DNA from: a virus
Reading direction: 5' to 3' (one strand)
DNA length: 35,805 nucleotides
Virus genome (UHGV): UHGV-0193058
How positions within the stretch are numbered: the stretch's first letter is position 1; each line of letters starts with the position of its first letter. Made by a program: the position numbers and the translations under genes. Under the pieces are notes generated by a model, which worked only from the letters and a program-made list of their open reading frames with translations, was not told the origin of the DNA and made no database searches. Of this stretch, positions 1 to 35,805 are shown one piece after another.

Positions 1-1155
1 ATGAACATATTTAAATCTAAGAAGAAAAATAAAGAAGCTCCTGAAAGAATTGTAATGGAACTCATTTTAGATTTGGGAAACGGGTTTTATAGTTGGCATG
101 GCAATTTATATAGAAGCGATATTGTAAGAAGTATTATACGACCGAAGGCTAAAGCTGTTGGGAAAATGGCAGCTAAACATATTAGAAGTAATGAGACTGA
201 ATTTAAAACTAATCCAGAGCCTTACATTAAATTTTTGCTTGAAAATCCGAACCCATTTATGAGTGGGCAAATACTTCAAGAGAAGATGGTTACTCAATTA
301 GAGCTTAATAGCAATGCTTTTGCTGTGATTATTAAAGATGATGATAATATACCAACTCAAATTTACCCTTTGAATGCTTTAAATTTTGAAGCTATTTATG
401 AAGATAGAGTTTTGTTTTTAAAATTCTTACTTAGAAATGGAAAAGTAGTTACCTATCCATATTCGAACATAATCCATTTAAGAAAAGATTTTAACGAAAA
501 TGATTTATTTGGAACACCTCCAACTAAAGTACTTAAAGCGCTTATGGAAGTTGTAAATACAACAGACCAGGGAGTCGTGAAGGCTATTAAAAACAGCAAC
601 ACAATCAAATGGTTATTAAAATTTAAAACATCACTTCGACCTGACGATATTAAAAAAGAGGTCAAAGAGTTTGAAAAAAATTACTTACAAATAGACTCGG
701 AAGCAGGCGGAGCTGCCGCAACTGATTCAAAATATGATGCTGAACAGGTTAAAGCTGAGAGTTATGTTCCTAACGCCGCACAGATGGACAAAACTACACA
801 AAGATTATATTCGTTTTTTAATACAAATGAGAAAATAATTCAAAGTAAATATACCGAAGACGAATGGAATGCTTATTATGAGTCTGAAATTGAGCCAGTA
901 GGATTGCAACTATCTAAAGAATATACGCAAAAATTATTTACTAGAAAAGAAAGAAGTTTTGGAAATGAAATTATTTTTGAAGCTTCTAATTTACAGTATG
1001 CAAGTATGTCTACTAAATTGAATTTGGTTCAAATGGTTGATAGGGGTTCGCTTGCTCCGAACGAATGGCGTAAGATAATGAACCTTTCGCCAATAGAGGG
1101 CGGAGACAAGCCAGTTCGCCGATTAGATACTGCTATTGTGGAAGGGGGTGATTAA
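1..1155 (+). CDS. phage portal protein (HK97-family-like)
   Basis: 384-aa ORF directly upstream of the ClpP-like protease and capsid genes and downstream (circularly) of terL. The SD GGTGGTG at the window end lies 6 nt before ATG 1. Confidence 0.75.
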   Translation: MNIFKSKKKNKEAPERIVMELILDLGNGFYSWHGNLYRSDIVRSIIRPKAKAVGKMAAKHIRSNETEFKTNPEPYIKFLLENPNPFMSGQILQEKMVTQLELNSNAFAVIIKDDDNIPTQIYPLNALNFEAIYEDRVLFLKFLLRNGKVVTYPYSNIIHLRKDFNENDLFGTPPTKVLKALMEVVNTTDQGVVKAIKNSNTIKWLLKFKTSLRPDDIKKEVKEFEKNYLQIDSEAGGAAATDSKYDAEQVKAESYVPNAAQMDKTTQRLYSFFNTNEKIIQSKYTEDEWNAYYESEIEPVGLQLSKEYTQKLFTRKERSFGNEIIFEASNLQYASMSTKLNLVQMVDRGSLAPNEWRKIMNLSPIEGGDKPVRRLDTAIVEGGD

Positions 1156-1160
1156 ATTAA

Positions 1161-1898
1161 ATGGCTAGTGATAATTTGAAAGAATTTTTAAAAGTTAAAA
1201 GCTCTACAGAAACAAATGCAGATTTGTTTTTCTATGGTGATATTGTCTGTGATGAGTGGGATGCCTGGACAGAAGAAGACCAGTATCCACTTGCAATAAA
1301 AGATTTTTTAGCACAAGAACAGGGAAAAGATTTAAATATTTATATCAATTCCGGTGGTGGTTCTGTATTTGCAGGTATGGCAATATATAATATGCTAAAA
1401 AGGCACGAAGGATTTAAAACTGTTTATGTAGATGGTATTGCAGCGAGTATTGCGAGTGTTATAGCTTTAGCAGGTGATAGAGTTGTAATCCCTCAAAATG
1501 CCTATTTTATGATTCATAAGCCTTGGATAGGTTTATGTGGTGCTTATAATTCAGATAAATTAATTAAGGCGGCAGAGGATTTAGACAGAATAGAGGAAGG
1601 TATTTTAAATGTATATCAAGATAACTTAAAAGAAGAAATTGATATTGAAGAAATAAAAGAAAAGCTAAGTGAAGAAACTTGGTTTACTGGTAAAGAAGCA
1701 TCAAATTATTTTAATTTTGAAGTTGATGAGAAAAAAGAGGTTGCTGCTTGCGTGAGCGATTATTTTGATAAGTATAATAAAGTACCTCATGCTTTAAAAA
1801 ATAAAATAGATAAGACTAGTAATAAAAAAGAAAATAATAATAAAAAAAGAGTTCAGATGAAACTGGACTTATTAAAATTAGGGGGTTTAAATGACTAG
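1161..1898 (+). CDS. ClpP-family prohead serine protease
   Basis: Motifs GGSVFAGMAIYN, GIAASIASVIALAGD (Ser) and MIHKPW (His) are typical of ClpP-like phage head maturation proteases. It sits between the portal and capsid genes. Confidence 0.85.
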   Translation: MASDNLKEFLKVKSSTETNADLFFYGDIVCDEWDAWTEEDQYPLAIKDFLAQEQGKDLNIYINSGGGSVFAGMAIYNMLKRHEGFKTVYVDGIAASIASVIALAGDRVVIPQNAYFMIHKPWIGLCGAYNSDKLIKAAEDLDRIEEGILNVYQDNLKEEIDIEEIKEKLSEETWFTGKEASNYFNFEVDEKKEVAACVSDYFDKYNKVPHALKNKIDKTSNKKENNNKKRVQMKLDLLKLGGLND

Positions 1899-3159
1899 AG
1901 AAGAGTATTTTAAGAAAAGACAAGAAATGATAGACGAAGCACAAAAATTACTTGATGATGAAATTGGAGAAGAAGGAACAGGAGAAGAAAAGACGGAAGA
2001 AGCTGAAAAAATAGCTAATAAGATAAAAGCTTTAGATGAGGAATATGAAAGAAATGTAAAAGCTAGGGCGAATTTAAAAGCATTGCAGGATGATGTCAAA
2101 ATCGACCCTACTATTTTTAATTTAACTAATAACAAAGGTAAAATAGAAGGTATAGAAGACACAACTGTTAAGGATGAACAAGAACAATATAAAAATGCTT
2201 GGGCTAAAGATATGTTAGGAAAGCAGTTAAATTCAGAAGAACAGGAGATATTTAATAGTATTAACTCAGCATATAGAGCGGAAGTTCAAACAAGCGAAAA
2301 TAATACTATTTTAATCCCTAAAACTGTTGCTTCGGGTATATGGAAAGAAATTGGTGACATGTATCCGTTATTCGGAGATGCTTCTCCAACTTTTGTAGCA
2401 GGTGATTTGACGATTATAGCAGAAGAAGATGGTGGCGATGATGCTGCGTGGTATGATGAAGAAACAGAAGTTAAAGAGGATGGTTATAAGCTAAAGGAAA
2501 TAACCTTAAGAGGTTGTGAGCTTGCAAAAGATATAACTGTGTCGTGGAAATTGAAAAAAATGAGTATTGATGAATTTGTTCCATATATAACTACTTTATT
2601 GGCTGAAAAAATGGGTGCAGCATTGGCGAAAGCGATTGTAGATGGAAAAGGAAAACCGGGGGAAAGTGATTCTTTTAAACCTCAGCCGCTTGGAATAAAA
2701 ACTGCTTTAAGCAAGGAAGTTAGTAAGGCACAAATAATAGAATATACTGACAAGATAGCTTATACAGATATAACGAAATTGATGTCTGTTTTAAAGAAAT
2801 GGAGCAATGGAGCTTGTATTTATGCTAATAGCACAACTATATGGACACAATTAGCTGAAATATTAGATACAACTGGAAAGCCTATTTTTATCCCTGACGC
2901 TGCAAATAGTGACGGAGTTGGAAGGATGTTTGGCAGGGTTGTTAAAATGGATGACAGCATGGCAGATGGCGAGATTCTTGCTGGAAATATATCGAAAGGT
3001 TATGCGATAAATATAAATGAGAATGTAACTTTATATACAGATGAACATGTAAAAAGTAGAAAAACAGATTATTTAACTTATTCATTAGTTGATGGCAATG
3101 TTATAAGTAATAAAGCTTTTGGTATGATAGTTAAAAAAACTAGTGCAGTTGCGAAGTAG
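1891..3159 (+). CDS. major capsid protein (HK97 fold) with N-terminal coiled-coil scaffold/delta region
   Basis: 422 aa. The N-terminal 100 aa are charged and coiled-coil-like (scaffold), followed by a globular domain, immediately after the protease. This is the canonical HK97-like head module order. Confidence 0.75.
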   Translation: MTREEYFKKRQEMIDEAQKLLDDEIGEEGTGEEKTEEAEKIANKIKALDEEYERNVKARANLKALQDDVKIDPTIFNLTNNKGKIEGIEDTTVKDEQEQYKNAWAKDMLGKQLNSEEQEIFNSINSAYRAEVQTSENNTILIPKTVASGIWKEIGDMYPLFGDASPTFVAGDLTIIAEEDGGDDAAWYDEETEVKEDGYKLKEITLRGCELAKDITVSWKLKKMSIDEFVPYITTLLAEKMGAALAKAIVDGKGKPGESDSFKPQPLGIKTALSKEVSKAQIIEYTDKIAYTDITKLMSVLKKWSNGACIYANSTTIWTQLAEILDTTGKPIFIPDAANSDGVGRMFGRVVKMDDSMADGEILAGNISKGYAININENVTLYTDEHVKSRKTDYLTYSLVDGNVISNKAFGMIVKKTSAVAK

Positions 3160-3168
3160 GTGTTTTGA

Positions 3169-3456
3169 ATGATTGTGTCATTAGAAGAAATAAAAGAATA
3201 TTTGAGATTAGAGGCAGATTATAAAGAAGATGATAATCTGCTTTTGTCTCTTCTTAAAGCAGCAGAGGAGGATTTAGAAAATCGAACAGGAAAAGTTTTT
3301 AATGAAACTAACAAATCTGAACTTGTTAGTTTGTATGTAAAAATGTATGTTGCAGAGCAATATGAAAAAAGAGGTGCAACAGAAAGTAATAGCGAAAAAG
3401 TTAGATTTGTTTTAGAAAGTATAATATCTCAAATTTCTATATGTAGTAGGTATTAA
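3169..3456 (+). CDS. gp6-like head-tail connector protein
   Basis: 95 aa. The N-terminus SLEEIKEYLRLE...DDNLLLSLLKAAEEDLENRTG is typical of the phage gp6-like head-tail connector (DNA-packaging) family. It follows the capsid gene. Confidence 0.7.
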   Translation: MIVSLEEIKEYLRLEADYKEDDNLLLSLLKAAEEDLENRTGKVFNETNKSELVSLYVKMYVAEQYEKRGATESNSEKVRFVLESIISQISICSRY

Positions 3457-3459
3457 AAA

Positions 3460-3798
3460 ATGGATATTGGAAAATTAACTCAAAGAATAGATATACAAAT
3501 TTATGGAGAAATTGAAAACGACATAGGAGAGGTTACAAAGGGATGGGCTACTTATAAAAAACTTTGGGCTAACAAATCGTTGCTTAGAAATAGTAATAAT
3601 TATGTGTTAGATAAAGAAAATATAGAGTATTCTTACAGATTTAAAATAAGATATAGAACTGATATAACAGAAGCTATGAGAATAGTTTGTAATGATGTTG
3701 TCTATGATATAAAGCATGTAAATAATATAAAAGAGCTAAATAAATATGAAACAAATATTGATTGTATTCTTTATAAAGAAGGTGTTTACAATGAGTAA
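3460..3798 (+). CDS. head closure / head-tail adaptor protein
   Basis: 112-aa ORF in the conserved position after the gp6-like connector. Confidence 0.5.
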   Translation: MDIGKLTQRIDIQIYGEIENDIGEVTKGWATYKKLWANKSLLRNSNNYVLDKENIEYSYRFKIRYRTDITEAMRIVCNDVVYDIKHVNNIKELNKYETNIDCILYKEGVYNE

Positions 3799-4204
3799 TA
3801 CAGATTTTAATATGAATGGATTAGATGATTATACAAATAAACTATTTAAGCGTATTGTAAAAGAATACCCCAAGAAAGCTGAAAAGCTTATGAATATCAG
3901 CTTAGGAAAATGCAAAGGAGAAGCTATTGCAAGAACTCCGAAGTCAGATAAAAAGCCTAAAAAATACAAAAGAGCTAAGCACATGAAAGATAATTGGAAA
4001 ACTAAAACGCAGTCTAAAAATGGGAATTTTGTAGGTGTTTTAAAAAATAATTCTCCACATGCGCATCTAATAGAAAATGGCTGGGTAACAAAAAATGGAG
4101 GCTATGTCGAAGGAAAACATATGTTGCAACAAACGATGGAGCATCAGAGAGCGAAAATTGATAAAAGAATAGAAAAAATGGTTGATGAAACTTTTAATCT
4201 TTAG
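3791..4204 (+). CDS. neck / tail-completion protein (HK97 gp10-like position)
   Basis: The start was moved to ATG 3791 (MSNTDF...), preceded by AAGGTG. The upstream part of the track ORF overlaps the previous gene. Confidence 0.45.
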   Translation: MSNTDFNMNGLDDYTNKLFKRIVKEYPKKAEKLMNISLGKCKGEAIARTPKSDKKPKKYKRAKHMKDNWKTKTQSKNGNFVGVLKNNSPHAHLIENGWVTKNGGYVEGKHMLQQTMEHQRAKIDKRIEKMVDETFNL

Positions 4205-4215
4205 AGGGGGTAAGA

Positions 4216-4632
4216 GTGTTAAAAATTGTTTCTGTAAAAAAAGCTATAGTTGAAAAGCTTAAGTCTTTAAATATAAAAATAGTAGCAAATGAAATAAGGA
4301 GCGGGTTTGAAAAACCTGCTTTTTTTATTCAAATCATTCCTATTGAAATGGCTAGCGACCCAAGTTTTTCAAATAGTACATTACTTGTTAATATACATTA
4401 TTTTTCTAAAGAAAAGACAGAATTAGAAAATTTAAAAATGATTGATAAGCTTAATATATTATTTCAAGATTGTATTTTAGAAATTGAAGGGGGCAAATTG
4501 ACTATAGAAGAAAAAAGTGTAGAAATATATGAGAATGTTTTACAATACAAATTTAATTTGCAAGTAGTTGAAATTATAGAAGAAGACGAAAGTAAATATG
4601 AGCTTATGAAAGAGCTTGAAATGAATATTTAA
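4216..4632 (+). CDS. tail terminator / sheath-initiator-like structural protein
   Basis: GTG start after the SD GAGGGGG. It occupies the XkdI/J-like position before the sheath gene. Confidence 0.4.
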   Translation: MLKIVSVKKAIVEKLKSLNIKIVANEIRSGFEKPAFFIQIIPIEMASDPSFSNSTLLVNIHYFSKEKTELENLKMIDKLNILFQDCILEIEGGKLTIEEKSVEIYENVLQYKFNLQVVEIIEEDESKYELMKELEMNI

Positions 4633-4648
4633 AAAAGGAGGTTTTATT

Positions 4649-5716
4649 TTGGGATTACCAAGTGCGATAATTGAGTTTCAAAGACGTTCAAGGACTGTTA
4701 AATTTAGAAGTCGAAGAGGTATTGTAGCTTTAATACTTAAAGATTCAACAGCTATAAAGAAATCTTATTCTATCGATTTTTTAACGGATATAAATGAAAC
4801 TGAATTTACAAAAGAAAATTATGATTATATAAGGCTTGCATTTTTAGGAAAACCTAGCAAGGTTATTATTGAAGTTATTAATGATTCAGTTGATTCTGAA
4901 AGGTCTTTAGACGATGCTTTGAAAGCTTTAAGGGAGAATAAATTTAACTATTTAGCTATTCCTTTTATAAGTGAAGAAGTTGACAAAACTAAAATAGTTA
5001 ATTGGATAAAAACAGCTAGAAGGGAAAAAGAGATATACAAAGCTGTGTTGCCAAGCGTTACTAATGCTAACGAGAAGGCAATTATAAACTTCTCGACAAC
5101 AGGAATAAAAGTTGGCGAAAAAGTTTATACAACAGCAGAATACACAGCTAGAGTCGCAGGCATTTTGGCGGGCATATCGCTTTCAGAGAGCTGCACATAT
5201 TTTGTTTTAGATGAAGTTACAGAGATAGAACCTACTGAAAATCCTGACGAAGCTGTAGACGAAGGAAAACTAATTTTAATAAATAATAATGGGATAAGGA
5301 TAGCTAGGGGCGTAAACTCATTAATAACTTTAAGCAAAGAGGATACAGAAGACTTGAAGAAAATAAAAATAGTTGAAGCTATTGATATGATACAAGATGA
5401 TATTCTTCAAACCTGGAACGAAAATTATGTTGGTAAAGTAACTAATAAATATGATAATAAAATATTGTTTTTATCTGCTGTAAACAATTATTTTAAAGAG
5501 TTGCAACGTGATGAAGTACTTGACAACAGCCAAGAAGCTTATGCACAGATAGATATAGAAGCGCATAAAAAATATCTAAAAGAAAAAGGCATTGATTATA
5601 GCGAAATGACTGAACAGCAAATAAAAGAAGCTAATACAGGTTCTTATGTTTTTATAGAAGGAAACATCACTGTTACTGATGCTATGGAAGACTTGAAATT
5701 TAAAATATATATGTAA
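4649..5716 (+). CDS. tail sheath protein (XkdK-like)
   Basis: TTG start 7 nt after AAGGAGG. The 355-aa ORF precedes the tube gene, which is the PBSX/C. difficile myovirus order. Confidence 0.7.
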   Translation: MGLPSAIIEFQRRSRTVKFRSRRGIVALILKDSTAIKKSYSIDFLTDINETEFTKENYDYIRLAFLGKPSKVIIEVINDSVDSERSLDDALKALRENKFNYLAIPFISEEVDKTKIVNWIKTARREKEIYKAVLPSVTNANEKAIINFSTTGIKVGEKVYTTAEYTARVAGILAGISLSESCTYFVLDEVTEIEPTENPDEAVDEGKLILINNNGIRIARGVNSLITLSKEDTEDLKKIKIVEAIDMIQDDILQTWNENYVGKVTNKYDNKILFLSAVNNYFKELQRDEVLDNSQEAYAQIDIEAHKKYLKEKGIDYSEMTEQQIKEANTGSYVFIEGNITVTDAMEDLKFKIYM

Positions 5717-5729
5717 AGAAGGTGAATAG

Positions 5730-6179
5730 ATGGGCAAAGAAAATATCGTAGGAAGTAGTCAAATTTCCGGCACATGGGGAAAGCTTTGGTGGGATGGAAC
5801 TTTAATTGCTGAGGTGCTTAGTTTTGAAGCTAAAGTTACAGCAAATAGAGAAGAGATTCAGTTTGGAATGAGTAAAGATTCTAAAATAACATCGCTAAGC
5901 GGCGAAGGGACTGTAAAACTTGGAAAAGTGTATTCCAGGGGGAAGAAAAAATTATTGGAAGCTTGGAAAAATGGAGAAGACCCACGAAGCACACTTACAA
6001 GTAAGGTGAAAGACCCTAGCACACCTGGGAAACAAGCAGAAACAGTCACAATTAACAACGTGTGGTTTAATGAACTAGCTTTATCACAGTTTGAAAAGGG
6101 CGGAAAAATCGAAGAAGAGCTAAGCTTTGGATTTACACCAAACGATTCAGACGTGATGGACGAAATAGACGAAATTTAA
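5730..6179 (+). CDS. tail tube protein (XkdM-like)
   Basis: 149 aa, directly after the sheath gene and followed by an intrinsic terminator. Confidence 0.65.
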   Translation: MGKENIVGSSQISGTWGKLWWDGTLIAEVLSFEAKVTANREEIQFGMSKDSKITSLSGEGTVKLGKVYSRGKKKLLEAWKNGEDPRSTLTSKVKDPSTPGKQAETVTINNVWFNELALSQFEKGGKIEEELSFGFTPNDSDVMDEIDEI

Positions 6180-6205
6180 AGGATAGTTTTTACTATCCTT
6201 TTTTA
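6180..6205 (+). terminator. rho-independent terminator after tube gene
   Basis: AGGATAGT tttt ACTATCCT stem-loop followed by TTTTTT. Confidence 0.7.
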
Positions 6206-6225
6206 TATAATAGGAGGATTTTAAA

Positions 6226-6609
6226 ATGGATAATAAAAAAGAAATGGTAACAATAGAGGATATTTTAAGAAGAAAAGAATATTTTGCAAAGAAAAGTGAA
6301 GAAACCAAGCAATTATATATTCCTTCGCTTGATGGAAATATAGAGATTTCAAAGCCGGACAGGATGTTGTGTCTTGATGCAATAGAAATGGAAGACGCAG
6401 TCGAAGGAGATAAATATTTTGTATATGAAATTGTTAAAAGTCCGAATTTAAAGAGCGAAAAATTGCATGCTGAATTTGGATGTAAAGATAACCCACTTGA
6501 TATAGTCGATGTATTATTTGAAGCAGGTGAAATTACTGATATTGTCAAGATTGCAACAAAGTTTGCAGGGTTTGGGGTTGTAGAGGAAATTGAAGACTTA
6601 AAAAACTAA
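6226..6609 (+). CDS. tail assembly chaperone (XkdN-like, gpG analogue)
   Basis: 127-aa acidic protein between the tube and tape-measure genes. A slippery heptamer lies at its 3' end (see the 6627-6800 feature and finding). Confidence 0.6.
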   Translation: MDNKKEMVTIEDILRRKEYFAKKSEETKQLYIPSLDGNIEISKPDRMLCLDAIEMEDAVEGDKYFVYEIVKSPNLKSEKLHAEFGCKDNPLDIVDVLFEAGEITDIVKIATKFAGFGVVEEIEDLKN

Positions 6610-6626
6610 TTAAAAGCGATGTGGAA

Positions 6627-6800
6627 ATGCAAATGATTAGTCATTATCTAGAAAAAGGTGTCGATTTAGATAAATTAACTAATTTAAATATGATAGAAAA
6701 AAATTTTCACATCGCTTGTATGCTATATGAAGAAGAAGAAAAAATAAAACTTATTTCTGAGCTAATAGGTGCTATGTTTGGAGGTGTAAAAAATGGCTAG
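6627..6800 (+). CDS. tail assembly chaperone frameshift extension (gpGT-like -1 frame ORF)
   Basis: The -1 frame is open from 6594 through 6800 (MQMISHYLEKGVDLD...GGVKNG) and overlaps the tape-measure start by 8 nt. The heptamer A_AAA_AAC at 6600-6606 lies in the zero frame. Confidence 0.5.
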   Translation: MQMISHYLEKGVDLDKLTNLNMIEKNFHIACMLYEEEEKIKLISELIGAMFGGVKNG

Positions 6801-8547
6801 AAGGCATATAGGTGCAGTTATATCTCTAAAAGACAATATGAGTGCTACCATGAGGGGGATTAGAAGAGAGCAAAAACAATTTCAAAACGAGGTTAGACGG
6901 ACACGTAACGAGATGCGTTCGGCAAGTAGAGAGCGCATGCGCATAAGGATGGATGCAACTCCTGCACACAGGACTATACAAGATTTAAGGCGAAAATTTG
7001 CACCTCTTCGTACTAAACTCGTAAAAGCTGTTGTTATAAAAGATTTAGCAACTGAAAAGATAGAAAGAATAAAATCGAACGTAAAATCTTTTGGAAAATT
7101 TATTGCAAGACCTGTCGTAAAACTTAAAGATGAAACAAAAGGAATGATTGATAAAATAAAAAATCGGCTTACTAGTTTATCAACTATAGTTCCAGTTGGT
7201 GCTGCAGTTGGCGCTGCGGGTATGGCTGTTAAAAGTGGTATGGAACTAGAGCAACAACAAATAAGTATGCGTCATTTCATGGGAGTTGGAAACAAAGGAA
7301 AGTCTAGCAAAGAGCTTGATGGAATGAGCGCAAGCTATTTAAAAGATTTAAGAAATAATGCAAATGCGACACCATTTGAAACTGGAGAAGTTATATCAGC
7401 AGGAACTCGTTCTTTGCAAATAGCGGGTGGAAATACAAAAGATGCTATGCAGATGGTTAAACTAGCAGAGGACATGGCGGCGCTAAATCCAGGCAAGACC
7501 GTTGGAGATGCTATGGAAGCACTTGCGGACATGAACATTGGAGAAATGGCAAGACTTACGGAGTTTGGAGTTAAGGCAAGCAGTACAGACGACCCAAAGG
7601 AAGTACAAAAGAAACTTGAAACAATGTATGCAGGAGGAGCAAATAAGCTCGCTGAAAGTGGTTCGGGACTTCTTTCTACGATAATGGGTAAGTTAAAGTC
7701 TAATATCGCAGACATTGGGCTTGGCATGTTAGAACCTCTCAAACCGGTTATGACTGGCTTAATTGGATTTATAGACCAAGCTAGTCCTAAGATATTAGAG
7801 GTAGGTACAAAAATAACAAGTGGAATAGGTATGGCGATTGGATGGATACAGCAACAAATGCCAACTTTAGCTCCAATTTTTCAAACAGCTTTTGGAGCTG
7901 TATCTTCGATTGTATCAACTGTTGCCCCAATAATTGGTCAAGTTATAGGAGCTTTAAGCCCTGTTTTTATAGGATTGCTTTCTGTTGCTTCTTCTGCATT
8001 GTCAGGGATTGCTTCTGCTGTTAAAACTGTAGCTCCTGTTGTAAGTTCTTTAATTTCTAAGTTAGCGCCAATTTTTTTAAATGTTGGAAGTACTTTAAAA
8101 TCTATGGGTAAGATTTTTAAAAATGTTTTTGATAGTGTTATGAAAATAGTTAAAAAAGCGTCTGATTTCATAAAACCATTAGTCAATGGAATAATAGGTG
8201 CAACAAAAGGCATTAGTGATGGAGTTAGTTGGGTTGCTGGAAAACTGGCTGGAAATGCAACTGGAACGAAATATTGGTCGGGCGGACTTTCTGTCGTAGG
8301 CGAACATGGACCCGAACTTGTATCTATGCCACGTGGTAGCAAGGTTTTTACAAATGCAGAAAGTAAGTCTATGATTAATAAAAGTATTCCAAATTTTAGA
8401 CAAGTGCAAGGAGAAAACACAAATTATAATATAACAATTCCTAAAATTGCTGAACAAATAGTAATAAGAGAAGATGCTGACATTGAAAGAATAACATCAA
8501 GCTTAATAAAAAAAATACAAATGGCGAAAATGGGCGGTGTTGTTTAA
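6793..8547 (+). CDS. tail tape measure protein
   Basis: 584 aa with long Gly/Ala/Ser-rich hydrophobic segments (TIVPVGAAVGAAGMAV..., APIIGQVIGALSPVFIGLLSVASSALSGIASAV) typical of tape-measure proteins, in the canonical position. Confidence 0.85.
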   Translation: MARRHIGAVISLKDNMSATMRGIRREQKQFQNEVRRTRNEMRSASRERMRIRMDATPAHRTIQDLRRKFAPLRTKLVKAVVIKDLATEKIERIKSNVKSFGKFIARPVVKLKDETKGMIDKIKNRLTSLSTIVPVGAAVGAAGMAVKSGMELEQQQISMRHFMGVGNKGKSSKELDGMSASYLKDLRNNANATPFETGEVISAGTRSLQIAGGNTKDAMQMVKLAEDMAALNPGKTVGDAMEALADMNIGEMARLTEFGVKASSTDDPKEVQKKLETMYAGGANKLAESGSGLLSTIMGKLKSNIADIGLGMLEPLKPVMTGLIGFIDQASPKILEVGTKITSGIGMAIGWIQQQMPTLAPIFQTAFGAVSSIVSTVAPIIGQVIGALSPVFIGLLSVASSALSGIASAVKTVAPVVSSLISKLAPIFLNVGSTLKSMGKIFKNVFDSVMKIVKKASDFIKPLVNGIIGATKGISDGVSWVAGKLAGNATGTKYWSGGLSVVGEHGPELVSMPRGSKVFTNAESKSMINKSIPNFRQVQGENTNYNITIPKIAEQIVIREDADIERITSSLIKKIQMAKMGGVV

Positions 8548-9185
8548 TGGAAATGTGGCTTAGACAATCGAATGATTCTTTTAGATTCCCTATACTTCCG
8601 ACCTCTTTTGAAATAAGCGGAAATATAAATACAAGTACAACAAATGTGTTGAAACTTGGAGAAGTAATTGTTTGTGGGGGTATGGGACTTAGAACAACAG
8701 AGATAAACAGTTTTTTTCCAGGTGAACAATATCATTTTTGCAATTATAAAGATTTTCCACAACCATATGATTGTGTAAATAAATTGAAAAAGTGGATGGA
8801 GCAGGGGTTAATTTTAAGGTATATAATAACTGAAACTGATGTGAATATGGAGGTTATTATTGAAAGCTTCAAACATGGCAAGCAGGATGGTACAAACGAT
8901 GTTTACTTTACATTGAGTTTAAAAGAATATAAAAGAATTCAGATACCTAAAGTAAATACTAATAATGATGAAAAGTTATCTTCTGTAAAAGATGTGCCAC
9001 TGACAAAAGGATTTGAGGTTAAGAAACAAAGAACTCATAAGGTAAGTAAAGGTGACAGCCTTTGGAGTTTGGCAAAAAAATATTATGGTAATGGGGATTT
9101 GTGGAAGAAGATTTATGATGCAAATAAAAAATTAATTAAAAATCCTGACATCATCCAAGATGGTTGGGTATTGGTAATTCCATAG
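8547..9185 (+). CDS. LysM-domain tail protein (XkdP-like)
   Basis: C-terminal LysM motif HKVSKGDSLWSLAKKYYGNGDLWKKIYDANK...DGWVLVIP. Confidence 0.75.
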   Translation: MEMWLRQSNDSFRFPILPTSFEISGNINTSTTNVLKLGEVIVCGGMGLRTTEINSFFPGEQYHFCNYKDFPQPYDCVNKLKKWMEQGLILRYIITETDVNMEVIIESFKHGKQDGTNDVYFTLSLKEYKRIQIPKVNTNNDEKLSSVKDVPLTKGFEVKKQRTHKVSKGDSLWSLAKKYYGNGDLWKKIYDANKKLIKNPDIIQDGWVLVIP

Positions 9186-9202
9186 GCTGGAGGTGATTTA
9201 TA

Positions 9203-10945
9203 ATTAACAATATAAAGTTAAAAGTACACATAAAAAATGGCAATATCTATGATATAACTGATATAGTAGAAAAAGTTACATGGAGTGGTGATTATAAGTC
9301 ACCATCAAGGACATTAGAATTTTCTATAGTACAGTCAGCTTCTGATATTAATTTTAGAAAGATAGATATACCTATAGCTAGTACAGTTTGTTTTTATGTG
9401 GATGATAAAGAACTCTATAGAGGAATGATAATTAATAGGTCTAAAGACTCTAGCAACAATAGTATTAGTTTTGTATCTAAAGATATGGGATTCTTGTTAA
9501 CACAGAGTGAAGTGTCATATAACTTTAAAGATAAATTAGTTGAAGATATTGCAAAACAGGTATTTAATGACAATAAACTTGCAATAGGAAATATACCTAA
9601 AACTAATGTTAAATACACTAAGATGTTTATTGGTGTAACTGGCTATGATACTATAATGAGTGCATATACAGAAGCTAGTAAGACAACGAAGAAAAAGTAT
9701 ATGATAGAGTCTAATTTAGATAAATTTAATGTTATTGAAAAAGGGATTATTACACTAAATGTTATGTTTGAAGAAGGGTCTAATCTTATTAACACGAGCT
9801 TTTCAGAGAGTATGGAGAATGTAAAAAACAAGGTATTAGTTGTAGACCAGTATGGAAATAAAATAAGTGAAAAGATAGACGATAAAATTTTTAAAGATGT
9901 TGGAGTAATAATGCAAAAGGTTATACAGCAACAAGAAAATAGTACTGTAGATATTGAAAGTGAGTTCAAGGGAATAGAACAGACTTGCAGTTTGAAAGGG
10001 TATGGTGACGTGACTTGTATAACTGGCAGAGGTGTAAAAGTTAAGGATAGTTACACAGGTCTTACAGGGCTATTTTATATAGACACAGATAAACATAATT
10101 GGGACAGTAACGGAAATTATGAGATAGATTTAGATTTAAATTTTCAAAATATCATGGATGAAAAGACAGCAGGACAGGACGAACAGAAGGAAGAAAGTTC
10201 AGATTTGAATGGAGAAGGTACACTAAATGGAAGAGAAGTAAAAGCAGAATTTACAGCTTATTATCCGTCTAATAACCCTATGGAGGGTGGTTATTATCAA
10301 GCTATGGATGGTAAAAGACTTGTACCTTCAAACAATACTTGTGCTGCACCTAGTAAACTTAAATTTAAAACAAAAATTCAAGCAAAATGTCCTGGAACTA
10401 AAATTGATGGTAAAACTTATACAGTAACAGACAGAGGAGGAGCGATTGGCTTAAAAAACGGAGTGTATAGAATAGATATATTAATGTCTAGTGAAAAAGA
10501 ATGTAATGATTTTGGAAGAAGAAAAGGAACAATAATAATTGGAGATGGCACAGGCTATACAAATGCAACAGGAAAAGCTAAAGAATTGATAAGTATAGCA
10601 AAAAGCAAGCTAGGCTGTAAGTATGTTTGGGGAGCTACTGGTCCAAATACTTTTGATTGTAGTGGATTCACTCAATGGTGTTACAAAAAGATAGGTATAA
10701 ACATTCCTAGAGTATCAAGAGACCAGGGAAAGGCAGGTAAAGCAGTAAGTAAAGGAAGTTTACAACTAGGAGATTTAGTTTTCTTTTCTAGTAAAGGAGC
10801 AAATGGAGCAATAGACCACGTTGGCATGTTTATTGGAAGTGGCGAATTTATTCATTCTCCACATACTGGTGATGTTGTAAAAATAAGTAAGTTAAGTGGT
10901 AGTTATTACGCTAAAAATTATGTAACAGCTAGAAGGTATTTATAA
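9203..10945 (+). CDS. XkdQ-like baseplate hub fused to 3D-domain and NlpC/P60 peptidoglycan hydrolase domains (tail-associated lysin)
   Basis: The frame is open from 9197, and XkdQ-like N-terminal sequence (GNIYDITDIVEKVTWSGDYKSPSRTLEFSIV) lies upstream of the first GTG at 9398. There is no ATG/GTG/TTG after the SD GGAGGTGA (9189-9196), so the start was set to ATT 9203. The middle carries a 3D-like Cys-containing domain. The C-terminus has the NlpC/P60 catalytic motifs DCSGFTQW (Cys) and IDHVGMFIG (His). Confidence 0.65.
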   Translation: MNNIKLKVHIKNGNIYDITDIVEKVTWSGDYKSPSRTLEFSIVQSASDINFRKIDIPIASTVCFYVDDKELYRGMIINRSKDSSNNSISFVSKDMGFLLTQSEVSYNFKDKLVEDIAKQVFNDNKLAIGNIPKTNVKYTKMFIGVTGYDTIMSAYTEASKTTKKKYMIESNLDKFNVIEKGIITLNVMFEEGSNLINTSFSESMENVKNKVLVVDQYGNKISEKIDDKIFKDVGVIMQKVIQQQENSTVDIESEFKGIEQTCSLKGYGDVTCITGRGVKVKDSYTGLTGLFYIDTDKHNWDSNGNYEIDLDLNFQNIMDEKTAGQDEQKEESSDLNGEGTLNGREVKAEFTAYYPSNNPMEGGYYQAMDGKRLVPSNNTCAAPSKLKFKTKIQAKCPGTKIDGKTYTVTDRGGAIGLKNGVYRIDILMSSEKECNDFGRRKGTIIIGDGTGYTNATGKAKELISIAKSKLGCKYVWGATGPNTFDCSGFTQWCYKKIGINIPRVSRDQGKAGKAVSKGSLQLGDLVFFSSKGANGAIDHVGMFIGSGEFIHSPHTGDVVKISKLSGSYYAKNYVTARRYL

Positions 10946-10960
10946 AAAGGTGGTGATATA

Positions 10961-11287
10961 GTGGCTAATCCAATAAATGAATTTATAGGAATAATAAGAG
11001 AGGAAGGAAAACATTACAATGAACCTTCTTTTTTTATTGGGGAAATTAAAAGTAAATTACCAGATTTAAAAATAGAGGTAAATAATGTCATATTAGAAAA
11101 AGAAGATATTTTAATAGATAGTTGGATTCTTGATAGGCAGATAGAAACATTTAATACAGAAACAAGCCAGGAACATAGGCATGAAGTAAAAAATCCGTTC
11201 ATAGATACCTTTGAGGAAGAGGACACAGTAATAATGTTTAAGATAGGTGATAAATTTGCTGTTGTAAGTAAGTTGGTGAGCTTATAA
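10961..11287 (+). CDS. XkdR-like baseplate protein
   Basis: 108 aa, GTG start after AAAGGTGGTGA, in the conserved order after the hub gene. Confidence 0.45.
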   Translation: MANPINEFIGIIREEGKHYNEPSFFIGEIKSKLPDLKIEVNNVILEKEDILIDSWILDRQIETFNTETSQEHRHEVKNPFIDTFEEEDTVIMFKIGDKFAVVSKLVSL

Positions 11288-11715
11288 TGAGTACAATATT
11301 TCCTTTCATAGGTGTACCAGAAGATTATGAAATACCGAAAACAGAAGAATTAGAATTATTTAGAGAAGTGGCTTGGAATTTTGAAAAAGATGAACCAGTT
11401 GTGGAAAATGGAGATTTTAAGGTCATTGAGGGCAATGAAGCTATAAAAGTTTGGGTGTATAAATGTATAAAAACTAACAAGTATGAGCATGAGATTTATT
11501 CATGGGGTTATGGAACAGAACTTTCAGAGCTTATAGGTCAAAAATACAGCAAAGGACTTACAGAAAGTGAAGCTAGTAGATATATAAAAGAGGCTTTATT
11601 AGTTAATCCATATATATTAGATATCAATGTCAAGAATACAAAATTTACAGATGATTTATTAAGTGTAGATATAGAAATTTCAACAATTTATGGGGAGGTG
11701 GAAGTTAATGTATAG
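11287..11715 (+). CDS. XkdS-like baseplate protein
   Basis: 142 aa in the conserved position. Confidence 0.45.
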   Translation: MSTIFPFIGVPEDYEIPKTEELELFREVAWNFEKDEPVVENGDFKVIEGNEAIKVWVYKCIKTNKYEHEIYSWGYGTELSELIGQKYSKGLTESEASRYIKEALLVNPYILDINVKNTKFTDDLLSVDIEISTIYGEVEVNV

Positions 11716-12760
11716 TAGTCAAACATATGACGTTATTAAAAATAGAACTCTATCAAATATAGATTTAGATATCTATAAGAGTGAGGGTTCTTTTTTAAGT
11801 GATATAGTATCTCCAATCAGTACAGAACTCGCAAAATTCTATATAGAACTTTCATATCTTCATAAAAAAGCTTTTATTGAAGATAACTTCGACGATTTTT
11901 TAGATAAGAGAGTAAATGAGTTTGGAGTATATAGAAAGTTAGGAACAGAAGCAACTGGAGAGGTAATATTTGAAGGAAAAGCTGGAACAATTGTTCAAAA
12001 CGGAACAATTATATCTTACAATGAGCTATTATTCGTAGTAATTAAAGATATAGTAATTAGTTCAGAAATCGAACAAAATACAAGCCCCGTACAGGCTTTA
12101 GAAATTGGAATTAGATATAATATACCTGCAAATACAGAATTTAAGCTACAAGACGAAATAAACGGTATAAGTAAAATATATAATAATTTAGACTTTAAAG
12201 GTGGTACAGAAATAGAAACAGACGAAGAATTAAAAGAGAGATTCTATAAAATACAGAAAAATCAAGCTACAAGTGGAAATAAGGCACACTATGAAGCATG
12301 GGCTTTAGAAGTTGAAGGAGTATATAATGCTAAAATTTATCCAAGATGGGATGGACCAGGAACGGTAAAGGTATTAATATTTGGAGAAAATAATCAAGCT
12401 GTTGACACAGAAGTAATTGAAAGATGCAAAGAACATATTGAGATAGAAATGCCAATAGGTCCTGCATTAACAGTTCTAACTCCAACTATTTTAGATATAA
12501 ATATAAGTGCATCTATAAAACTAGAAGCAGGTTATACACTAGATTTTGTAAAAGAAAGCTTCTTAGAAAGCATTAATAGTTACTTAATAAATGTTAATAA
12601 AGAAATAATTTACACTAAAGTAAGTGCAATACTTGCAAGTACAGAAGGTTTACATGACTTTAGTAATTTATTATTAAATAATAAAGCTGAAAATATAGTA
12701 TTTGAAGAAGACAAAGTACCAAGTGTAACTACTCTAAATTTTAGTGAGGTGGTTCAATGA
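11708..12760 (+). CDS. baseplate J-like protein (XkdT-like)
   Basis: ATG 11708 (MYSSQTYD...) follows the SD GGGGAGGTGGAAG. About 350 aa is typical of baseplate J. Confidence 0.65.
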   Translation: MYSSQTYDVIKNRTLSNIDLDIYKSEGSFLSDIVSPISTELAKFYIELSYLHKKAFIEDNFDDFLDKRVNEFGVYRKLGTEATGEVIFEGKAGTIVQNGTIISYNELLFVVIKDIVISSEIEQNTSPVQALEIGIRYNIPANTEFKLQDEINGISKIYNNLDFKGGTEIETDEELKERFYKIQKNQATSGNKAHYEAWALEVEGVYNAKIYPRWDGPGTVKVLIFGENNQAVDTEVIERCKEHIEIEMPIGPALTVLTPTILDINISASIKLEAGYTLDFVKESFLESINSYLINVNKEIIYTKVSAILASTEGLHDFSNLLLNNKAENIVFEEDKVPSVTTLNFSEVVQ

Positions 12761-13374
12761 AGTTAATTGATAAGTTACCTTATTTTTATAACAATTCTAT
12801 TACTAGTAAAATACAAGAAGCTTATGACATAGAACTAGAAACACTTAGAGAAACTTATGACGATACCTTTGACCAGTTTTTTGTAGATACTGCAACGTGG
12901 GGACTTGACTATTGGGAGAACATTTTATCTATTAAAAACAGATGTGATTTAAGTATAGAAGATAGAAGAAGTAATATAAAAGCAAAGATGCGTGGCAAGG
13001 GTACAACTACTATAGAAGTTATAAAAGCTATAGGAGAGGCTTATACAAAGACTAATGTTGATGTAAAAGTATTTAGTAATCTATTTAGTTTTACACTTAG
13101 CTTTATAACAAATGATTGTAGTTATAGCACTATTTTAGAGTTAGATAAGAAAATAGAAGAAATAAAACCTGCACATTTAGAACATAAATTTGAGAGAGTT
13201 TTATATAATCAAAACGGACTTTATGCAGGAGCAATGACCAGCACAGGAGAAATAGTTACTATATACCCTTATACACCTAAAGACATAACATGTTTTGGGG
13301 AAATAATACTAGCTAGTGGAAACAACAAAAGTGCTGAAAGGGTAACATTATACCCTAAACAGGAGGTGATATGA
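12757..13374 (+). CDS. XkdU-like tail protein
   Basis: 205 aa, translationally coupled to neighbouring genes in the baseplate cluster. Confidence 0.45.
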   Translation: MKLIDKLPYFYNNSITSKIQEAYDIELETLRETYDDTFDQFFVDTATWGLDYWENILSIKNRCDLSIEDRRSNIKAKMRGKGTTTIEVIKAIGEAYTKTNVDVKVFSNLFSFTLSFITNDCSYSTILELDKKIEEIKPAHLEHKFERVLYNQNGLYAGAMTSTGEIVTIYPYTPKDITCFGEIILASGNNKSAERVTLYPKQEVI

Positions 13375-14154
13375 TTGACACAAACACAATATTATACATT
13401 ACTTACAGAAATAGGTAAGGCTGCTATAGCAAATGCTACAGCACTCGGGACTAGAGTTGATTTTGCAAAAATAAAGGTTGGGGATGGTGGTGGAAGTGCA
13501 TATATTCCAACAGAAAATCAAACAGCACTTAAAAATGTGGTGTGGGAAAGCACATTAGAGCATGTTCAAACAGACGAAAAAAATCCTAATTGGGTAGTTA
13601 TCCAAAAAACTATAACAGGAGATACTGGAAACTTTATAATCAGGGAGGTTGGAGTATTTGATTCTAAAGACCAACTTCTCGCAGTATCTAGCTATCCCGA
13701 AACTTATAAACCTGCTCCGGATTCGGGAACAGTAAAAGAAATATTAATTAAAATTATATTAGCTGTGTCTAATGCAGCAAGTATAAATTTAAAAATAGAC
13801 CCAACAGTTGTATTAGCAACTTTAAAAGATATACAAGATTTAGACAATAAAATTGATACAACTAAAACAGAATTAACAAACAACTTAGAAACTGCTAAAA
13901 CAGAGTTAAACAATAAAATAGGTGATACAACACAACTTACTACAACAGATAAAACTAGTCTTGTTGGTGCATTAAATGAGGTAAAAACTAGCGTAGATAG
14001 TATAGAAACAACAGCAGAGAAAACAAGTTATAATAATGCAACAAGTAATCTTGCTGCTACGAATGTGCAAGGGGCGATTGATGAAGTTGTTAGAAAGATA
14101 GAAAAATTTAATGAGGTTAATATATCTATACAAAATGATATGTTACCTATTTAA
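13375..14154 (+). CDS. tail fibre protein (XkdV-like N-terminus)
   Basis: TTG start after GGAGGTGATA. The N-terminus YYTLLTEIGKAAIANATALGT...VGDGGG is typical of the shared fibre N-terminal domain, and the C-terminal half is coiled-coil-like. Confidence 0.55.
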   Translation: MTQTQYYTLLTEIGKAAIANATALGTRVDFAKIKVGDGGGSAYIPTENQTALKNVVWESTLEHVQTDEKNPNWVVIQKTITGDTGNFIIREVGVFDSKDQLLAVSSYPETYKPAPDSGTVKEILIKIILAVSNAASINLKIDPTVVLATLKDIQDLDNKIDTTKTELTNNLETAKTELNNKIGDTTQLTTTDKTSLVGALNEVKTSVDSIETTAEKTSYNNATSNLAATNVQGAIDEVVRKIEKFNEVNISIQNDMLPI

Positions 14155-14171
14155 GAGAGGAAAGTGAGAAA

Positions 14172-15452
14172 ATGCAGTCAGAATGGAATTTTGATTATAC
14201 AGGCGCAGAACAAAACGTTACATTGAAGCCTGGCAAATATAAATTAGAATGCTGGGGTGCTTGTGGAGGAGGCTGGTTTAGTGAATGGACTAAAGGCGCT
14301 AAAGGTGGTTATTCTAAAGCAGAACTTACATTAAAAAAAGAAACTATATTATATGTTTACGCTGGAGAAACTGGATGCCAAAAGTTTGAAAATAGTATTA
14401 ATAACTGGACTGGATTTAATGGAGGGGGAAGAGGTACTAATGCAGGTGCAGACCCTAAGTTTATATTATGTGGTGGAGGTGCTACTGATATAAGACTTAT
14501 TAGAGGAAGTTGGAGTAATGAACAAGGATTACTATCACGTATACTTGTTGCAGGTGGTGCAGGTGCAATTAGCAGTAGTGACTACGGCGTAGGAAATGGT
14601 GGTGGCATGGAAGGTTCAAAAGGATTTGATGGTTCTAATGCTTTTGTCACTGGAGGTACACAGTACCAAGGAGGAATAGGACTTGAAGATAAGTATAATG
14701 GTTCGTTTGGTAGAGCAAGTTCTACAGGAACAGGGCAAGGTGGAGGAGGTGGGTGGTTTGGCGGTGCGGGCGGTCTTAATTATAATGCTGCGGGCGGAAG
14801 TGGTTACGCACTAACTAAAGATAGTTATAAGCCACCTGGATATATACCAACATCTAAGTATTATCTTGATAATGTAGTCATGACTACTGGAGGTAATACT
14901 ACTAAAGCAGATGGTTATGCTAAAATAACATTACTTCAAGCATTACCGTTTTTAACAGTATCATCTTATAACTCAACTACAGCAACATTTAAAGCAGACC
15001 ACACAGACCCCACATTATTAACTAAAATAGAGTGGTTTATTGATGAGAAATTAAAAGAAACTATAACATCAAAGTTAACAATAGAAAAAACAATTAACTA
15101 TACATTAGAAGATAATGCACTACACACGATTAAAATAGTTGTTACAGACAGTTCTAATGCTACAGCAGAGAGAATTTTTACAGTTAGTAAAGGAATTGCA
15201 CCGCTTCCAACTGGCTCATCTAGCGAAGAAGTTACAAACAAATGGAGGGAAATTAAAGATTCATTTAAAACTGGTAAAACAAGTATTATAAATACTTTAG
15301 CATTAAAGAACATAGAGGCAAGCTTGAATAATACACTAGTTGAGTTATCAGAAAAGATAAAGCAGTCTTTTGATAGTTCAGATGCTAGTGTACAAGAGTT
15401 AGAAAATCAATTACTAATTGTAGAAAATGAGAAAGTGGGAGGAATTTTATAA
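14172..15452 (+). CDS. glycine-rich tail fibre / receptor-binding protein
   Basis: 426 aa with long GGxGG-rich tracts (GGGGGWFGGAGG, GGAGAISSSDYGVGNGGG), as in PBSX-like distal fibre proteins. Confidence 0.55.
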   Translation: MQSEWNFDYTGAEQNVTLKPGKYKLECWGACGGGWFSEWTKGAKGGYSKAELTLKKETILYVYAGETGCQKFENSINNWTGFNGGGRGTNAGADPKFILCGGGATDIRLIRGSWSNEQGLLSRILVAGGAGAISSSDYGVGNGGGMEGSKGFDGSNAFVTGGTQYQGGIGLEDKYNGSFGRASSTGTGQGGGGGWFGGAGGLNYNAAGGSGYALTKDSYKPPGYIPTSKYYLDNVVMTTGGNTTKADGYAKITLLQALPFLTVSSYNSTTATFKADHTDPTLLTKIEWFIDEKLKETITSKLTIEKTINYTLEDNALHTIKIVVTDSSNATAERIFTVSKGIAPLPTGSSSEEVTNKWREIKDSFKTGKTSIINTLALKNIEASLNNTLVELSEKIKQSFDSSDASVQELENQLLIVENEKVGGIL

Positions 15453-15634
15453 TGAATATAAATAATGTTGTAGTAAGAATATTGGCGGAGAGAATATTAA
15501 ACAAAGGATTGAACCCTTTAAAAAACAGACCTTTTGAGTTAGATGACGTAACTAACACAGAATACAGAAAAGCCGTAGAGGATTATATAATTAAAGAAAG
15601 TGGAGTAGTAGAAGGAGCAGAACCTACGGCGTAA
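15452..15634 (+). CDS. small XkdX-like protein
   Basis: 60-aa ORF between the fibre genes and the lysis cassette. It is translationally coupled (ATAATG overlap). Confidence 0.4.
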   Translation: MNINNVVVRILAERILNKGLNPLKNRPFELDDVTNTEYRKAVEDYIIKESGVVEGAEPTA

Positions 15635-15648
15635 GGTTCTTTTTTTAT
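15619..15648 (+). terminator. rho-independent terminator closing tail operon
   Basis: AGAACCT acggcgta AGGTTCT stem-loop followed by TTTTTTTATTT. Confidence 0.65.
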
Positions 15649-15670
15649 TTCAATTAATTAGGAGGTTTTC

Positions 15671-15901
15671 ATGAATGAAGAAGTTATAAAAGAAAAAATA
15701 AAACGAAATGAAATAAGAATAAACAGACACAGTGATGAAATAGACGAATTAAAGATAGCAAATATAGAGTCTAAAGCAGAGTTAAAAGCATTGTGTGAGA
15801 ATCTAAATTCACTTACAAGTATGTTGAAGTGGCTGATAGGAACAATGATTACAACACTAATAGGGTTCTTTATATTTGCTATTCAGAGAGGAATATTTTA
15901 A
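15671..15901 (+). CDS. XhlA-like haemolysin/holin-associated membrane protein
   Basis: 76 aa with an N-terminal coiled coil and a single C-terminal TM segment (WLIGTMITTLIGFFIFAI), as in PBSX XhlA. SD AGGAGG. Confidence 0.6.
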   Translation: MNEEVIKEKIKRNEIRINRHSDEIDELKIANIESKAELKALCENLNSLTSMLKWLIGTMITTLIGFFIFAIQRGIF

Positions 15902-15917
15902 ATTAGGAGGATAAAAG

Positions 15918-16175
15918 ATGGATAATTTAATAAGTTTTATACCAGAGCAGTTACTAATTTTAGTAGCTGCTCTTTATGTTATAGGAGCAGGTTGCAAGAA
16001 ATATAAGCAATTAGATAACAAGTATATTCCAGTAGTGTTATTGATACTTGGTATAGGTTTCTCAATATGGATGCTAGGATTAAATCCTAGTGCAGTTTTA
16101 CAGGGAATAATCTGTTGGGGAGTTGCAATAGGTATAAATCAAACTTACAAACAGTTGAAGGAGGAAAATAAATAA
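15918..16175 (+). CDS. phage holin
   Basis: 85 aa with two predicted TM helices and a charged C-terminus, immediately upstream of the amidase. SD AGGAGG. Confidence 0.7.
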   Translation: MDNLISFIPEQLLILVAALYVIGAGCKKYKQLDNKYIPVVLLILGIGFSIWMLGLNPSAVLQGIICWGVAIGINQTYKQLKEENK

Positions 16176-16987
16176 TGAAAATATGTATTACAGTAGGACA
16201 CAGTATTTTAAAAAGTGGTGCATGCACTTCTGCTGATGGGGTAGTTAACGAATACCAATACAATAAATTTCTTGCACCAGTATTAGCAGATACATTTAGA
16301 AAAGAAGGTCATAAGGCAGATGTAATAATATGCCCTGAAAAGCAGTTTAAAACTAAAGCAGAAGAAAAGATTTATAAAATACCTAGAGTTAATAGTGGAG
16401 GATATGATTTACTTATAGAGTTACATTTAAATGCAAGTAACGGTCAAGGAAAAGGTTCAGAAGTTCTATATTATAGTAATAAAGGTTTAGAATATGCAAC
16501 TAGAATATGTAATAAGCTAGGTACAGTATTTAGAAATAGAAGAGCTAAATTAGATAAAGGATTATATATCTTAAATAGTTCAAAGCCTACAGCAGTATTA
16601 ATTGAAAGTTTCTTCTGTGATAATAAAGAAGATTATGAGAAGGCTAAGAAACTTGGATATGAAGGAATGGCTAAGTTAATTGTTGAGGGTGTATTGAATA
16701 AAAATATAGGTGATGAGGGAGTCAAAGAGATGTACAAACATACAATAGTTTATAGTGGAGAAGTTGACAAAATCCCTGCAACTGTAGTTGGTTGGGGGTA
16801 TAATGATGGGAAAATATTGATATGTGATATAAAAGACTACGTACCAGGTCAGACAGAAAATTTATATATTGTTGGTGGTGGAGCATGTGAAAAGATAAGT
16901 TCTATAACAAAAGAACATTATACAATGATAAAAGGTAATGATAGATTTGATACACTTTACAAAGCGTTAGATTTTATTAAGAAATAA
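16175..16987 (+). CDS. N-acetylmuramoyl-L-alanine amidase endolysin (CD27L-like)
   Basis: The N-terminus MKICITVGHSILKSGACTSADGVVNEYQYNKF...ELHLNASNG...ESFFCDNKEDY has amidase_3 features and closely resembles the C. difficile phage CD27L endolysin. The C-terminal domain carries the GNDRFDTLYKALDFI tail. Confidence 0.9.
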   Translation: MKICITVGHSILKSGACTSADGVVNEYQYNKFLAPVLADTFRKEGHKADVIICPEKQFKTKAEEKIYKIPRVNSGGYDLLIELHLNASNGQGKGSEVLYYSNKGLEYATRICNKLGTVFRNRRAKLDKGLYILNSSKPTAVLIESFFCDNKEDYEKAKKLGYEGMAKLIVEGVLNKNIGDEGVKEMYKHTIVYSGEVDKIPATVVGWGYNDGKILICDIKDYVPGQTENLYIVGGGACEKISSITKEHYTMIKGNDRFDTLYKALDFIKK

Positions 16988-16993
16988 GTTTGT

Positions 16994-17037
16994 AGAGAGT
17001 GGTAACTATTTCATCAGTTACCACTCTCTCTTTTTTT
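16994..17037 (+). terminator. strong bidirectional-looking terminator after lysis cassette
   Basis: 14-bp perfect stem AGAGAGTGGTAACT/AGTTACCACTCTCT with an 8-nt loop, followed by TTTTTTT. Confidence 0.8.
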
Positions 17038-17223
17038 ATCCTTTTTGTTATATTCTCTTTCAAGTGCTGTTTTTTTAAAAACCCATGTCGTTCCGAATTT
17101 TTTACAGTCTACACCTTCCACAAATTTTCCGTTTCTTATATTAAGTCTTAACGTACTTTCACCTTTTTTATAAAGTTCACAAGCATCTTTTATAGAGATT
17201 AGTTCCTCAAATACATCTTTCAT
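17014..17223 (-). CDS. HTH DNA-binding protein (excisionase/MerR-like HTH_17)
   Basis: 69 aa. ISIKDACELYKKGESTLRLNIRNGKF...VFKKTALER matches the excisionase-type winged HTH. It has its own promoter (TTGTCT 17 nt TATAAT on the minus strand) and the SD AAAAGGAG. Confidence 0.55.
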   Translation of the reverse strand: MKDVFEELISIKDACELYKKGESTLRLNIRNGKFVEGVDCKKFGTTWVFKKTALEREYNKKDKKRESGN

Positions 17224-17307
17224 TTTAACAACTCCTTTTACTTATATTATAATCGCAAAAGTTTAAAAAGACAAGGGGAAAATAAGCGTAAAAGTTTAAT
17301 AAAAGTG

Positions 17308-17336
17308 TTGACTCAATAAACGTAAACGTTTATAAT
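17308..17336 (+). promoter_or_regulatory. sigma-A promoter P1 (TTGACT-17-TATAAT) with palindromic operator TAAACGTTTA
   Basis: Consensus -35/-10 with exact 17-nt spacing. The palindrome 17323-17332 overlaps the -10 element. Confidence 0.75.
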
Positions 17337-17372
17337 ATAATTAAAGAAAGATAAACAAAGGGGGATATAAAA

Positions 17373-17822
17373 ATGGAAAAATTCATCAGACTTGATTACG
17401 ATAAGGGCTTTAGAGGAAAAGAACATGTAAGTTCTGCAACTGGAGATGGAGAACATTTTGAAGCAGGAATTAGTTGTTATAAAATAAGTAAAGAAAAATG
17501 TGTTGATGCTATAATAAATTTATGTGAATATTGGTTTGAATTTGCAGGTGAATGTCAATTCAAAGATTTCGATATAAATATTTTTGAAGGATGCTATGTA
17601 GGTGAGGGGGCTAGTTACGAAGATTTAGCCACTTGTGAGAAACATTTATATACTGTAGATGGTTCTTTATTCAATGAAGTTTATGACTTATATTATATGC
17701 ATGAAACATACTTAGAAGAAAATGGAAATGTTGAAGAATTAGAAGAAAACTACAAAGATGAATATATAACAACAGAAGAATTTGAAACTAAGATAAAAGA
17801 AATGTTTATAAAATATCTGTAG
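17373..17822 (+). CDS. hypothetical acidic Cys-containing protein (moron)
   Basis: 149-aa ORF with SD AAAGGGGGA, downstream of P1. No recognisable family. Confidence 0.5.
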   Translation: MEKFIRLDYDKGFRGKEHVSSATGDGEHFEAGISCYKISKEKCVDAIINLCEYWFEFAGECQFKDFDINIFEGCYVGEGASYEDLATCEKHLYTVDGSLFNEVYDLYYMHETYLEENGNVEELEENYKDEYITTEEFETKIKEMFIKYL

Positions 17823-17833
17823 GAAGTGAAAAC

Positions 17834-18469
17834 ATGAAAATTGGAGATAAATTTGAAAATCTTACAATACTAGATATAGAACAAAAAAATGGCAGGAAAT
17901 ATTGCTTATGTAAATGTAGTAATTGCAATAATGAAAAATGGATAAGGGCAGATAGTTTAAAAAGAATAAAAGCATGTGGATGCATGAAAAGTAACACACA
18001 GTTTAAACAAAATGATTTAACAGGCAAAAAGTTTGGCAGATTAACAGCAATAAAGAACACTAATAAAAAAGCTAAAAGTGGTCACTATATTTGGGCTTGT
18101 AAGTGTGATTGTGGAAATGAGATTAAGACAGCAGAAAACAATTTAACTACTGGTAGAACTAAATCATGTGGATGCTTGAAAAAGGAATCTAATATAAAAA
18201 ATGCAAAGATAGCGTTAAAAGTACATAAAGAAAAAAATATTATTGATGATACAAATCTATCTATTATAAAAAAGACAGAAGCGTATTCTAATTCAAAAAC
18301 TAAAATTAGAGGCGTTTCTTGGAATAAAGAAAAAAGAAAATACTGTGCACAAATAGAATTTAAGAAAATGCATTATAATCTAGGATACTATGACAACATA
18401 AGAGAAGCAGAAGAAGCATACAAAAAAGCCAAAGAAAAATTCTTAAAAGAAATAAACGGAAAAGTTTAA
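17834..18469 (+). CDS. AP2-domain DNA-binding protein with two N-terminal Cys-rich zinc-ribbon-like modules
   Basis: The C-terminus RGVSWNKEKRKYCAQIEFKKMHYNLGYYDNIREAEEAYKKAKEKF is AP2/ERF-like. The N-terminus has two 45-aa repeats, each with a GxKFxxLT...CxC..C.NE...CGC pattern. Confidence 0.6.
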   Translation: MKIGDKFENLTILDIEQKNGRKYCLCKCSNCNNEKWIRADSLKRIKACGCMKSNTQFKQNDLTGKKFGRLTAIKNTNKKAKSGHYIWACKCDCGNEIKTAENNLTTGRTKSCGCLKKESNIKNAKIALKVHKEKNIIDDTNLSIIKKTEAYSNSKTKIRGVSWNKEKRKYCAQIEFKKMHYNLGYYDNIREAEEAYKKAKEKFLKEINGKV

Positions 18470-18476
18470 AAAACTA

Positions 18477-18505
18477 TTGACTTAATAAACGCAAACGTTT
18501 ATAAT
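18477..18505 (+). promoter_or_regulatory. promoter P2, near-identical copy of P1 cassette
   Basis: TTGACT-17-TATAAT with the AAACGTTT palindrome. The 45-bp block TTGACTyAATAAACGyAAACGTTTATAATATAATTAAAGAAAG is shared with P1. Confidence 0.75.
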
Positions 18506-18545
18506 ATAATTAAAGAAAGAAATAATCAAAAGGAGGATATAAAAA

Positions 18546-18860
18546 ATGAATAAACAAAAAGCTAGAAGATTTTTAAGAGTTATAGATATGAATATAGATA
18601 AAATAGAAGAAGAAGCTATAAAAGCTTTTAAAGAAAGTTGTTTAATCAAAGAGACTAATGATATAAAAATTTATATCGATATACAAGGAAAAGTTGAAGC
18701 GATAGCAGTTCAAACTTGGGCTAAACTTTTAGATGATGACAAAGAAATTAATATTTTCACATTAAATCAAGCACCAACTCATTTAGACGATATGTTTGGA
18801 GAAATTTACCATGTAAATGATTATGAAGAGTTCGAAAAATGGTGTGAAAAAGGAAGATAA
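18546..18860 (+). CDS. hypothetical protein (moron)
   Basis: 104 aa with SD AAAGGAGGA, downstream of P2. Confidence 0.5.
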   Translation: MNKQKARRFLRVIDMNIDKIEEEAIKAFKESCLIKETNDIKIYIDIQGKVEAIAVQTWAKLLDDDKEINIFTLNQAPTHLDDMFGEIYHVNDYEEFEKWCEKGR

Positions 18861-18864
18861 AAGT

Positions 18865-19017
18865 TTGAATTGGGATAGTTATGAAAAATTCAATAAAGAA
18901 AATTTCGAAGAAATCGCTGAAAGAAATATAGATGATAGCTCATCAGCTTTTTTAGAAAAATTACGTGAAGGCATTGAAAATTGTAAACAAGAATTACAAA
19001 ATATAGTTGAAAATTAA
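18865..19017 (+). CDS. small hypothetical protein
   Basis: TTG start 9 nt after AAGGAAG, 50 aa (MNWDSYEKF...). The longer track ORF from 18817 overlaps the previous gene. Confidence 0.3.
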   Translation: MNWDSYEKFNKENFEEIAERNIDDSSSAFLEKLREGIENCKQELQNIVEN

Positions 19018-19052
19018 GTAGAAGAGTATTATTATTAATGTATATAGTATCG

Positions 19053-19284
19053 CTTTTGGTTAACTATAAGGGATTTAAAATATTTTTTAATTTATTTAGA
19101 AATGATATTGTAATAAGAATTTTCAGATTAACTATGAGGGATTTAAATGTCAATTTAATTTATAGAGAAATAATATAATATCAAATTATTTTATATTAAC
19201 TATAAGGGATTTAAATATCAATTTAATCTATATCTATATGATATAATATCACATTATTTTTAGATTAACTATACGGAAATAAAA
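19053..19284 (+). repeat. CRISPR-repeat-like 68-bp tandem array (3 units plus degenerate terminal unit), no cas genes
   Basis: Units start near 19053, 19121, 19189 and 19257. Each has a 29-nt segment TTTTnnnnTTAACTATrAGGGATTTAAAT. Unit 3 (ATTTTATATTAACTAT...) closely resembles the C. difficile type I-B repeat GTTTTATATTAACTAT.... The 39-nt intervening segments are about 80% identical to each other. Confidence 0.6.
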
Positions 19285-19316
19285 GCAGTGTATTCAATAA
19301 ATGCACTGCTTTTTTA
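19284..19316 (+). terminator. intrinsic terminator (convergent: array on +, orf96 on -)
   Basis: AGCAGTG tattcaataaat GCACTGCT followed by TTTTTT. Confidence 0.7.
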
Positions 19317-19327
19317 ATGCTAAAGAT

Positions 19328-19618
19328 TTAATTATTATGATAACTCAATCCTTCGATTAAAAATCCTACGTTCATTGTCATTTCTGCTTCGTCGCTTTGC
19401 AATATTCCTTCCGTAAATTCGCTGTCGCTTGGTAATGATACTTTTTTTCTTGCAACTGCTTCTATGATTGTTTGAAATAGTTTAATTTTCATATCCTTAT
19501 CAAATCCAGCGTATCGCAAAAAATTTACAACTTCCTGTGAAAACTTATTTAATTCAGATTTAGTCATTTTTTCAGATAACTCTTTTCCAATTTGCAAATA
19601 AACATTCATCTTTTCCAA
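19328..19618 (-). CDS. hypothetical protein, last gene of par operon
   Basis: 96 aa with SD AAAAGGGG, downstream of the parA/parG-like genes on the minus strand. Confidence 0.45.
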   Translation of the reverse strand: MEKMNVYLQIGKELSEKMTKSELNKFSQEVVNFLRYAGFDKDMKIKLFQTIIEAVARKKVSLPSDSEFTEGILQSDEAEMTMNVGFLIEGLSYHNN

Positions 19619-19687
19619 CCCCTTTTTAGATTATAGTTAAAACATATTATTTAAACAATATTGATATATTGTAATAATAATATTAAA

Positions 19688-19727
19688 ATATTACTTAAAT
19701 ATTATATATACAATATTTAAGTAATAT
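19688..19727. promoter_or_regulatory. 40-bp perfect palindrome (16-bp arms ATATTACTTAAATATT / AATATTTAAGTAATAT, 8-nt spacer)
   Basis: Read directly from the sequence. It is embedded in the AATATT-repeat intergenic region between the RHH gene and orf96. Confidence 0.6.
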
Positions 19728-19752
19728 CTAAACAATATAAATATAATATTAT

Positions 19753-20085
19753 TTACTTTTTCTTAGTCTTATTTCTTCTATTTCTCTCATTGTATATATT
19801 TAAATTCTCTTCTTTTATAGTGACATCAGATAAAATTTGAGTTAGTATATCACTTAATAATTTACTAACGTCGCTGTTCATATCAATAGAAAAAGATTTT
19901 AATTTGTTTACAAGTTCTTCATCAAGCGTTGCACTCATAGTCACTTTTTTACTTTTCTTATTAACTAAATTATATATGTTTAATGTCTTATTGTCTGTAG
20001 TTGTAGAATCATTTTGTGCGATTGTTCCATTTTTCAAAATCGGTTTTTCCTTATCAACTAAAAGGTCTCTGTTGAAACTTGGCAT
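19753..20085 (-). CDS. ribbon-helix-helix partition protein (ParG/CopG-like)
   Basis: 110 aa with a disordered basic N-terminus and the RHH motif KKVTMSATLDEELVNKLKSFSIDMNSDVSKLLSDILTQ. Its start is fused to the parA stop (TAGATG). Confidence 0.6.
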   Translation of the reverse strand: MPSFNRDLLVDKEKPILKNGTIAQNDSTTTDNKTLNIYNLVNKKSKKVTMSATLDEELVNKLKSFSIDMNSDVSKLLSDILTQILSDVTIKEENLNIYNERNRRNKTKKK

Positions 20086-20895
20086 CTATAACACTCCTTT
20101 TCTTTTCAATTCTTCTAACATATTAGTAAATTCCTGTCTGCTGAAATGTTCTTTAGTTATTTTTGTATAATCTGTTAGAGATAGTTTTTTTAATAGTGCC
20201 TTCTCTATAAACTCATTTTTTCTAATGTATGTATCTAACATAATATCTCTCATATCGTTAAACCCTTCCAGATAAGAATCGAAAGTATCGCTAATTTGAG
20301 TTTTCTTCTTCTCAAATCCAACTAAAATAGTACTTTTTATATTATCCTCCTTATCAAAATAGGTTCTATCAACATCCCAGAGTTGTTTAAATAATTCTGC
20401 TCCTCTTAAAGAAGAAATGTTTTTATCTTGAATTGGAATAATTATACTATCTGCTAAGAAAAGCACATTTTTAGCTGTCAAATCGTAGCGTGGAGATAAA
20501 TCACAGATAATATAATCATACTCACTCAAAGTATTAAAGTTTTGCATGTACCAGCGAGCTAAAAATTTTTCTCTGGCTGGTAAAGGTGATAGCTCTTGTT
20601 CAAATCTAGCCATTTGTATGTCAGAAGGAATTAAGTCTACATTAATGTAATTTTCATTAGGTGACTTGACTATTGCATCATTAGCACTAATCCCTTTTAA
20701 AATATCTAATGTAGTATTATCATTATGATTTATTTCATAAACATATTGTGTTAGATTTGCTTGTACATCTAAGTCCCATAAGAGAATTTTTTTATCTTTA
20801 TCTTTTGCAAGTTCATACGCTGTCATTATAGACGTTGTTGTCTTATAGATACCTCCTTTTATGTTAAAGTACGTAAGTAGCTTTGTATTAGCCAT
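20086..20895 (-). CDS. parA: ParA/Soj-family partition ATPase
   Basis: Deviant Walker A FNIKGGIYKTTTS, ...LLWDLDVQAN, and Walker B-like ICDLSP. ATG 20895 (MANTK...) lies 6 nt after GAGGTGGAG. Confidence 0.8.
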   Translation of the reverse strand: MANTKLLTYFNIKGGIYKTTTSIMTAYELAKDKDKKILLWDLDVQANLTQYVYEINHNDNTTLDILKGISANDAIVKSPNENYINVDLIPSDIQMARFEQELSPLPAREKFLARWYMQNFNTLSEYDYIICDLSPRYDLTAKNVLFLADSIIIPIQDKNISSLRGAELFKQLWDVDRTYFDKEDNIKSTILVGFEKKKTQISDTFDSYLEGFNDMRDIMLDTYIRKNEFIEKALLKKLSLTDYTKITKEHFSRQEFTNMLEELKRKGVL

Positions 20896-20904
20896 TTTCT
20901 CCAC

Positions 20905-21135
20905 CTCATTATTATATTTATAATATTATAATAATATTGTAGTATTGTTTTTATAATATTGCAACAATATATTAATATTGTTAATTACAATATTCAAATA
21001 ATATAAATACAATATTTACATATTGCTTTTACAATACCAATATATTATATTAAAAATACTAAAATATTGTATACACAATACTAAAATAATATTTTTATAA
21101 TATTACAGTATTATTTTTATATTATAGTAAAATTT
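20905..21135. promoter_or_regulatory. par promoter/centromere-like region with at least 8 AATATT / ACAATATT / AATATTGT boxes
   Basis: Repeated CAATATTG-type boxes upstream of parA, for example ...ATATATTAATATTGTTAATTACAATATTCAAATAATATAAATACAATATTTACATATTG.... Similar boxes recur at 19620-19750. Confidence 0.55.
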
Positions 21136-21139
21136 AAAA

Positions 21140-21168
21140 AAGAAGGCTAAGAAAAAAGCAACCTTCTT
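21140..21168 (-). terminator. intrinsic terminator for AbrB-like gene
   Basis: AAGAAGG ...15 nt... CCTTCTT, followed by TTTTTAAATTTT on the minus strand. Confidence 0.6.
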
Positions 21169-21180
21169 TTATAGAAAAAG

Positions 21181-21363
21181 TCATTCATTCTTAGCCTTTT
21201 CAATTATTATCCTGTCGCCCTCGAATGTTGCCGTAACATTAGGGTTTTCTCTTGTTATGCCCATTTCATCAGCCCATTTTTTAGGAACACTCATTCTAGG
21301 AGTAAACGACCCACTCCCACCTTTATGAAAGTTAAACTTTAAATCTCTTTTTTCTTTTTTCAT
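21181..21363 (-). CDS. AbrB/MazE/SpoVT-fold small DNA-binding protein
   Basis: 60 aa. RMSVPKKWADEMGITRENPNVTATFEGDRIIIEK matches the swapped-hairpin AbrB domain. SD GGAG 7 nt upstream. Confidence 0.6.
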   Translation of the reverse strand: MKKEKRDLKFNFHKGGSGSFTPRMSVPKKWADEMGITRENPNVTATFEGDRIIIEKAKNE

Positions 21364-21366
21364 TCA

Positions 21367-21528
21367 TTAGCTCCTTTTTTGCTGTATTACAAAGAAAAGC
21401 AATAATACAACACTAAAAACTAAACCGAGCATGTTGCTTGTACTAGAGTTTAATACTATAGATACTATATTTAAGACTATAGTTATCAAAACTAAAACAA
21501 TGCAAATCTTATAAAATTTATCACTCAT
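21367..21528 (-). CDS. possible small membrane protein (53 aa), no SD
   Basis: MSDKFYKICIVLVLITIVLNIVSIVL...LLLFFVIQQKRS is hydrophobic, but no Shine-Dalgarno precedes it. Doubtful. Confidence 0.2.
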   Translation of the reverse strand: MSDKFYKICIVLVLITIVLNIVSIVLNSSTSNMLGLVFSVVLLLFFVIQQKRS

Positions 21529-21542
21529 GTTTTTTAGAAATG

Positions 21543-21551
21543 TGTTATAAT
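21543..21551 (+). promoter_or_regulatory. extended -10 promoter TGtTATAAT firing antisense across orf42
   Basis: TGTGTTATAAT on the + strand, 50 nt from the orf42 stop codon. The predicted transcript covers the orf42 hairpin, coding region and SD. Confidence 0.45.
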
Positions 21552-21601
21552 ATTAGAAAGAAGTCACCTAGAGAGAAGGGCTATTCCCTCTAGGCTTATC
21601 C

Positions 21602-21730
21602 TTACAGTTCTTTTAAAATTCTTAGAACTGCGAGGATTATGTTAAGTAATAATAGGATGAAGGAGAAAACTTTTTTAACTATGTTAAATTTGTTTTCTCT
21701 TTTCTTTTTACTTCTTTCTAATCTCCCCAT
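21602..21730 (-). CDS. 42-aa toxin-like small membrane protein (basic N-terminus, C-terminal TM)
   Basis: MGRLERSKKKRENKFNIVKKVFSFILLLLNIILAVLRILKEL. Strong SD AAAGGAGGAA 7 nt before the ATG. A minus-strand promoter (TTGTTT 17 nt TATAAT) has the palindrome TGACGGGGCGTCA in its spacer. A hairpin (21567-21594) follows the stop. Confidence 0.5.
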   Translation of the reverse strand: MGRLERSKKKRENKFNIVKKVFSFILLLLNIILAVLRILKEL

Positions 21731-21926
21731 TCCCGTTCCTCCTTTCTTTTATTTTTTTTGCTTTCTCACCTCCTTCTCTATAAATATATTATACTATGAC
21801 GGGGCGTCAAAAACAATAGTTTTCTCCTATTTTTTAAACAAATTTTGGTAAAAAGTAAAGATTTTAGTATATTAGAAATGATATAAATTCGTATCTTTTT
21901 TTAAAAAATGTGATATAATAAAAGCA

Positions 21927-22030
21927 AGGAAATAATGATTTACTTTACACAAGAGTAGCTATTTCCAATGTTTTGAAAAATAACTTATTTTCTTTAACCA
22001 CTCTTATTGGCGTTTGAGTGGTTTTTTATT
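21927..22030 (+). ncRNA. candidate ~100-nt sRNA (extended -10 TGaTATAAT at 21911-21919 to intrinsic terminator 21996-22030)
   Basis: The promoter is TGTGATATAAT. The RNA has an internal 7-bp hairpin GGAAATA...TATTTCC. The terminator is AACCACTC ttattggcgtt GAGTGGTT followed by TTTTTTATTTTTT. No credible ORF is present (the track ORFs here are low-complexity). Confidence 0.35.
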
Positions 22031-22210
22031 TTTTCATATAAGAAAGCTGATATAACACCAGCTAGTATACTCAATAAAAAATTTATCACCATATTGTTCC
22101 ACCTCCTTCCGTTATGGAATTTGGCGTTTAAATATGGAAATAGCCACTCTTACGCTTTTTCAATCACTTTTTTCCTTGCTAAAATTATTATAACATATTT
22201 TGACAACTAA

Positions 22211-22933
22211 CTAATAAACTAATTCATCTTTAAACTTCATTTCGCTTTTACAAGCTTTATAAACTGATGCGCAACTCTTGCAATCTTCTAATGCTCTATG
22301 AGAACTATAATTCAATCCTAATTCTTCGTGCAAAGAAGGCAAAGAATAACTTTTTAGTTTTTTACCCTCATAAGTTCTTATGTACTTTCTTGACAAAGTT
22401 AATGTATCTATAACCTTATTAGTAACCTTTTTATATCCATTCTTATATAATTTATCTAATATAAATTCCATGTCAAAAATAGCGTTATGAGCTATAAGAG
22501 TATAATCACCTATAAAATTCAAAAAATGTGGAAGCACTTCCTCGATTTTTGGAGCATTAACAACGTCTTCGTCTGTTATCCCTGTTATATCAATTATATT
22601 TTTTCTTATGCTTTTGTTTGGCTTTACAAAAGTACTAAAAATTTCACTTGGGACATCCCTTTCAAATTTAATAGCTGCTATCTCGATAATATCTTCTTTG
22701 GAAGCATCTAAACCAGTTGTCTCTACATCAAAGACAATATAATGCTCTAAAACTTTATTTCTAGAATTTGTAAATTTAATAAATTTTTCGTACTCAATTT
22801 CTTTTTGACTTTTAAAAGAACTAATTATATCACTAGAAAGTTCTTTGCTAAAATCATATTGTTTTGCAATATCGAACTCAGTTAGAACTGGTTCTTTTAA
22901 TGTTTTTAAAAATCTTTTTACTGAATTAAACAC
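22211..22933 (-). CDS. DEDDh 3'-5' exonuclease (DnaQ/epsilon-like) with 60-aa N-terminal extension
   Basis: Exo I motif FDVETTGL, Exo II LIAHNAIFDMEF, Exo III YSSHRALEDC (His within the Y-x3-H motif). GTG start 9 nt after AAGGGGG. Confidence 0.8.
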   Translation of the reverse strand: MFNSVKRFLKTLKEPVLTEFDIAKQYDFSKELSSDIISSFKSQKEIEYEKFIKFTNSRNKVLEHYIVFDVETTGLDASKEDIIEIAAIKFERDVPSEIFSTFVKPNKSIRKNIIDITGITDEDVVNAPKIEEVLPHFLNFIGDYTLIAHNAIFDMEFILDKLYKNGYKKVTNKVIDTLTLSRKYIRTYEGKKLKSYSLPSLHEELGLNYSSHRALEDCKSCASVYKACKSEMKFKDELVY

Positions 22934-22959
22934 AAAGTCATTCCCCCTTTACAATTTAA

Positions 22960-22999
22960 TTATAAAAAATAAGACTTAGTTTGTATACTAAGTCTTAGT
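22960..22999 (-). terminator. second intrinsic terminator T2, 7 nt upstream of exonuclease SD
   Basis: TAAGACTTAG tttgtata CTAAGTCTTA is a 10-bp perfect stem, followed on the minus strand by TTTTTTATAATT. Confidence 0.6.
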
Positions 23000-23131
23000 A
23001 AAATTTAACATTTTAAAAAAATATTTCTAAAATTTAATTGATTTTTTAAAACAGTATATTTTTTTATAATCTAAATGTGCTATAATTATAATCATAAAAT
23101 GAGAATAAGCCGATTTTTTTAAATTAGATTT

Positions 23132-23253
23132 TTAAAATACAAAAAAATAAAAGAGGAATACTCACTTGCCGTCAAACAATAGTATTCCTCACCATCAGGG
23201 AAAATGGACCCTTATTTTGGGATACGCAAATATCCTTATTTTCTAATTGCTAT
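23132..23253 (-). ncRNA. candidate leader/sRNA ending at intrinsic terminator T1 upstream of exonuclease gene
   Basis: Minus-strand promoter TTGATT (23288-23283) with a 17-nt spacer to TATAAT (23265-23260). The RNA contains hairpins GGATAnnnnnnTATCC and AGGGnnnnnnnnCCCT. Then a 10-bp perfect stem GAGGAATACT/AGTATTCCTC (23153-23190) is followed on the minus strand by TTTTATTTTTTTG. Confidence 0.45.
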
Positions 23254-23377
23254 ATTCTTATTATAGAGTAAAAAGCAATAGAAATCAAGTTTTTTTAGAG
23301 TATTTTTAATTAGTAAAATTCTACTAAAAAACAGAAAATAGGTTTTATTTTTCCCTGTAAAATAAGGGGGATTTAAA

Positions 23378-25531
23378 ATGAAAAATAATATAAATAAATT
23401 ATTTCTAGAAGAATGCAACGCTGAAAGGGCAGAACATGAAAAAGAAAATTATTCTGAATTTAATAGACATGAAATATATGAAATAAAAAAATATATAGAT
23501 GAAAAACCGCTTGGAATTAGAACAGCTATAGCCAATGCAGATAATGGAGGAAAAACCTTATTTATTGCACCAACAGGAGCAGGAAAAAGTTATAGCTTTA
23601 TAAATACATTAAAAAAATTAAAAACTAAAGCATTATTTATACTTCCTAACGCTTCTAATGTAGAGCAAGCAATGCACGAATACAACATAGCTGGTGCATA
23701 TGATAAGATACCTGCTAAACAAGCTTTAGAGAACAATAATCTAGCAGTAATGACCTGGGACAAGACTGAACAGCTCATAGATGTAGACTTAAGAGAATAC
23801 ATAATCGTAGTTGATGAAATACATCAAACTTATACAGACAGCTATAGAGGGAAAGCAATAAAAAATTTAAACAATATCATGTCTAAGTGTAAAGGAAGAA
23901 TAGATATAACAGCAACACCAACGAAACTAGAATTTGAAATATATGACTACATAATAGAGTACACTCAAAAACAAAAAACAGAATATGATGTCAAGTTATA
24001 TAATGATTTTGATAATAAAAATTTTACAGAAATAATTAATATAATAAATAAGTCAAACAATAGTGCCATGCTAATGAATGATATATCAACTCTTGAGTTC
24101 ATAAGAGATTCAGTAAACAAAAATGCGGGAGTTGTATATGCAGATGGGAAAGAAGAAAATGAGTTGTACAGTAGAATAGTTAAAAATTCAGATATGAAAG
24201 GCTACGAAACGCTTTTAAATACAACAACAATTTTGGCAGGTGTAAATATAAATAACAAAGATATTACAGATATAATTATCGTTAATATAAAAGATGTTGG
24301 GGCTATAAAACAATATGTTGCAAGGTTTAGAAACTTAAAAAAAGCAAATATACACATATTCAATAAATACAAAGAAGAGTGTAATGTCTATAAAATAGAA
24401 TGGTTGGTTGATAAAAATATAGAAAAAGCAACTATCTTAAAAGATGCTTATAACAAAGTATCTAAACATACCCTAATGTTTGAAACGGTTGGGATAAATG
24501 CTACACCAATTCGAATTGATTCAAATGTTTATTACTGTATGAAAGACAATTGTTACAAAGTAGATAAACTGTATATAAAAAGCCAAATTTACAGTAACTA
24601 TTACAACACAAGAACAATACAAAGTTTTAAAGTTTTATTAGAAGAATACTTCGATAATGTTAATATAACTGATGCTAAAGAAATTGAAACAAATGAAAAA
24701 GAATTAAAAGAATATAAAAAAGTTGTAAAAGAAATTAAAGAAGCAACAAGAAATATTTTAAAAGAACATAAAGAAATTTTGGTAGGTTATAGACAGATTA
24801 AAAGCAATTCTAAGAGCTTTTCACTAATGCAGTATCATAATGATATGAAACTAAGTTTAAAAGGGTGCTTAGAGGCTTACAGAGCGCATGATATACATAA
24901 TTTAGTAAAGAAAAGTAAAAGTAATAGTATGTTAGAACTATATTCTAACTATGTGCTAGATAATAAATTTGATTTAGACCTTGCGTGGAAATTAGCAAAT
25001 ACAGAAAATAGAAAGCGTGGAACAATATTTAACAAGATAAATACTTTGATATATAGAGAATTAAAAGAAGAATATCCAGAGTTTTTAAATGATGAACTTA
25101 TTCAAGTTACAGTATTTAATTATATAGACAAATTATTTGGAATTGGAACATCTTATACAAAATTGCATTTACAAGAGTTAAGTGACGATTTAAGAACAAT
25201 TCTAGGAGAAAATTGGAACTTAACAACTGAAAAAATAGGTTGCATATTGAACGAAATTTTTAAAATAGAAAGTAAAAATCATAGATGTGGTACACACTTA
25301 GAAAATATGTTTTTTTATAAAAATATAAATCCTAAGTGTGTACCATGTGAAAAAAATAGAGTTAGAATTTATAAAATCGAAAGATATGTAACTATAGATG
25401 ACATAAAAAAAGATTTAGAATTAGACGAAAAAGATAAGAGTTTAGAACATGCTATAAAACATACAAAAGATAGAATGTTAAATTCTTTAGATGAAGAGGA
25501 AAAACTATTGTTACTAAAAGGTTTTATGTAA
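23378..25531 (+). CDS. SF2 (DExH) helicase-domain protein with ~390-aa Cys-rich C-terminal region of unknown function
   Basis: Walker A IAPTGAGKSY, motif II VVDEIH, motif III ITATPT. The C-terminal half has Cys clusters (CMKDNCYKVD, HRCGTHLENMFFYKNINPKCVPCEKN). SD AAGGGGGA. Confidence 0.7.
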   Translation: MKNNINKLFLEECNAERAEHEKENYSEFNRHEIYEIKKYIDEKPLGIRTAIANADNGGKTLFIAPTGAGKSYSFINTLKKLKTKALFILPNASNVEQAMHEYNIAGAYDKIPAKQALENNNLAVMTWDKTEQLIDVDLREYIIVVDEIHQTYTDSYRGKAIKNLNNIMSKCKGRIDITATPTKLEFEIYDYIIEYTQKQKTEYDVKLYNDFDNKNFTEIINIINKSNNSAMLMNDISTLEFIRDSVNKNAGVVYADGKEENELYSRIVKNSDMKGYETLLNTTTILAGVNINNKDITDIIIVNIKDVGAIKQYVARFRNLKKANIHIFNKYKEECNVYKIEWLVDKNIEKATILKDAYNKVSKHTLMFETVGINATPIRIDSNVYYCMKDNCYKVDKLYIKSQIYSNYYNTRTIQSFKVLLEEYFDNVNITDAKEIETNEKELKEYKKVVKEIKEATRNILKEHKEILVGYRQIKSNSKSFSLMQYHNDMKLSLKGCLEAYRAHDIHNLVKKSKSNSMLELYSNYVLDNKFDLDLAWKLANTENRKRGTIFNKINTLIYRELKEEYPEFLNDELIQVTVFNYIDKLFGIGTSYTKLHLQELSDDLRTILGENWNLTTEKIGCILNEIFKIESKNHRCGTHLENMFFYKNINPKCVPCEKNRVRIYKIERYVTIDDIKKDLELDEKDKSLEHAIKHTKDRMLNSLDEEEKLLLLKGFM

Positions 25532-25645
25532 AAAGTCCAGTATTAGAACATATCTTTTTTATAAAAATATAAATCCCAATACTGGAACCAAAGAAAAAAA
25601 GAATTTGAATTAATAGAACAATTAGAAATTTACATCATAAAAAGG

Positions 25646-25678
25646 CCGTAGGGTTAGGATTTTGACCCTGCGATTTTT
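25646..25678 (+). terminator. intrinsic terminator after helicase gene
   Basis: CGTAGGGT taggattttg ACCCTGCG followed by ATTTTTT. Confidence 0.6.
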
Positions 25679-25888
25679 TGTGTAAGAGAATTCAATATTT
25701 TTGAATTGGAATTATTTCCTAGAGGTAAATTTTGTTAAAAAGTACTATTGTTGCAGTATAAATGTTTAATTATAACAAAGAACCGTACATATGTTCTTGT
25801 AATATTGAACAAGAGGGAGTATAATATTATTTAGAAAATACATTTAAACTATTTGATTTATTACTTTTTAGGGGGGGAGTGGATTTAT

Positions 25889-26025
25889 TTGTTAGAAGAA
25901 GAAAAAGATATTGAAGATGAGTTGATAGAAGAAATAGTTACAATTATTAAAAAACTTGATTTAAATAAAGATAGAAGAACTTTATTGATGATAAAGTGGT
26001 ACATATTAGGAATGTTGAAATAAAA
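25889..26025 (+). CDS. small acidic protein (44 aa), TTG start
   Basis: SD GGGGGGGAGTGG 6 nt before the TTG. It is convergent with the repressor gene and shares the 26021-26053 hairpin. Confidence 0.35.
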
Positions 26026-26053
26026 AAAGAAGAATAGCGATTGCTATTCTTCT
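26021..26053 (-). terminator. terminator for XRE repressor gene (11-bp stem AGAAGAATAGC/GCTATTCTTCT)
   Basis: The hairpin is followed on the minus strand by TTTTTTTA. It overlaps the repressor stop codon. Confidence 0.7.
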
Positions 26054-26434
26054 ATTTCTAGTAAAGAATCAAGCATATTATTAAATAAGGCTAAATATTT
26101 TTTATTTAGTTTAAACATCTTTAATATTAATTCTCTTTCTAATTCATTTTCTGTCTTACTTAACTTCCCAATTAATTGAGCAAATTCTTTATCTGTATCT
26201 TTTGCGCAAAACATATTCCCTATTCCATTCGCTAGCCAATCATATGAAACACTCCAAGCGTCACAAATGTCTTTCAGTGTTCTATTGCTTGCATTTCTTT
26301 TACCATTCTCGATAAGTGATATTGTATTTCTTTTCAGTTTTAATCTTTCAGCAAAATCTTCTTGACTTAATTGCAACTCAATTCTTAATTCCCTTATGCG
26401 TTTGCTTTGAGGGCTTATATTATTCATGTCCATT
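26044..26434 (-). CDS. XRE-family HTH repressor (cI-like)
   Basis: Start moved to MDMNNISPQSK... (SD GGAGGT at 26441-26445). HTH segment IRELRIELQLSQEDFAERLKLKRNTISLIENGKRNAS, with a small C-terminal domain. The N-terminal 21 aa of the track ORF overlap the IS right end. Confidence 0.75.
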
Positions 26435-26449
26435 TTATACCTCCATATT

Positions 26450-26620
26450 GACACACTCCCCATAGCTAAAGCAAGGGGATTCTCGGTGGCTAACACACTT
26501 ATTTATACTTAAACAGTACAACAGAGGTGGTTACAAAGCCAAGCTACTTCGGACGGTGTCTTCGCCACTACTACCTTAAAGTTATTCGCCCACACATGGC
26601 TCAAACGGTAGATACTTTTA
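26450..26620 (-). ncRNA. putative omega-RNA (right-end RNA) scaffold of TnpB
   Basis: A ~150-nt segment immediately 3' of tnpB on the minus strand is markedly more GC-rich and structured than the surrounding DNA (...GGCGAAGACACCGTCCGAAGTAGCTTGGC..., CCCCTTGCTTTAGCTATGGGGG). This is the expected location for the TnpB guide RNA. Confidence 0.45.
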
Positions 26621-27764
26621 AATTTATTGGTTGCTTATGATTTATTCTAAAATCTACTAAACCATATTTATGCTTTTTATTTAAAATATTCCAAGCACCA
26701 ACTATATCTCTATGAGTTTCATAACCACAAGTACAACTATAAGTTCTACCAGTTGGTTTGTGTTTTTTAGAACACTTTGGGCAAGTTTGAGAAGTGTAGT
26801 TTTCTTTAACTAACTTAACTTCAATACCTTGCTCTTTTGCTTTATATTTTATATAGTCCTTTATTCGACCATACTCCATTTGAGATATTTTCTGTCTATT
26901 AACTCTGTTTAATCTTTTCTTTTTCTTAGTATCTTTTTCAACCCCTTTTATATCCCCAAGAACTATTTCACATACCTTCTGCTCTACACAAAAGTCTATA
27001 AACTTTCTAGTTGTTTGATGATATAAATTCATTAACTGATTATCTGTTTTACTTCTTATCTTATTTTTTAATCTCCATAACTTCTTTGATTGTCTACTAC
27101 CTTTTTTACATTTACTTAATCTTTTAGATATATAAGCATACATCTTATTTCTAAATTGTTTAATACTTCTGCCTTCTCTATTAGATAGAATAAGCCCTAC
27201 ACCTTCATTTGTTACACTAGCTATCGAATGTATTTCCCCTAAGTCTACACCTACGGTATTAGTGCCTTTGGCTACAACTCCATTTAATTCATTGTCAAAA
27301 GTGTAGTATAAATAATATCCATTTCGCCATACTATTTCAGCAGTTTTTATATTCTCAACATTAAAATCTAATTCTAAATACCTGCCTTTTGACATTGATA
27401 ATTTTAAGTTGCCTTTAGCATTTCTATTAATAGCACTAGCTTTAAAAGGTATTATATAAAATTTCTTAGTCTTGTATGGATATTTTGCTTTAGTATTACC
27501 TTTTTTTCTTAATTCTGATATAGTCTTTCTATTTGCATCAAATTTATCTGATATAGCTTGAATAGTTTGACTATGAAGATTGTACTTACCTTTGATTAAC
27601 TTTTGTATATCATTCTTTTTAATCCATTGTTTATGTTCAAAATAGTATTCTTTAGATAAGTTAACTATGTAGTTCCAACAGTTAGCACTTTCCATTTGCT
27701 TTTCCCTTACTAATTCAAATTGTGTTCTAGTTAGGTTTAATTTCACTCTATGAGTTTTTATCAT
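26601..27764 (-). CDS. tnpB: TnpB (OrfB) RNA-guided endonuclease-family protein
   Basis: 387 aa. The C-terminal zinc finger CPKCSKKHKPTGRTYSCTCGYETHRD and the RuvC-like region (VGVDLGEIH...) are typical of IS605 OrfB. Confidence 0.85.
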   Translation of the reverse strand: MIKTHRVKLNLTRTQFELVREKQMESANCWNYIVNLSKEYYFEHKQWIKKNDIQKLIKGKYNLHSQTIQAISDKFDANRKTISELRKKGNTKAKYPYKTKKFYIIPFKASAINRNAKGNLKLSMSKGRYLELDFNVENIKTAEIVWRNGYYLYYTFDNELNGVVAKGTNTVGVDLGEIHSIASVTNEGVGLILSNREGRSIKQFRNKMYAYISKRLSKCKKGSRQSKKLWRLKNKIRSKTDNQLMNLYHQTTRKFIDFCVEQKVCEIVLGDIKGVEKDTKKKKRLNRVNRQKISQMEYGRIKDYIKYKAKEQGIEVKLVKENYTSQTCPKCSKKHKPTGRTYSCTCGYETHRDIVGAWNILNKKHKYGLVDFRINHKQPINLKVSTV

Positions 27765-28171
27765 TTCTTTGTCCTAACTTGTTGATTTTCTATATATTGT
27801 TTAACTACTTCTAAACTCACAGAACCAACAGTACCTACAAAATAGCTATTAGTCCACATGCTAGGCATACTAGACTTTAAATGTGGAAAGTTCTCTCTTA
27901 ATACTCTCGAACTAAAGCCTTTTAAACCTTTTACTACTTTATGAATTCCATATTGAGGGTCACAAGATATTAATAAGTGCACATGTTCTTTATCAGTTTC
28001 CATTTCTATTATTTCTGCTCCAAGTTCATCTGCTTTATATGGTAGTATTTCTTTTAACATCTTTTCAACTTCGCCAACTAAAACAGGTTTACGATACTTA
28101 GGGCAAAATACAATATGATATTTGCAATCATAAACTATATTTTTGTTAGATTTATACATAAAAACTAACAC
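27761..28171 (-). CDS. tnpA: IS200-like Y1 (HUH) transposase TnpA
   Basis: 136 aa with the HUH motif EHVHLLIS and catalytic Tyr context WTNSYFVGTVG. SD AGGAGGTG. Confidence 0.85.
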   Translation of the reverse strand: MLVFMYKSNKNIVYDCKYHIVFCPKYRKPVLVGEVEKMLKEILPYKADELGAEIIEMETDKEHVHLLISCDPQYGIHKVVKGLKGFSSRVLRENFPHLKSSMPSMWTNSYFVGTVGSVSLEVVKQYIENQQVRTKK

Positions 28172-28298
28172 CTCCTAAATATAGGGTATCAGTAGCGGTA
28201 TTAGATTACAAGCATTATTCTAACTTTTTTTATATTAAGACCTTACCTTTCATCCCTACACCTAAAGGAGAGGGCTTTTCGGCAATTTTATTGTAATA

Positions 28299-28390
28299 AT
28301 TATAAACTAAATATGCTTACAAGTCAACAAGAAATAAGATGGAAAAAAACTTACATTATGGTTGACTTGTAAGCAAAAATATTATATACT
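28299..28390. promoter_or_regulatory. divergent consensus promoters with a 13-bp inverted-repeat operator (genetic-switch-like)
   Basis: Leftward promoter TTGACT(28327-28322)-17-TATAAT(28304-28299) and rightward promoter TTGACT(28362-28367)-17-TATACT(28385-28390). The inverted repeat CTTACAAGTCAAC (28316-28328) / GTTGACTTGTAAG (28361-28373) spans both -35 boxes. Confidence 0.6.
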
Positions 28391-28424
28391 TGCATTACAG
28401 GTCAACATAAGAGAGGTGGGCAAG

Positions 28425-28562
28425 ATGCAAGATATTAATAATTTAAGAAAAAGTATTTTAGAAAAAGTTAGTGTGCTTAATGAGAATAAACTTAAAATTG
28501 CAATTTTGAAACTTGACACGCTATATGAAGCGCAAGAGATTGAAGAAAGAGAAATTAAATAA
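28425..28562 (+). CDS. small early protein (45 aa)
   Basis: ATG 28425 (MQDINNLRK...) with SD AGAGAGGTGGG, first gene of the rightward early transcript. Confidence 0.45.
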   Translation: MQDINNLRKSILEKVSVLNENKLKIAILKLDTLYEAQEIEEREIK

Positions 28563-28626
28563 AAAGTGTACTTGACGGCTACACTAAAAAATCTAATTTA
28601 AAAAAACTAAAGGAAAAGGTGAGCTT

Positions 28627-29061
28627 ATGTATATTGAAAATATAGAAGAATTAAAAGAGTTAATTGAGCTTTTTGGAGTTGTAGAAGCGAAGAGTGAAAA
28701 CGTAGTTGCGTTTGAAGAAGTTGAAAGTTTAGACTCTTTCACAGAAGAAAATGCAAAGAAAGCATTAGATATATTAAATAAGCATAAACAAGAGAATAAA
28801 AAAAGATATAGAGATTTCTTTGAATTGAAAGAATGGATTAACGGAGATGAAGAACGAAAGCAAATATTTGCGGATATTGCTATTTGTGAAAGATGTAATA
28901 AAATAGTTGCTAATTCTGCAATGTTAACCTCGTTTCCTATCTTAGCAAAATATGATGAGAATCGAAGTGTTTTTGAACAGTTGGAAACTGTTGCTATATG
29001 CCCAGACTGCTTGATGTTTATAACTAGAGTATATGAGTCGTTATTTGATTTCGAAGGTTAG
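28627..29061 (+). CDS. hypothetical early protein with C-terminal CxxC...CPDC zinc-binding motif
   Basis: 144 aa with SD AAAGGTGAG. Motifs ICERCNKIV and AICPDCLMF. Confidence 0.5.
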   Translation: MYIENIEELKELIELFGVVEAKSENVVAFEEVESLDSFTEENAKKALDILNKHKQENKKRYRDFFELKEWINGDEERKQIFADIAICERCNKIVANSAMLTSFPILAKYDENRSVFEQLETVAICPDCLMFITRVYESLFDFEG

Positions 29062-29158
29062 AAACAAAAAGTAACAATGTTAGTCGTCAAGTGTGTTTTT
29101 AATAGCATTAAATTAGTTAAAATAAGTATCTTAACATATGTAACAAGGAGTAAAACAA

Positions 29159-29320
29159 ATGAAGAAGATTTCAGAAATGAGTATATTGGAAAAGGCTGAT
29201 TTTATTAGAAATAGACAACTAGAATTGAAAAAGAAATATCAAAACAAGGCTAAAGGAGAATTGTTTAATATGGCTTGTAGAGAGTTAGAAGAAAAAGAAA
29301 AGTGCGAAGGGGTGTTTTGA
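29159..29320 (+). CDS. small hypothetical protein (53 aa)
   Basis: SD AAGGAG 8 nt upstream. Ends 1 nt before the next gene. Confidence 0.35.
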   Translation: MKKISEMSILEKADFIRNRQLELKKKYQNKAKGELFNMACRELEEKEKCEGVF

Positions 29321-29321
29321 T

Positions 29322-29666
29322 ATGTTGGGTTATAAGCTTGTAAGAACTGAAGAATTGTTAAAGCTTAGAAAAGACTTAGAGATAAAAGAAGAAGAATTAA
29401 AAAGAAACCTTGAAGAACTATCTGAACAACATTTATCTAAAGCAAGTTTGTATATGAATCTAGGAATGACTATAACAGAAAATGAATTTTATAATTCAAT
29501 AATCGAGAAATTGTTTGATAAAGATTTTAGAAAAGCTATCAGCATTTTTAACAAAACTAAAAGTATTCGGATAAAGAATAAAAAAGCAACTGAAATATTA
29601 CTTAGAATTGATAGAGAAGAAAAAATAAAGGAATTTCCTTGTAGAAATAAAAGAAGGAAGTGTTAG
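29322..29666 (+). CDS. hypothetical coiled-coil protein
   Basis: 114 aa, translationally coupled within the early operon. Confidence 0.45.
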   Translation: MLGYKLVRTEELLKLRKDLEIKEEELKRNLEELSEQHLSKASLYMNLGMTITENEFYNSIIEKLFDKDFRKAISIFNKTKSIRIKNKKATEILLRIDREEKIKEFPCRNKRRKC

Positions 29667-29668
29667 AA

Positions 29669-30064
29669 ATGAATAATGTTTGTTTAGTTGGAAGATTAAC
29701 AAAAGACCCCGAATTTAAATATATTCCAAAATCGGGTACGCCAGTAGCAACTTTTACAATTGCTATAGATAGAGACTATGTAAATAAAGAAGGACAAAAA
29801 GAGACTGATTTTATACCAGTTGAAGTAATGGGGAAATCTGCGGAATACTGTGCGAGTTACATAACAAAAGGTCGATTAGTCGCTTTGAAAGGTGAAATAA
29901 GAGTTGATTCATATACAGATAAGAAAACTGAAGAAAAAAGGATATTTACGAAAGTTCATACAAAGATGGTAACGTCTTTAGAAAGTAGTAAAAATAATAA
30001 AGAAAATAAGGAAGAAACTCCGAATTTACAAGCTATATACGACGACCCCGATATACCGTTTTAG
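29669..30064 (+). CDS. ssb: single-stranded DNA-binding protein
   Basis: ATG 29669 (MNNVCLVGRLTKDPE...) 8 nt after GAAGGAAG. OB-fold SSB signature, with an acidic C-terminal tail ending DDPDIPF. Confidence 0.85.
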   Translation: MNNVCLVGRLTKDPEFKYIPKSGTPVATFTIAIDRDYVNKEGQKETDFIPVEVMGKSAEYCASYITKGRLVALKGEIRVDSYTDKKTEEKRIFTKVHTKMVTSLESSKNNKENKEETPNLQAIYDDPDIPF

Positions 30065-30121
30065 CAGCTGAAAGAAACAGAGAAAAAGCTCCGTTTTGGA
30101 ATTAAAAAAGGATGTGGGAAA

Positions 30122-30268
30122 ATGACTAGAAAAGGAAAAGTATTAAAAATTTGTGGTTGGTGCGGAAAAACATTTCTTTCTGATAATGATGGTAAAATTG
30201 CATATTGTTCTAAGAAATGTAAGAAAAAAAGAGAAAAAAATTTAGAAACAGAAGGGGCAAAAAAATGA
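30122..30268 (+). CDS. small zinc-ribbon protein (48 aa)
   Basis: CGWCG...CSKKC four-Cys motif with a lysine-rich C-terminus. Confidence 0.35.
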   Translation: MTRKGKVLKICGWCGKTFLSDNDGKIAYCSKKCKKKREKNLETEGAKK

Positions 30269-30377
30269 AAGAGTATAAAATTGAAATTGAAGAAACAATA
30301 TTTTTAAAACATAAAGTTATTGTTGAAGTTCTGGAGTGAAAAAAAGCTGTAAGAAAATAAAATAAGGAGAAAAAAGA

Positions 30378-30647
30378 ATGGAAAATATTTTTTGGTGGAG
30401 TTTTATGGATTTAGAAGAAGCGGAAAAAGTTGTTACAGAAGAAAGTATAAAAGACTTAGAAAATGCTATAAATGAAATTGAGAATGAAGCGGAAGAAGTT
30501 AAAATTTTAATTATTAAGAAAAATGGCGATGAAAAATATATTAATTTCAAACACGATGGATATATGAAAGACGTTATAAAAGATAGAATAGTTCAATGTT
30601 TTGAAGAAATAAAAATAATGCATGAAACAATTTTAGAAGAAATATAA
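30378..30647 (+). CDS. hypothetical acidic protein
   Basis: 89 aa, SD AAGGAG. Confidence 0.45.
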   Translation: MENIFWWSFMDLEEAEKVVTEESIKDLENAINEIENEAEEVKILIIKKNGDEKYINFKHDGYMKDVIKDRIVQCFEEIKIMHETILEEI

Positions 30648-30665
30648 AAAGGGAGAAAATAAAAG

Positions 30666-30926
30666 ATGAATTTTAAAATGATTGCTAATGTGCCGGAGAG
30701 CTGGACAGTTCAAAAACAATTTGAAAAGATATTGGAAGAAATTTTAGAACTTAAAGAAGCTATTGCGTTAGATGATAATAAGAAAATATTAGAAGAAGGT
30801 TTAGATGTTTTTCAAGCAATTCTCACTTTATTTAAAATAATTGGTATACATAACATAAGCGAAGGGTTGAAAGAGCATAACAAAAAACTTAGAAGAAGGA
30901 AATGGAAGCTAGAAAAAATAGATTAA
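30666..30926 (+). CDS. possible MazG-like nucleotide pyrophosphohydrolase (small)
   Basis: 86 aa with the ExxEExxE...EEGLD spacing seen in MazG/NTP-PPase helices. SD AAGGGAG. The family assignment is tentative. Confidence 0.35.
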   Translation: MNFKMIANVPESWTVQKQFEKILEEILELKEAIALDDNKKILEEGLDVFQAILTLFKIIGIHNISEGLKEHNKKLRRRKWKLEKID

Positions 30927-31096
30927 AGTTAAAGGTATGAATAAGTGGCATTTACTTTAATTATTAAATAGATAAGATAGAAATAATTTATATTAATAGA
31001 TTTTATTTGAACTTAAAAAAATGAAGTCTTATAACAAAAAAACAAAATAAAAATCCAGAATATTTTGAATAATATGCAGTAGTTGGAAATGCTACA

Positions 31097-31146
31097 AAAT
31101 ACCTAACTAGTCCCAAAAGCTAAATTTAAGGATTAGTTAGGTATTT
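31097..31146. promoter_or_regulatory. 13-bp perfect inverted repeat AAATACCTAACTA / TAGTTAGGTATTT (24-nt spacer) upstream of ArpU genes
   Basis: Read directly from the sequence. It lies 30 nt upstream of the first late-regulator gene. Confidence 0.5.
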
Positions 31147-31173
31147 ATAACAAAAAGTGTAAGAGGTGCAAAA

Positions 31174-31635
31174 ATGAAAATAAAAAAAGAGTATATTGAC
31201 AAAGTTGAAAATATATTAAAAATGTTAGGAGATGAATATAGAAAGTTAAGAGTATTAAAAAAAGAAATAGCAATTCTTAAACACAAAGAAAACTATAGAG
31301 AAATTAATTATGAAGAATTGGGGTTTAAAGTGCAAAAAAGTGTAAAAAGTATAGATGACATGGTTATAACAATAGAGGATGTTATCTACAACAAAGAAAC
31401 TGAAATTGAAATTATAGAGCGAAAGCTAGAGTTTTATAATATTTACTTAAAAGAATTATCAGAGCTTGAACAGAAGATGATAGAATTAATATATTTTTAT
31501 AATTGGGATGAAAAACTACCTATCACAAAAATAGCTTATGAATTAAATTATGATAGAAGTAGTCTTTATAACAAAAAAGCTATTGCTATTAATAAAATAG
31601 CTTTAATGATATATGGTGATGAAGCTTTGGAGTAA
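31174..31635 (+). CDS. ArpU-family (sigma-70 region-4-like) phage late transcriptional regulator, copy 1
   Basis: 153 aa. EYIDKVENILKML..., the central SIDDMVITIEDVIYNKETEIEIIERKLEFYNIY, and a C-terminal HTH are typical of ArpU/late-gene activators. Confidence 0.65.
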   Translation: MKIKKEYIDKVENILKMLGDEYRKLRVLKKEIAILKHKENYREINYEELGFKVQKSVKSIDDMVITIEDVIYNKETEIEIIERKLEFYNIYLKELSELEQKMIELIYFYNWDEKLPITKIAYELNYDRSSLYNKKAIAINKIALMIYGDEALE

Positions 31636-31736
31636 ACATTATTTTTACAGAAAAAAGACTATTTTTATACTTCGTTTCTAAAGAAAGTATGTTAGATAGG
31701 CTTTTTTATTGCTAAAAAAGGAAGAGGGTGAGTTGA

Positions 31737-32204
31737 TTGGTTGAATTGAAAAAAGAGTACATTGATGAAGTTATAAAACTTTTAGATGAAGTTAGAGAAC
31801 TTAGAGTAAGAAAAGAAGTTTTAAATGATGAAATAGAATTTCTTAAAAAGAATGAAAAGCTTAGTAGTATTAATTTTAATGAACTTGGTTTTCCAGTGCG
31901 CTCCGGAAGTTATAGTATAGATGATATGATTATAAATTCACAGGAGAAAATTTATATAAAAGAGACTGAAATTGAAATTATAGATAGTAGAATAGAAATG
32001 ATTAATATTTACACGAAAAGATTGAGCGAAGAAGAACAGGAGATTATAAGTCTTAGACATTTTGACTCAAAAATAAATTCCTACGGGGAAATTTCTGAAT
32101 TATTAATGATTTCTAAAACGGTCGTTCAGAGGAAATATACGGACGCTTTGAGGAAAATTGTATTGATGAAGTATGGAGAAAAAGCGAAAAAAGATAGGGA
32201 ATAA
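31737..32204 (+). CDS. ArpU-family late regulator, copy 2 (paralogue)
   Basis: 155 aa, TTG start after AAAGGAAGAGGGTGAG. It aligns with copy 1 along its whole length (EYIDEVIKLL..., SIDDMIINSQEKIYIKETEIEIIDSRIEMINIY). Confidence 0.65.
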   Translation: MVELKKEYIDEVIKLLDEVRELRVRKEVLNDEIEFLKKNEKLSSINFNELGFPVRSGSYSIDDMIINSQEKIYIKETEIEIIDSRIEMINIYTKRLSEEEQEIISLRHFDSKINSYGEISELLMISKTVVQRKYTDALRKIVLMKYGEKAKKDRE

Positions 32205-32245
32205 AAAGGACTAAAAAAGGTCAACACAAAACTTTTGTTACATGT

Positions 32246-32319
32246 TATAATTGTATTGTGGAAAATTAAATATGTTTCTACTTCAAAAGCTTGTGAGAAA
32301 AAACTCATGAGCTTTTTTT
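32246..32319 (+). ncRNA. promoter-terminator mini-transcript / attenuator upstream of recombinase
   Basis: Extended -10 TGTTATAAT (32246-32254), then about 35 nt, then a 9-bp stem GCTTGTGAG aaaaaa CTCATGAGC (32289-32312) followed by TTTTTTT. Confidence 0.45.
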
Positions 32320-32391
32320 ATTCTCTTTTGAAAGGGGGTATTTTGATTAGGAGTAAAAAGAGCATCGAAGCCTATCAGGCGTACACAAGAA

Positions 32392-32952
32392 GTGCTAGAT
32401 ATTCAAGAATATCTAAGATATAAAAGTTATAGAAACTATGTGATTTTTATGCTAGGGATAACAACAGGATATAGAGCAGGAGATTTAGTTAAACTAAAAG
32501 TTAGAGACGTAAGGGAAGCTTTAAAAAGACAAGAATTTACTATTATGGAAGGTAAAAAAGCTAATAGTAAAAACATTAGGGAAAAGAACAGAAAACCTCG
32601 TACAGTAGAAATAAGACCTAGGATTGCGCAAATTTTAAAGAAATATATAAAAGATAAGCATGACTATGAATACATGTTTCCATCGAGAAAAAGAAAATAT
32701 CCTCACATTGGTGTTGAAGCTGTTAGCAAAGCTTTAAAAGAAGCAGGAGAATATTTTGGTTTATATGATATAACAGCACATAGCATGAGGAAAACTTATG
32801 CTTATAAAATTTATATTGATAGCGAAAAAGATATTGTTGCAGTTAAAGAATTGTTGGGTCACTCTTCGATAGAAGAAACAAAAATGTATTTAGGTTTAGA
32901 TAAAGAATTGTATCATCATTACAGTGAGTCATTAGACGACTTTGTAAGGTGA
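32392..32952 (+). CDS. short tyrosine recombinase (catalytic domain only)
   Basis: Box I Arg in TGYRAGDL, HxxR in AHSMRKTYAY, and C-terminal LGHSSIEETKMYLG (His and the Tyr nucleophile). GTG start with no SD. No N-terminal core-binding domain. Confidence 0.7.
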   Translation: MLDIQEYLRYKSYRNYVIFMLGITTGYRAGDLVKLKVRDVREALKRQEFTIMEGKKANSKNIREKNRKPRTVEIRPRIAQILKKYIKDKHDYEYMFPSRKRKYPHIGVEAVSKALKEAGEYFGLYDITAHSMRKTYAYKIYIDSEKDIVAVKELLGHSSIEETKMYLGLDKELYHHYSESLDDFVR

Positions 32953-33148
32953 TATTTTTTTATTTGTCTGTTTGAATGTCTAAAAATTTGGTGTAGTGAT
33001 ATTCAAGGTATCAAAATCACTATATAAGAAGTAAGAAAAAAATAGATTGAATGTCTGGTTCTCTAAGAAAATAAGACGTTCAAATGAAGAAATACGAACT
33101 ATATTTAATTAGTTTTTAATAATGTTCGTATAGAAAAAGAGGTGTTTT

Positions 33149-33364
33149 ATGAAGAAAATAGAGTTGGATGATAAAGAGATTAAACTGATTATTTCAGTAT
33201 TAGATTTAAAAGTTTCTCGCAACTTAGGCAAAGCTTATAAAAACTTCCCATATGCTTTTGATGAAAAAGAAGAGTATAAGAGGGATGTGGCAACTATGGA
33301 GCTTTTGATTGATAAGTTTTTAAGTAAGCTTAATGAGGTAGAGTGTGAGGGAGTGCTTATATAA
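33149..33364 (+). CDS. hypothetical protein
   Basis: 71 aa, SD AAGAGGTG. Confidence 0.45.
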   Translation: MKKIELDDKEIKLIISVLDLKVSRNLGKAYKNFPYAFDEKEEYKRDVATMELLIDKFLSKLNEVECEGVLI

Positions 33365-33657
33365 TGGCTAGAGAGTTTAGTCGAAGCTTTTATAATAGCA
33401 AAGCTTGGAAGGAGTGTAGGCAATCAATTATTAAGAAATATCTAGGCTTGTGTGCTGAGTGTGGGAAGCTAGGAGAAGAAGTGCATCATATAAAATATTT
33501 AACTCCTGCTAATATACATGATGTTGAGATAACTTTAGGTGAGGAGAATTTAATATTGCTATGTAAAGACTGTCATAGTAAAAAACATAAGAGTAAGAAA
33601 GACATTACTAGAACAGGGTTAAAATTTAATGAAAAAGGGGAATTGATTTCGATTTAG
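33364..33657 (+). CDS. HNH endonuclease
   Basis: CAECG...VHHIKY...CKDCHSKKH is the CxxC-HH-CxxCH HNH motif. It sits in the canonical place before terS/terL in cos-type phages. Confidence 0.8.
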   Translation: MAREFSRSFYNSKAWKECRQSIIKKYLGLCAECGKLGEEVHHIKYLTPANIHDVEITLGEENLILLCKDCHSKKHKSKKDITRTGLKFNEKGELISI

Positions 33658-33669
33658 AAAAAAATAGTA

Positions 33670-33770
33670 TATCCCCCCTTTAAAAACGACCCTGGGGGCT
33701 GATTTCAAATACCGATGTCCCCACATCAATTTTCCTCCGCATGAAAAAATCAGAATGGGAGGGGGGTTAT
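33670..33770. other. GC-rich structured island, putative cos/packaging site
   Basis: CCCCCC (33673-78) ... GACCCTGGGGGCTG ... palindrome GATGTCCCCACATC (33714-27) ... CCTCCGC ... GGGAGGGGGG (33757-66). This is sharply different from the flanking AT-rich DNA and lies between HNH and terS. Confidence 0.45.
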
Positions 33771-34144
33771 TTAAAATAATTTACGAACAATTAGAGAAAG
33801 AAAAAAAGATAAAACAAGAGGTAAGCAGATTAAAGAAAAACTATAAAGATTTAGAAAAAGAAAAAGTTAAAATTTTGGATGGGTTAGTAAATGAAGCAGC
33901 TTTTTTAAAAATATCTTTAGAAGAAACTAGAGAAATTTTGACAAAAGAGGGTTTGACTGAAATTTTCAAGCAAGGCAAGCAGGAATTTGAAAGGGAAAGA
34001 CTTCAAGTTAAGATATATTTAAATTTTATGAAACTTTATTCTAATGTCATGAAGCAACTAATTGATATTATTCCAAGCGATATGAAACAGGAAGAAGAGG
34101 ACGAACTTATTAAGTTTATAAAAAAAGGTAGACTTAATAAATGA
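33755..34144 (+). CDS. terminase small subunit (P27-family-like)
   Basis: 129 aa, coiled-coil-rich, in the HNH-terS-terL arrangement. The start is ATG 33755, inside the GC island. Confidence 0.6.
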   Translation: MGGGLFKIIYEQLEKEKKIKQEVSRLKKNYKDLEKEKVKILDGLVNEAAFLKISLEETREILTKEGLTEIFKQGKQEFERERLQVKIYLNFMKLYSNVMKQLIDIIPSDMKQEEEDELIKFIKKGRLNK

Positions 34145-35790
34145 CCTACATTGAAGAGTATTATCAAAAAATATTAAATGGAGAAATAGTTGCTTGTAGC
34201 AGAATTAAGCAGGTGTACAAAAAGCTTGTCCAAGACCTATATAATCCAAAAGAAAATTGGGTTTTTGATGAAGAGCTTGCTAATAGACCTATCGAGTTTA
34301 TAGAGACTTTTTGTAAGCAAGCGCAAGGTAAGTTGGGCGAACCTTTGAAACTTGAATTATTTCAAAAGGCTAAACATCAAGCTGTGTTCGGTTTTGTTGA
34401 TAAAGAGACTGGGTTTAGAAAATATCAAGAAGTACTTGATATTCGAGGTCGTAAAAATGGTAAGACTACAGAATTGGCAGCAGATGAATTATTTATGTTA
34501 ATTGCAGACAATGAAGGGTCGCCAGAGGTTTATAATATTGCAACTAAATACGAACAGGCACAAAAAGGGTTTAAAGAGTGCTACAAAATGGTACAGCAAT
34601 CTAAAATTTTATCTAAGCATATTAAGAAAAGAAAATCAGACCTCTATTTTCACGCTAATTATGGTTTTTTACAGGCACTTGCTAGTAATAGTAATGGGCT
34701 CGATGGATTAAACTCGCATATGGTAACTATAGATGAATTGGCAGCTATAAAAAATAGAGATATTTACGACCTAATGAAGCAATCTATGAGTGCAAGAAAT
34801 CAACCCCTTTTAAATTGCATTACCACAAATGGTTTTGTGAGAGAGGGTATTTTTGATGCACAATATGAGTATGCTTGCAATGTTTTAGATGGAAAAATAA
34901 AAGATGATAGATTTATAGCTTTTATTTATGAGCTAGACGACAAGGATGAATGGGATAGAGAAGAATGCTGGATAAAAGCTAATCCAGGTTTAGGTACTAT
35001 AAAAAAACTTGATTTTTTAAGAGACTGTGTTAATAAAGCTAAGACAGACCCAAGTTTTAAGCCTACTGTCATGGTAAAAGATTTTAATATGAAAGAAAAC
35101 TCTGCGACTGCTTGGTTGAGGTGGGATGAGTTAAACAATGAAACTAAATTTAATGTAAATGAAATGGAATTTAGATATGGCATAGGTTGTTTTGACTTAG
35201 CTGAAACTACAGACCTAGCATCTGCTAAAGTTTTATTAAAGAAAAGATATGATGATAATATTTATACACTTTCTATGTATTGGGTTCCGTCTGAACGATT
35301 AAAGCAAAAAGTTGATGAAGATAAAATACCATACGATTTGTGGGAAAAACAGGGTTTATTAAGGGTATGCGAAGGAAATAAAATAAATCCATATGACCTT
35401 TTATTATGGTTTAGAGAAATTAAAGAAGAGCATGATATTTATATTCCCTGGATTGGATATGACCCCTGGCATGTAGATTCGAGTCTGCTTTTAGCTTATG
35501 AGAATGAATTTGGAAAAGATGCAATGATTAAAGTTAGGCAAGGAGTTTATACTTTATCAGCCCCCATGAAAGAGTTAAGAGCTGATTTAAAAGCTAATAA
35601 AGTTATTTATAATAATAACCCTATCGATAAATGGTGTCTTAGCAATATAGAAATAAAAACAGATATAAATGGAAATATACAGCCAATAAAAGGTATGGAC
35701 AGAAGACGACGCATTGATGGAGGTGTCACTTTAATTATAGGCTATGTTGTTCTAAAAGAAAAAATGTCAGAATATGAAAACATGATTTAA
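34141..35790 (+). CDS. terminase large subunit
   Basis: Walker A RGRKNGKTTELAA and Walker B-like VTIDELAAI, with a nuclease-domain region in the C-terminal half. It is followed by the portal gene across the window junction. Confidence 0.85.
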   Translation: MTYIEEYYQKILNGEIVACSRIKQVYKKLVQDLYNPKENWVFDEELANRPIEFIETFCKQAQGKLGEPLKLELFQKAKHQAVFGFVDKETGFRKYQEVLDIRGRKNGKTTELAADELFMLIADNEGSPEVYNIATKYEQAQKGFKECYKMVQQSKILSKHIKKRKSDLYFHANYGFLQALASNSNGLDGLNSHMVTIDELAAIKNRDIYDLMKQSMSARNQPLLNCITTNGFVREGIFDAQYEYACNVLDGKIKDDRFIAFIYELDDKDEWDREECWIKANPGLGTIKKLDFLRDCVNKAKTDPSFKPTVMVKDFNMKENSATAWLRWDELNNETKFNVNEMEFRYGIGCFDLAETTDLASAKVLLKKRYDDNIYTLSMYWVPSERLKQKVDEDKIPYDLWEKQGLLRVCEGNKINPYDLLLWFREIKEEHDIYIPWIGYDPWHVDSSLLLAYENEFGKDAMIKVRQGVYTLSAPMKELRADLKANKVIYNNNPIDKWCLSNIEIKTDINGNIQPIKGMDRRRRIDGGVTLIIGYVVLKEKMSEYENMI

Positions 35791-35805
35791 GTAAGGTGGT
35801 GAAAA

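Follow-up and report, generated by a model that had tools for sequence, protein, structure and literature searches.

A short tandem array in the genome of a phiCDHM13-like Clostridioides difficile phage is, judging from sequence comparison, likely a Cas-less array, carried by the phage, of regulatory RNAs that resemble crRNAs (viral crlRNAs, a 'Cracr array') and are directed against the type I-B CRISPR system of C. difficile. It is most likely a phage imitation of a host CRISPR-like regulatory RNA gene that lies before the cas operon. As this imitation is encoded between two anti-CRISPR-type genes, the phage probably turns host CRISPR proteins against their own system to shut it down. The array was examined within its window, which is the whole stretch of 35,805 nucleotides analysed (viral genome UHGV-0193058). 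The decisive result is a host mini-array homologous to the phage units, with the promoter-proximal region, PsiR, PsiS, and PsiR aligned.

Anatomy of the array

A TRF search identified a tandem repeat at 19060-19273 (period 68, 3.1 copies, 80% matches, score 214) that is by far the strongest of the whole window. An earlier note on this DNA had described four 29-nt units at this location, and these were recovered with exact starts at 19052, 19120, 19188, and 19257. The array thus comprises four CRISPR-like repeats and three spacers of 39, 39, and 40 nt, with the following parts.

19007-19035, + strand: sigma-A-type promoter-like site TTGAAA-N17-TATTAT (consensus scan, 10/12)
19052-19080, + strand: R1 (PsiR1), repeat-like unit 1, GCTTTTGGTTAACTATAAGGGATTTAAAA, aligned to host PsiR1
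19081-19119, + strand: S1, spacer-like 1, class A, 39 nt, begins TATTTTTTAATTTAT
19120-19148, + strand: R2 (PsiR2), repeat-like unit 2, TTTTCAGATTAACTATGAGGGATTTAAAT
19149-19187, + strand: S2, spacer-like 2, class B, 39 nt, begins GTCAATTTAATTTATA
19188-19216, + strand: R3 (PsiR3), repeat-like unit 3, ATTTTATATTAACTATAAGGGATTTAAAT, as quoted in the earlier note
19217-19256, + strand: S3, spacer-like 3, class C, 40 nt, begins ATCAATTTAATCTAT
19257-19285, + strand: R4, terminal degenerate repeat, TTTTTAGATTAACTATACGGAAATAAAAG, with 3' end GGAAATAAAAG
19281-19315, no strand assigned: intrinsic terminator; hairpin (RNA fold), T-runs on both strands

The putative promoter, a consensus match, overlaps the stop codon of acrIB2 and is located 17-45 nt upstream of R1, with a predicted start approximately 10-15 nt upstream of that repeat; a host-type CRISPR leader for spacer integration is reported to span ~170-200 nt. 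The promoter-like site is kept in all aligned phages, including phiCD418, in which the 3' end of the coding sequence has diverged. Each spacer has a motif resembling TGATATAAT some 8 nt ahead of the repeat that follows. Internal promoters were considered on this basis and set aside, as the motifs could not be told apart from A/T-rich chance. At the other end of the array, the degenerate last unit is followed by a terminator, as had been noted earlier. The 3' end of R4 forms part of the terminator stem, as is also the case in genuine C. difficile arrays, and the hairpin (-16.7 kcal/mol, z = -4.7, 0/200 shuffles equally stable) was found by RNA folding after a simple terminator scan had missed it. 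This terminator is common to the array and the convergent 93-aa gene.

The spacers had been described as 39-mers about 80% identical to each other. This description fits S2 and S3 (78%) but not S1/S2 or S1/S3 (62% each), and S3 is 40 nt long. Compared with class B, S3 has a different nucleotide at position 1 of the seed and again at position 12.

Genes flanking the array

Three genes surrounding the array bear on its interpretation.

17834-18469, + strand: AP2-domain protein (phiCDHM13 gp27), putative anti-CRISPR-associated regulator (Pfam AP2, E=8.6e-6, below gathering score)
18546-19017, + strand: acrIB2 homolog, split into overlapping ORFs 18546-18860 and 18817-19017 (tblastn with phiCD38-2 AcrIB2)
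19328-19609, - strand: 93-aa gene, homologous to the C-terminal ~85 residues of host Cas8b (Cas11b-like small subunit; tblastn, E=9.6e-8)

The fused, 156-aa AcrIB2 of phiCD38-2 is a validated type I-B anti-CRISPR, and the split version of phiCDHM13 was inactive in the assay of the same study (PMC10732046). That study also cites a report of strong transcription, in a phiCD38-2 lysogen, of acrIB2 and the genes preceding it, and it proposed the anti-CRISPR-associated regulatory role of the AP2-domain protein, the gene for which is present in only a subset of array-bearing phage loci.

It had been stated that the window contains no cas genes. A tblastn search of the window with 11 Cas proteins indeed found no whole cas gene, but its sole match, the ORF at 19328-19609, is a homolog of the Cas8b C-terminus. 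By BLASTP, the 93-aa protein is 33% identical over 85 aa to Cas8b residues 410-487, and host cas8b contains an internal GGAGG and ATG for a 91-aa product. The AF2 model of the phage protein is a five-helix bundle (pLDDT 82.7). A fold search with it returned no significant match, and the weak top matches include Cas11-type small subunits. Based on these comparisons, the 93-aa gene is a candidate AcrIB4-like Cas mimic. AcrIB4, a Listeria viral homolog of the Cas8b C-terminus (discussed in bioRxiv 10.1101/2025.06.06.658234), is ~90 aa long and corresponds to the C-terminal ~85-90 residues of Cas8b, which are also produced separately as Cas11b; the 93-aa protein is likened to it by this description. 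The window also encodes an IS605 TnpB and, at 19753-20085, orf110, an RHH-type (Arc-like) protein of 110 aa.

Similarity of the repeats to host CRISPR repeats

The repeat-like units were compared with the canonical C. difficile repeats GTTTTATATTAACTAAGTGGTATGTAAAT and GTTTTAGATTAACTATATGGAATGTAAAT, as the earlier note had proposed, and they match at 22-24 of 29 positions, i.e. 5-7 positions differ. Since R3 matches the two canonical repeats at 23/29 and 24/29 positions, the similarity claimed for the 5' half and the 8-nt handle (phage ATTTAAAT, host ATGTAAAT) holds. R2 matches the canonical repeats at 22-23/29 positions. Agreement with host PsiR1-A is 25/29 for R2 and likewise for R3. At the gathering threshold, Rfam gave no match in the window; at a relaxed threshold, CRISPR-DR14 scored R3 at 30.8, R2 at 23.9, and R4 at 20.1 bits, all below the gathering score of 45. 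Folding gave no argument, as neither phage nor host repeats form a hairpin stabler than those of shuffled sequences. The lack of a stable hairpin in the phage units and their 5-7 differences from canonical repeats count against their acceptance by C. difficile Cas6.

A homologous mini-array upstream of host cas6

The host cas locus was reached via a Cas7 protein of C. bornimense. Within the partial cas operon of C. difficile, which alone is needed for interference in this organism (PMC10732046), a mini-array is located upstream of cas6, and its repeat ends in GGGATTTAAAT as do those of the phage. The mini-array occurs in two forms, variant A (loci L163, L168, L169, and L171) and variant B (loci L167 and L170), the spacers of which are 79% identical. 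Each form has a counterpart in the phage. S1 and the variant A spacer are identical over their first 15 nt and 77% identical overall, and S2 and the variant B spacer are identical over their first 16 nt and 79% identical overall; the cross pairs (S1 with B, S2 with A) reach 64-67%. This accounts for the resemblance among the phage spacers: a single host regulatory spacer exists in allelic variants, and the phage spacers are the counterparts of these.

For S3, no counterpart was found among the host mini-arrays. A homolog search with the small ORF retrieved variant A forms only, and a metagenome scan added one variant A and one variant B locus and no third variant. The other Cas7 clusters consist of a locus of a related species (L172), a locus without a mini-array (L173), and one truncated contig. 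The partial operon of the related species has an equal layout with an unrelated spacer/target pair. Host CRISPR loci from a genome scan had no cas genes in their flanks, and a search with the 49-aa 'Cas3-HD' CDS of phiCD211 retrieved that CDS alone. In the literature searched, the C. difficile mini-array was not found described.

Predicted host targets

A site matching the seed at positions 1-5 and 7-12 is present for both variants. The site for S1 and variant A is CCA followed by TATTTATTAATT (L163, 7378-7416), and the site for S2 and variant B is CCG followed by GTCAAATTAATT (L170, 6096-6134, and likewise in L167). CCN PAMs work in C. difficile (PMC8406132). The best intergenic promoter-like site, TTGACT-N17/18-TATAAT (11/12), precedes the 58-aa ORF and cas6, and its -35 box is overlapped by the L163 site and contained in the L170 site. 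Seed and target co-vary: variants A and B disagree at each of seed positions 1-5, and their target sites show the corresponding changes.

The L163 site is the top PAM-flanked seed match in the whole 21-kb locus. Shuffled spacers did as well in the intergenic region (10/10) in 7 of 2000 cases (0.35%), a figure to be read with the caveat that the seeds have low complexity and a high A/T content and that PAM-flanked 9/10 seed matches occur elsewhere in the host locus. In the 1.37 Mb of DNA searched, the YCN-flanked S1 seed was found in all four variant A loci and at one stray site, and the YCN-flanked S2 seed was found in the two variant B loci only. No target for S3 or for the GGCAA variant was present in any of this sequence. 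Published RNA-seq of JD032 infection lends no support to the predicted targeting, as the tables of differentially expressed genes examined list none of the genes of the partial operon; the cas locus that is down-regulated is a different, WYL-type one.

These matches bear on whether the guides matter at all. Of the three options in the earlier note, that of an RNA anti-CRISPR mimicking crRNA comes closest to the data, though it had been framed as a solitary repeat. If the array were a pure decoy of this Racr-like kind, repeat-like RNAs would merely soak up Cas6 or Cascade subunits, and neither the guides nor the promoter match would play a role. The resemblance of phage to host repeats is in keeping with such a decoy, as are the position of the array next to acrIB2, given that racr genes adjoin acr genes (PMC10651486), and those relatives in which the locus is reduced to a promoter, the terminal repeat, and a terminator and so resembles a solitary-repeat unit; RacrIF1, moreover, works through dose-dependent competition. 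However, the spacers are copies of two host regulatory spacers with identical 15-16-nt seeds, and the seed types are fixed across ~40 loci, which would be unexpected for a pure decoy. Searches for solitary repeats also leave out repeats that are associated with other repeats. We therefore regard a pure decoy as unlikely, albeit the strongest of the rival explanations.

Distribution and conservation of the array

The array recurs in ~40 phage or prophage loci and in 24 C. difficile phage-plasmids. It is present in 29 of the 31 phage records that encode an AcrIB2 homolog and in 29 IMG/VR contigs. Gene order is fixed, with acrIB2 directly upstream and the 93-aa gene directly downstream in every array-bearing locus. 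The 93 spacer copies fall into no more than four seed types, and their order is always A, B, C. The terminal repeat alone is retained in phiCD481-1, phiCD506, and 13 plasmids, and the spacers are therefore dispensable for those phages.

Part of this pattern might be expected of a non-functional remnant, i.e. a decayed copy of a host CRISPR array or mini-array that an ancestral phage acquired and that is carried along as the 3' UTR of acrIB2. The spacers are frozen, cas genes are lacking, the last repeat is degenerate, units are down to one in many relatives without obvious harm, and solitary terminal repeats with terminators are also scattered over the host genome. The conservation of the element speaks against decay. 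The non-coding region is better conserved than acrIB2, with identities of 87-100% for the promoter/leader and terminal unit against only 78-81% for the acrIB2 DNA. Almost all internal repeats of the ~40 loci have ATTAACTA..AGGGATTTAAA unchanged, the exception being the first repeat of the phiCDHM13/JD032/JD033 group, window included, which reads GTTAACTA. The seeds are invariant whereas the 3' parts of the spacers vary, and the array is retained in three very different phage groups with genomes of 32, 41, and 131 kb. A remnant thus appears quite improbable. The related option of a decayed defensive array, raised in the earlier note, is not supported given conservation at least equal to that of the flanking genes, the four seed types among 93 copies, and the lack of protospacers elsewhere in the phage collection.

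A homologous array in phiCD211 has been annotated and discussed in the literature as a CRISPR array, and the present one could accordingly be seen as a genuine defensive mini-CRISPR for inter-phage warfare. The phiCD211 record carries rpt_family=CRISPR, and the geometry of 29-nt repeats and 39-nt spacers is typical of C. difficile arrays. When the spacers were searched against 50,697 phage records, the sole significant matches were homologous arrays, at one place per record, flanked by repeat sequence and without a PAM. The spacers are common to several lineages rather than unique. In the phage's own genome, PAM-flanked seed matches were at the level of chance (best run 8, null mean 8.5). We consider a defensive function very improbable. 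The earlier note had remarked that a tandemly duplicated unit is not expected for a functional adaptive array, and spacers common to ~40 loci and the absence of protospacers from the phage collection, homologous arrays aside, likewise speak against an adaptive array.

There is an equally slight probability that the repeats act at the level of DNA, be it as iterons, as a centromere for partition, or as binding sites for a regulator, in connection with the neighbouring par genes or the AP2 protein. In favor of this, the array is a tandem direct repeat near the ParA operon in the window, and ATTTAAAT is palindromic. Against it, ParA is within the examined flank in only about half of the array loci (absent in phiCD211, phiCD418, and CD1801), the AP2 gene is absent beside the array in phiCD38-2, the par genes have separate flanking repeat arrays, and the unit is homologous to an RNA gene of the host cas locus, so that the partition or replication site suggested earlier is not supported. 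These other short tandem repeats flanking the par genes of the window are arrays of 22/33 bp.

Proposed mechanism

For an imitation of the host regulatory RNA gene, the following course of events would be expected. The array would be transcribed on the + strand from the promoter-like site, by read-through from acrIB2, or both, up to the terminator. Host Cas6 would cut the repeat-like units, yielding RNAs that carry ATTTAAA(T/A) as their 5' handle ahead of a guide of 39-40 nt, and these phage RNAs would load into host Cascade instead of ordinary crRNAs. As guides 1 and 2 are identical to host mini-array variants A and B, respectively, over their first 12 nt, the loaded complexes would be expected to bind the CCN-flanked site at the -35 box ahead of the 58-aa ORF and cas6, and to do so without cutting. 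The predicted outcome is tighter repression of the partial-operon promoter, which may govern the cas genes, a possible guarded toxin, or both. As a second predicted outcome, the phage RNAs would compete for Cas proteins with antiviral crRNAs. Carrying two guides for two host alleles would widen the host range.

The array probably works jointly with AcrIB2 and the Cas8b-C-terminus/Cas11b-like protein. AcrIB2 is thought to be a DNA mimic and could also block Cascade carrying a phage RNA, which counts against the proposed synergy. A more speculative reading, which we hold to be possible but rather doubtful, joins these elements into a three-layer mimicry cassette, in which AcrIB2 mimics DNA, the array mimics guide RNA, and the Cas8b-C-terminus/Cas11b-like protein mimics a Cas subunit. 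Such a cassette would disarm the sole interference-proficient C. difficile cas operon and keep a CRISPR-guarded toxin silent, the 58-aa hydrophobic ORF behind the targeted promoter being a protein CreT. S3 and the GGCAA variant would, on this reading, steer host Cascade towards additional host promoters, for example those of other defence systems.

Comparison with known systems

The closest parallel is provided by the viral crlRNA arrays, for which synergy with Acr proteins is described (Liu et al., bioRxiv 10.1101/2024.10.29.618823; latest version July 2026). Like those arrays, the present one is phage-borne, lies outside any CRISPR-Cas locus, and has a PsiR-PsiS-PsiR architecture. According to the preprint, seeds are copied from host CreA/CreR-type mini-arrays with at least 9 PAM-proximal nt (15-16 here), spacers of one array match allelic variants of one host system, and an Acr protein is co-encoded, and each of these features recurs here. 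A PAM-flanked site with partial complementarity at a cas or toxin promoter was found for S1 and S2 only. In contrast to the present I-B array, those reported in the preprint are of subtypes I-C, I-E, and I-F only, with I-B candidates mentioned without detail; the three spacers here are of full crRNA length (39-40 nt) and not shortened as are those described there; and the partners here are AcrIB2 and the Cas8b-C-terminus/Cas11b-like protein.

Racrs (Camara-Wilpert et al. 2023, PMC10651486) are likewise phage repeat mimics that adjoin an acr gene downstream of a promoter, and engagement of Cas6 and Cascade would be expected in both cases. Racrs are single repeats without neighbouring repeats or guide function, whereas the array has four units at 68-bp spacing and conserved guides; the Racr anatomy fits only the one-unit relatives, phiCD481-1 and phiCD506. 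In the parts of the PMC10651486 supplement examined, solitary repeat unit (SRU) entries show identities of roughly 96-100%, above the 22-24/29 match of the array units to canonical C. difficile repeats, and the repeat strings of the array are absent from these parts.

The C. difficile host element itself resembles host CreA/CreR (Li et al. 2021; Liu et al. 2023, bioRxiv 10.1101/2023.03.10.532045) in being a degenerate mini-array inside a cas locus that pairs with a PAM-flanked promoter site via only the PAM-proximal ~12 nt. It may guard a toxin, as in the CreA type, or serve solely in cas autoregulation, as in the CreR type. The phage copy differs in that it is located outside the cas locus and is multiplexed. 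Finally, CRISPR arrays of C. difficile prophages (Hargreaves 2014, PMC4173771; Boudry 2015, PMC4556805) share the repeat family, the repeat/spacer geometry, the degenerate terminal repeat fused to a terminator, and a phage without cas genes. Their spacers are unique and match other phages, whereas those described here are fixed and match only the host promoter region, and their repeats end in GG(T/A)ATGTAAAT, whereas the present ones end like the host mini-array.

Implications

The type I-B CRISPR system of C. difficile is unusually active and thereby an obstacle to phage therapy, and AcrIB2 is the sole validated protein anti-CRISPR for it. If the interpretation is true, the acrIB2 locus would also encode an RNA anti-CRISPR and a Cas-subunit mimic, and the inactivity of the phiCDHM13 proteins, when assayed by themselves in the published work, could be due to this. 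The interpretation would also overturn the published view of the phiCD211 'CRISPR array' as an anti-phage weapon. The data point to a regulatory mini-array, without a description in the literature searched, and possibly a guarded toxin before the interference-proficient cas operon. The element is small, and each step is testable with existing C. difficile tools. Viral crRNA-like arrays would, if this reading is true, be extended to subtype I-B in a Gram-positive pathogen.

Anatomy of the phage array

The window is a C. difficile phage resembling phiCDHM13 (100% identity across the region). The tandem repeat described in the earlier note was recovered by TRF as the strongest in the window (19060-19273, period 68, 3.1 copies, 80% matches, score 214) and was resolved into repeat-like units (R) and spacer-like parts (S).

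Features of the phage array (window positions)
19052-19080: R1, repeat-like unit
19081-19119: S1, 39 nt
19120-19148: R2, repeat-like unit
19149-19187: S2, 39 nt
19188-19216: R3, repeat-like unit
19217-19256: S3, 40 nt
19257-19285: R4, 3' end degenerate, merges into terminator
19281-19315: terminator, hairpin of 14 bp, T-run

The terminator after the degenerate last unit folds at -16.7 kcal/mol (z = -4.7), and 19007-19035 hold a promoter-like site of the sigma-A type (TTGAAA-N17-TATTAT). The spacers had been thought to be about 80% alike, which holds for S2/S3 (78%) and not for S1/S2 or S1/S3 (both 62%). Each contains a -10-like motif (19100-19115, 19166-19180, and 19236-19249) ~8-12 nt ahead of the following repeat, that of S3 being a perfect extended -10 (TGATATAAT), and the sequence immediately 5' of R1 is homologous to S3's -10-like stretch; these motifs could be internal promoters or A/T-rich chance.

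The Rfam model CRISPR-DR14 matched R3, R2, and R4, all below threshold. True C. difficile repeats, obtained by scanning species-representative genomes, read GTTTTATATTAACTAAGTGGTATGTAAAT and GTTTTAGATTAACTATATGGAATGTAAAT. The resemblance of the 29-nt element to host repeats was upheld upon alignment to these repeats: 19-24 of 29 positions match, with consistent differences at positions 21 and 24 (GGGATTTAAAT in phage units vs GG(T/A)ATGTAAAT in host repeats). Genuine host arrays, like the phage array, end in a degenerate repeat merged with a terminator. Two C. difficile genomes carry a mini-array with one conserved spacer (TGTATAAGGTTATTGTG...; L071 241-335 and L055 1883-1976), and solitary terminal-type repeats joined to terminators occur at L071 3327, L055 7523, and L085 4129; these are possibly further regulatory or remnant elements.

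Spacer seeds and the host partial cas operon

The 93 spacer copies collected from phage arrays contain four seed types only, TATTTTTTAATT, GTCAATTTAATT, ATCAATTTAAT(C/T), and the rare GGCAATTTAATT, in constant order, with variable spacer 3' parts. In C. difficile, the partial cas operon (cas6-cas8b-cas7-cas5-cas3), the sole operon needed for interference (PMC10732046), was reached via a Cas7 homolog. The intergenic region upstream of cas6 contains a mini-array (7235-7331 in L163, a chromosomal locus) whose repeat, like the phage units, ends in GGGATTTAAAT.

Host mini-arrays and target sites
L163 7235-7263: first repeat, TTTTTAGATTAACAATATGGGATTTAAAT
L163 7264-7302: spacer, TATTTTTTAATTTATAATGAAATAATATTATATTAGTAG
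L163 7303-7331: second repeat, degenerate
L163 7378: variant A target, CCA followed by TATTTATTAATT
L170 6096: variant B target, CCG followed by GTCAAATTAATT
L172 137-230: mini-array upstream of cas6 in a related type I-B partial operon (Logan SRR27460650)
L172 292-330: target, CCCC-flanked, at the small-ORF ribosome-binding site

Two alleles of this element were found. The variant A spacer (L163) is identical to phage S1 over its first 15 nt (77% overall), and the variant B spacer (L167 and L170; GTCAATTTAATTTATAAGG...) to phage S2 over its first 16 nt (79% overall). The variant A small ORF is present on ~1,000 contigs, and variant A is therefore the common allele. In each allele, a CCN-flanked site ~70-110 nt downstream agrees with the spacer of that allele at positions 1-5 and 7-12; both pairs are mismatched at position 6, a position left unpaired in type I complexes. 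Seed positions 1-5, all paired, differ between the alleles, with spacer and target changing together. Both target sites overlap or contain the -35 box of the region's best promoter-like site (TTGACT-N17/18-TATAAT, 11/12; in variant A, the target and this strong promoter-like site together occupy L163 7375-7440), 3' of which lie a conserved 58-aa ORF (L163 7487-7663) with a hydrophobic C-terminal half and then cas6, with no terminator between the two. CCN serves as a functional PAM in C. difficile (PMC8406132). The L163 target is the top PAM-flanked seed match in 21 kb, and only 7 of 2000 shuffled spacers equaled its match in the intergenic region. Across the 1.37 Mb searched, all four variant A loci and one stray site contain the YCN-flanked S1 seed, the YCN-flanked S2 seed is confined to the two variant B loci, and spacer 3 has no target. 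A caveat is the A/T-rich composition of the seeds, for which matches of 9/10 can also be found elsewhere in the host locus.

The arrangement recurs in the related partial operon L172, there with a spacer and target (GTATAAGAGTATATTAAT vs GTATAAGAATATATTAAT) unrelated to these. The host mini-array, target, and 58-aa ORF may be read, from sequence, as a possible CreR or CreTA-like circuit, of which no description in C. difficile was found in the literature searched. A degenerate three-repeat array (GTTTAAGATTAACTAAGTGGGTTTCAGGT...) is located directly 3' of the operon's cas3 (L163 14406-14570). A purely decoy role for the phage array, as in the solitary-repeat Racr RNA anti-CRISPRs, is possible and is partly contained in the mechanism proposed below, but leaves the conserved seeds unexplained.

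Distribution and conservation

The array is intergenic in 29 phage records from three very different groups (Sherbrookevirus, ~33 kb; phiCD38-2-like, ~41 kb; phiCD211-like, ~131 kb) and was also found in 29 IMG/VR contigs and 24 C. difficile phage-plasmids, with no other occurrence in these three collections as searched. Unit number varies in register from 1 (the terminal repeat alone) to 4; the terminal repeat stands alone in many relatives, which counts against the regulatory reading proposed below. The promoter/leader and terminal unit retain 87-100% identity where the acrIB2 DNA of the same pairs is at 78-81%, and such conservation is hard to reconcile with a decayed remnant.

Different phages have array spacers in common. 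When the concatenated spacers were searched against 50,697 phage records, homologous arrays were the sole significant matches, and the phage's own genome contained no PAM-flanked spacer match above chance. By sequence, the array is not adaptive, and a defensive function is contradicted by the absence of protospacers from the 50,697 records. The phiCD211 array was reported, in a claim as cited in PMC10732046, to target 'known C. difficile phages', probably because its spacers match homologous arrays in other phages.

Flanking genes

The anti-CRISPR locus comprises phiCDHM13 gp26-gp29 (PMC10732046). The acrIB2 homolog gp28/gp29 (18546-19017) consists of two overlapping ORFs, which are one ORF of 156 aa in phiCD38-2 and in most relatives; the fused phiCD38-2 AcrIB2 blocks C. 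difficile type I-B interference and the split form was inactive in the same assay (PMC10732046). The array starts 35 nt past the acrIB2 stop codon. At every locus with sufficient sequence, acrIB2 is directly 5' of the array and a convergent 93-aa gene directly 3', and two phages with a diverged acrIB2 have neither array nor 93-aa gene. ParA and an AP2 gene accompany subsets of array loci only. A partition site acting at the DNA level is contradicted by arrays present without par genes and by homology to the cas-locus element. The ParA operon is flanked by short tandem repeats (22 and 33 bp; 19644-19751 and 20908-21119), between which lies a 110-aa gene with an Arc/RHH-like match; as candidates for a centromere or operator, these are better suited than the 68-bp array.

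An IS200/IS605 element (26601-28171, minus strand; Y1 TnpA of 136 aa, TnpB of 387 aa with a Cas12f1-like TNB domain) probably explains the window's extra length relative to phiCDHM13, and phiCD211 has a related transposase pair near its array. A 49-aa phiCD211 CDS annotated 'CRISPR-associated endonuclease Cas3-HD' (L001 3796-3945) had no homolog but itself among 5.8 billion proteins, and the annotation looks unsupported.

The 93-aa gene (19328-19609, minus strand), listed as conserved and of unknown function (PMC10732046), encodes a homolog of the C-terminal ~85 residues of Cas8b (tblastn with host Cas queries, E = 9.6e-8), with 33% identity to host Cas8b residues 410-487 of 491 and 28% to the C. 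bornimense protein. Its AF2 model is a five-helix bundle (pLDDT 82.7); a fold search returned no significant matches, and several of the weak top ones were Cas11-type subunits. Host cas8b has an internal GGAGG and ATG at Met401 that would yield a 91-aa product, which fits the internally translated Cas11b known in type I-B (PMC11899642). The Listeria AcrIB4, likewise homologous to the Cas8b C-terminus, has been proposed as a Cas11 replacement (bioRxiv 10.1101/2025.06.06.658234). The 93-aa protein is thus a candidate AcrIB4-like Cas-subunit mimic, whose Cas8b counterpart is likely made separately as Cas11b. The cassette seems to unite mimics of three kinds, of DNA, of guide RNA, and of a Cas subunit.

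Proposed mechanism

The host element shares the defining features of CreA/CreR-type mini-arrays. Like the viral crlRNA arrays termed Cracr arrays (bioRxiv 10.1101/2024.10.29.618823), the phage array is carried on a mobile element, has seeds derived from the host element, has separate spacers per host allele, and is encoded together with an Acr. Given these two likenesses, we propose that the array would be transcribed from the plus strand, its RNA cut by host Cas6, and the products taken into Cascade, which would occupy the promoter 5' of the 58-aa ORF and cas6 without cleavage; repression would be tightened, alongside competition with antiviral crRNAs. Repression of the partial operon is absent from the RNA-seq of phage JD032 (PMC7205517, supplement tables), which has an array version with three units. 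During JD032 infection, transcripts of a WYL-associated full cas locus (TW11_0692-0700) fall two- to four-fold (PMC7205517), a drop for which the seeds described here do not account.

On the observed anatomy, linkage, homology, matching of seeds to targets, and co-variation, the phage array is probably a new member of the recently described Cracr kind, and would be the first of type I-B in the literature searched, the preprint's tables aside. On this basis a published phage 'CRISPR array' would be read differently, and the key cas operon of C. difficile is likely under a regulatory circuit brought to light here.

Follow-up and report, generated by a model that had tools for sequence, protein, structure and literature searches.

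The window analysed here is a viral DNA of 35,805 nucleotides (UHGV-0193058) in which a parA gene and a gene for a small partner protein lie side by side between AT-rich repeats. This arrangement raises the question of whether the phage is actively partitioned as a plasmid, as an earlier note on the same DNA had proposed. The definition of a type Ib partition locus (PMC5016525) matches the 1.5-kb cassette, and we consider it likely that the cassette is a type Ib-like ParABS system that keeps a circular prophage of ~34-36 kb in both daughter cells. All the features that the earlier note had described for such a module were present: a ParA, a partner assignable to the ribbon-helix-helix (RHH) proteins at the level of its family, and repeat arrays (Table 1).

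Table 1. Features of the cassette, its neighbours and the recombinase gene (window coordinates)
Feature	Position	Strand	Description
orf96	19328-19618	minus	same-strand neighbour; no family match
Downstream centromere-like array	19630-19752	.	~11 phased units, 11% GC
16+8+16 perfect palindrome	19688-19727	.	four boxes in inverted arrangement, within downstream array
parB-like partner, 110 aa	19753-20085	minus	putative centromere-binding protein, family-level RHH
parA	20086-20895	minus	269-aa deviant Walker A ATPase, no N-terminal helix-turn-helix domain
Upstream centromere-like/operator array	20905-21135	.	~20 phased 11-bp units, AATATT/CAATA/TATTG core, 11% GC
Promoter-like TTGCAA-17-TACAAT	20936-20964	minus	inside upstream array, ~40 nt upstream of parA ATG
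Hairpin + T-run	21140-21175	minus	predicted to end the upstream AbrB-like gene and insulate the par promoter region
186-aa tyrosine recombinase	32392-32952	plus	catalytic domain only, no N-terminal DNA-binding domain

Genome closure and the plasmid state of relatives

The joined ends of the window matched phiCDHM13 1266-2065 at 100% with no host DNA, confirming that the window closes on itself. The closed 35.8-kb genome is a Sherbrookevirus, a small myovirus of Clostridioides difficile, and is a mosaic of phiCDHM13 and phiCD506. Window 1-21013 was 99.4% identical to the isolated phage phiCDHM13, which is classified as Sherbrookevirus CDHM13, and the gene set of a tailed phage was complete (terminase, portal, capsid, sheath, baseplate and lysis genes seen in relatives). 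The genus of phiMMP04-like small myoviruses is delimited by a size of ~31-36 kb, nucleotide similarity and the presence of ParA and Clp protease genes (PMC4452919); the window agreed in size, carried ParA and a Clp protease (1161-1898, by homology), and was 94-99% identical to members.

Near-identical relatives of this genome exist as plasmids. Closed circular plasmids of C. difficile carried the cassette in 21 cases, at 95% identity or more and with plasmid sizes of 32-42 kb; the best match was CP132140 (98%), the MA_1 extrachromosomal element, which has been published as an active phage releasing particles. The exact ParA lies on contigs of 20 kb or more in 1158 assemblies, and in 1134 of these (98%) the contig measures 20-50 kb. 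In representative genomes no member of the ParA family lay on a contig larger than 145 kb, and three were on named plasmids of 21-22 kb. Integrated relatives with the same tail, lysis and accessory genes are without the cassette. The near-identical relatives are thus autonomous circular replicons, and for the window itself the result is closure without host DNA. Together these data support the plasmid-like prophage that the earlier note had read from the DNA. Its further remark that such a lifestyle would be unusual for this type of myovirus did not hold, as ParA was proposed in 2015 as a defining gene of the phiMMP04-like group (PMC4452919) and the phiCD506 and phiCDHM14 prophages were reported as episomal in 2023-24 (PMC10778935). 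Among C. difficile phages, persistence as a circular plasmid was first demonstrated for phiCD38-2, whose parA region has been proposed as acquired from a plasmid. The plasmid lifestyle of the group is therefore published and is not new here.

The parA gene, its partner and the repeat arrays

The parA open reading frame runs from a GTG through 20086-20904; RefSeq relatives take the ATG at 20895, after AGGTGGAG, as the start, and the protein is then 269 aa long. This protein matched Pfam AAA_31 (E 4.5e-33) and has a deviant Walker A box, KGGIYKTT, at residues 13-20 (type Ib pattern KGGxxK[ST]); K13, G14, G15, K18, D43 and D132 do not vary among family members. Its best NCBIfam matches (PrgP, ParA_partition, RepA and SopA) all covered the ATPase part only and were all below their cut-offs, the SopA and RepA models aligning only from their residue 105-109 on. 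Judged by its sequence, the protein is a small Walker-type ParA without the N-terminal helix-turn-helix domain, as in type Ib. The nearest solved structures were Borrelia PF-32 (3e-15) and Soj, and the records of relatives all annotate the product as ParA. We also considered the PrgP/RepB pheromone-plasmid equivalog (NF041283); the match of 57.2 bits (E 1.6e-15) was far under the cut-off of 400 bits, so the protein resembles PrgP and is not a member.

The two genes are both on the minus strand and the ATG of the partner directly abuts the parA stop, at the TAGATG junction noted earlier, with a GGAG 8 nt upstream as the partner's own ribosome-binding site. The partner is laid out as an N-terminal peptide (MPxF..LL..KEKP), a low-confidence linker, an RHH core at ~46-87, an extra helix and a basic tail. 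Residues M1, P2, F4, L8, L9 and K12-P15 are invariant within Clostridioides, and the low-pLDDT linker follows them. As a single sequence the partner gave nothing significant against Pfam, NCBIfam or the PDB, and a profile of Clostridioides homologues alone found nothing in the PDB. RHH matches appeared only once the profile included the partners of distant ParA homologues: family profiles A2 and A4 matched solved RHH proteins at 8e-4 and 7e-5, the proteins being 2kel (7e-5), 4aai and 9kkd. Of 53 family members, 15 matched Pfam RHH_3, 8 RHH_1 and 24 DUF6364; one homologue (L004) exceeded the RHH_1 cut-off, and the window protein itself was below threshold. Two AF2 monomer models were moderate overall (pLDDT 63-65) and neither built the beta-strand. 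The helices at 56-69, 73-87 and 92-107 were modelled with pLDDT ~82-85, and the strand region was unmodelled. In a Foldseek search with the partner model CopG, Arc and StnY ranked first, not significantly (E >=0.9). The earlier assignment of the partner as RHH thus stands for the family, through profiles and Pfam matches of members, and the window protein has no Pfam match of its own. At that level the partner is a predicted RHH centromere-binding protein of the type Ib kind.

The repeats are concentrated on both sides of the gene pair. There were 9 copies of AATATT in 20905-21140 and 6 in 19619-19752, compared to 1.9 and 1.2 expected from dinucleotide shuffles of the array regions themselves, and 0 of 1000 shuffles reached the observed counts. 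The two regions hold 15 of the window's 66 copies of AATATT within 1% of its length. The earlier note had reported boxes in both flanks, with at least eight upstream of parA. This held for AATATT; the exact 8-mers that it named were fewer (upstream + downstream: ACAATATT 2+2, AATATTGT 3+0, CAATATTG 0+1). The boxes follow one another in phase, at spacings of 11 and 22 bp, with lags 11, 22 and 33 significant in both arrays. In the upstream array autocorrelation gave z 3.5 at lag 11 and 6.6 at lag 22, values reached by 0 of 1000 shuffles, and in the downstream array z was 3.8, 3.6 and 4.9 at lags 11, 22 and 33. The palindrome with 16-bp arms noted earlier downstream of the RHH gene, ATATTACTTAAATATT-8-AATATTTAAGTAATAT, is exact (40 bp in total); perfect inverted repeats with arms of 12 nt or longer occur only twice in the window, this palindrome being one of them. 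It also folds as an RNA hairpin on the par transcript, followed by a U-rich tract (-20.2 kcal/mol, z -4.2). The promoter-like element upstream of parA has 9 of 12 consensus matches, from a consensus scan only, in very AT-rich DNA (11% GC). The upstream repeats would form a putative centromere as in type Ib loci, with the downstream array as a second one.

The cassette is conserved among phages and is a discrete mosaic unit as judged from its borders, as homology to integrated prophages without par stops at window 19590, the edge of the downstream array, and homology to phiCDHM13 ends at 21013. The same cassette occurs in phiCD38-2, phiCD111, phiCD146, phiCD506, JD032 and phiCDHM11/13/14 at 95-99.9% nucleotide identity. 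The phiCDHM13 upstream array has the proximal half only, to window 21013, and the distal half is missing in phiCDHM11, 13 and 14. The Clostridioides variants L010-L012 keep both arrays and their phasing, though the partner is only 65-72% identical, and have palindromes at the same place, that of L011 differing in sequence. Covariation of the partner with the boxes was not seen inside Clostridioides, the strand KKVTMSATLD being invariant though the L011 boxes are AATAATG. Homologous parA-RHH pairs elsewhere keep the layout and differ in their boxes: six tandem 11-bp TTAGATATAT units before parA (L066), TAATGTA/TACATTA boxes at 11-bp spacing on both sides of the pair (L006), and 12-bp arrays downstream of it (L075 and L079). 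Paraclostridium homologues have palindromes and no clear phased arrays, so the arrays are not universal in the family.

On the distal side of the upstream array the predicted hairpin (AAGAAGG...CCTTCTTTTTT) had -11.7 kcal/mol and z -2.7; a strict terminator scan of 19200-21400 found none, this hairpin included. On the other side we considered orf96 as a par component and rejected it, because integrated prophages without par carry it (L037, L044). Variants L010 and L012 either lack it or have it in the opposite orientation, and by sequence comparison it is probably not part of the cassette.

Alternative readings and the proposed mechanism

If the phage were normally integrative, the 186-aa recombinase would be its integrase, the plasmid forms would be excised or replicating stages, and par would be transient or irrelevant. 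The authors of the JD032 study speculated on integration, and the tyrosine recombinase has a complete catalytic domain, matching Pfam Phage_integrase at 1.3e-21 over profile positions 14-170 of 172, with candidate catalytic residues visible in the translation (assigned by eye). It lacks, however, the N-terminal DNA-binding domain, and its best NCBIfam matches are XerA, XerC and XerD, below cut-offs. Nor is it the only recombinase of the genome, as had been claimed, since an IS200/IS605 tnpA-tnpB pair lies at 26601-28171. The exact ParA is on contigs >50 kb in 24 assemblies, one a 4.3-Mb record, and some assemblies put ParA-bearing copies on contigs of 0.2-4.3 Mb, against which stand the contig sizes in the large majority of assemblies and the closed genomes, in which the element is entered as a circular replicon of its own. 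Z31, the 4.3-Mb record, is a super-scaffold assembled from Ion Torrent data with a reference as guide, an 81-kb contig has the NlpC/P60 gene twice and is a concatemer, and FUQP01000002.1 (L038) switches into the tail module of another prophage. In CP149713.1 a nearly identical copy adjoins cwlD-rpsI-rplM, but this copy is interrupted at window 9152, within a LysM tail gene and 23 kb away from the recombinase, is without 9153-9189, has an inverted 95%-identical copy of 9190-11569, and shows no att-like repeat. The earlier note had named integration with flanking att repeats as the finding that would speak against a plasmid prophage. No att repeats were found in the rare chromosomal copies that were inspected (the 81-kb contig, Z31, FUQP01000002.1 and CP149713.1), whose joins were artefactual or rearranged. 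A few chromosomal joins do exist, and ParA-bearing copies also lie on the 278-930 kb contigs L016, L017, L020 and L022. We regard an integrative lifestyle as very unlikely.

The same repeats could be read as the initiator-bound iterons of a replication origin, not, or not only, as a centromere. Helically phased repeats at 11% GC resemble iteron origins, the phage group has no known mapped origin, and GC skew offers no alternative site because it follows gene orientation along the genome. Yet no Rep-type initiator adjoins the arrays, their neighbours being parA, the RHH gene, an AbrB-like peptide and small ORFs; the ribosome-binding site of parA follows immediately on the upstream array, an arrangement known from type Ib; parA-RHH pairs of unrelated elements also have flanking arrays, with boxes that differ where the partner proteins differ; and phiCDHM13 is viable without half of the upstream array, all of which makes an iteron origin highly improbable. 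Hargreaves and Clokie raised another role along with the phiMMP04-like genus, noting that the gene follows the lysis module and resembles a C. sordellii "Spo0J regulator" (PMC4452919). ParA would then be a lysogenic-conversion factor acting in Soj-like fashion on host sporulation or chromosome segregation, with the repeats as operators of a small repressor only, and solved Soj proteins are indeed among the nearest structures. The C. sordellii-type homologue, however, is itself half of a parA-RHH pair, on a contig of 58 kb; in representative genomes no contig of chromosome size carries a family member; the two arrays, with ~31 phased boxes, go far beyond operator needs; and presence of the cassette tracks the plasmid state. 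This role appears extremely unlikely.

For plasmid partition by the cassette we propose that dimers of the 110-aa RHH protein would bind the AATATT-core boxes. As the box repeat of 11 bp is about one helical turn, the bound dimers would sit along the same side of the double helix, building partition complexes on both operon-flanking arrays (~20 units upstream and ~11 downstream, including the four-box palindrome). The N-terminal peptide of the partner may stimulate the ATPase of nucleoid-bound ParA-ATP, and the resulting ParA gradient would then space plasmid copies apart and so stabilise the prophage. The upstream array overlaps the promoter-like element, so the RHH protein probably represses parAB. 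The small tyrosine recombinase would more likely resolve plasmid multimers than integrate the phage, making it a candidate multimer resolvase and not a demonstrated integrase. A wider proposal seems doubtful to us: that the cassette is a portable lifestyle module bounded by its own arrays (~19600-21013/21135), turning integrative C. difficile myo- and siphoviruses into plasmid prophages; that the two-array, 11-bp RHH centromere is a distinct type Ib subtype; and that shared boxes make Sherbrookevirus and Leicestervirus prophages mutually incompatible.

What is new is annotation only. Phage records name ParA alone and list the partner as "hypothetical"; it is here a predicted centromere-binding protein, with the two phased arrays as its putative centromere. 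With the lifestyle already in the literature, the benefit lies mainly in annotation, which improves for dozens of phage and plasmid entries from C. difficile. The partner and arrays also offer concrete targets for curing or stabilising episomes, which is relevant to phage engineering; an attempted gene deletion in phiCD38-2 failed, for which its authors gave several episome copies as a possible reason (PMC10732046). The assignment further helps to foresee which co-infecting prophages would be incompatible, and C. difficile vectors could use the cassette as a compact partition module.

Comparison with known partition systems

The closest system is the gp28-gp31 region of phiCD38-2 (Leicestervirus), which has the same cassette including both arrays; we found no description of the arrays for this or the other phages that carry it. 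In layout the cassette resembles par2 of pB171, a Gram-negative plasmid that is likened here by arrangement and not by sequence and whose repeats are 6 bp. Its repeat regions lie on both sides of parAB in the order parC1-parA-parB-parC2 (PMC4270457).

Among type Ib loci of Firmicutes, delta/omega/parS of pSM19035 likewise combines a small ParA of the Walker type with an RHH protein, omega, that binds the centromere, has a flexible N-terminus and doubles as a repressor; its parS consists of short repeats placed end to end, in several arrays apart from each other. The locus differs in that delta and omega are transcribed separately, whereas the genes here abut. Omega binds 7-bp heptads, compared to a unit of 11 bp here, and searches of solved structures detected no sequence similarity between omega and the partner. 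ParF/ParG/parH of TP228, also type Ib, has an RHH partner whose disordered N-terminal tail carries an ATPase-activating residue; it differs in having a single upstream site region instead of two flanking arrays and in the clade of its ParF, and no match at the sequence level was found.

PrgP/PrgO of pCF10 and RepB/RepC of pAD1 are alike in that PrgP is the best NCBIfam model for the ParA and each locus has a small downstream partner whose fold is unknown, but these loci are coupled to a replication gene (repA/prgW). In pAD1, iteron clusters flank repBC. The lifestyle has a parallel in P1: ParABS maintains this temperate phage as a plasmid of low copy number, and the tyrosine recombinase Cre resolves its dimers. 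P1 differs as a type Ia system with a large ParA that has an N-terminal helix-turn-helix and with a helix-turn-helix ParB, whereas the ParA here has 269 aa.

ParA and the 110-aa partner protein

The parA reading frame extends from a GTG start; in RefSeq relatives the annotated start codon is the ATG at 20895, preceded by AGGTGGAG, giving a ParA of 269 aa. ParA matched Pfam AAA_31 at 4.5e-33, and the nearest solved proteins were PF-32 (Borrelia) and Soj. In homologues down to 38% identity, the deviant Walker A motif (KGGIYKTT) was invariant, as were the aspartates of Walker A' and B. Alignment to the type Ia proteins SopA and RepA began only at about their residue 105, indicating that ParA is without their N-terminal DNA-binding domain. 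The TAGATG junction with the partner gene was as the earlier note described it, the parA stop directly abutting the partner ATG.

The earlier note had also called the partner a ribbon-helix-helix (RHH) protein. As a single query the partner gave no significant match in Pfam and solved-structure searches, and its close homologues were all from Clostridioides and all unannotated, but the assignment held at the family level. ParA homologues from Paraclostridium, Romboutsia and metagenomes (38-65% identity) were each followed by a gene of 102-125 aa alignable to the partner, one of which exceeded the Pfam RHH_1 cut-off with 28.4 bits. Over the region predicted to form strand-helix-helix, the family profile matched three solved RHH proteins, 2kel, 4aai and 9kkd (7e-5 to 0.3), and among 53 diverse family members 15 matched RHH_3, 8 matched RHH_1 and 24 matched DUF6364. 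An AlphaFold2 monomer model contained helices at 56-69, 73-87 and 92-107 (pLDDT about 82-85) and left residues 43-51, where the strand should be, unmodelled, as expected of an obligate-dimer ribbon. Foldseek ranked CopG, StnY and Arc first, without significance. We accept the partner as an RHH protein at the family level. Its N-terminus is conserved (MPxF..LL..KEKP) and followed by a low-confidence linker, in keeping with the flexible tail by which type Ib partners activate ParA (review PMC5016525).

Repeat arrays and neighbouring repeats

The intergenic regions on both sides of par are 11% GC each, and the AATATT boxes noted earlier in both were well above expectation: nine upstream (20905-21140) and six downstream (19619-19752), as compared to 1.9 and 1.2 in dinucleotide shuffles of the same regions, none of 1000 of which reached the observed counts. 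These 15 copies make up 23% of the window total within 1% of its length. The boxes aligned when written in rows of 11 and autocorrelation peaked at lags 11, 22, 33 and 44 (z = 6.6 for the upstream array at lag 22) with depletion at lags 10 and 12, giving a repeat unit of 11 bp. Each unit consists of an AATATT core, often CAATATT or AATATTG, plus a spacer; the upstream array has about 20 of these units, the downstream one about 11. The perfect palindrome reported downstream of the partner gene proved exact, and the window contains just one other perfect inverted repeat of this kind. As it is built of boxes and, on the par transcript, forms a predicted hairpin (-20 kcal/mol) followed by a U-rich tract, it could be a binding site, a weak terminator or both.

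Features of the cassette, the window and related loci
Feature	Coordinates	Strand	Details
parA ORF	20086-20904	minus	from GTG start
Partner gene, 110 aa	19753-20085	minus	own GGAG 8 nt upstream of ATG
40-bp palindrome	19688-19727		four boxes, inverted arrangement
Promoter-like TTGCAA-17-TACAAT	inside upstream array		consensus match only
Hairpin + T-run	21140-21175		closes gene upstream of par
IS200/IS605 insertion	26448-28289	minus	tnpA 27761-28171, tnpB 26601-27764; beside repressor gene
L066 array	L066 1430-1495		six 11-bp TTAGATATAT units in tandem, immediately preceding parA
L006 array	L006 4290-4515		TAATGTA/TACATTA boxes at 11 bp, both sides
L075 array	L075 3642-3800		12-bp units, downstream, DNA of 9-10% GC
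L079 array	L079 3683-3886		12-bp units, downstream, DNA of 9-10% GC

Four 29-nt repeats spaced 68-69 bp (19051-19284) come directly after genes homologous to phiCDHM13 gp26-gp29, a putative anti-CRISPR locus (window 17373-19017; PMC10732046). The copy at 19188-19216 (minus strand) matched Rfam CRISPR-DR14 along its full 29 positions, scoring 30.8 bits against a threshold of 45. An ordinary CRISPR array was ruled out because the intervening 'spacers' resemble one another; the repeats could be a CRISPR-repeat mimic. Between par and the exonuclease gene (21181-21730) are an AbrB/MazE-like 60-aa protein (Pfam MazE_antitoxin, sub-threshold E of 0.0055) and two hydrophobic peptides (53 and 42 aa). 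These genes correspond to phiCD38-2 gp31-gp32, and the next phiCD38-2 gene, gp33, is reported as a type I toxin.

Plasmid records and chromosomal copies

The earlier proposal of a plasmid-like prophage was supported by plasmid records, by the contig sizes of the exact ParA and by integrated relatives without par. The region matched 24 C. difficile plasmid records, 21 of which (32-42 kb) contain the greater part of it with at least 95% identity; the DSM 28521 plasmid, one of these records, was confirmed circular. The exact ParA protein occurred in 2139 assembly blocks, and the longest contig fell in the 20-50 kb class in 1134 of the 1158 blocks where it was at least 20 kb. In representative genomes of other species, members of the ParA-RHH family were confined to contigs of at most 145 kb, three of them to named 21-22 kb plasmids. 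The integrated prophages L037 and L044, which adjoin the pst operon, are without the cassette, and their homology to the window ends at 19590, the downstream array edge. The segment they share, 8548-19590 (baseplate, tail-fibre, lysis and accessory genes), is shared at 88-98% with larger integrated myoviruses (phiCD119, phiCDHM19, L032, L034, L037 and L044), which probably explains chimeric contigs joining plasmid-phage to chromosomal DNA.

Integration was weighed against the oversized and chromosomal copies. An 81-kb contig was a concatemer with the NlpC/P60 tail gene present twice, and strain Z31, the one record longer than 1 Mb that contains the exact ParA, was assembled from Ion Torrent data and ordered along a reference genome. 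FUQP01000002.1 switches to another prophage's tail module inside the region common to these phages and integrated myoviruses. The complete chromosome CP149713.1 holds at 2.86-2.90 Mb a near-identical, rearranged copy of the window (L027 17262/17263, L046 1-3600), running from an inverted 9190-11569 (95% identical) through 1.2 kb of other prophage DNA, 11419-35805 and 1-9152 to cwlD-rpsI-rplM. The genes for ParA and its RHH partner remain in this copy. Its break falls within the LysM tail gene (window 9152), 23 kb away from the recombinase gene, and its ends show no repeat; the copy reflects either a mis-assembly or a genuine insertion, illegitimate or mediated by a prophage. Integration with flanking att repeats was not found in the exceptions examined, a set apart from four contigs of 278-930 kb, and integration may occur by other routes.

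Mosaic genome and comparison with known systems

The window constitutes a whole, closed genome, with the portal gene at its start and its end lying past the large terminase gene, and its closing on itself was borne out by an end-to-start joint 100% identical to a contiguous phiCDHM13 stretch. Positions 1-21013 were 99.4% identical to phiCDHM13 (genus Sherbrookevirus) and about 69% of 21000-35805, as far as about 33,680, was 99% identical to phiCD506; by these alignments the genome is a mosaic of phiCDHM13-like and phiCD506-like parts. Mosaic breakpoints lie at 21013, within the upstream array, and at 21868: the phiCDHM11/13/14 type and many contigs cease to match at the first and match again from the second, the interval containing the distal array, the AbrB/MazE-like gene and two small hydrophobic ORFs. 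Near-identical relatives without the IS200/IS605 insertion jump from 26447 to 28290. An inverted repeat, ATACGAACTATATTTAA-6-TTTAATAATGTTCGTAT (17-nt arms, 6-nt spacer), lies at 33092-33131, where it follows the gene of the 186-aa tyrosine recombinase by 140 bp, and is a candidate lox/dif-like resolution site.

The phage group is already known as episomal. Persistence as a plasmid was shown for phiCD38-2 in 2011 (reviewed in PMC6127314), and a plasmid origin was proposed for its 1.9-kb parA region. A 2015 proposal took ParA and a Clp protease together as the genetic signature of phiMMP04-like small myoviruses and described the role of ParA at that time as unknown (PMC4452919). The phiCD506, phiCDHM14 and phiCD111 prophages were reported as independent plasmids (PMC10778935), and the 33,670-bp extrachromosomal element of strain MA_1, which releases phage particles (PMC10993401), is CP132140, the best plasmid match to the window (98%). 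These reports show the earlier expectation, namely that a plasmid-like prophage is out of the ordinary for a myovirus of this type, to be wrong; the observation as a whole was confirmed. The partner was called hypothetical in all records examined, and we found no description of it or of the arrays in the literature and records.

Clostridioides variants with a partner only 65-72% identical, compared by box phasing and palindrome presence, kept the 11/22-bp phased boxes on both sides and the downstream palindrome; in one, L011, the palindrome sequence differs and the boxes are shifted to AATAATG. More distant cassettes (L006, L066, L075 and L079, family members from Peptostreptococcaceae plasmids and metagenomes) keep the layout with other boxes. 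Paraclostridium-type cassettes had a similar palindrome on each side and no clear array. Together this comparative conservation supports the role of the arrays as a predicted centromere. The cassette, with clear limits, belongs to the type Ib partition systems. The pB171 par2 locus likewise has two flanking centromere regions.

Follow-up and report, generated by a model that had tools for sequence, protein, structure and literature searches.

A three-gene cassette, orf42-orf53-abrB, was found on the minus strand of the UHGV virus genome UHGV-0193058, and a gene for an antisense RNA of ~150 nt was predicted to be embedded opposite orf42. Judged from the sequence, the reading that orf42 within this arrangement is the toxin of a new type I family stands at about even probability, and the locus is put forward as a candidate for a type I-like toxin-antitoxin family unrelated to the known toxins of C. 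difficile. The whole stretch of DNA analyzed (35,805 nucleotides, hereafter the window) corresponded to phiCD506, a C. difficile phage-plasmid, with 100% identity over the 1401 bases compared. All of the elements listed for this region in a preliminary description of the same DNA were found at the coordinates given there.

Protein-coding genes and promoter of the cassette

The first gene, orf42 (21602-21730, minus strand), encoded the 42-aa peptide MGRLERSKKKRENKFNIVKKVFSFILLLLNIILAVLRILKEL, annotated as PHICD506_28035 in phiCD506 and as gp32 in phiCD38-2. Its position, strand and basic N-terminus had been correctly described, with nine Lys or Arg residues among the first 20. The peptide was exactly 42 aa long across five lineages at protein identities of 38–76%, and a length kept constant down to 38% identity indicated that orf42 is a real gene. 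Identical codons made up 69% of orf42, compared to 58% of orf53 and 56% of abrB, the synonymous sites being more conserved in orf42. A natural frameshift in orf42 was also found, in a cassette that was otherwise intact.

The PHROGs search assigned orf42 to phrog_5134, a family without an assigned function, and no match was obtained in Pfam, NCBIfam or PADLOC, toxin families included. The N-terminal half of the peptide was basic and the C-terminal half hydrophobic, with the hydrophobic run at residues 20–37 and a best Kyte-Doolittle mean of 2.9 in a 15-aa window, and a single helix covering residues 3–41 was predicted by AF2 (pLDDT 88.6). By size and hydrophobicity orf42 was a small (< ~60 aa) membrane-type peptide with a short uncharged run: this run comprised only 13–17 residues, with Asp, Arg or Lys inside the stretch in lineages D and E, and is therefore short for a membrane span.

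The sense promoter of the cassette was assigned to positions 21788-21816 (minus strand), with the -35 TTGTTT at 21811-21816, a 17-nt spacer and the -10 TATAAT at 21788-21793, and transcription was predicted to start at ~21781. The pattern TTGnnT-17-TATAAT was common to all five lineages, and the promoter call of a consensus scan, TTGACG-16-TATATT, was set aside since the conserved pairing was TTGTTT-17-TATAAT. As had been noted before, the 17-nt spacer contained a palindrome, the operator-like TGACG-GGG-CGTCA (TGACGGGGCGTCA, 21797-21809, no strand), which was present in the window in one copy against 0.04 expected. The other lineages carried a 5-3-5 palindrome at the same promoter position with symmetric changes (TCACGtcaCGTGA, TGCCGgttCGGCA and TGACGtaaCGTCA), and we infer that the palindrome may act as a lineage-specific protein-binding operator. 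In the 5′ UTR of orf42 (21731-21781, minus strand), an SD-like GGAGG box occurred twice, at 21769-21773 and at 21738-21742. The strong SD reported in front of orf42 was confirmed as AAAGGAGGAA (21736-21745), with 7 nt between its GGAGG and the ATG. According to the alignment, lineages A, B and C2 had a segment of ~30 nt with the second SD, which lineages C, D and E lacked.

Two further genes followed on the same strand. The product of orf53 (21367-21528, minus strand) was a 53-aa hydrophobic protein of phrog_11497 (“membrane protein”), which, judged by eye from the sequence, probably has two membrane-spanning segments. This ORF had been called doubtful; it was conserved (51–55 aa, 38–44% identity), none of the 59 cassettes lacked it, and it probably represents a genuine gene. 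No SD preceded it in any lineage, and no sense-strand promoter with acceptable spacing was found for it in the intergenic region. The AbrB/MazE/SpoVT-like gene (21181-21363, minus strand), with its SD within the end of orf53, encoded 60 aa, in a family ranging from 58 to 61 aa. It had earlier been read as an AbrB-fold gene, and this fold is tentatively assigned. PF04014 matched 6/7 lineage members (best E 3.9e-5); the window protein itself scored 17.1 bits, under the Pfam cut-off of 24.7, and its best PDB match was the AbrB N-terminal domain at E 0.025. The protein belonged to phrog_2329, one plasmid record labeled a homologue as PemI, and it is the probable autorepressor of the cassette. A terminator-like hairpin followed by a T-run (21134-21169, minus strand), conserved in lineages A and E, closed the cassette. 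There were no cases of orf42 without orf53 and the AbrB-like gene, the three being together in every one of the 59 cassettes, and this constant company makes a two-part toxin-antitoxin description incomplete.

A predicted antisense RNA gene opposite orf42

The extended -10 promoter already noticed on the plus strand was confirmed as TGTGTTATAAT at 21541-21551, a perfect TGnTATAAT, and the start of antisense transcription was predicted at ~21558. The window contained ten TGNTATAAT sites against 4.8 expected, and on the window alone the extended -10 was not significant. Nevertheless, TGnTATAAT was kept in 59/59 cassettes of five lineages in which orf42 was only 38–76% identical, and its presence is therefore beyond chance. 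In the alignments, the promoter lay within CTTCTTTCTnAATATTATAACACA, the best-conserved non-coding block.

The cis-antisense RNA predicted from this promoter (21558-21715, plus strand, ~150–160 nt) would have three parts, the stem-loop SL1, an SL2 that varies and the terminator SL3, and would be complementary to orf42 from codon ~7 through codon 42 and the stop codon, as well as to the 3′ hairpin. Its fold had an MFE of -49.1 kcal/mol (z = -4.59), and the three-part SL1/SL2/terminator fold was obtained in 13/13 representatives. RNAalifold returned 27 pairs, 8 of them compensatory, and 95.7% of the cells of the alignment were paired, compared to 48–64% when the partners were slid. None of 500 shuffles matched the observed pairing, although the cassette sequences are related and the shuffle controls hence overstate significance. 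The 3′ hairpin of orf42 described previously was confirmed at 21566-21595 (SL1, no strand), with 12 pairs followed by GACTTCTTTC. SL1 has a dual character, being the terminator-like 3′ hairpin of orf42 in the sense RNA and the 5′ stem-loop in the antisense RNA, and it showed compensatory changes between lineages (CCTAGA/TCTAGG, CTAAGA/TCTTAG, CTAGGAAGA/TCTTCCTAG and CTGGGAAGG/CCTTCTCAG).

The putative intrinsic terminator of the antisense RNA (21654-21720, plus strand), a hairpin at ~21654-21708 followed by a U-rich tail, was located inside orf42 codons ~4–26. The dG of this hairpin was between -16 and -22 kcal/mol, and in all lineages the stem ended at RNA nt 148–150 and the next 10 nt held 6–8 U. 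Canonical pairs made up 97.3% of the stem on the antisense strand (31 of them G-U) and 84.2% on the sense strand, part of the conservation of a stem that sits in coding sequence being protein-driven (E12 and S23 are invariant). The end of the antisense RNA most likely falls within orf42, at ~21708-21715, which would probably leave the SD uncovered. An RNA fully antisense to the hairpin, the ORF and its SD had been proposed; this coverage was retained for the 3′ hairpin and codons ~7–42, but probably not for the SD, owing to the predicted terminator inside the ORF. Rfam yielded no family for the antisense RNA, whether the gathering threshold or the E-value threshold was applied. With a conserved promoter, a 5′ stem-loop and a terminator, the strand opposite orf42 is predicted to hold a complete small-RNA gene; the overlapping antisense RNA gene with its own promoter and terminator that characterizes type I systems was found in silico only.

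Additionally, an inverted repeat with 10-nt arms was formed by TAGAAAGAAG (21554-21563, plus strand) and its partner CTTCTTTCTA (21711-21720, plus strand). When full-length mRNAs were folded, the sense 3′ tail CUUCUUUCUA paired in the MFE structure with either the SD region or codons 4–7 in 8/8 lineage representatives, in low-complexity purine/pyrimidine sequence that makes the significance of this pairing modest. From these models we infer that the 3′ tail may pair with the SD or the early codons. Intramolecular mRNA structures sequestering the SD occur in many but not all type I families, and the hok (hok/sok, E. coli) and aapA1 mRNAs are kept inert through 5′-3′ fold-back pairing. The possible pairing of CUUCUUUCUA resembles that fold-back, being here a prediction in low-complexity sequence.

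Distribution, related systems and alternative explanations

In C. difficile, the orf42 cassette occurred on phages and plasmids as well as in the chromosome. Copies of orf42 occurred in >3000 blocks of the assembly index, where they were chromosomal and often in tandem, and the chromosomal cassettes had Abi_2 and cell-wall genes as neighbors. Neither a word-indexed search nor an HMM search run exhaustively on 1.84 billion representatives found relatives outside C. difficile, and a scan of 185,579 species genomes returned only C. difficile and one MAG labeled Veillonella, which is probably a mis-binned C. difficile contig. The intergenic motif alone gave three chance matches in IMG/VR, with no ORF alongside. 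In the window, the cassette was placed between the parA/parS region and a type I module of the known family, whose 32-aa toxin (tox32) is described below, that is, in a plasmid-maintenance region.

The CRISPR-like repeats stated to lie about 2 kb from the locus (19051-19284) were located 2.3 kb from orf42, past the parA operon, with “spacers” that were alike. The distance was thus nearly as described, but the CRISPR identity of the repeats was sub-threshold (30.8 bits with CRISPR-DR14, for a gathering score of 45), and the canonical C. difficile CRISPR repeat had no match within 3 mismatches. The CRISPR-associated type I modules of C. difficile directly adjoin the CRISPR array (Maikova 2018), and the resemblance to them was not upheld with the nearest repeats at this distance and below the threshold. 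In the literature, no paper mentioned the orf42 peptide or “gp32” together with phiCD38-2, and the JD032 transcriptome paper did not address antisense RNA. The candidates SQ1048 and SQ1049 near CD1568 (Soutourina 2013, in silico) were considered as expression evidence and rejected on account of the length of CD1568 (>1 kb), of the absence of both from the deep-sequencing table and of a cassette that was not demonstrable in strain 630.

To our knowledge, all of the C. difficile type I modules described so far contain one toxin family. These modules stabilize prophages and serve as counter-selection tools. In type I systems expression of the toxin arrests growth and the RNA neutralizes it, the toxin mRNA is stable and the antitoxin RNA labile, and a dedicated antisense promoter and terminator directed against the gene for a peptide of <50 aa are a hallmark. 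The modules of C. difficile prophages include CD0977.1-RCd11, CD0904.1-RCd13, CD0956.3-RCd14 and CD2517.1-RCd8 (Maikova 2018; Peltier 2020, PMC7699646; Soutourina 2019, PMC6563280). In the C. difficile toxins, a hydrophobic helix at the N-terminus precedes a positively charged tail rich in Lys at the C-terminus, and the consensus RBS AGGAGG lies 7–8 nt ahead of the start codon (PMC7699646). The orf42 locus shares with these modules the host, the mobile elements and the maintenance-region location, a peptide of <60 aa with an AGGAGG-type SD 7 nt from the ATG, and the convergent ~150-nt cis-antisense RNA, predicted here, with its own strong sigma-A-type promoter and Rho-independent terminator. 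It differs from them in that orf42 has no sequence relationship to the family and runs from a basic N-terminus to a hydrophobic C-terminus, in that genes for a second membrane protein and an AbrB-like protein always follow, and in the operator-like palindrome of its promoter.

Prophage type I systems with 3′-overlapping antisense RNAs are also found in B. subtilis (txpA/RatA, bsrG/SR4 and yonT-yoyJ/SR6), and yonT-yoyJ/SR6 has a single antisense RNA for an operon of two small toxins. Convergent transcription, the prophage location and the extended RNA duplex (predicted here) are common to these systems and the orf42 locus, whereas there is no homology and the antisense RNA of orf42 is predicted to cover almost all of the ORF and to stop within it. 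We know of no transcription factor encoded in the cassettes of these B. subtilis systems. The layout of orf42, with a charged N-terminal part before a hydrophobic helix, is also that of ShoB (shoB/ohsC, E. coli) and AapA1 (aapA1/isoA1, H. pylori); nevertheless hok/sok, shoB/ohsC and aapA1/isoA1 are Gram-negative systems with no homology to orf42. Among type II systems, omega-epsilon-zeta and paaR-paaA-parE have three components with a separate repressor, and MazE, PemI and AbrB folds occur in antitoxins. The cassette is similar to them in its predicted small DNA-binding protein of the swapped-hairpin type and in the putative palindromic operator of its promoter, but it lacks a protein toxin of a known family, its candidate toxins being tiny membrane peptides with an RNA gene opposite one of them.

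Several explanations other than a new type I-like family were considered. The probability that the known C. difficile family (CD2517.1/CD0956.2/CD0977.1/CD0904.1) includes orf42 as a divergent toxin is negligible. The context alone speaks for this (prophage, small size, strong SD and antisense promoter), and it was refuted at the sequence level: orf42 gave no match to NF047374 at E <= 0.1, whereas tox32 and gp33 of phiCD38-2 did match, it had no similarity to gp33 in tblastn, it belonged to PHROG 5134 and not to 738, and its polarity was the reverse of the charge/hydrophobicity pattern of the family, which tox32 and gp33 show. The likeness to the C. difficile modules claimed in the preliminary description is strongly supported for the architecture, with a conserved antisense promoter and terminator and covariation, and does not extend to family membership. 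It is very unlikely that there is no antisense RNA and that the conserved intergenic block has a sense-strand function instead, either a terminator/attenuator hairpin with an SD-pairing pyrimidine tail or signals for orf53, TGnTATAAT being incidental. The pairing of the CUUCUUUCUA tail in the sense folds, the better pairing of the SL1 variant L058 on the sense strand and the frequency of TGNTATAAT in window DNA agree with this, as do the missing SD of orf53 and its need for some unusual expression signal. However, no function on the sense strand is apparent for ATTATAACA, a properly spaced sense sigma-A promoter could not be drawn, the conserved hairpin and U-run ~150 nt downstream contain G-U pairs that function on the antisense strand only, and promoter and terminator are conserved jointly in all lineages.

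An ordinary accessory operon of two small membrane proteins and an AbrB-type regulator, serving for instance superinfection exclusion, defence or signaling, in which orf42 would be non-toxic and the antisense RNA would merely tune the first gene, is possible but somewhat unlikely. The linkage of the three genes in 59/59 cassettes fits such an operon, and so do the listing of orf53 under moron/host takeover in PHROGs, the Abi_2 and cell-wall genes adjoining the chromosomal copies, the tolerated frameshift and the short hydrophobic stretch of orf42. Against it stand the type I hallmark of a perfectly conserved antisense promoter and terminator opposite a peptide of <50 aa, the tandem duplication and the spread over phages, plasmids and chromosome, as seen for toxin-antitoxin loci, and the position in a maintenance region, adjacent to a type I module of the known family. 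A protein-based type II-like or tripartite system, with an AbrB/MazE-fold antitoxin and autorepressor, orf53 and/or orf42 as membrane toxins and the antisense RNA as an extra control, is decidedly unlikely. It would account for the MazE_antitoxin family match of 6/7 members, the putative palindromic operator in the promoter, as in autoregulated type II loci, the homologue named PemI in one plasmid record and the obligate three-gene linkage; nevertheless, no known type II toxin domain (MazF/PemK, VapC, Doc, others) was present in orf42 or orf53, an AbrB-like protein of 58–61 aa has little space for a toxin-binding tail beyond the DNA-binding domain, the evidence for the fold is weak (17.1 against 24.7 bits in Pfam; E 0.025 in the PDB), and the conserved antisense RNA gene is left unexplained. 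The tolerated frameshift, with the remaining cassette intact, was also counted for the type I-like reading. Counted against the latter were the short uncharged run, the reversed polarity and the lack of a family match, the obligate linkage to orf53 and abrB, for which a simple toxin/RNA pair has no need, and the AT-rich DNA, in which one TGNTATAAT by itself is no rarity.

Under the preferred type I-like reading, the orf42 peptide would be a membrane-active toxin, and its mRNA would be neutralized by an extended duplex with an abundant, constitutive antisense RNA, through degradation or a translation block as with the C. difficile RCd antitoxins or the B. subtilis 3′-overlapping systems. A fold-back of the 3′ pyrimidine tail may additionally engage the SD or early codons. 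The cassette promoter would be repressed via the palindrome by the AbrB/MazE-fold protein, and the cassette would help to retain the phage-plasmid and the cassette-bearing chromosomal islands in the cell. A more elaborate version, which we regard as tentative and rather unlikely, is a hybrid addiction or defence module, hitherto undescribed in kind, that combines a tail-anchored-type toxin, orf42, under cis-antisense silencing (type I logic) with a second membrane protein and an AbrB/MazE-fold autorepressor reading a lineage-specific operator (type II logic); it would be specific to C. difficile and would have split into at least five lineages of differing specificity, found across thousands of genomes, phages and phage-plasmids.

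If the type I-like reading is true, a second, unrelated type I family would widen the catalogue of mobile-element maintenance, and possibly of defence, in C. difficile, part of the stability of episomal prophages of the phiCD38-2/phiCD506 type would be explained, and an orthogonal toxin/RNA pair would be available for genetic tools. Regulation that couples RNA silencing to an AbrB-type autorepressor would be unusual in its design. The family, which carries its dedicated regulator, occurs in phage-plasmids and in the chromosomes of isolates numbering in the thousands.

The neighboring 32-aa module

Outside the cassette, a short-variant C. difficile type I toxin of 32 aa, tox32 (MVINFLLSILAGVISAFLYEKIKNHSNANKSG), was encoded at 21994-22092 on the minus strand. 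It matched NF047374 (CD_typeI_toxin) with an E of 1.5e-11 and 44.5 bits, below the cut-off of 60, and gp33 of phiCD38-2 reached 94.3 bits with the same model. The peptide was 50% identical to gp33, which has been named as a toxin (Peltier 2020; PMC7699646), and was assigned to phrog_738. Its ORF was unannotated in phiCD506 and had also been overlooked in the preliminary description. The predicted tox32 antitoxin RNA (21909-22034, plus strand) would start at ~21926 from the promoter TGTGATATAAT (21909-21919) and end at a terminator composed of CCACTC...GAGTGG and a T-run (21998-22034). The whole tox32 module (21869-22130) was found by itself in other C. difficile plasmids.

Conservation of orf42 and its signals

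Every element of the preliminary description was found in the sequence. The 42-codon gene orf42 (21602-21730, minus strand) is preceded by the SD sequence AAAGGAGGAA (21736-21745), 7 nt from the ATG, and followed by a 12-pair hairpin (21566-21595), and the extended -10 box TGTGTTATAAT lies on the plus strand at 21541-21551. The palindrome TGACGGGGCGTCA (21797-21809), inside the 17-nt spacer of a TTGTTT/TATAAT promoter, occurs once in the window (0.04 expected). The extended -10 box is not evidence by itself, since TGNTATAAT occurs 10 times in the window, where 4.8 occurrences are expected.

The region 20900-22300 matches Clostridium phage phiCD506 at 100% identity and, at 96-98%, phiCD38-2, phiCD111, phiCD146, JD032 and many C. 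difficile "plasmids" of 32-42 kb, which are episomal prophages. In phiCD506, orf42 is annotated as PHICD506_28035, and its product is identical to phiCD38-2 gp32. Searches by tblastn and by pattern yielded 59 cassettes, with 33 different sequences, in phages, IMG/VR contigs and chromosomes. These fall into five lineages, A to E, with orf42 38-76% identical to the copy in the window. In all of the 59, orf42 is followed by two further genes, orf53 and abrB. The earlier proviso that relatives might carry orf42 within a longer ORF fell away, because the peptide has 42 residues in all five lineages and the longer calls (48 and 54 aa) come from in-frame codons of the 5' UTR. By sequence comparison, orf42 is a real, conserved gene.

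The peptide is predicted as one helix (residues 3-41; AF2, pLDDT 88.6), with nine K/R among its first 20 residues and an uncharged run of 13-17 residues. The family matches phrog_5134 (unknown function) and has no match in Pfam, NCBIfam or PADLOC. No relatives outside C. difficile were detected when 1.84 billion representatives were searched exhaustively by HMM, and a scan of 185,579 species genomes returned only C. difficile besides one MAG labeled "uncultured Veillonella sp.". The cassette on the 35-kb contig of this MAG (CAAFUD010000036.1) is of the lineage-D/C kind usual in C. difficile, and the contig probably comes from C. difficile or a phage and was mis-binned.

One chromosomal variant, located between a Mn-catalase gene and a cell-wall-protein gene, was present in more than 3000 assembly-index blocks and, like the cassette of phiCDKH01, is often duplicated in tandem. 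In the tandem loci of C. difficile chromosomes and phiCDKH01 (L010, 3290-4543; L042, 757-1626; L006, 1199-2614), the partners belong to different lineages (D+C, D+B, C+B), each with its own operator and hairpin variants. At loci L082 (801-893) and L083, from two or three sequencing runs, the A-run of orf42 has lost one base (AAAAAA to AAAAA), which shortens the peptide to 30 aa and leaves the antisense promoter, hairpin, orf53 and abrB intact. Either orf42 has been inactivated and this is tolerated, or the deletion is an assembly error in a homopolymer.

The sense promoter, TTGnnT-17-TATAAT, is present in all lineages, and its spacer always contains a 5-3-5 palindrome whose halves change together (TGACGcccCGTCA, TCACGtcaCGTGA, TGCCGgttCGGCA, TGACGtaaCGTCA). 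As it lies upstream of the transcription start, the palindrome is best read as a putative operator, for which the AbrB-like protein of the cassette would be the obvious candidate binder. The 3' tail of the sense transcript, CUUCUUUCUA, has complements in UAGAAAGAAG (codons 4-7) and, if one G-U pair is allowed, in the SD region, and it paired with one or the other in the MFE folds of the full-length mRNA of 8/8 representatives. This predicted pairing resembles the fold-back inhibition of the hok and aapA1 mRNAs, and is offered as a hypothesis because the sequence is of low complexity. Lineages A, B and C2 carry a segment of about 30 nt that duplicates the SD region (5' UTR, 21746-21768), which C, D and E lack, so that copies of orf42 have one or two GGAGG boxes; both forms occur within lineage C (L009 and L007).

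The predicted antisense RNA unit

When the diverged cassettes were aligned, the best-conserved non-coding stretch was CTTCTTTCTnAATATTATAACACA, the reverse complement of the antisense extended -10 box together with the start of the transcribed region; TGnTATAAT was intact in 59/59 cassettes. The RNA was folded from a predicted start 7 nt past this box in 13 representatives, and all of them shared one plan: the 12-pair hairpin as 5' stem-loop, then a middle stem-loop that varies, and last a long hairpin. The latter ends at nt 148-150 (dG -16 to -22 kcal/mol), with 6-8 U among the 10 nt after it; in lineages D and E its stem has 14 pairs and precedes UUUUUUU. RNAalifold gave 27 consensus pairs, eight with compensatory changes, and 95.7% of cells were paired vs 48-64% with slid partners. 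None of 500 shuffles reached the observed pairing, a figure that is not a probability because the sequences are related. Canonical pairs in the terminator stem amounted to 97.3% on the antisense strand (31 of them G-U) and 84.2% on the sense strand, an asymmetry that selection on the antisense RNA would produce. The RNA of the window (21558-21716) folded at -49.1 kcal/mol (z = -4.59). Codon identity at identical residues was 69% in orf42 vs 58% in orf53 and 56% in abrB, which fits an extra constraint on orf42.

Comparison shows that a conserved peptide gene is faced by a promoter-to-terminator unit, likewise conserved, from which an RNA of about 150 nt would be made; this antisense RNA gene is probably real. 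The RNA would pair with the 3' hairpin and with codons ~7-42 of orf42 and, unlike the RNA proposed in the preliminary description, probably ends short of the SD.

Nature of the three-gene cassette

The product of orf53 (21367-21528; 51-55 aa) is 38-44% identical across lineages, shows two hydrophobic segments by eye and matches phrog_11497. Despite its conserved frame and length, no SD was recognizable in 21529-21545 or in any homologue. The 60-aa product of abrB (21181-21363) is weakly but consistently AbrB/MazE-like: PF04014 was matched by six of seven members, and the best PDB match was the AbrB N-terminal domain (E 0.025). No acceptable sigma-A promoter for these two genes was found on the sense strand, and their expression probably depends on transcripts that run through the imperfect hairpin terminator.

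A peptide gene facing a promoter-to-terminator RNA unit is an architecture typical of type I toxin-antitoxin systems. Under this reading, orf42 would be toxic, the antisense RNA would neutralize it, the AbrB-like protein would repress the cassette promoter, and the cassette would stabilize its carrier. Judged from sequence, the chances that the whole cassette works in this way are about even. Its main rival is a non-toxic accessory operon tuned by the antisense RNA. A protein-based system, in which the AbrB-like protein would act as antitoxin, is possible and compatible with the other readings. A conserved block with a role on the sense strand only is unlikely, since the terminator is strand-specific.

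The type I reading of the preliminary description is partly supported: it is retained for the peptide gene and its antisense unit. orf42 lies outside the known family, and the RNA probably does not reach the SD. The likeness to C. difficile type I toxins holds for architecture: these systems have antitoxins of about 150 nt and convergent genes (PMC7699646, PMC6563280), as do orf42 and its predicted RNA. It does not extend to the family, as orf42 has no match to NF047374 and the known toxins have the opposite polarity. The catalogue of strain 630 comprises 13 modules of one toxin family (PMC6563280), orf42 not among them, and no mention of the peptide or gp32 was found in the literature searched. 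The three-gene cassette is a candidate for a new, C. difficile-specific type I-like family.

Neighboring module and flanking repeats

Directly upstream of orf42 lies a complete type I module (21909-22195) that belongs to the known C. difficile family; in RefSeq, phiCD506 has no feature annotated here. At the place equivalent to phiCD38-2 gp33, named as a type I toxin homologue (Peltier 2020, PMC7699646), an unannotated 32-aa ORF (21994-22092, minus strand) matches phrog_738 and NF047374 CD_typeI_toxin (E 1.5e-11), under the cut-off because it is a short variant. Its antisense extended -10 box TGTGATATAAT (21909-21919, plus strand), antisense terminator (21998-22034) and sense extended -10 box TGTTATAAT (22187-22195, minus strand) were located. 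This module is separable from the orf42 cassette, since it was found alone in other C. difficile plasmids.

The nearby repeats taken earlier as CRISPR-like do not form a normal CRISPR array. The four units of about 29 nt, (T)TTTnnnATTAACTATRAGGGATTTAAA, are spaced at 68 nt (19051-19316); the best scored 30.8 bits against Rfam CRISPR-DR14 (threshold 45), and the "spacers" are alike, with a -10-like box in every one. A hairpin and T-run close the array. It could be a decayed mini-array or encode repeat-mimicking RNAs, which have been described as RNA anti-CRISPRs.

The locus is flanked on one side by replication genes (exonuclease, 22211-22933; helicase, 23378-25531) and on the other by a parA operon (20086-20904) with iteron-like repeats (20910-21124). 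Arrays of 22-nt and 33-nt AT-rich repeats (19644-19751; 20910-21124) lie on both sides of the parA/orf110 operon and probably serve the phage-plasmid as partition (parS) or iteron sites; the second adjoins the terminator of the AbrB-like gene.

Follow-up and report, generated by a model that had tools for sequence, protein, structure and literature searches.

How does a phage express its repressor when an insertion sequence separates the repressor gene from its promoter, and does such an insertion merely disrupt a transcription unit or also bring an RNA-guided nuclease to bear on the phage's own kin? These questions are raised by UHGV virus genome UHGV-0193058, a stretch of 35,805 nucleotides analyzed here at its full length (the window), in which an initial annotation had placed an IS200/IS605 element between a cI-like repressor gene and its operator-promoter.

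The window is a phiCD506-type phage genome with a base-exact insertion

The window represents a full circular genome, that of a phiCD506-type Clostridioides difficile myophage; in genome comparison, it was a circular permutation of phiCD506. It encodes ParA and a Xer-like recombinase, and phiCD506-type relatives are maintained as plasmid-like (episomal) prophages, with an "episomal phiCD506-like bacteriophage" having been described (PMC7250501).

Comparison with IS-free relatives, which the initial annotation had recommended, defined both junctions and the TTAC target (Table 1). The empty site in phiCD506 reads TTGACT-17-TATAAT-TATTAC followed immediately by TATGGAGGTATAAAATGGACATG, and the window carries the IS exactly between these two parts. 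Over 947 and 808 nt of flanking sequence, phiCD506 and the window show 100% identity, and deleting the element restores the phiCD506 empty site exactly; there is neither a target-site duplication nor terminal inverted repeats. The insertion thus lies 3' of TTAC, 6 nt past the -10 box of the leftward promoter and at about +1 of the repressor mRNA, and on its other side 3 nt separate it from the repressor Shine-Dalgarno (SD) sequence. The element therefore stands where the initial annotation had put it, with intact ends and a promoter that belongs to the phage.

The same site is uninterrupted in phiCD506, in JD032, in 12 C. difficile plasmids from PLSDB (32.6 to 36.3 kb), and in all 24 of the 24 genome contigs read. 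The insertion was seen once, in the window, against dozens of IS-free relatives; among the phage and plasmid records searched, none contained both junctions, and an exact-protein look-up of the 129-aa repressor gave only IS-free contexts in 24 of 1081 index blocks. Scans of IMG/VR for the right-end junction, the left-end junction, and the empty site returned zero matches each, but since IMG/VR is without this immunity type altogether, these zeros are uninformative on insertion frequency. The immunity block (about 21.0 to 28.56 kb) is exchanged in phiCDHM11, 13, and 14, phages that show 99% identity elsewhere, which fits an immunity module.

Given that C. difficile genomes carry the IS as a repeat and that one metagenome contig (L042) shows the flanks of two different sites, we considered whether a multicopy chromosomal IS had been wrongly threaded into the phage contig. 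Such an assembly artefact is very improbable, since a misjoin would not reproduce the signature of transposition at both ends: the two junctions fall exactly at the IS termini, next to a canonical TTAC and with flanks that are perfectly contiguous in the empty site. In addition, a single private nucleotide sets the window IS apart from the chromosomal copies.

Table 1. Features of the repressor region of UHGV-0193058 (positions in the window)
Feature	Position	Strand	Details
Bidirectional terminator-like hairpin	26028..26053	.	11-bp stem, T-runs on both strands; just past the repressor 3' end
XRE-family HTH repressor gene, 129 aa	26044..26433	-	Pfam HTH_3, 3.9e-14
Predicted omega-RNA guide, TATGGAGGTATAAAATGGAC	26428..26447 (20 nt)	-	Abuts right end (RE)
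Complete IS608-like IS200/IS605 insertion sequence	26448-28292 (1845 bp)	-	phiCD506 empty-site comparison
Right end core	26448..26482	-	GAAT (26482-26479), imperfect palindrome, AGTGTGTCAA
Predicted omega-RNA scaffold	26448..26616	-	Last tnpB codons and non-coding tail to RE
25-nt lineage-specific insert	26581..26605	-	Loop of scaffold helix 1; contains tnpB stop codon
tnpB, 387 aa, RNA-guided endonuclease family	26601..27764	-	NCBIfam guided_TnpB
tnpA, 132 aa, Y1 HUH transposase	27761..28159	-	ATG with AGGAGG SD
Left end (LE) core	28254..28292	-	18 nt ending in AAAG (28278-28275), then imperfect palindrome
TTAC target tetranucleotide and predicted TAM	28293..28296	-	Directly 5' of LE
Leftward (repressor) promoter, TTGACT-17-TATAAT	28299..28327	-	Best promoter-like match in 25500-29100, 11/12 positions
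Operator-like repeats, TTACAAGTCAAC	28315..28406	.	28317-28328 (+), 28361-28372 (-), 28395-28406 (+, 1 mismatch)
Rightward early promoter, TTGACT-17-TATACT	28362..28390	+	Promoter scan
First early gene, 45 aa, function unknown	28425..28562	+	Annotated CDS in phiCD506; PHROG 8465

The insertion is an intact IS608-like element

The element is organized as LE, tnpA, tnpB, a conserved structured non-coding tail, and RE. Both genes have the minus orientation first assigned to them, with the amendment that tnpA probably starts at 28159 (a GTG at 28171 would add 4 codons); its stop overlaps the tnpB start (ATGA). TnpA matched the NCBIfam transpos_IS200 equivalog at 154.3 bits (cut-off, 55) and Pfam Y1_Tnp at 5.5e-43, and its translation contains an H-V-H motif and a C-terminal Tyr in KQYIENQ. 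TnpB matched NCBIfam guided_TnpB at 174.4 bits (cut-off, 100), Pfam Cas12f1-like_TNB (6.5e-22) and OrfB_IS605, and Cas12f/TnpB structures in the PDB (down to 3.8e-8); the dN/dS of tnpB is 0.06 to 0.14.

The ends of the element are likewise intact. The LE palindrome, CCCTCTCC-TTTA-GGTGTAGGG at 28274-28254, forms a hairpin in which 97.6% of the cells are paired and 12 cells are compensatory, a result reached by none of 500 shuffles; the AAAG 5' of this hairpin is invariant across copies. The RE palindrome is CCCCTTGC-TTTA-GCTATGGGG at 26478-26458, and the AGTGTGTCAA that completes RE finishes in the cleavage tetranucleotide TCAA (26451-26448), ending 10 nt past the hairpin foot. TCAA terminates 15 of the 16 aligned copies (L031 reads TCAT), and TTAC precedes LE in all nine sequence-distinct aligned copies with a covered 5' flank, as well as in chromosomal copies. 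When the DNA of the IS ends was folded as a single sequence, the folds were not significant, and the MFE prediction for LE did not recover its imperfect palindrome. We conclude that the unit is a genuine IS200/IS605 element.

Its layout closely follows that of IS608 (ISHp608) from Helicobacter pylori. The two share the gene order LE-tnpA-tnpB-RE on one strand, insertion 3' of TTAC without duplication, an RE that finishes in TCAA 10 nt past the hairpin foot, an LE hairpin that has AAAG on its 5' side and whose foot is preceded by TTAC at a distance of 18 to 19 nt, and subterminal imperfect palindromes at both ends. The GAAT found here 5' of the RE hairpin also matches GR of IS608 (GAAT). IStrons, which are group I intron-IS605 chimeras, are known in C. 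difficile, but we rejected this identity for the window element given that Rfam returned no intron match and that tnpA directly follows LE. The end layout of IS608, with GL = AAAG, was taken from published work (PMC3201880). The two elements come from different host phyla, and their likeness is one of layout.

The element is a recent arrival from the C. difficile mobile pool

The window IS differs by 1 nt from C. difficile chromosomal copies (99.9% identity) and shares 98.2% nucleotide identity with copies in phiCD211-type jumbo phages (phiCD211 / phiCDIF1296T / LIBA2945); all of these share the same ends and the same TTAC target. About 13,000 collection blocks index a TnpB protein identical to that of the window, every contig shown there being from a C. 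difficile assembly, and relatives of the IS are present in other genera. NCBI annotates plasmid copies as an IS200/IS605 transposase and an RNA-guided endonuclease TnpB. Copies at 98 to 100% identity occupy at least six distinct C. difficile sites, among them sites near purE and a nitroreductase gene, near TerD genes, and beside a CRISPR array (phiCD211). None of these other copies is in an immunity region, and the RE flank, hence the predicted guide, is different at every site. Since the IS is only 1 nt removed from a copy that is widespread in C. difficile chromosomes, the insertion is recent; judged by this identity, its source is a resident C. difficile IS608-like element.

The catalytic site of TnpB invites a different view of the locus. 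While D174 (GVDLGE) and D353 (THRD) align to catalytic Asp residues, two independent PDB alignments place Gly270 (LGDIKG) opposite the canonical RuvC-II Glu (..MEDL..). Such a substitution would suit a long-domesticated immunity component, for example, a nuclease-dead TnpB serving as an RNA-guided regulator of the switch, and phage-encoded TnpB-derived repressors (TldR) offer a precedent. Most of the evidence nevertheless runs against domestication, which we judge highly unlikely. IS-free relatives with 100% identical flanks exist, contrary to a stable ancestral tnpA-tnpB without intact ends; the same element, with LE and RE intact, occurs at many other sites, always after TTAC, and the window IS is only 1 nt removed from the chromosomal copies. 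TnpB is also full length and retains both Asp motifs and its zinc finger (CPKC...CTC). Moreover, the exchange of Glu for Gly is typical of the "RuvC-II rearranged" TnpB clades, which are large and mobile and are predicted, from models only, to be active via an alternative Glu; the TnpB of IS608, in contrast, is counted among the "typical" TnpBs (PMC10691335). The LGDIKG motif matches the rearranged type, with the invariant E321 in VKENYTSQ as a candidate for the alternative Glu.

A conserved segment 3' of tnpB is predicted to encode an omega RNA

The initial annotation had described a GC-richer structured segment directly 3' of tnpB. Its composition was borne out (43% GC at 26475-26624 versus 22 to 35% in the surroundings), and the segment accompanies every copy of the IS but is missing from IS-free phages, which assigns it to the element rather than to the phage backbone. 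The structure emerged from comparison of copies: the RNAalifold consensus of the scaffold comprises 39 pairs in eight helices, with 96.8% of cells paired and compensatory changes in 11 pairs, versus 4.0 ± 1.3 in shuffled alignments (none of 500 shuffles matched 11, and slid controls gave 0 to 5), in a small set of 15 distinct sequences in which many pairs are invariant. The non-coding tail is also far more conserved than synonymous sites (p-distance, 0.008 to 0.17, versus tnpB pS, 0.28 to 0.53). In contrast, the single-sequence folding energy of the tail was no better than that of shuffled sequence (z = -0.68 and -1.03), so structure was upheld by covariation and not by folding energy. No Rfam model matched either in an E-value scan of 25500-29000 or in a gathering-threshold scan of the whole window; curated models therefore neither support nor contradict an omega RNA. 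On the comparative evidence, this segment is where the omega RNA would be encoded.

Two of the scaffold helices, 7 and 8, coincide with the DNA hairpin of RE, a structure that TnpA requires regardless, and both carry compensatory changes. The C. difficile copies and L034 share the 25-nt insert in the loop of helix 1; most relatives lack it, and L029 has it in inverted form at a displaced position.

The guide was expected to be read from DNA abutting the repressor SD and start codon, and the predicted guide, TATGGAGGTATAAAATGGAC, whose length is taken from known TnpB systems, indeed holds both the SD (26444-26440) and the ATG (26433-26431). It is unique in the window. All 10 of the IS-free loci retrieved contain TTAC followed by TATGGAGGTATAAAATGGAC, a combination that the window lacks.

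The repressor promoter belongs to the phage

The XRE repressor gene has its own SD, as first proposed, with the coordinates corrected to those in Table 1; this GGAGG lies 6 nt upstream of the ATG. Its product falls into PHROG transcriptional regulator/repressor families, is annotated as a transcriptional regulator in phiCD506, and is the one classic HTH repressor candidate that a scan of window ORFs revealed. The gene layout and the operators suggest that it is a putative maintenance repressor. The HTH repressor gene is divergent from the early operon, and repeated operator-like sites lie over both promoters. The inverted-repeat operator claimed to be shared by the two promoters is present on both, although it spans 14 bp, not 13 (GCTTACAAGTCAAC at 28315-28328, complement at 28361-28374). 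The operator-like repeats, which show mirror-image 36-nt arms, overlap the -35 box of each promoter as well as the rightward start region, and no further copy with ≤1 mismatch was found elsewhere in the window.

This arrangement resembles lambda cI/cro, in which an XRE HTH repressor gene is likewise divergent from the early operon, with back-to-back promoters and three related operator-like repeats. The putative switch of the window differs from that of lambda in that the repressor has 129 aa with no peptidase S24 among its listed Pfam matches, the 45-aa first rightward gene occupies the position of a Cro-like gene but has no detectable HTH match, and the phage is episomal (ParA).

The leftward promoter proposed to serve the repressor was the top match in its region. 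Because it lies directly upstream of LE and points into tnpA, it had alternatively been read as the tnpA promoter of the IS left end. The empty-site comparison refutes this possibility: the promoter is outside the IS, which starts at 28292, and it is unchanged in the IS-free phages phiCD506 and JD032. Other IS copies, each with a different LE flank, lack it upstream.

Read-through across the element probably sustains the repressor

Does transcription from this phage promoter still reach the repressor gene? Polarity or attenuation over the IS could silence the repressor, with read-through being insufficient and the window representing a derepressed variant (clear-plaque, highly inducible, or transient). 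In keeping with such silencing, 1.85 kb separates promoter and gene, no alternative consensus promoter was found near the repressor in our scan, internal promoter-like matches are at chance level (21 found versus 19.8 expected), and the insertion was seen only once. The free circular genome without host flanks could, moreover, derive from virions, but since this phage type is normally episomal, a circular contig is no sign of virions. The IS is also co-oriented with the repressor gene, no terminator-like site was found in a scan of the minus strand from 28299 to 26434, so that the configuration would be expected to survive in a lysogen, and the genome is otherwise colinear with its relatives. 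On balance, silencing appears unlikely, although it deserves more weight than the other alternatives considered above. A hybrid promoter across the RE/flank junction was also sought; no acceptable -35/-10 pair was apparent by eye, and none was listed in the scan.

With the IS recently inserted at about +1 of the repressor mRNA, we consider it probable that the repressor is made by read-through and that TnpB and its omega RNA target IS-free copies. The intact phage promoter would fire into the IS in the sense direction and yield a single long transcript of tnpA, tnpB, omega RNA, and repressor, with repressor made only via read-through over 1.85 kb free of terminator-like sites; negative autoregulation via the operator over the -35 box, if present, would buffer the polar loss. 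From the 3' portion of the transcript, TnpB would excise an omega RNA whose guide is the 16 to 20 nt beside RE, covering the repressor SD and start codon. The complex would recognize TTAC plus guide, a target predicted to exist only in IS-free copies, namely, the donor joint after excision, sister episomes, and incoming phiCD506-like phages. Were such copies cleaved and then repaired by recombination, the IS would be kept and propagated, which would amount to a gene drive in a multicopy replicon.

Precedents for this mechanism come from TnpB homing and gene-drive systems (ISDra2 and the G. stearothermophilus ISGst; Meers et al., 2023, bioRxiv 10.1101/2023.03.14.532601; Mears et al., 2025, PMC11870625). 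As is predicted for the window, these systems have a conserved structured RNA region leading from tnpB to RE, a guide supplied by the flank, a TAM equal to the motif targeted by TnpA, and a target that only IS-free copies contain; the window replicon is also plasmid-like. The window element differs from them in having a catalytic site of the rearranged type and a predicted guide that covers the ribosome-binding site of a phage repressor.

It is a more speculative, and rather doubtful, proposition that the insertion rewires phage immunity beyond disrupting the repressor transcription unit. If it did, an autoregulated repressor promoter would drive tnpA, tnpB, and omega RNA, coupling IS activity to the lysogenic state, and TnpB-omega RNA would cut IS-free homoimmune phiCD506-type genomes at the switch, giving an RNA-guided gene drive or superinfection exclusion inside a multicopy phage-plasmid. 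Binding of the read-through transcript by TnpB could, in addition, mask the repressor SD and tune induction.

Both the element and the mechanism are already known, and the locus is a tidy natural example rather than a new kind of system. As a test case, it combines base-exact junctions, an isogenic IS-free counterpart in phiCD506, an episomal plasmid-like replicon, and a predicted guide on the repressor ribosome-binding site. It bears on whether TnpB drives the IS through a phage-plasmid population in C. difficile, on how much polarity a prophage switch tolerates, and on the nuclease activity of RuvC-II "rearranged" TnpBs. For annotation purposes, the repressor gene of this phage should be recognized as separated from its promoter; an exact-protein look-up of a 150-aa ORF that joins RE and the repressor gene returned no record, and this ORF is an artefact.

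An IS608-like element separates the repressor gene from its promoter

The initial annotation placed an IS200/IS605 element in the lysogeny switch and called for comparison with IS-free relatives. In a megablast search of phage records, the C. difficile phages phiCD506 (99.9%) and JD032 (98%) matched both flanks without the intervening 1.85 kb; the jumbo phages phiCD211, phiCDIF1296T and LIBA2945 matched only that stretch, at 98.2% identity. The minus strand of the empty phiCD506 site reads TTGACT-17-TATAAT-TATTAC/TATGGAGGTATAAAATGGACATG, and in the window 1845 bp (26448-28292) are inserted exactly at the slash, with neither duplication nor loss. This comparison defined both junctions to the base as …TATAATTATTAC/AATAAAATTGCC… and …GAGTGTGTCAA/TATGGAGGTATAAA…. 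The flanks (947 nt on the left and 808 nt on the right) are 100% identical to phiCD506. The insertion point lies 6 nt past the -10 box, at about +1 of the repressor transcript, and the Shine-Dalgarno (SD) sequence follows 3 nt further on.

The uninterrupted site was present in 12 C. difficile plasmid records and in 24/24 contigs read from genomes with the identical repressor protein. Since these relatives carry the site without the IS, tnpA-tnpB is not ancestral at this position, nor is the structured segment next to tnpB part of the phage backbone. The insertion is real, complete and recent. With IS-free relatives, intact ends, a phage promoter and a structured tail, the initial interpretation was largely right. 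Both the C. difficile IS608-like element with its TnpB and omega RNA (the predicted TnpB guide RNA) and the phage type are known, and it is this instance that is new; the locus is of value as an experimental system rather than as the discovery of a kind.

Features of the interrupted switch and associated phage genes
Feature	Position	Strand	Details
XRE-type HTH repressor gene	26044-26433	-	129 aa; HTH_3 at 3.9e-14
Predicted guide	26447-26428	-	TATGGAGGTATAAAATGGAC; flank abutting RE
Repressor SD	26444-26440	-	GGAGG
Predicted omega-RNA scaffold	~26616-26448	-	
IS right end (RE)			GAAT-CCCCTTGC-TTTA-GCTATGGGG-AGTGTGTCAA/
tnpB	26601-27764	-	Pfam OrfB_IS605 and Cas12f1-like_TNB; NCBIfam guided_TnpB, 174 bits (cut-off 100)
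tnpA	start most likely ATG at 28159	-	Pfam Y1_Tnp, 5.5e-43; NCBIfam transpos_IS200, 154 bits (cut-off 55)
IS left end (LE)			TTAC/AATAAAATTGCCGAAAAG-CCCTCTCC-TTTA-GGTGTAGGG
Leftward promoter	28327-28299	-	TTGACT-17-TATAAT; rank 1 of region in promoter scan, 11/12 positions
Rightward promoter	28362-28390	+	TTGACT-17-TATACT; promoter scan
ParA, adjacent small Arc-like protein, Xer-like recombinase	19753-20904; 32392-32952	-; +	ParA: AAA_31, 4.5e-33

The element is intact at its ends and widespread in C. difficile

IS605-group elements are abundant in C. difficile (PMC9956272), and the exact TnpB protein was indexed in ~13,000 blocks of an assembly collection, where all contigs shown were C. difficile assemblies. 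Only one nucleotide distinguishes the chromosomal copies from the window copy (G versus A at IS position 1809, 3 nt 5' of GAAT in RE), so the IS jumped recently into the phage from the host chromosome or another resident copy. Related copies occur at other C. difficile sites and in phiCD211-type phages, Romboutsia, Terrisporobacter and metagenomes. TTAC directly precedes LE in every related copy with a readable junction, and most copies terminate at RE in GTGTCAA, the DNA past RE being different each time.

The ends share the published architecture of IS608, in which TTAC precedes the left hairpin foot by 19 nt, TCAA follows the right one at a distance of 10 nt and GL is AAAG (PMC3201880). In the LE hairpin, 97.6% of cells were paired and 12 were compensatory; 0/500 shuffles did as well. 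The RE hairpin corresponds to helices 7 and 8 of the consensus structure described below, and compensatory changes keep its pairing.

Several copies show further rearrangement or context. At the purE/nitroreductase site of the C. difficile chromosome (locus L016, 5318-5446, versus L019, 5318), the 129 bp immediately after RE are missing in some genomes, which changes the guide for that copy. Because this deletion stops exactly past a downstream TTAC (…AAATTTTAC/CTTAGAGG), it looks like a TnpA-type event using RE and the flanking TTAC. In phiCD211 (5444-5735 of the fetched locus), ~600 bp separate the same IS from a CRISPR array carried by the phage, and the IS adjoins genes for a small integrase and a Doc-like toxin. 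A metagenome contig (OJZM01000861.1) joins an LE flank from one chromosomal site to an RE flank from another and is probably a repeat-induced chimeric assembly, indicating that the IS can mislead short-read assemblies.

TnpA has an HUH motif and a catalytic-type Tyr. Its start in the initial annotation was moved, most likely to the ATG listed in the table, because this codon is preceded by AGGAGG and is where gene callers start the 132-aa protein in other copies. The tnpA stop and the tnpB start overlap. tnpB is under strong purifying selection (dN/dS, 0.06-0.14). TnpB retains the zinc finger and the Asp residues of RuvC-I (GVDLGE) and RuvC-III (THRD), but two PDB alignments place Gly270 (LGDIKG) at the position of the canonical RuvC-II Glu (..MEDL..). 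This glycine is invariant across the TnpB clade (context residues 265-274, CEIVLGDIKG). Large "RuvC-II rearranged" TnpB clades are defined by replacement of this Glu with Gly and by a Glu at another position that compensates; they are predicted, from structural models only, to be still active (PMC10691335). Judged by sequence, our TnpB fits these rearranged catalytic sites, whose activity has so far only been modeled; E321 in VKENYTSQ is a candidate for the compensating residue.

Covariation supports a structured, putative omega RNA next to tnpB

The regional GC maximum (0.43) falls at 26475-26624. The structured segment proposed there in the initial annotation was supported by conservation and covariation, but not by single-sequence folding, which was no better than for shuffled sequence, or by Rfam, in which no family matched. 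The ~133 noncoding nt before RE differ from relatives by p-distances of 0.008-0.17, compared with synonymous divergence of 0.28-0.53 in the adjacent tnpB for the same pairs. A consensus structure from 16 sequences (RNAalifold) comprises 39 pairs in 8 helices, with 96.8% of cells paired. Compensatory changes affected 11 pairs, versus 4.0 ± 1.3 in shuffles (0/500 reached this level) and 0 to 5 in slid controls, in a small covariation set in which many pairs are invariant and 2 helices are the RE DNA hairpin. The predicted guide would, as initially proposed, derive from the repressor-side flank, whose sequence is unique in the window.

The tnpB stop codon comes from a 25-nt segment, TTTGAGCCATGTGTGGGCGAATAAC (26581-26605, minus strand), that occupies the loop of scaffold helix 1. 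C. difficile copies and the comparison locus L034 share this segment, whose small hairpin shows a compensatory change in L034, and most relatives lack it. In Romboutsia (L029, ~2644-2668), it is inverted and on the 5' side of this helix. The segment is an indel/inversion polymorphism within the putative omega RNA.

The repressor may depend on transcription through the IS

The three minus-strand genes, both promoters and the shared inverted repeat of the initial annotation are all present, although the repeat is 14 bp rather than 13 bp. It is perfect (28315-28328 and 28361-28374) and holds both -35 boxes. The 12-mer TTACAAGTCAAC recurs a third time, with 1 mismatch, at 28395-28406 and had no further match at ≤1 mismatch elsewhere in the window. 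The two promoters (28298-28391) are near mirror images, with 36-nt arms that are 78% complementary and a perfect 14-bp core. Although each operator copy contains a TTAC as well, the IS inserted at the one that follows the -10 box.

The XRE gene is the sole classic HTH repressor candidate among window ORFs scanned against Pfam or PHROGs. The block carrying it is exchanged between otherwise near-identical phages, which fits an immunity module, the function being one that we infer. A 150-aa GTG ORF (26044-26496, minus strand) extending the repressor 21 codons into RE was rejected as an artefact of the insertion; an exact-protein look-up found it in no records.

The intact phage promoter points into the IS, and tnpA, tnpB and the repressor gene are co-oriented. 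A terminator scan found no terminator-like site on the minus strand between 28299 and 26434, and a promoter scan found no convincing alternative promoter for the repressor, internal promoter-like matches being at chance level. The repressor would now be the distal gene of a transcript starting in the first bases of the IS, and feedback would partly offset polarity if it autoregulates via the operator over the -35 box. The main rival explanation is that such read-through is insufficient, the genome being that of a derepressed or transient variant.

Alongside read-through to the repressor, we propose that TnpB would process the omega RNA, whose guide would cover the repressor SD and ATG. The complex, with TTAC as its target motif (TAM), would target IS-free copies only; the 24-mer of TTAC plus guide was found in 10/10 IS-free loci fetched and is absent from the window. 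The IS-bearing copy would be protected because RE ends in TCAA. Targeting of IS-free copies may favor IS retention and spread, which have been shown for other IS200/IS605 elements (bioRxiv 10.1101/2023.03.14.532601) and for plasmids (PMC11870625).

The IS resides in a plasmid-like prophage

Complete and without host flanks, the window is a phiCD506-type genome in circularly permuted form. The structural half most resembles phiCDHM11, 13 and 14, and the part for immunity and replication most resembles phiCD506. The ParA, Arc-like and Xer-like set (the last a tyrosine recombinase of 186 aa, catalytic domain only) is a feature of a plasmid-prophage rather than of an integrating phage. Since the window carries these genes, its relatives are deposited as 32.6- to 36.3-kb plasmids and one relative has been described as an episomal phiCD506-like bacteriophage (PMC7250501), we conclude that the IS sits in a plasmid-like prophage. 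By megablast, no match in the window was found for the phiCD506 region with a second HTH gene (19745-20227). Compared with phiCD506, the tail-fibre, lysis and accessory region (~14034-19256) of the window is mosaic; it carries an HNH endonuclease gene (17834-18469).
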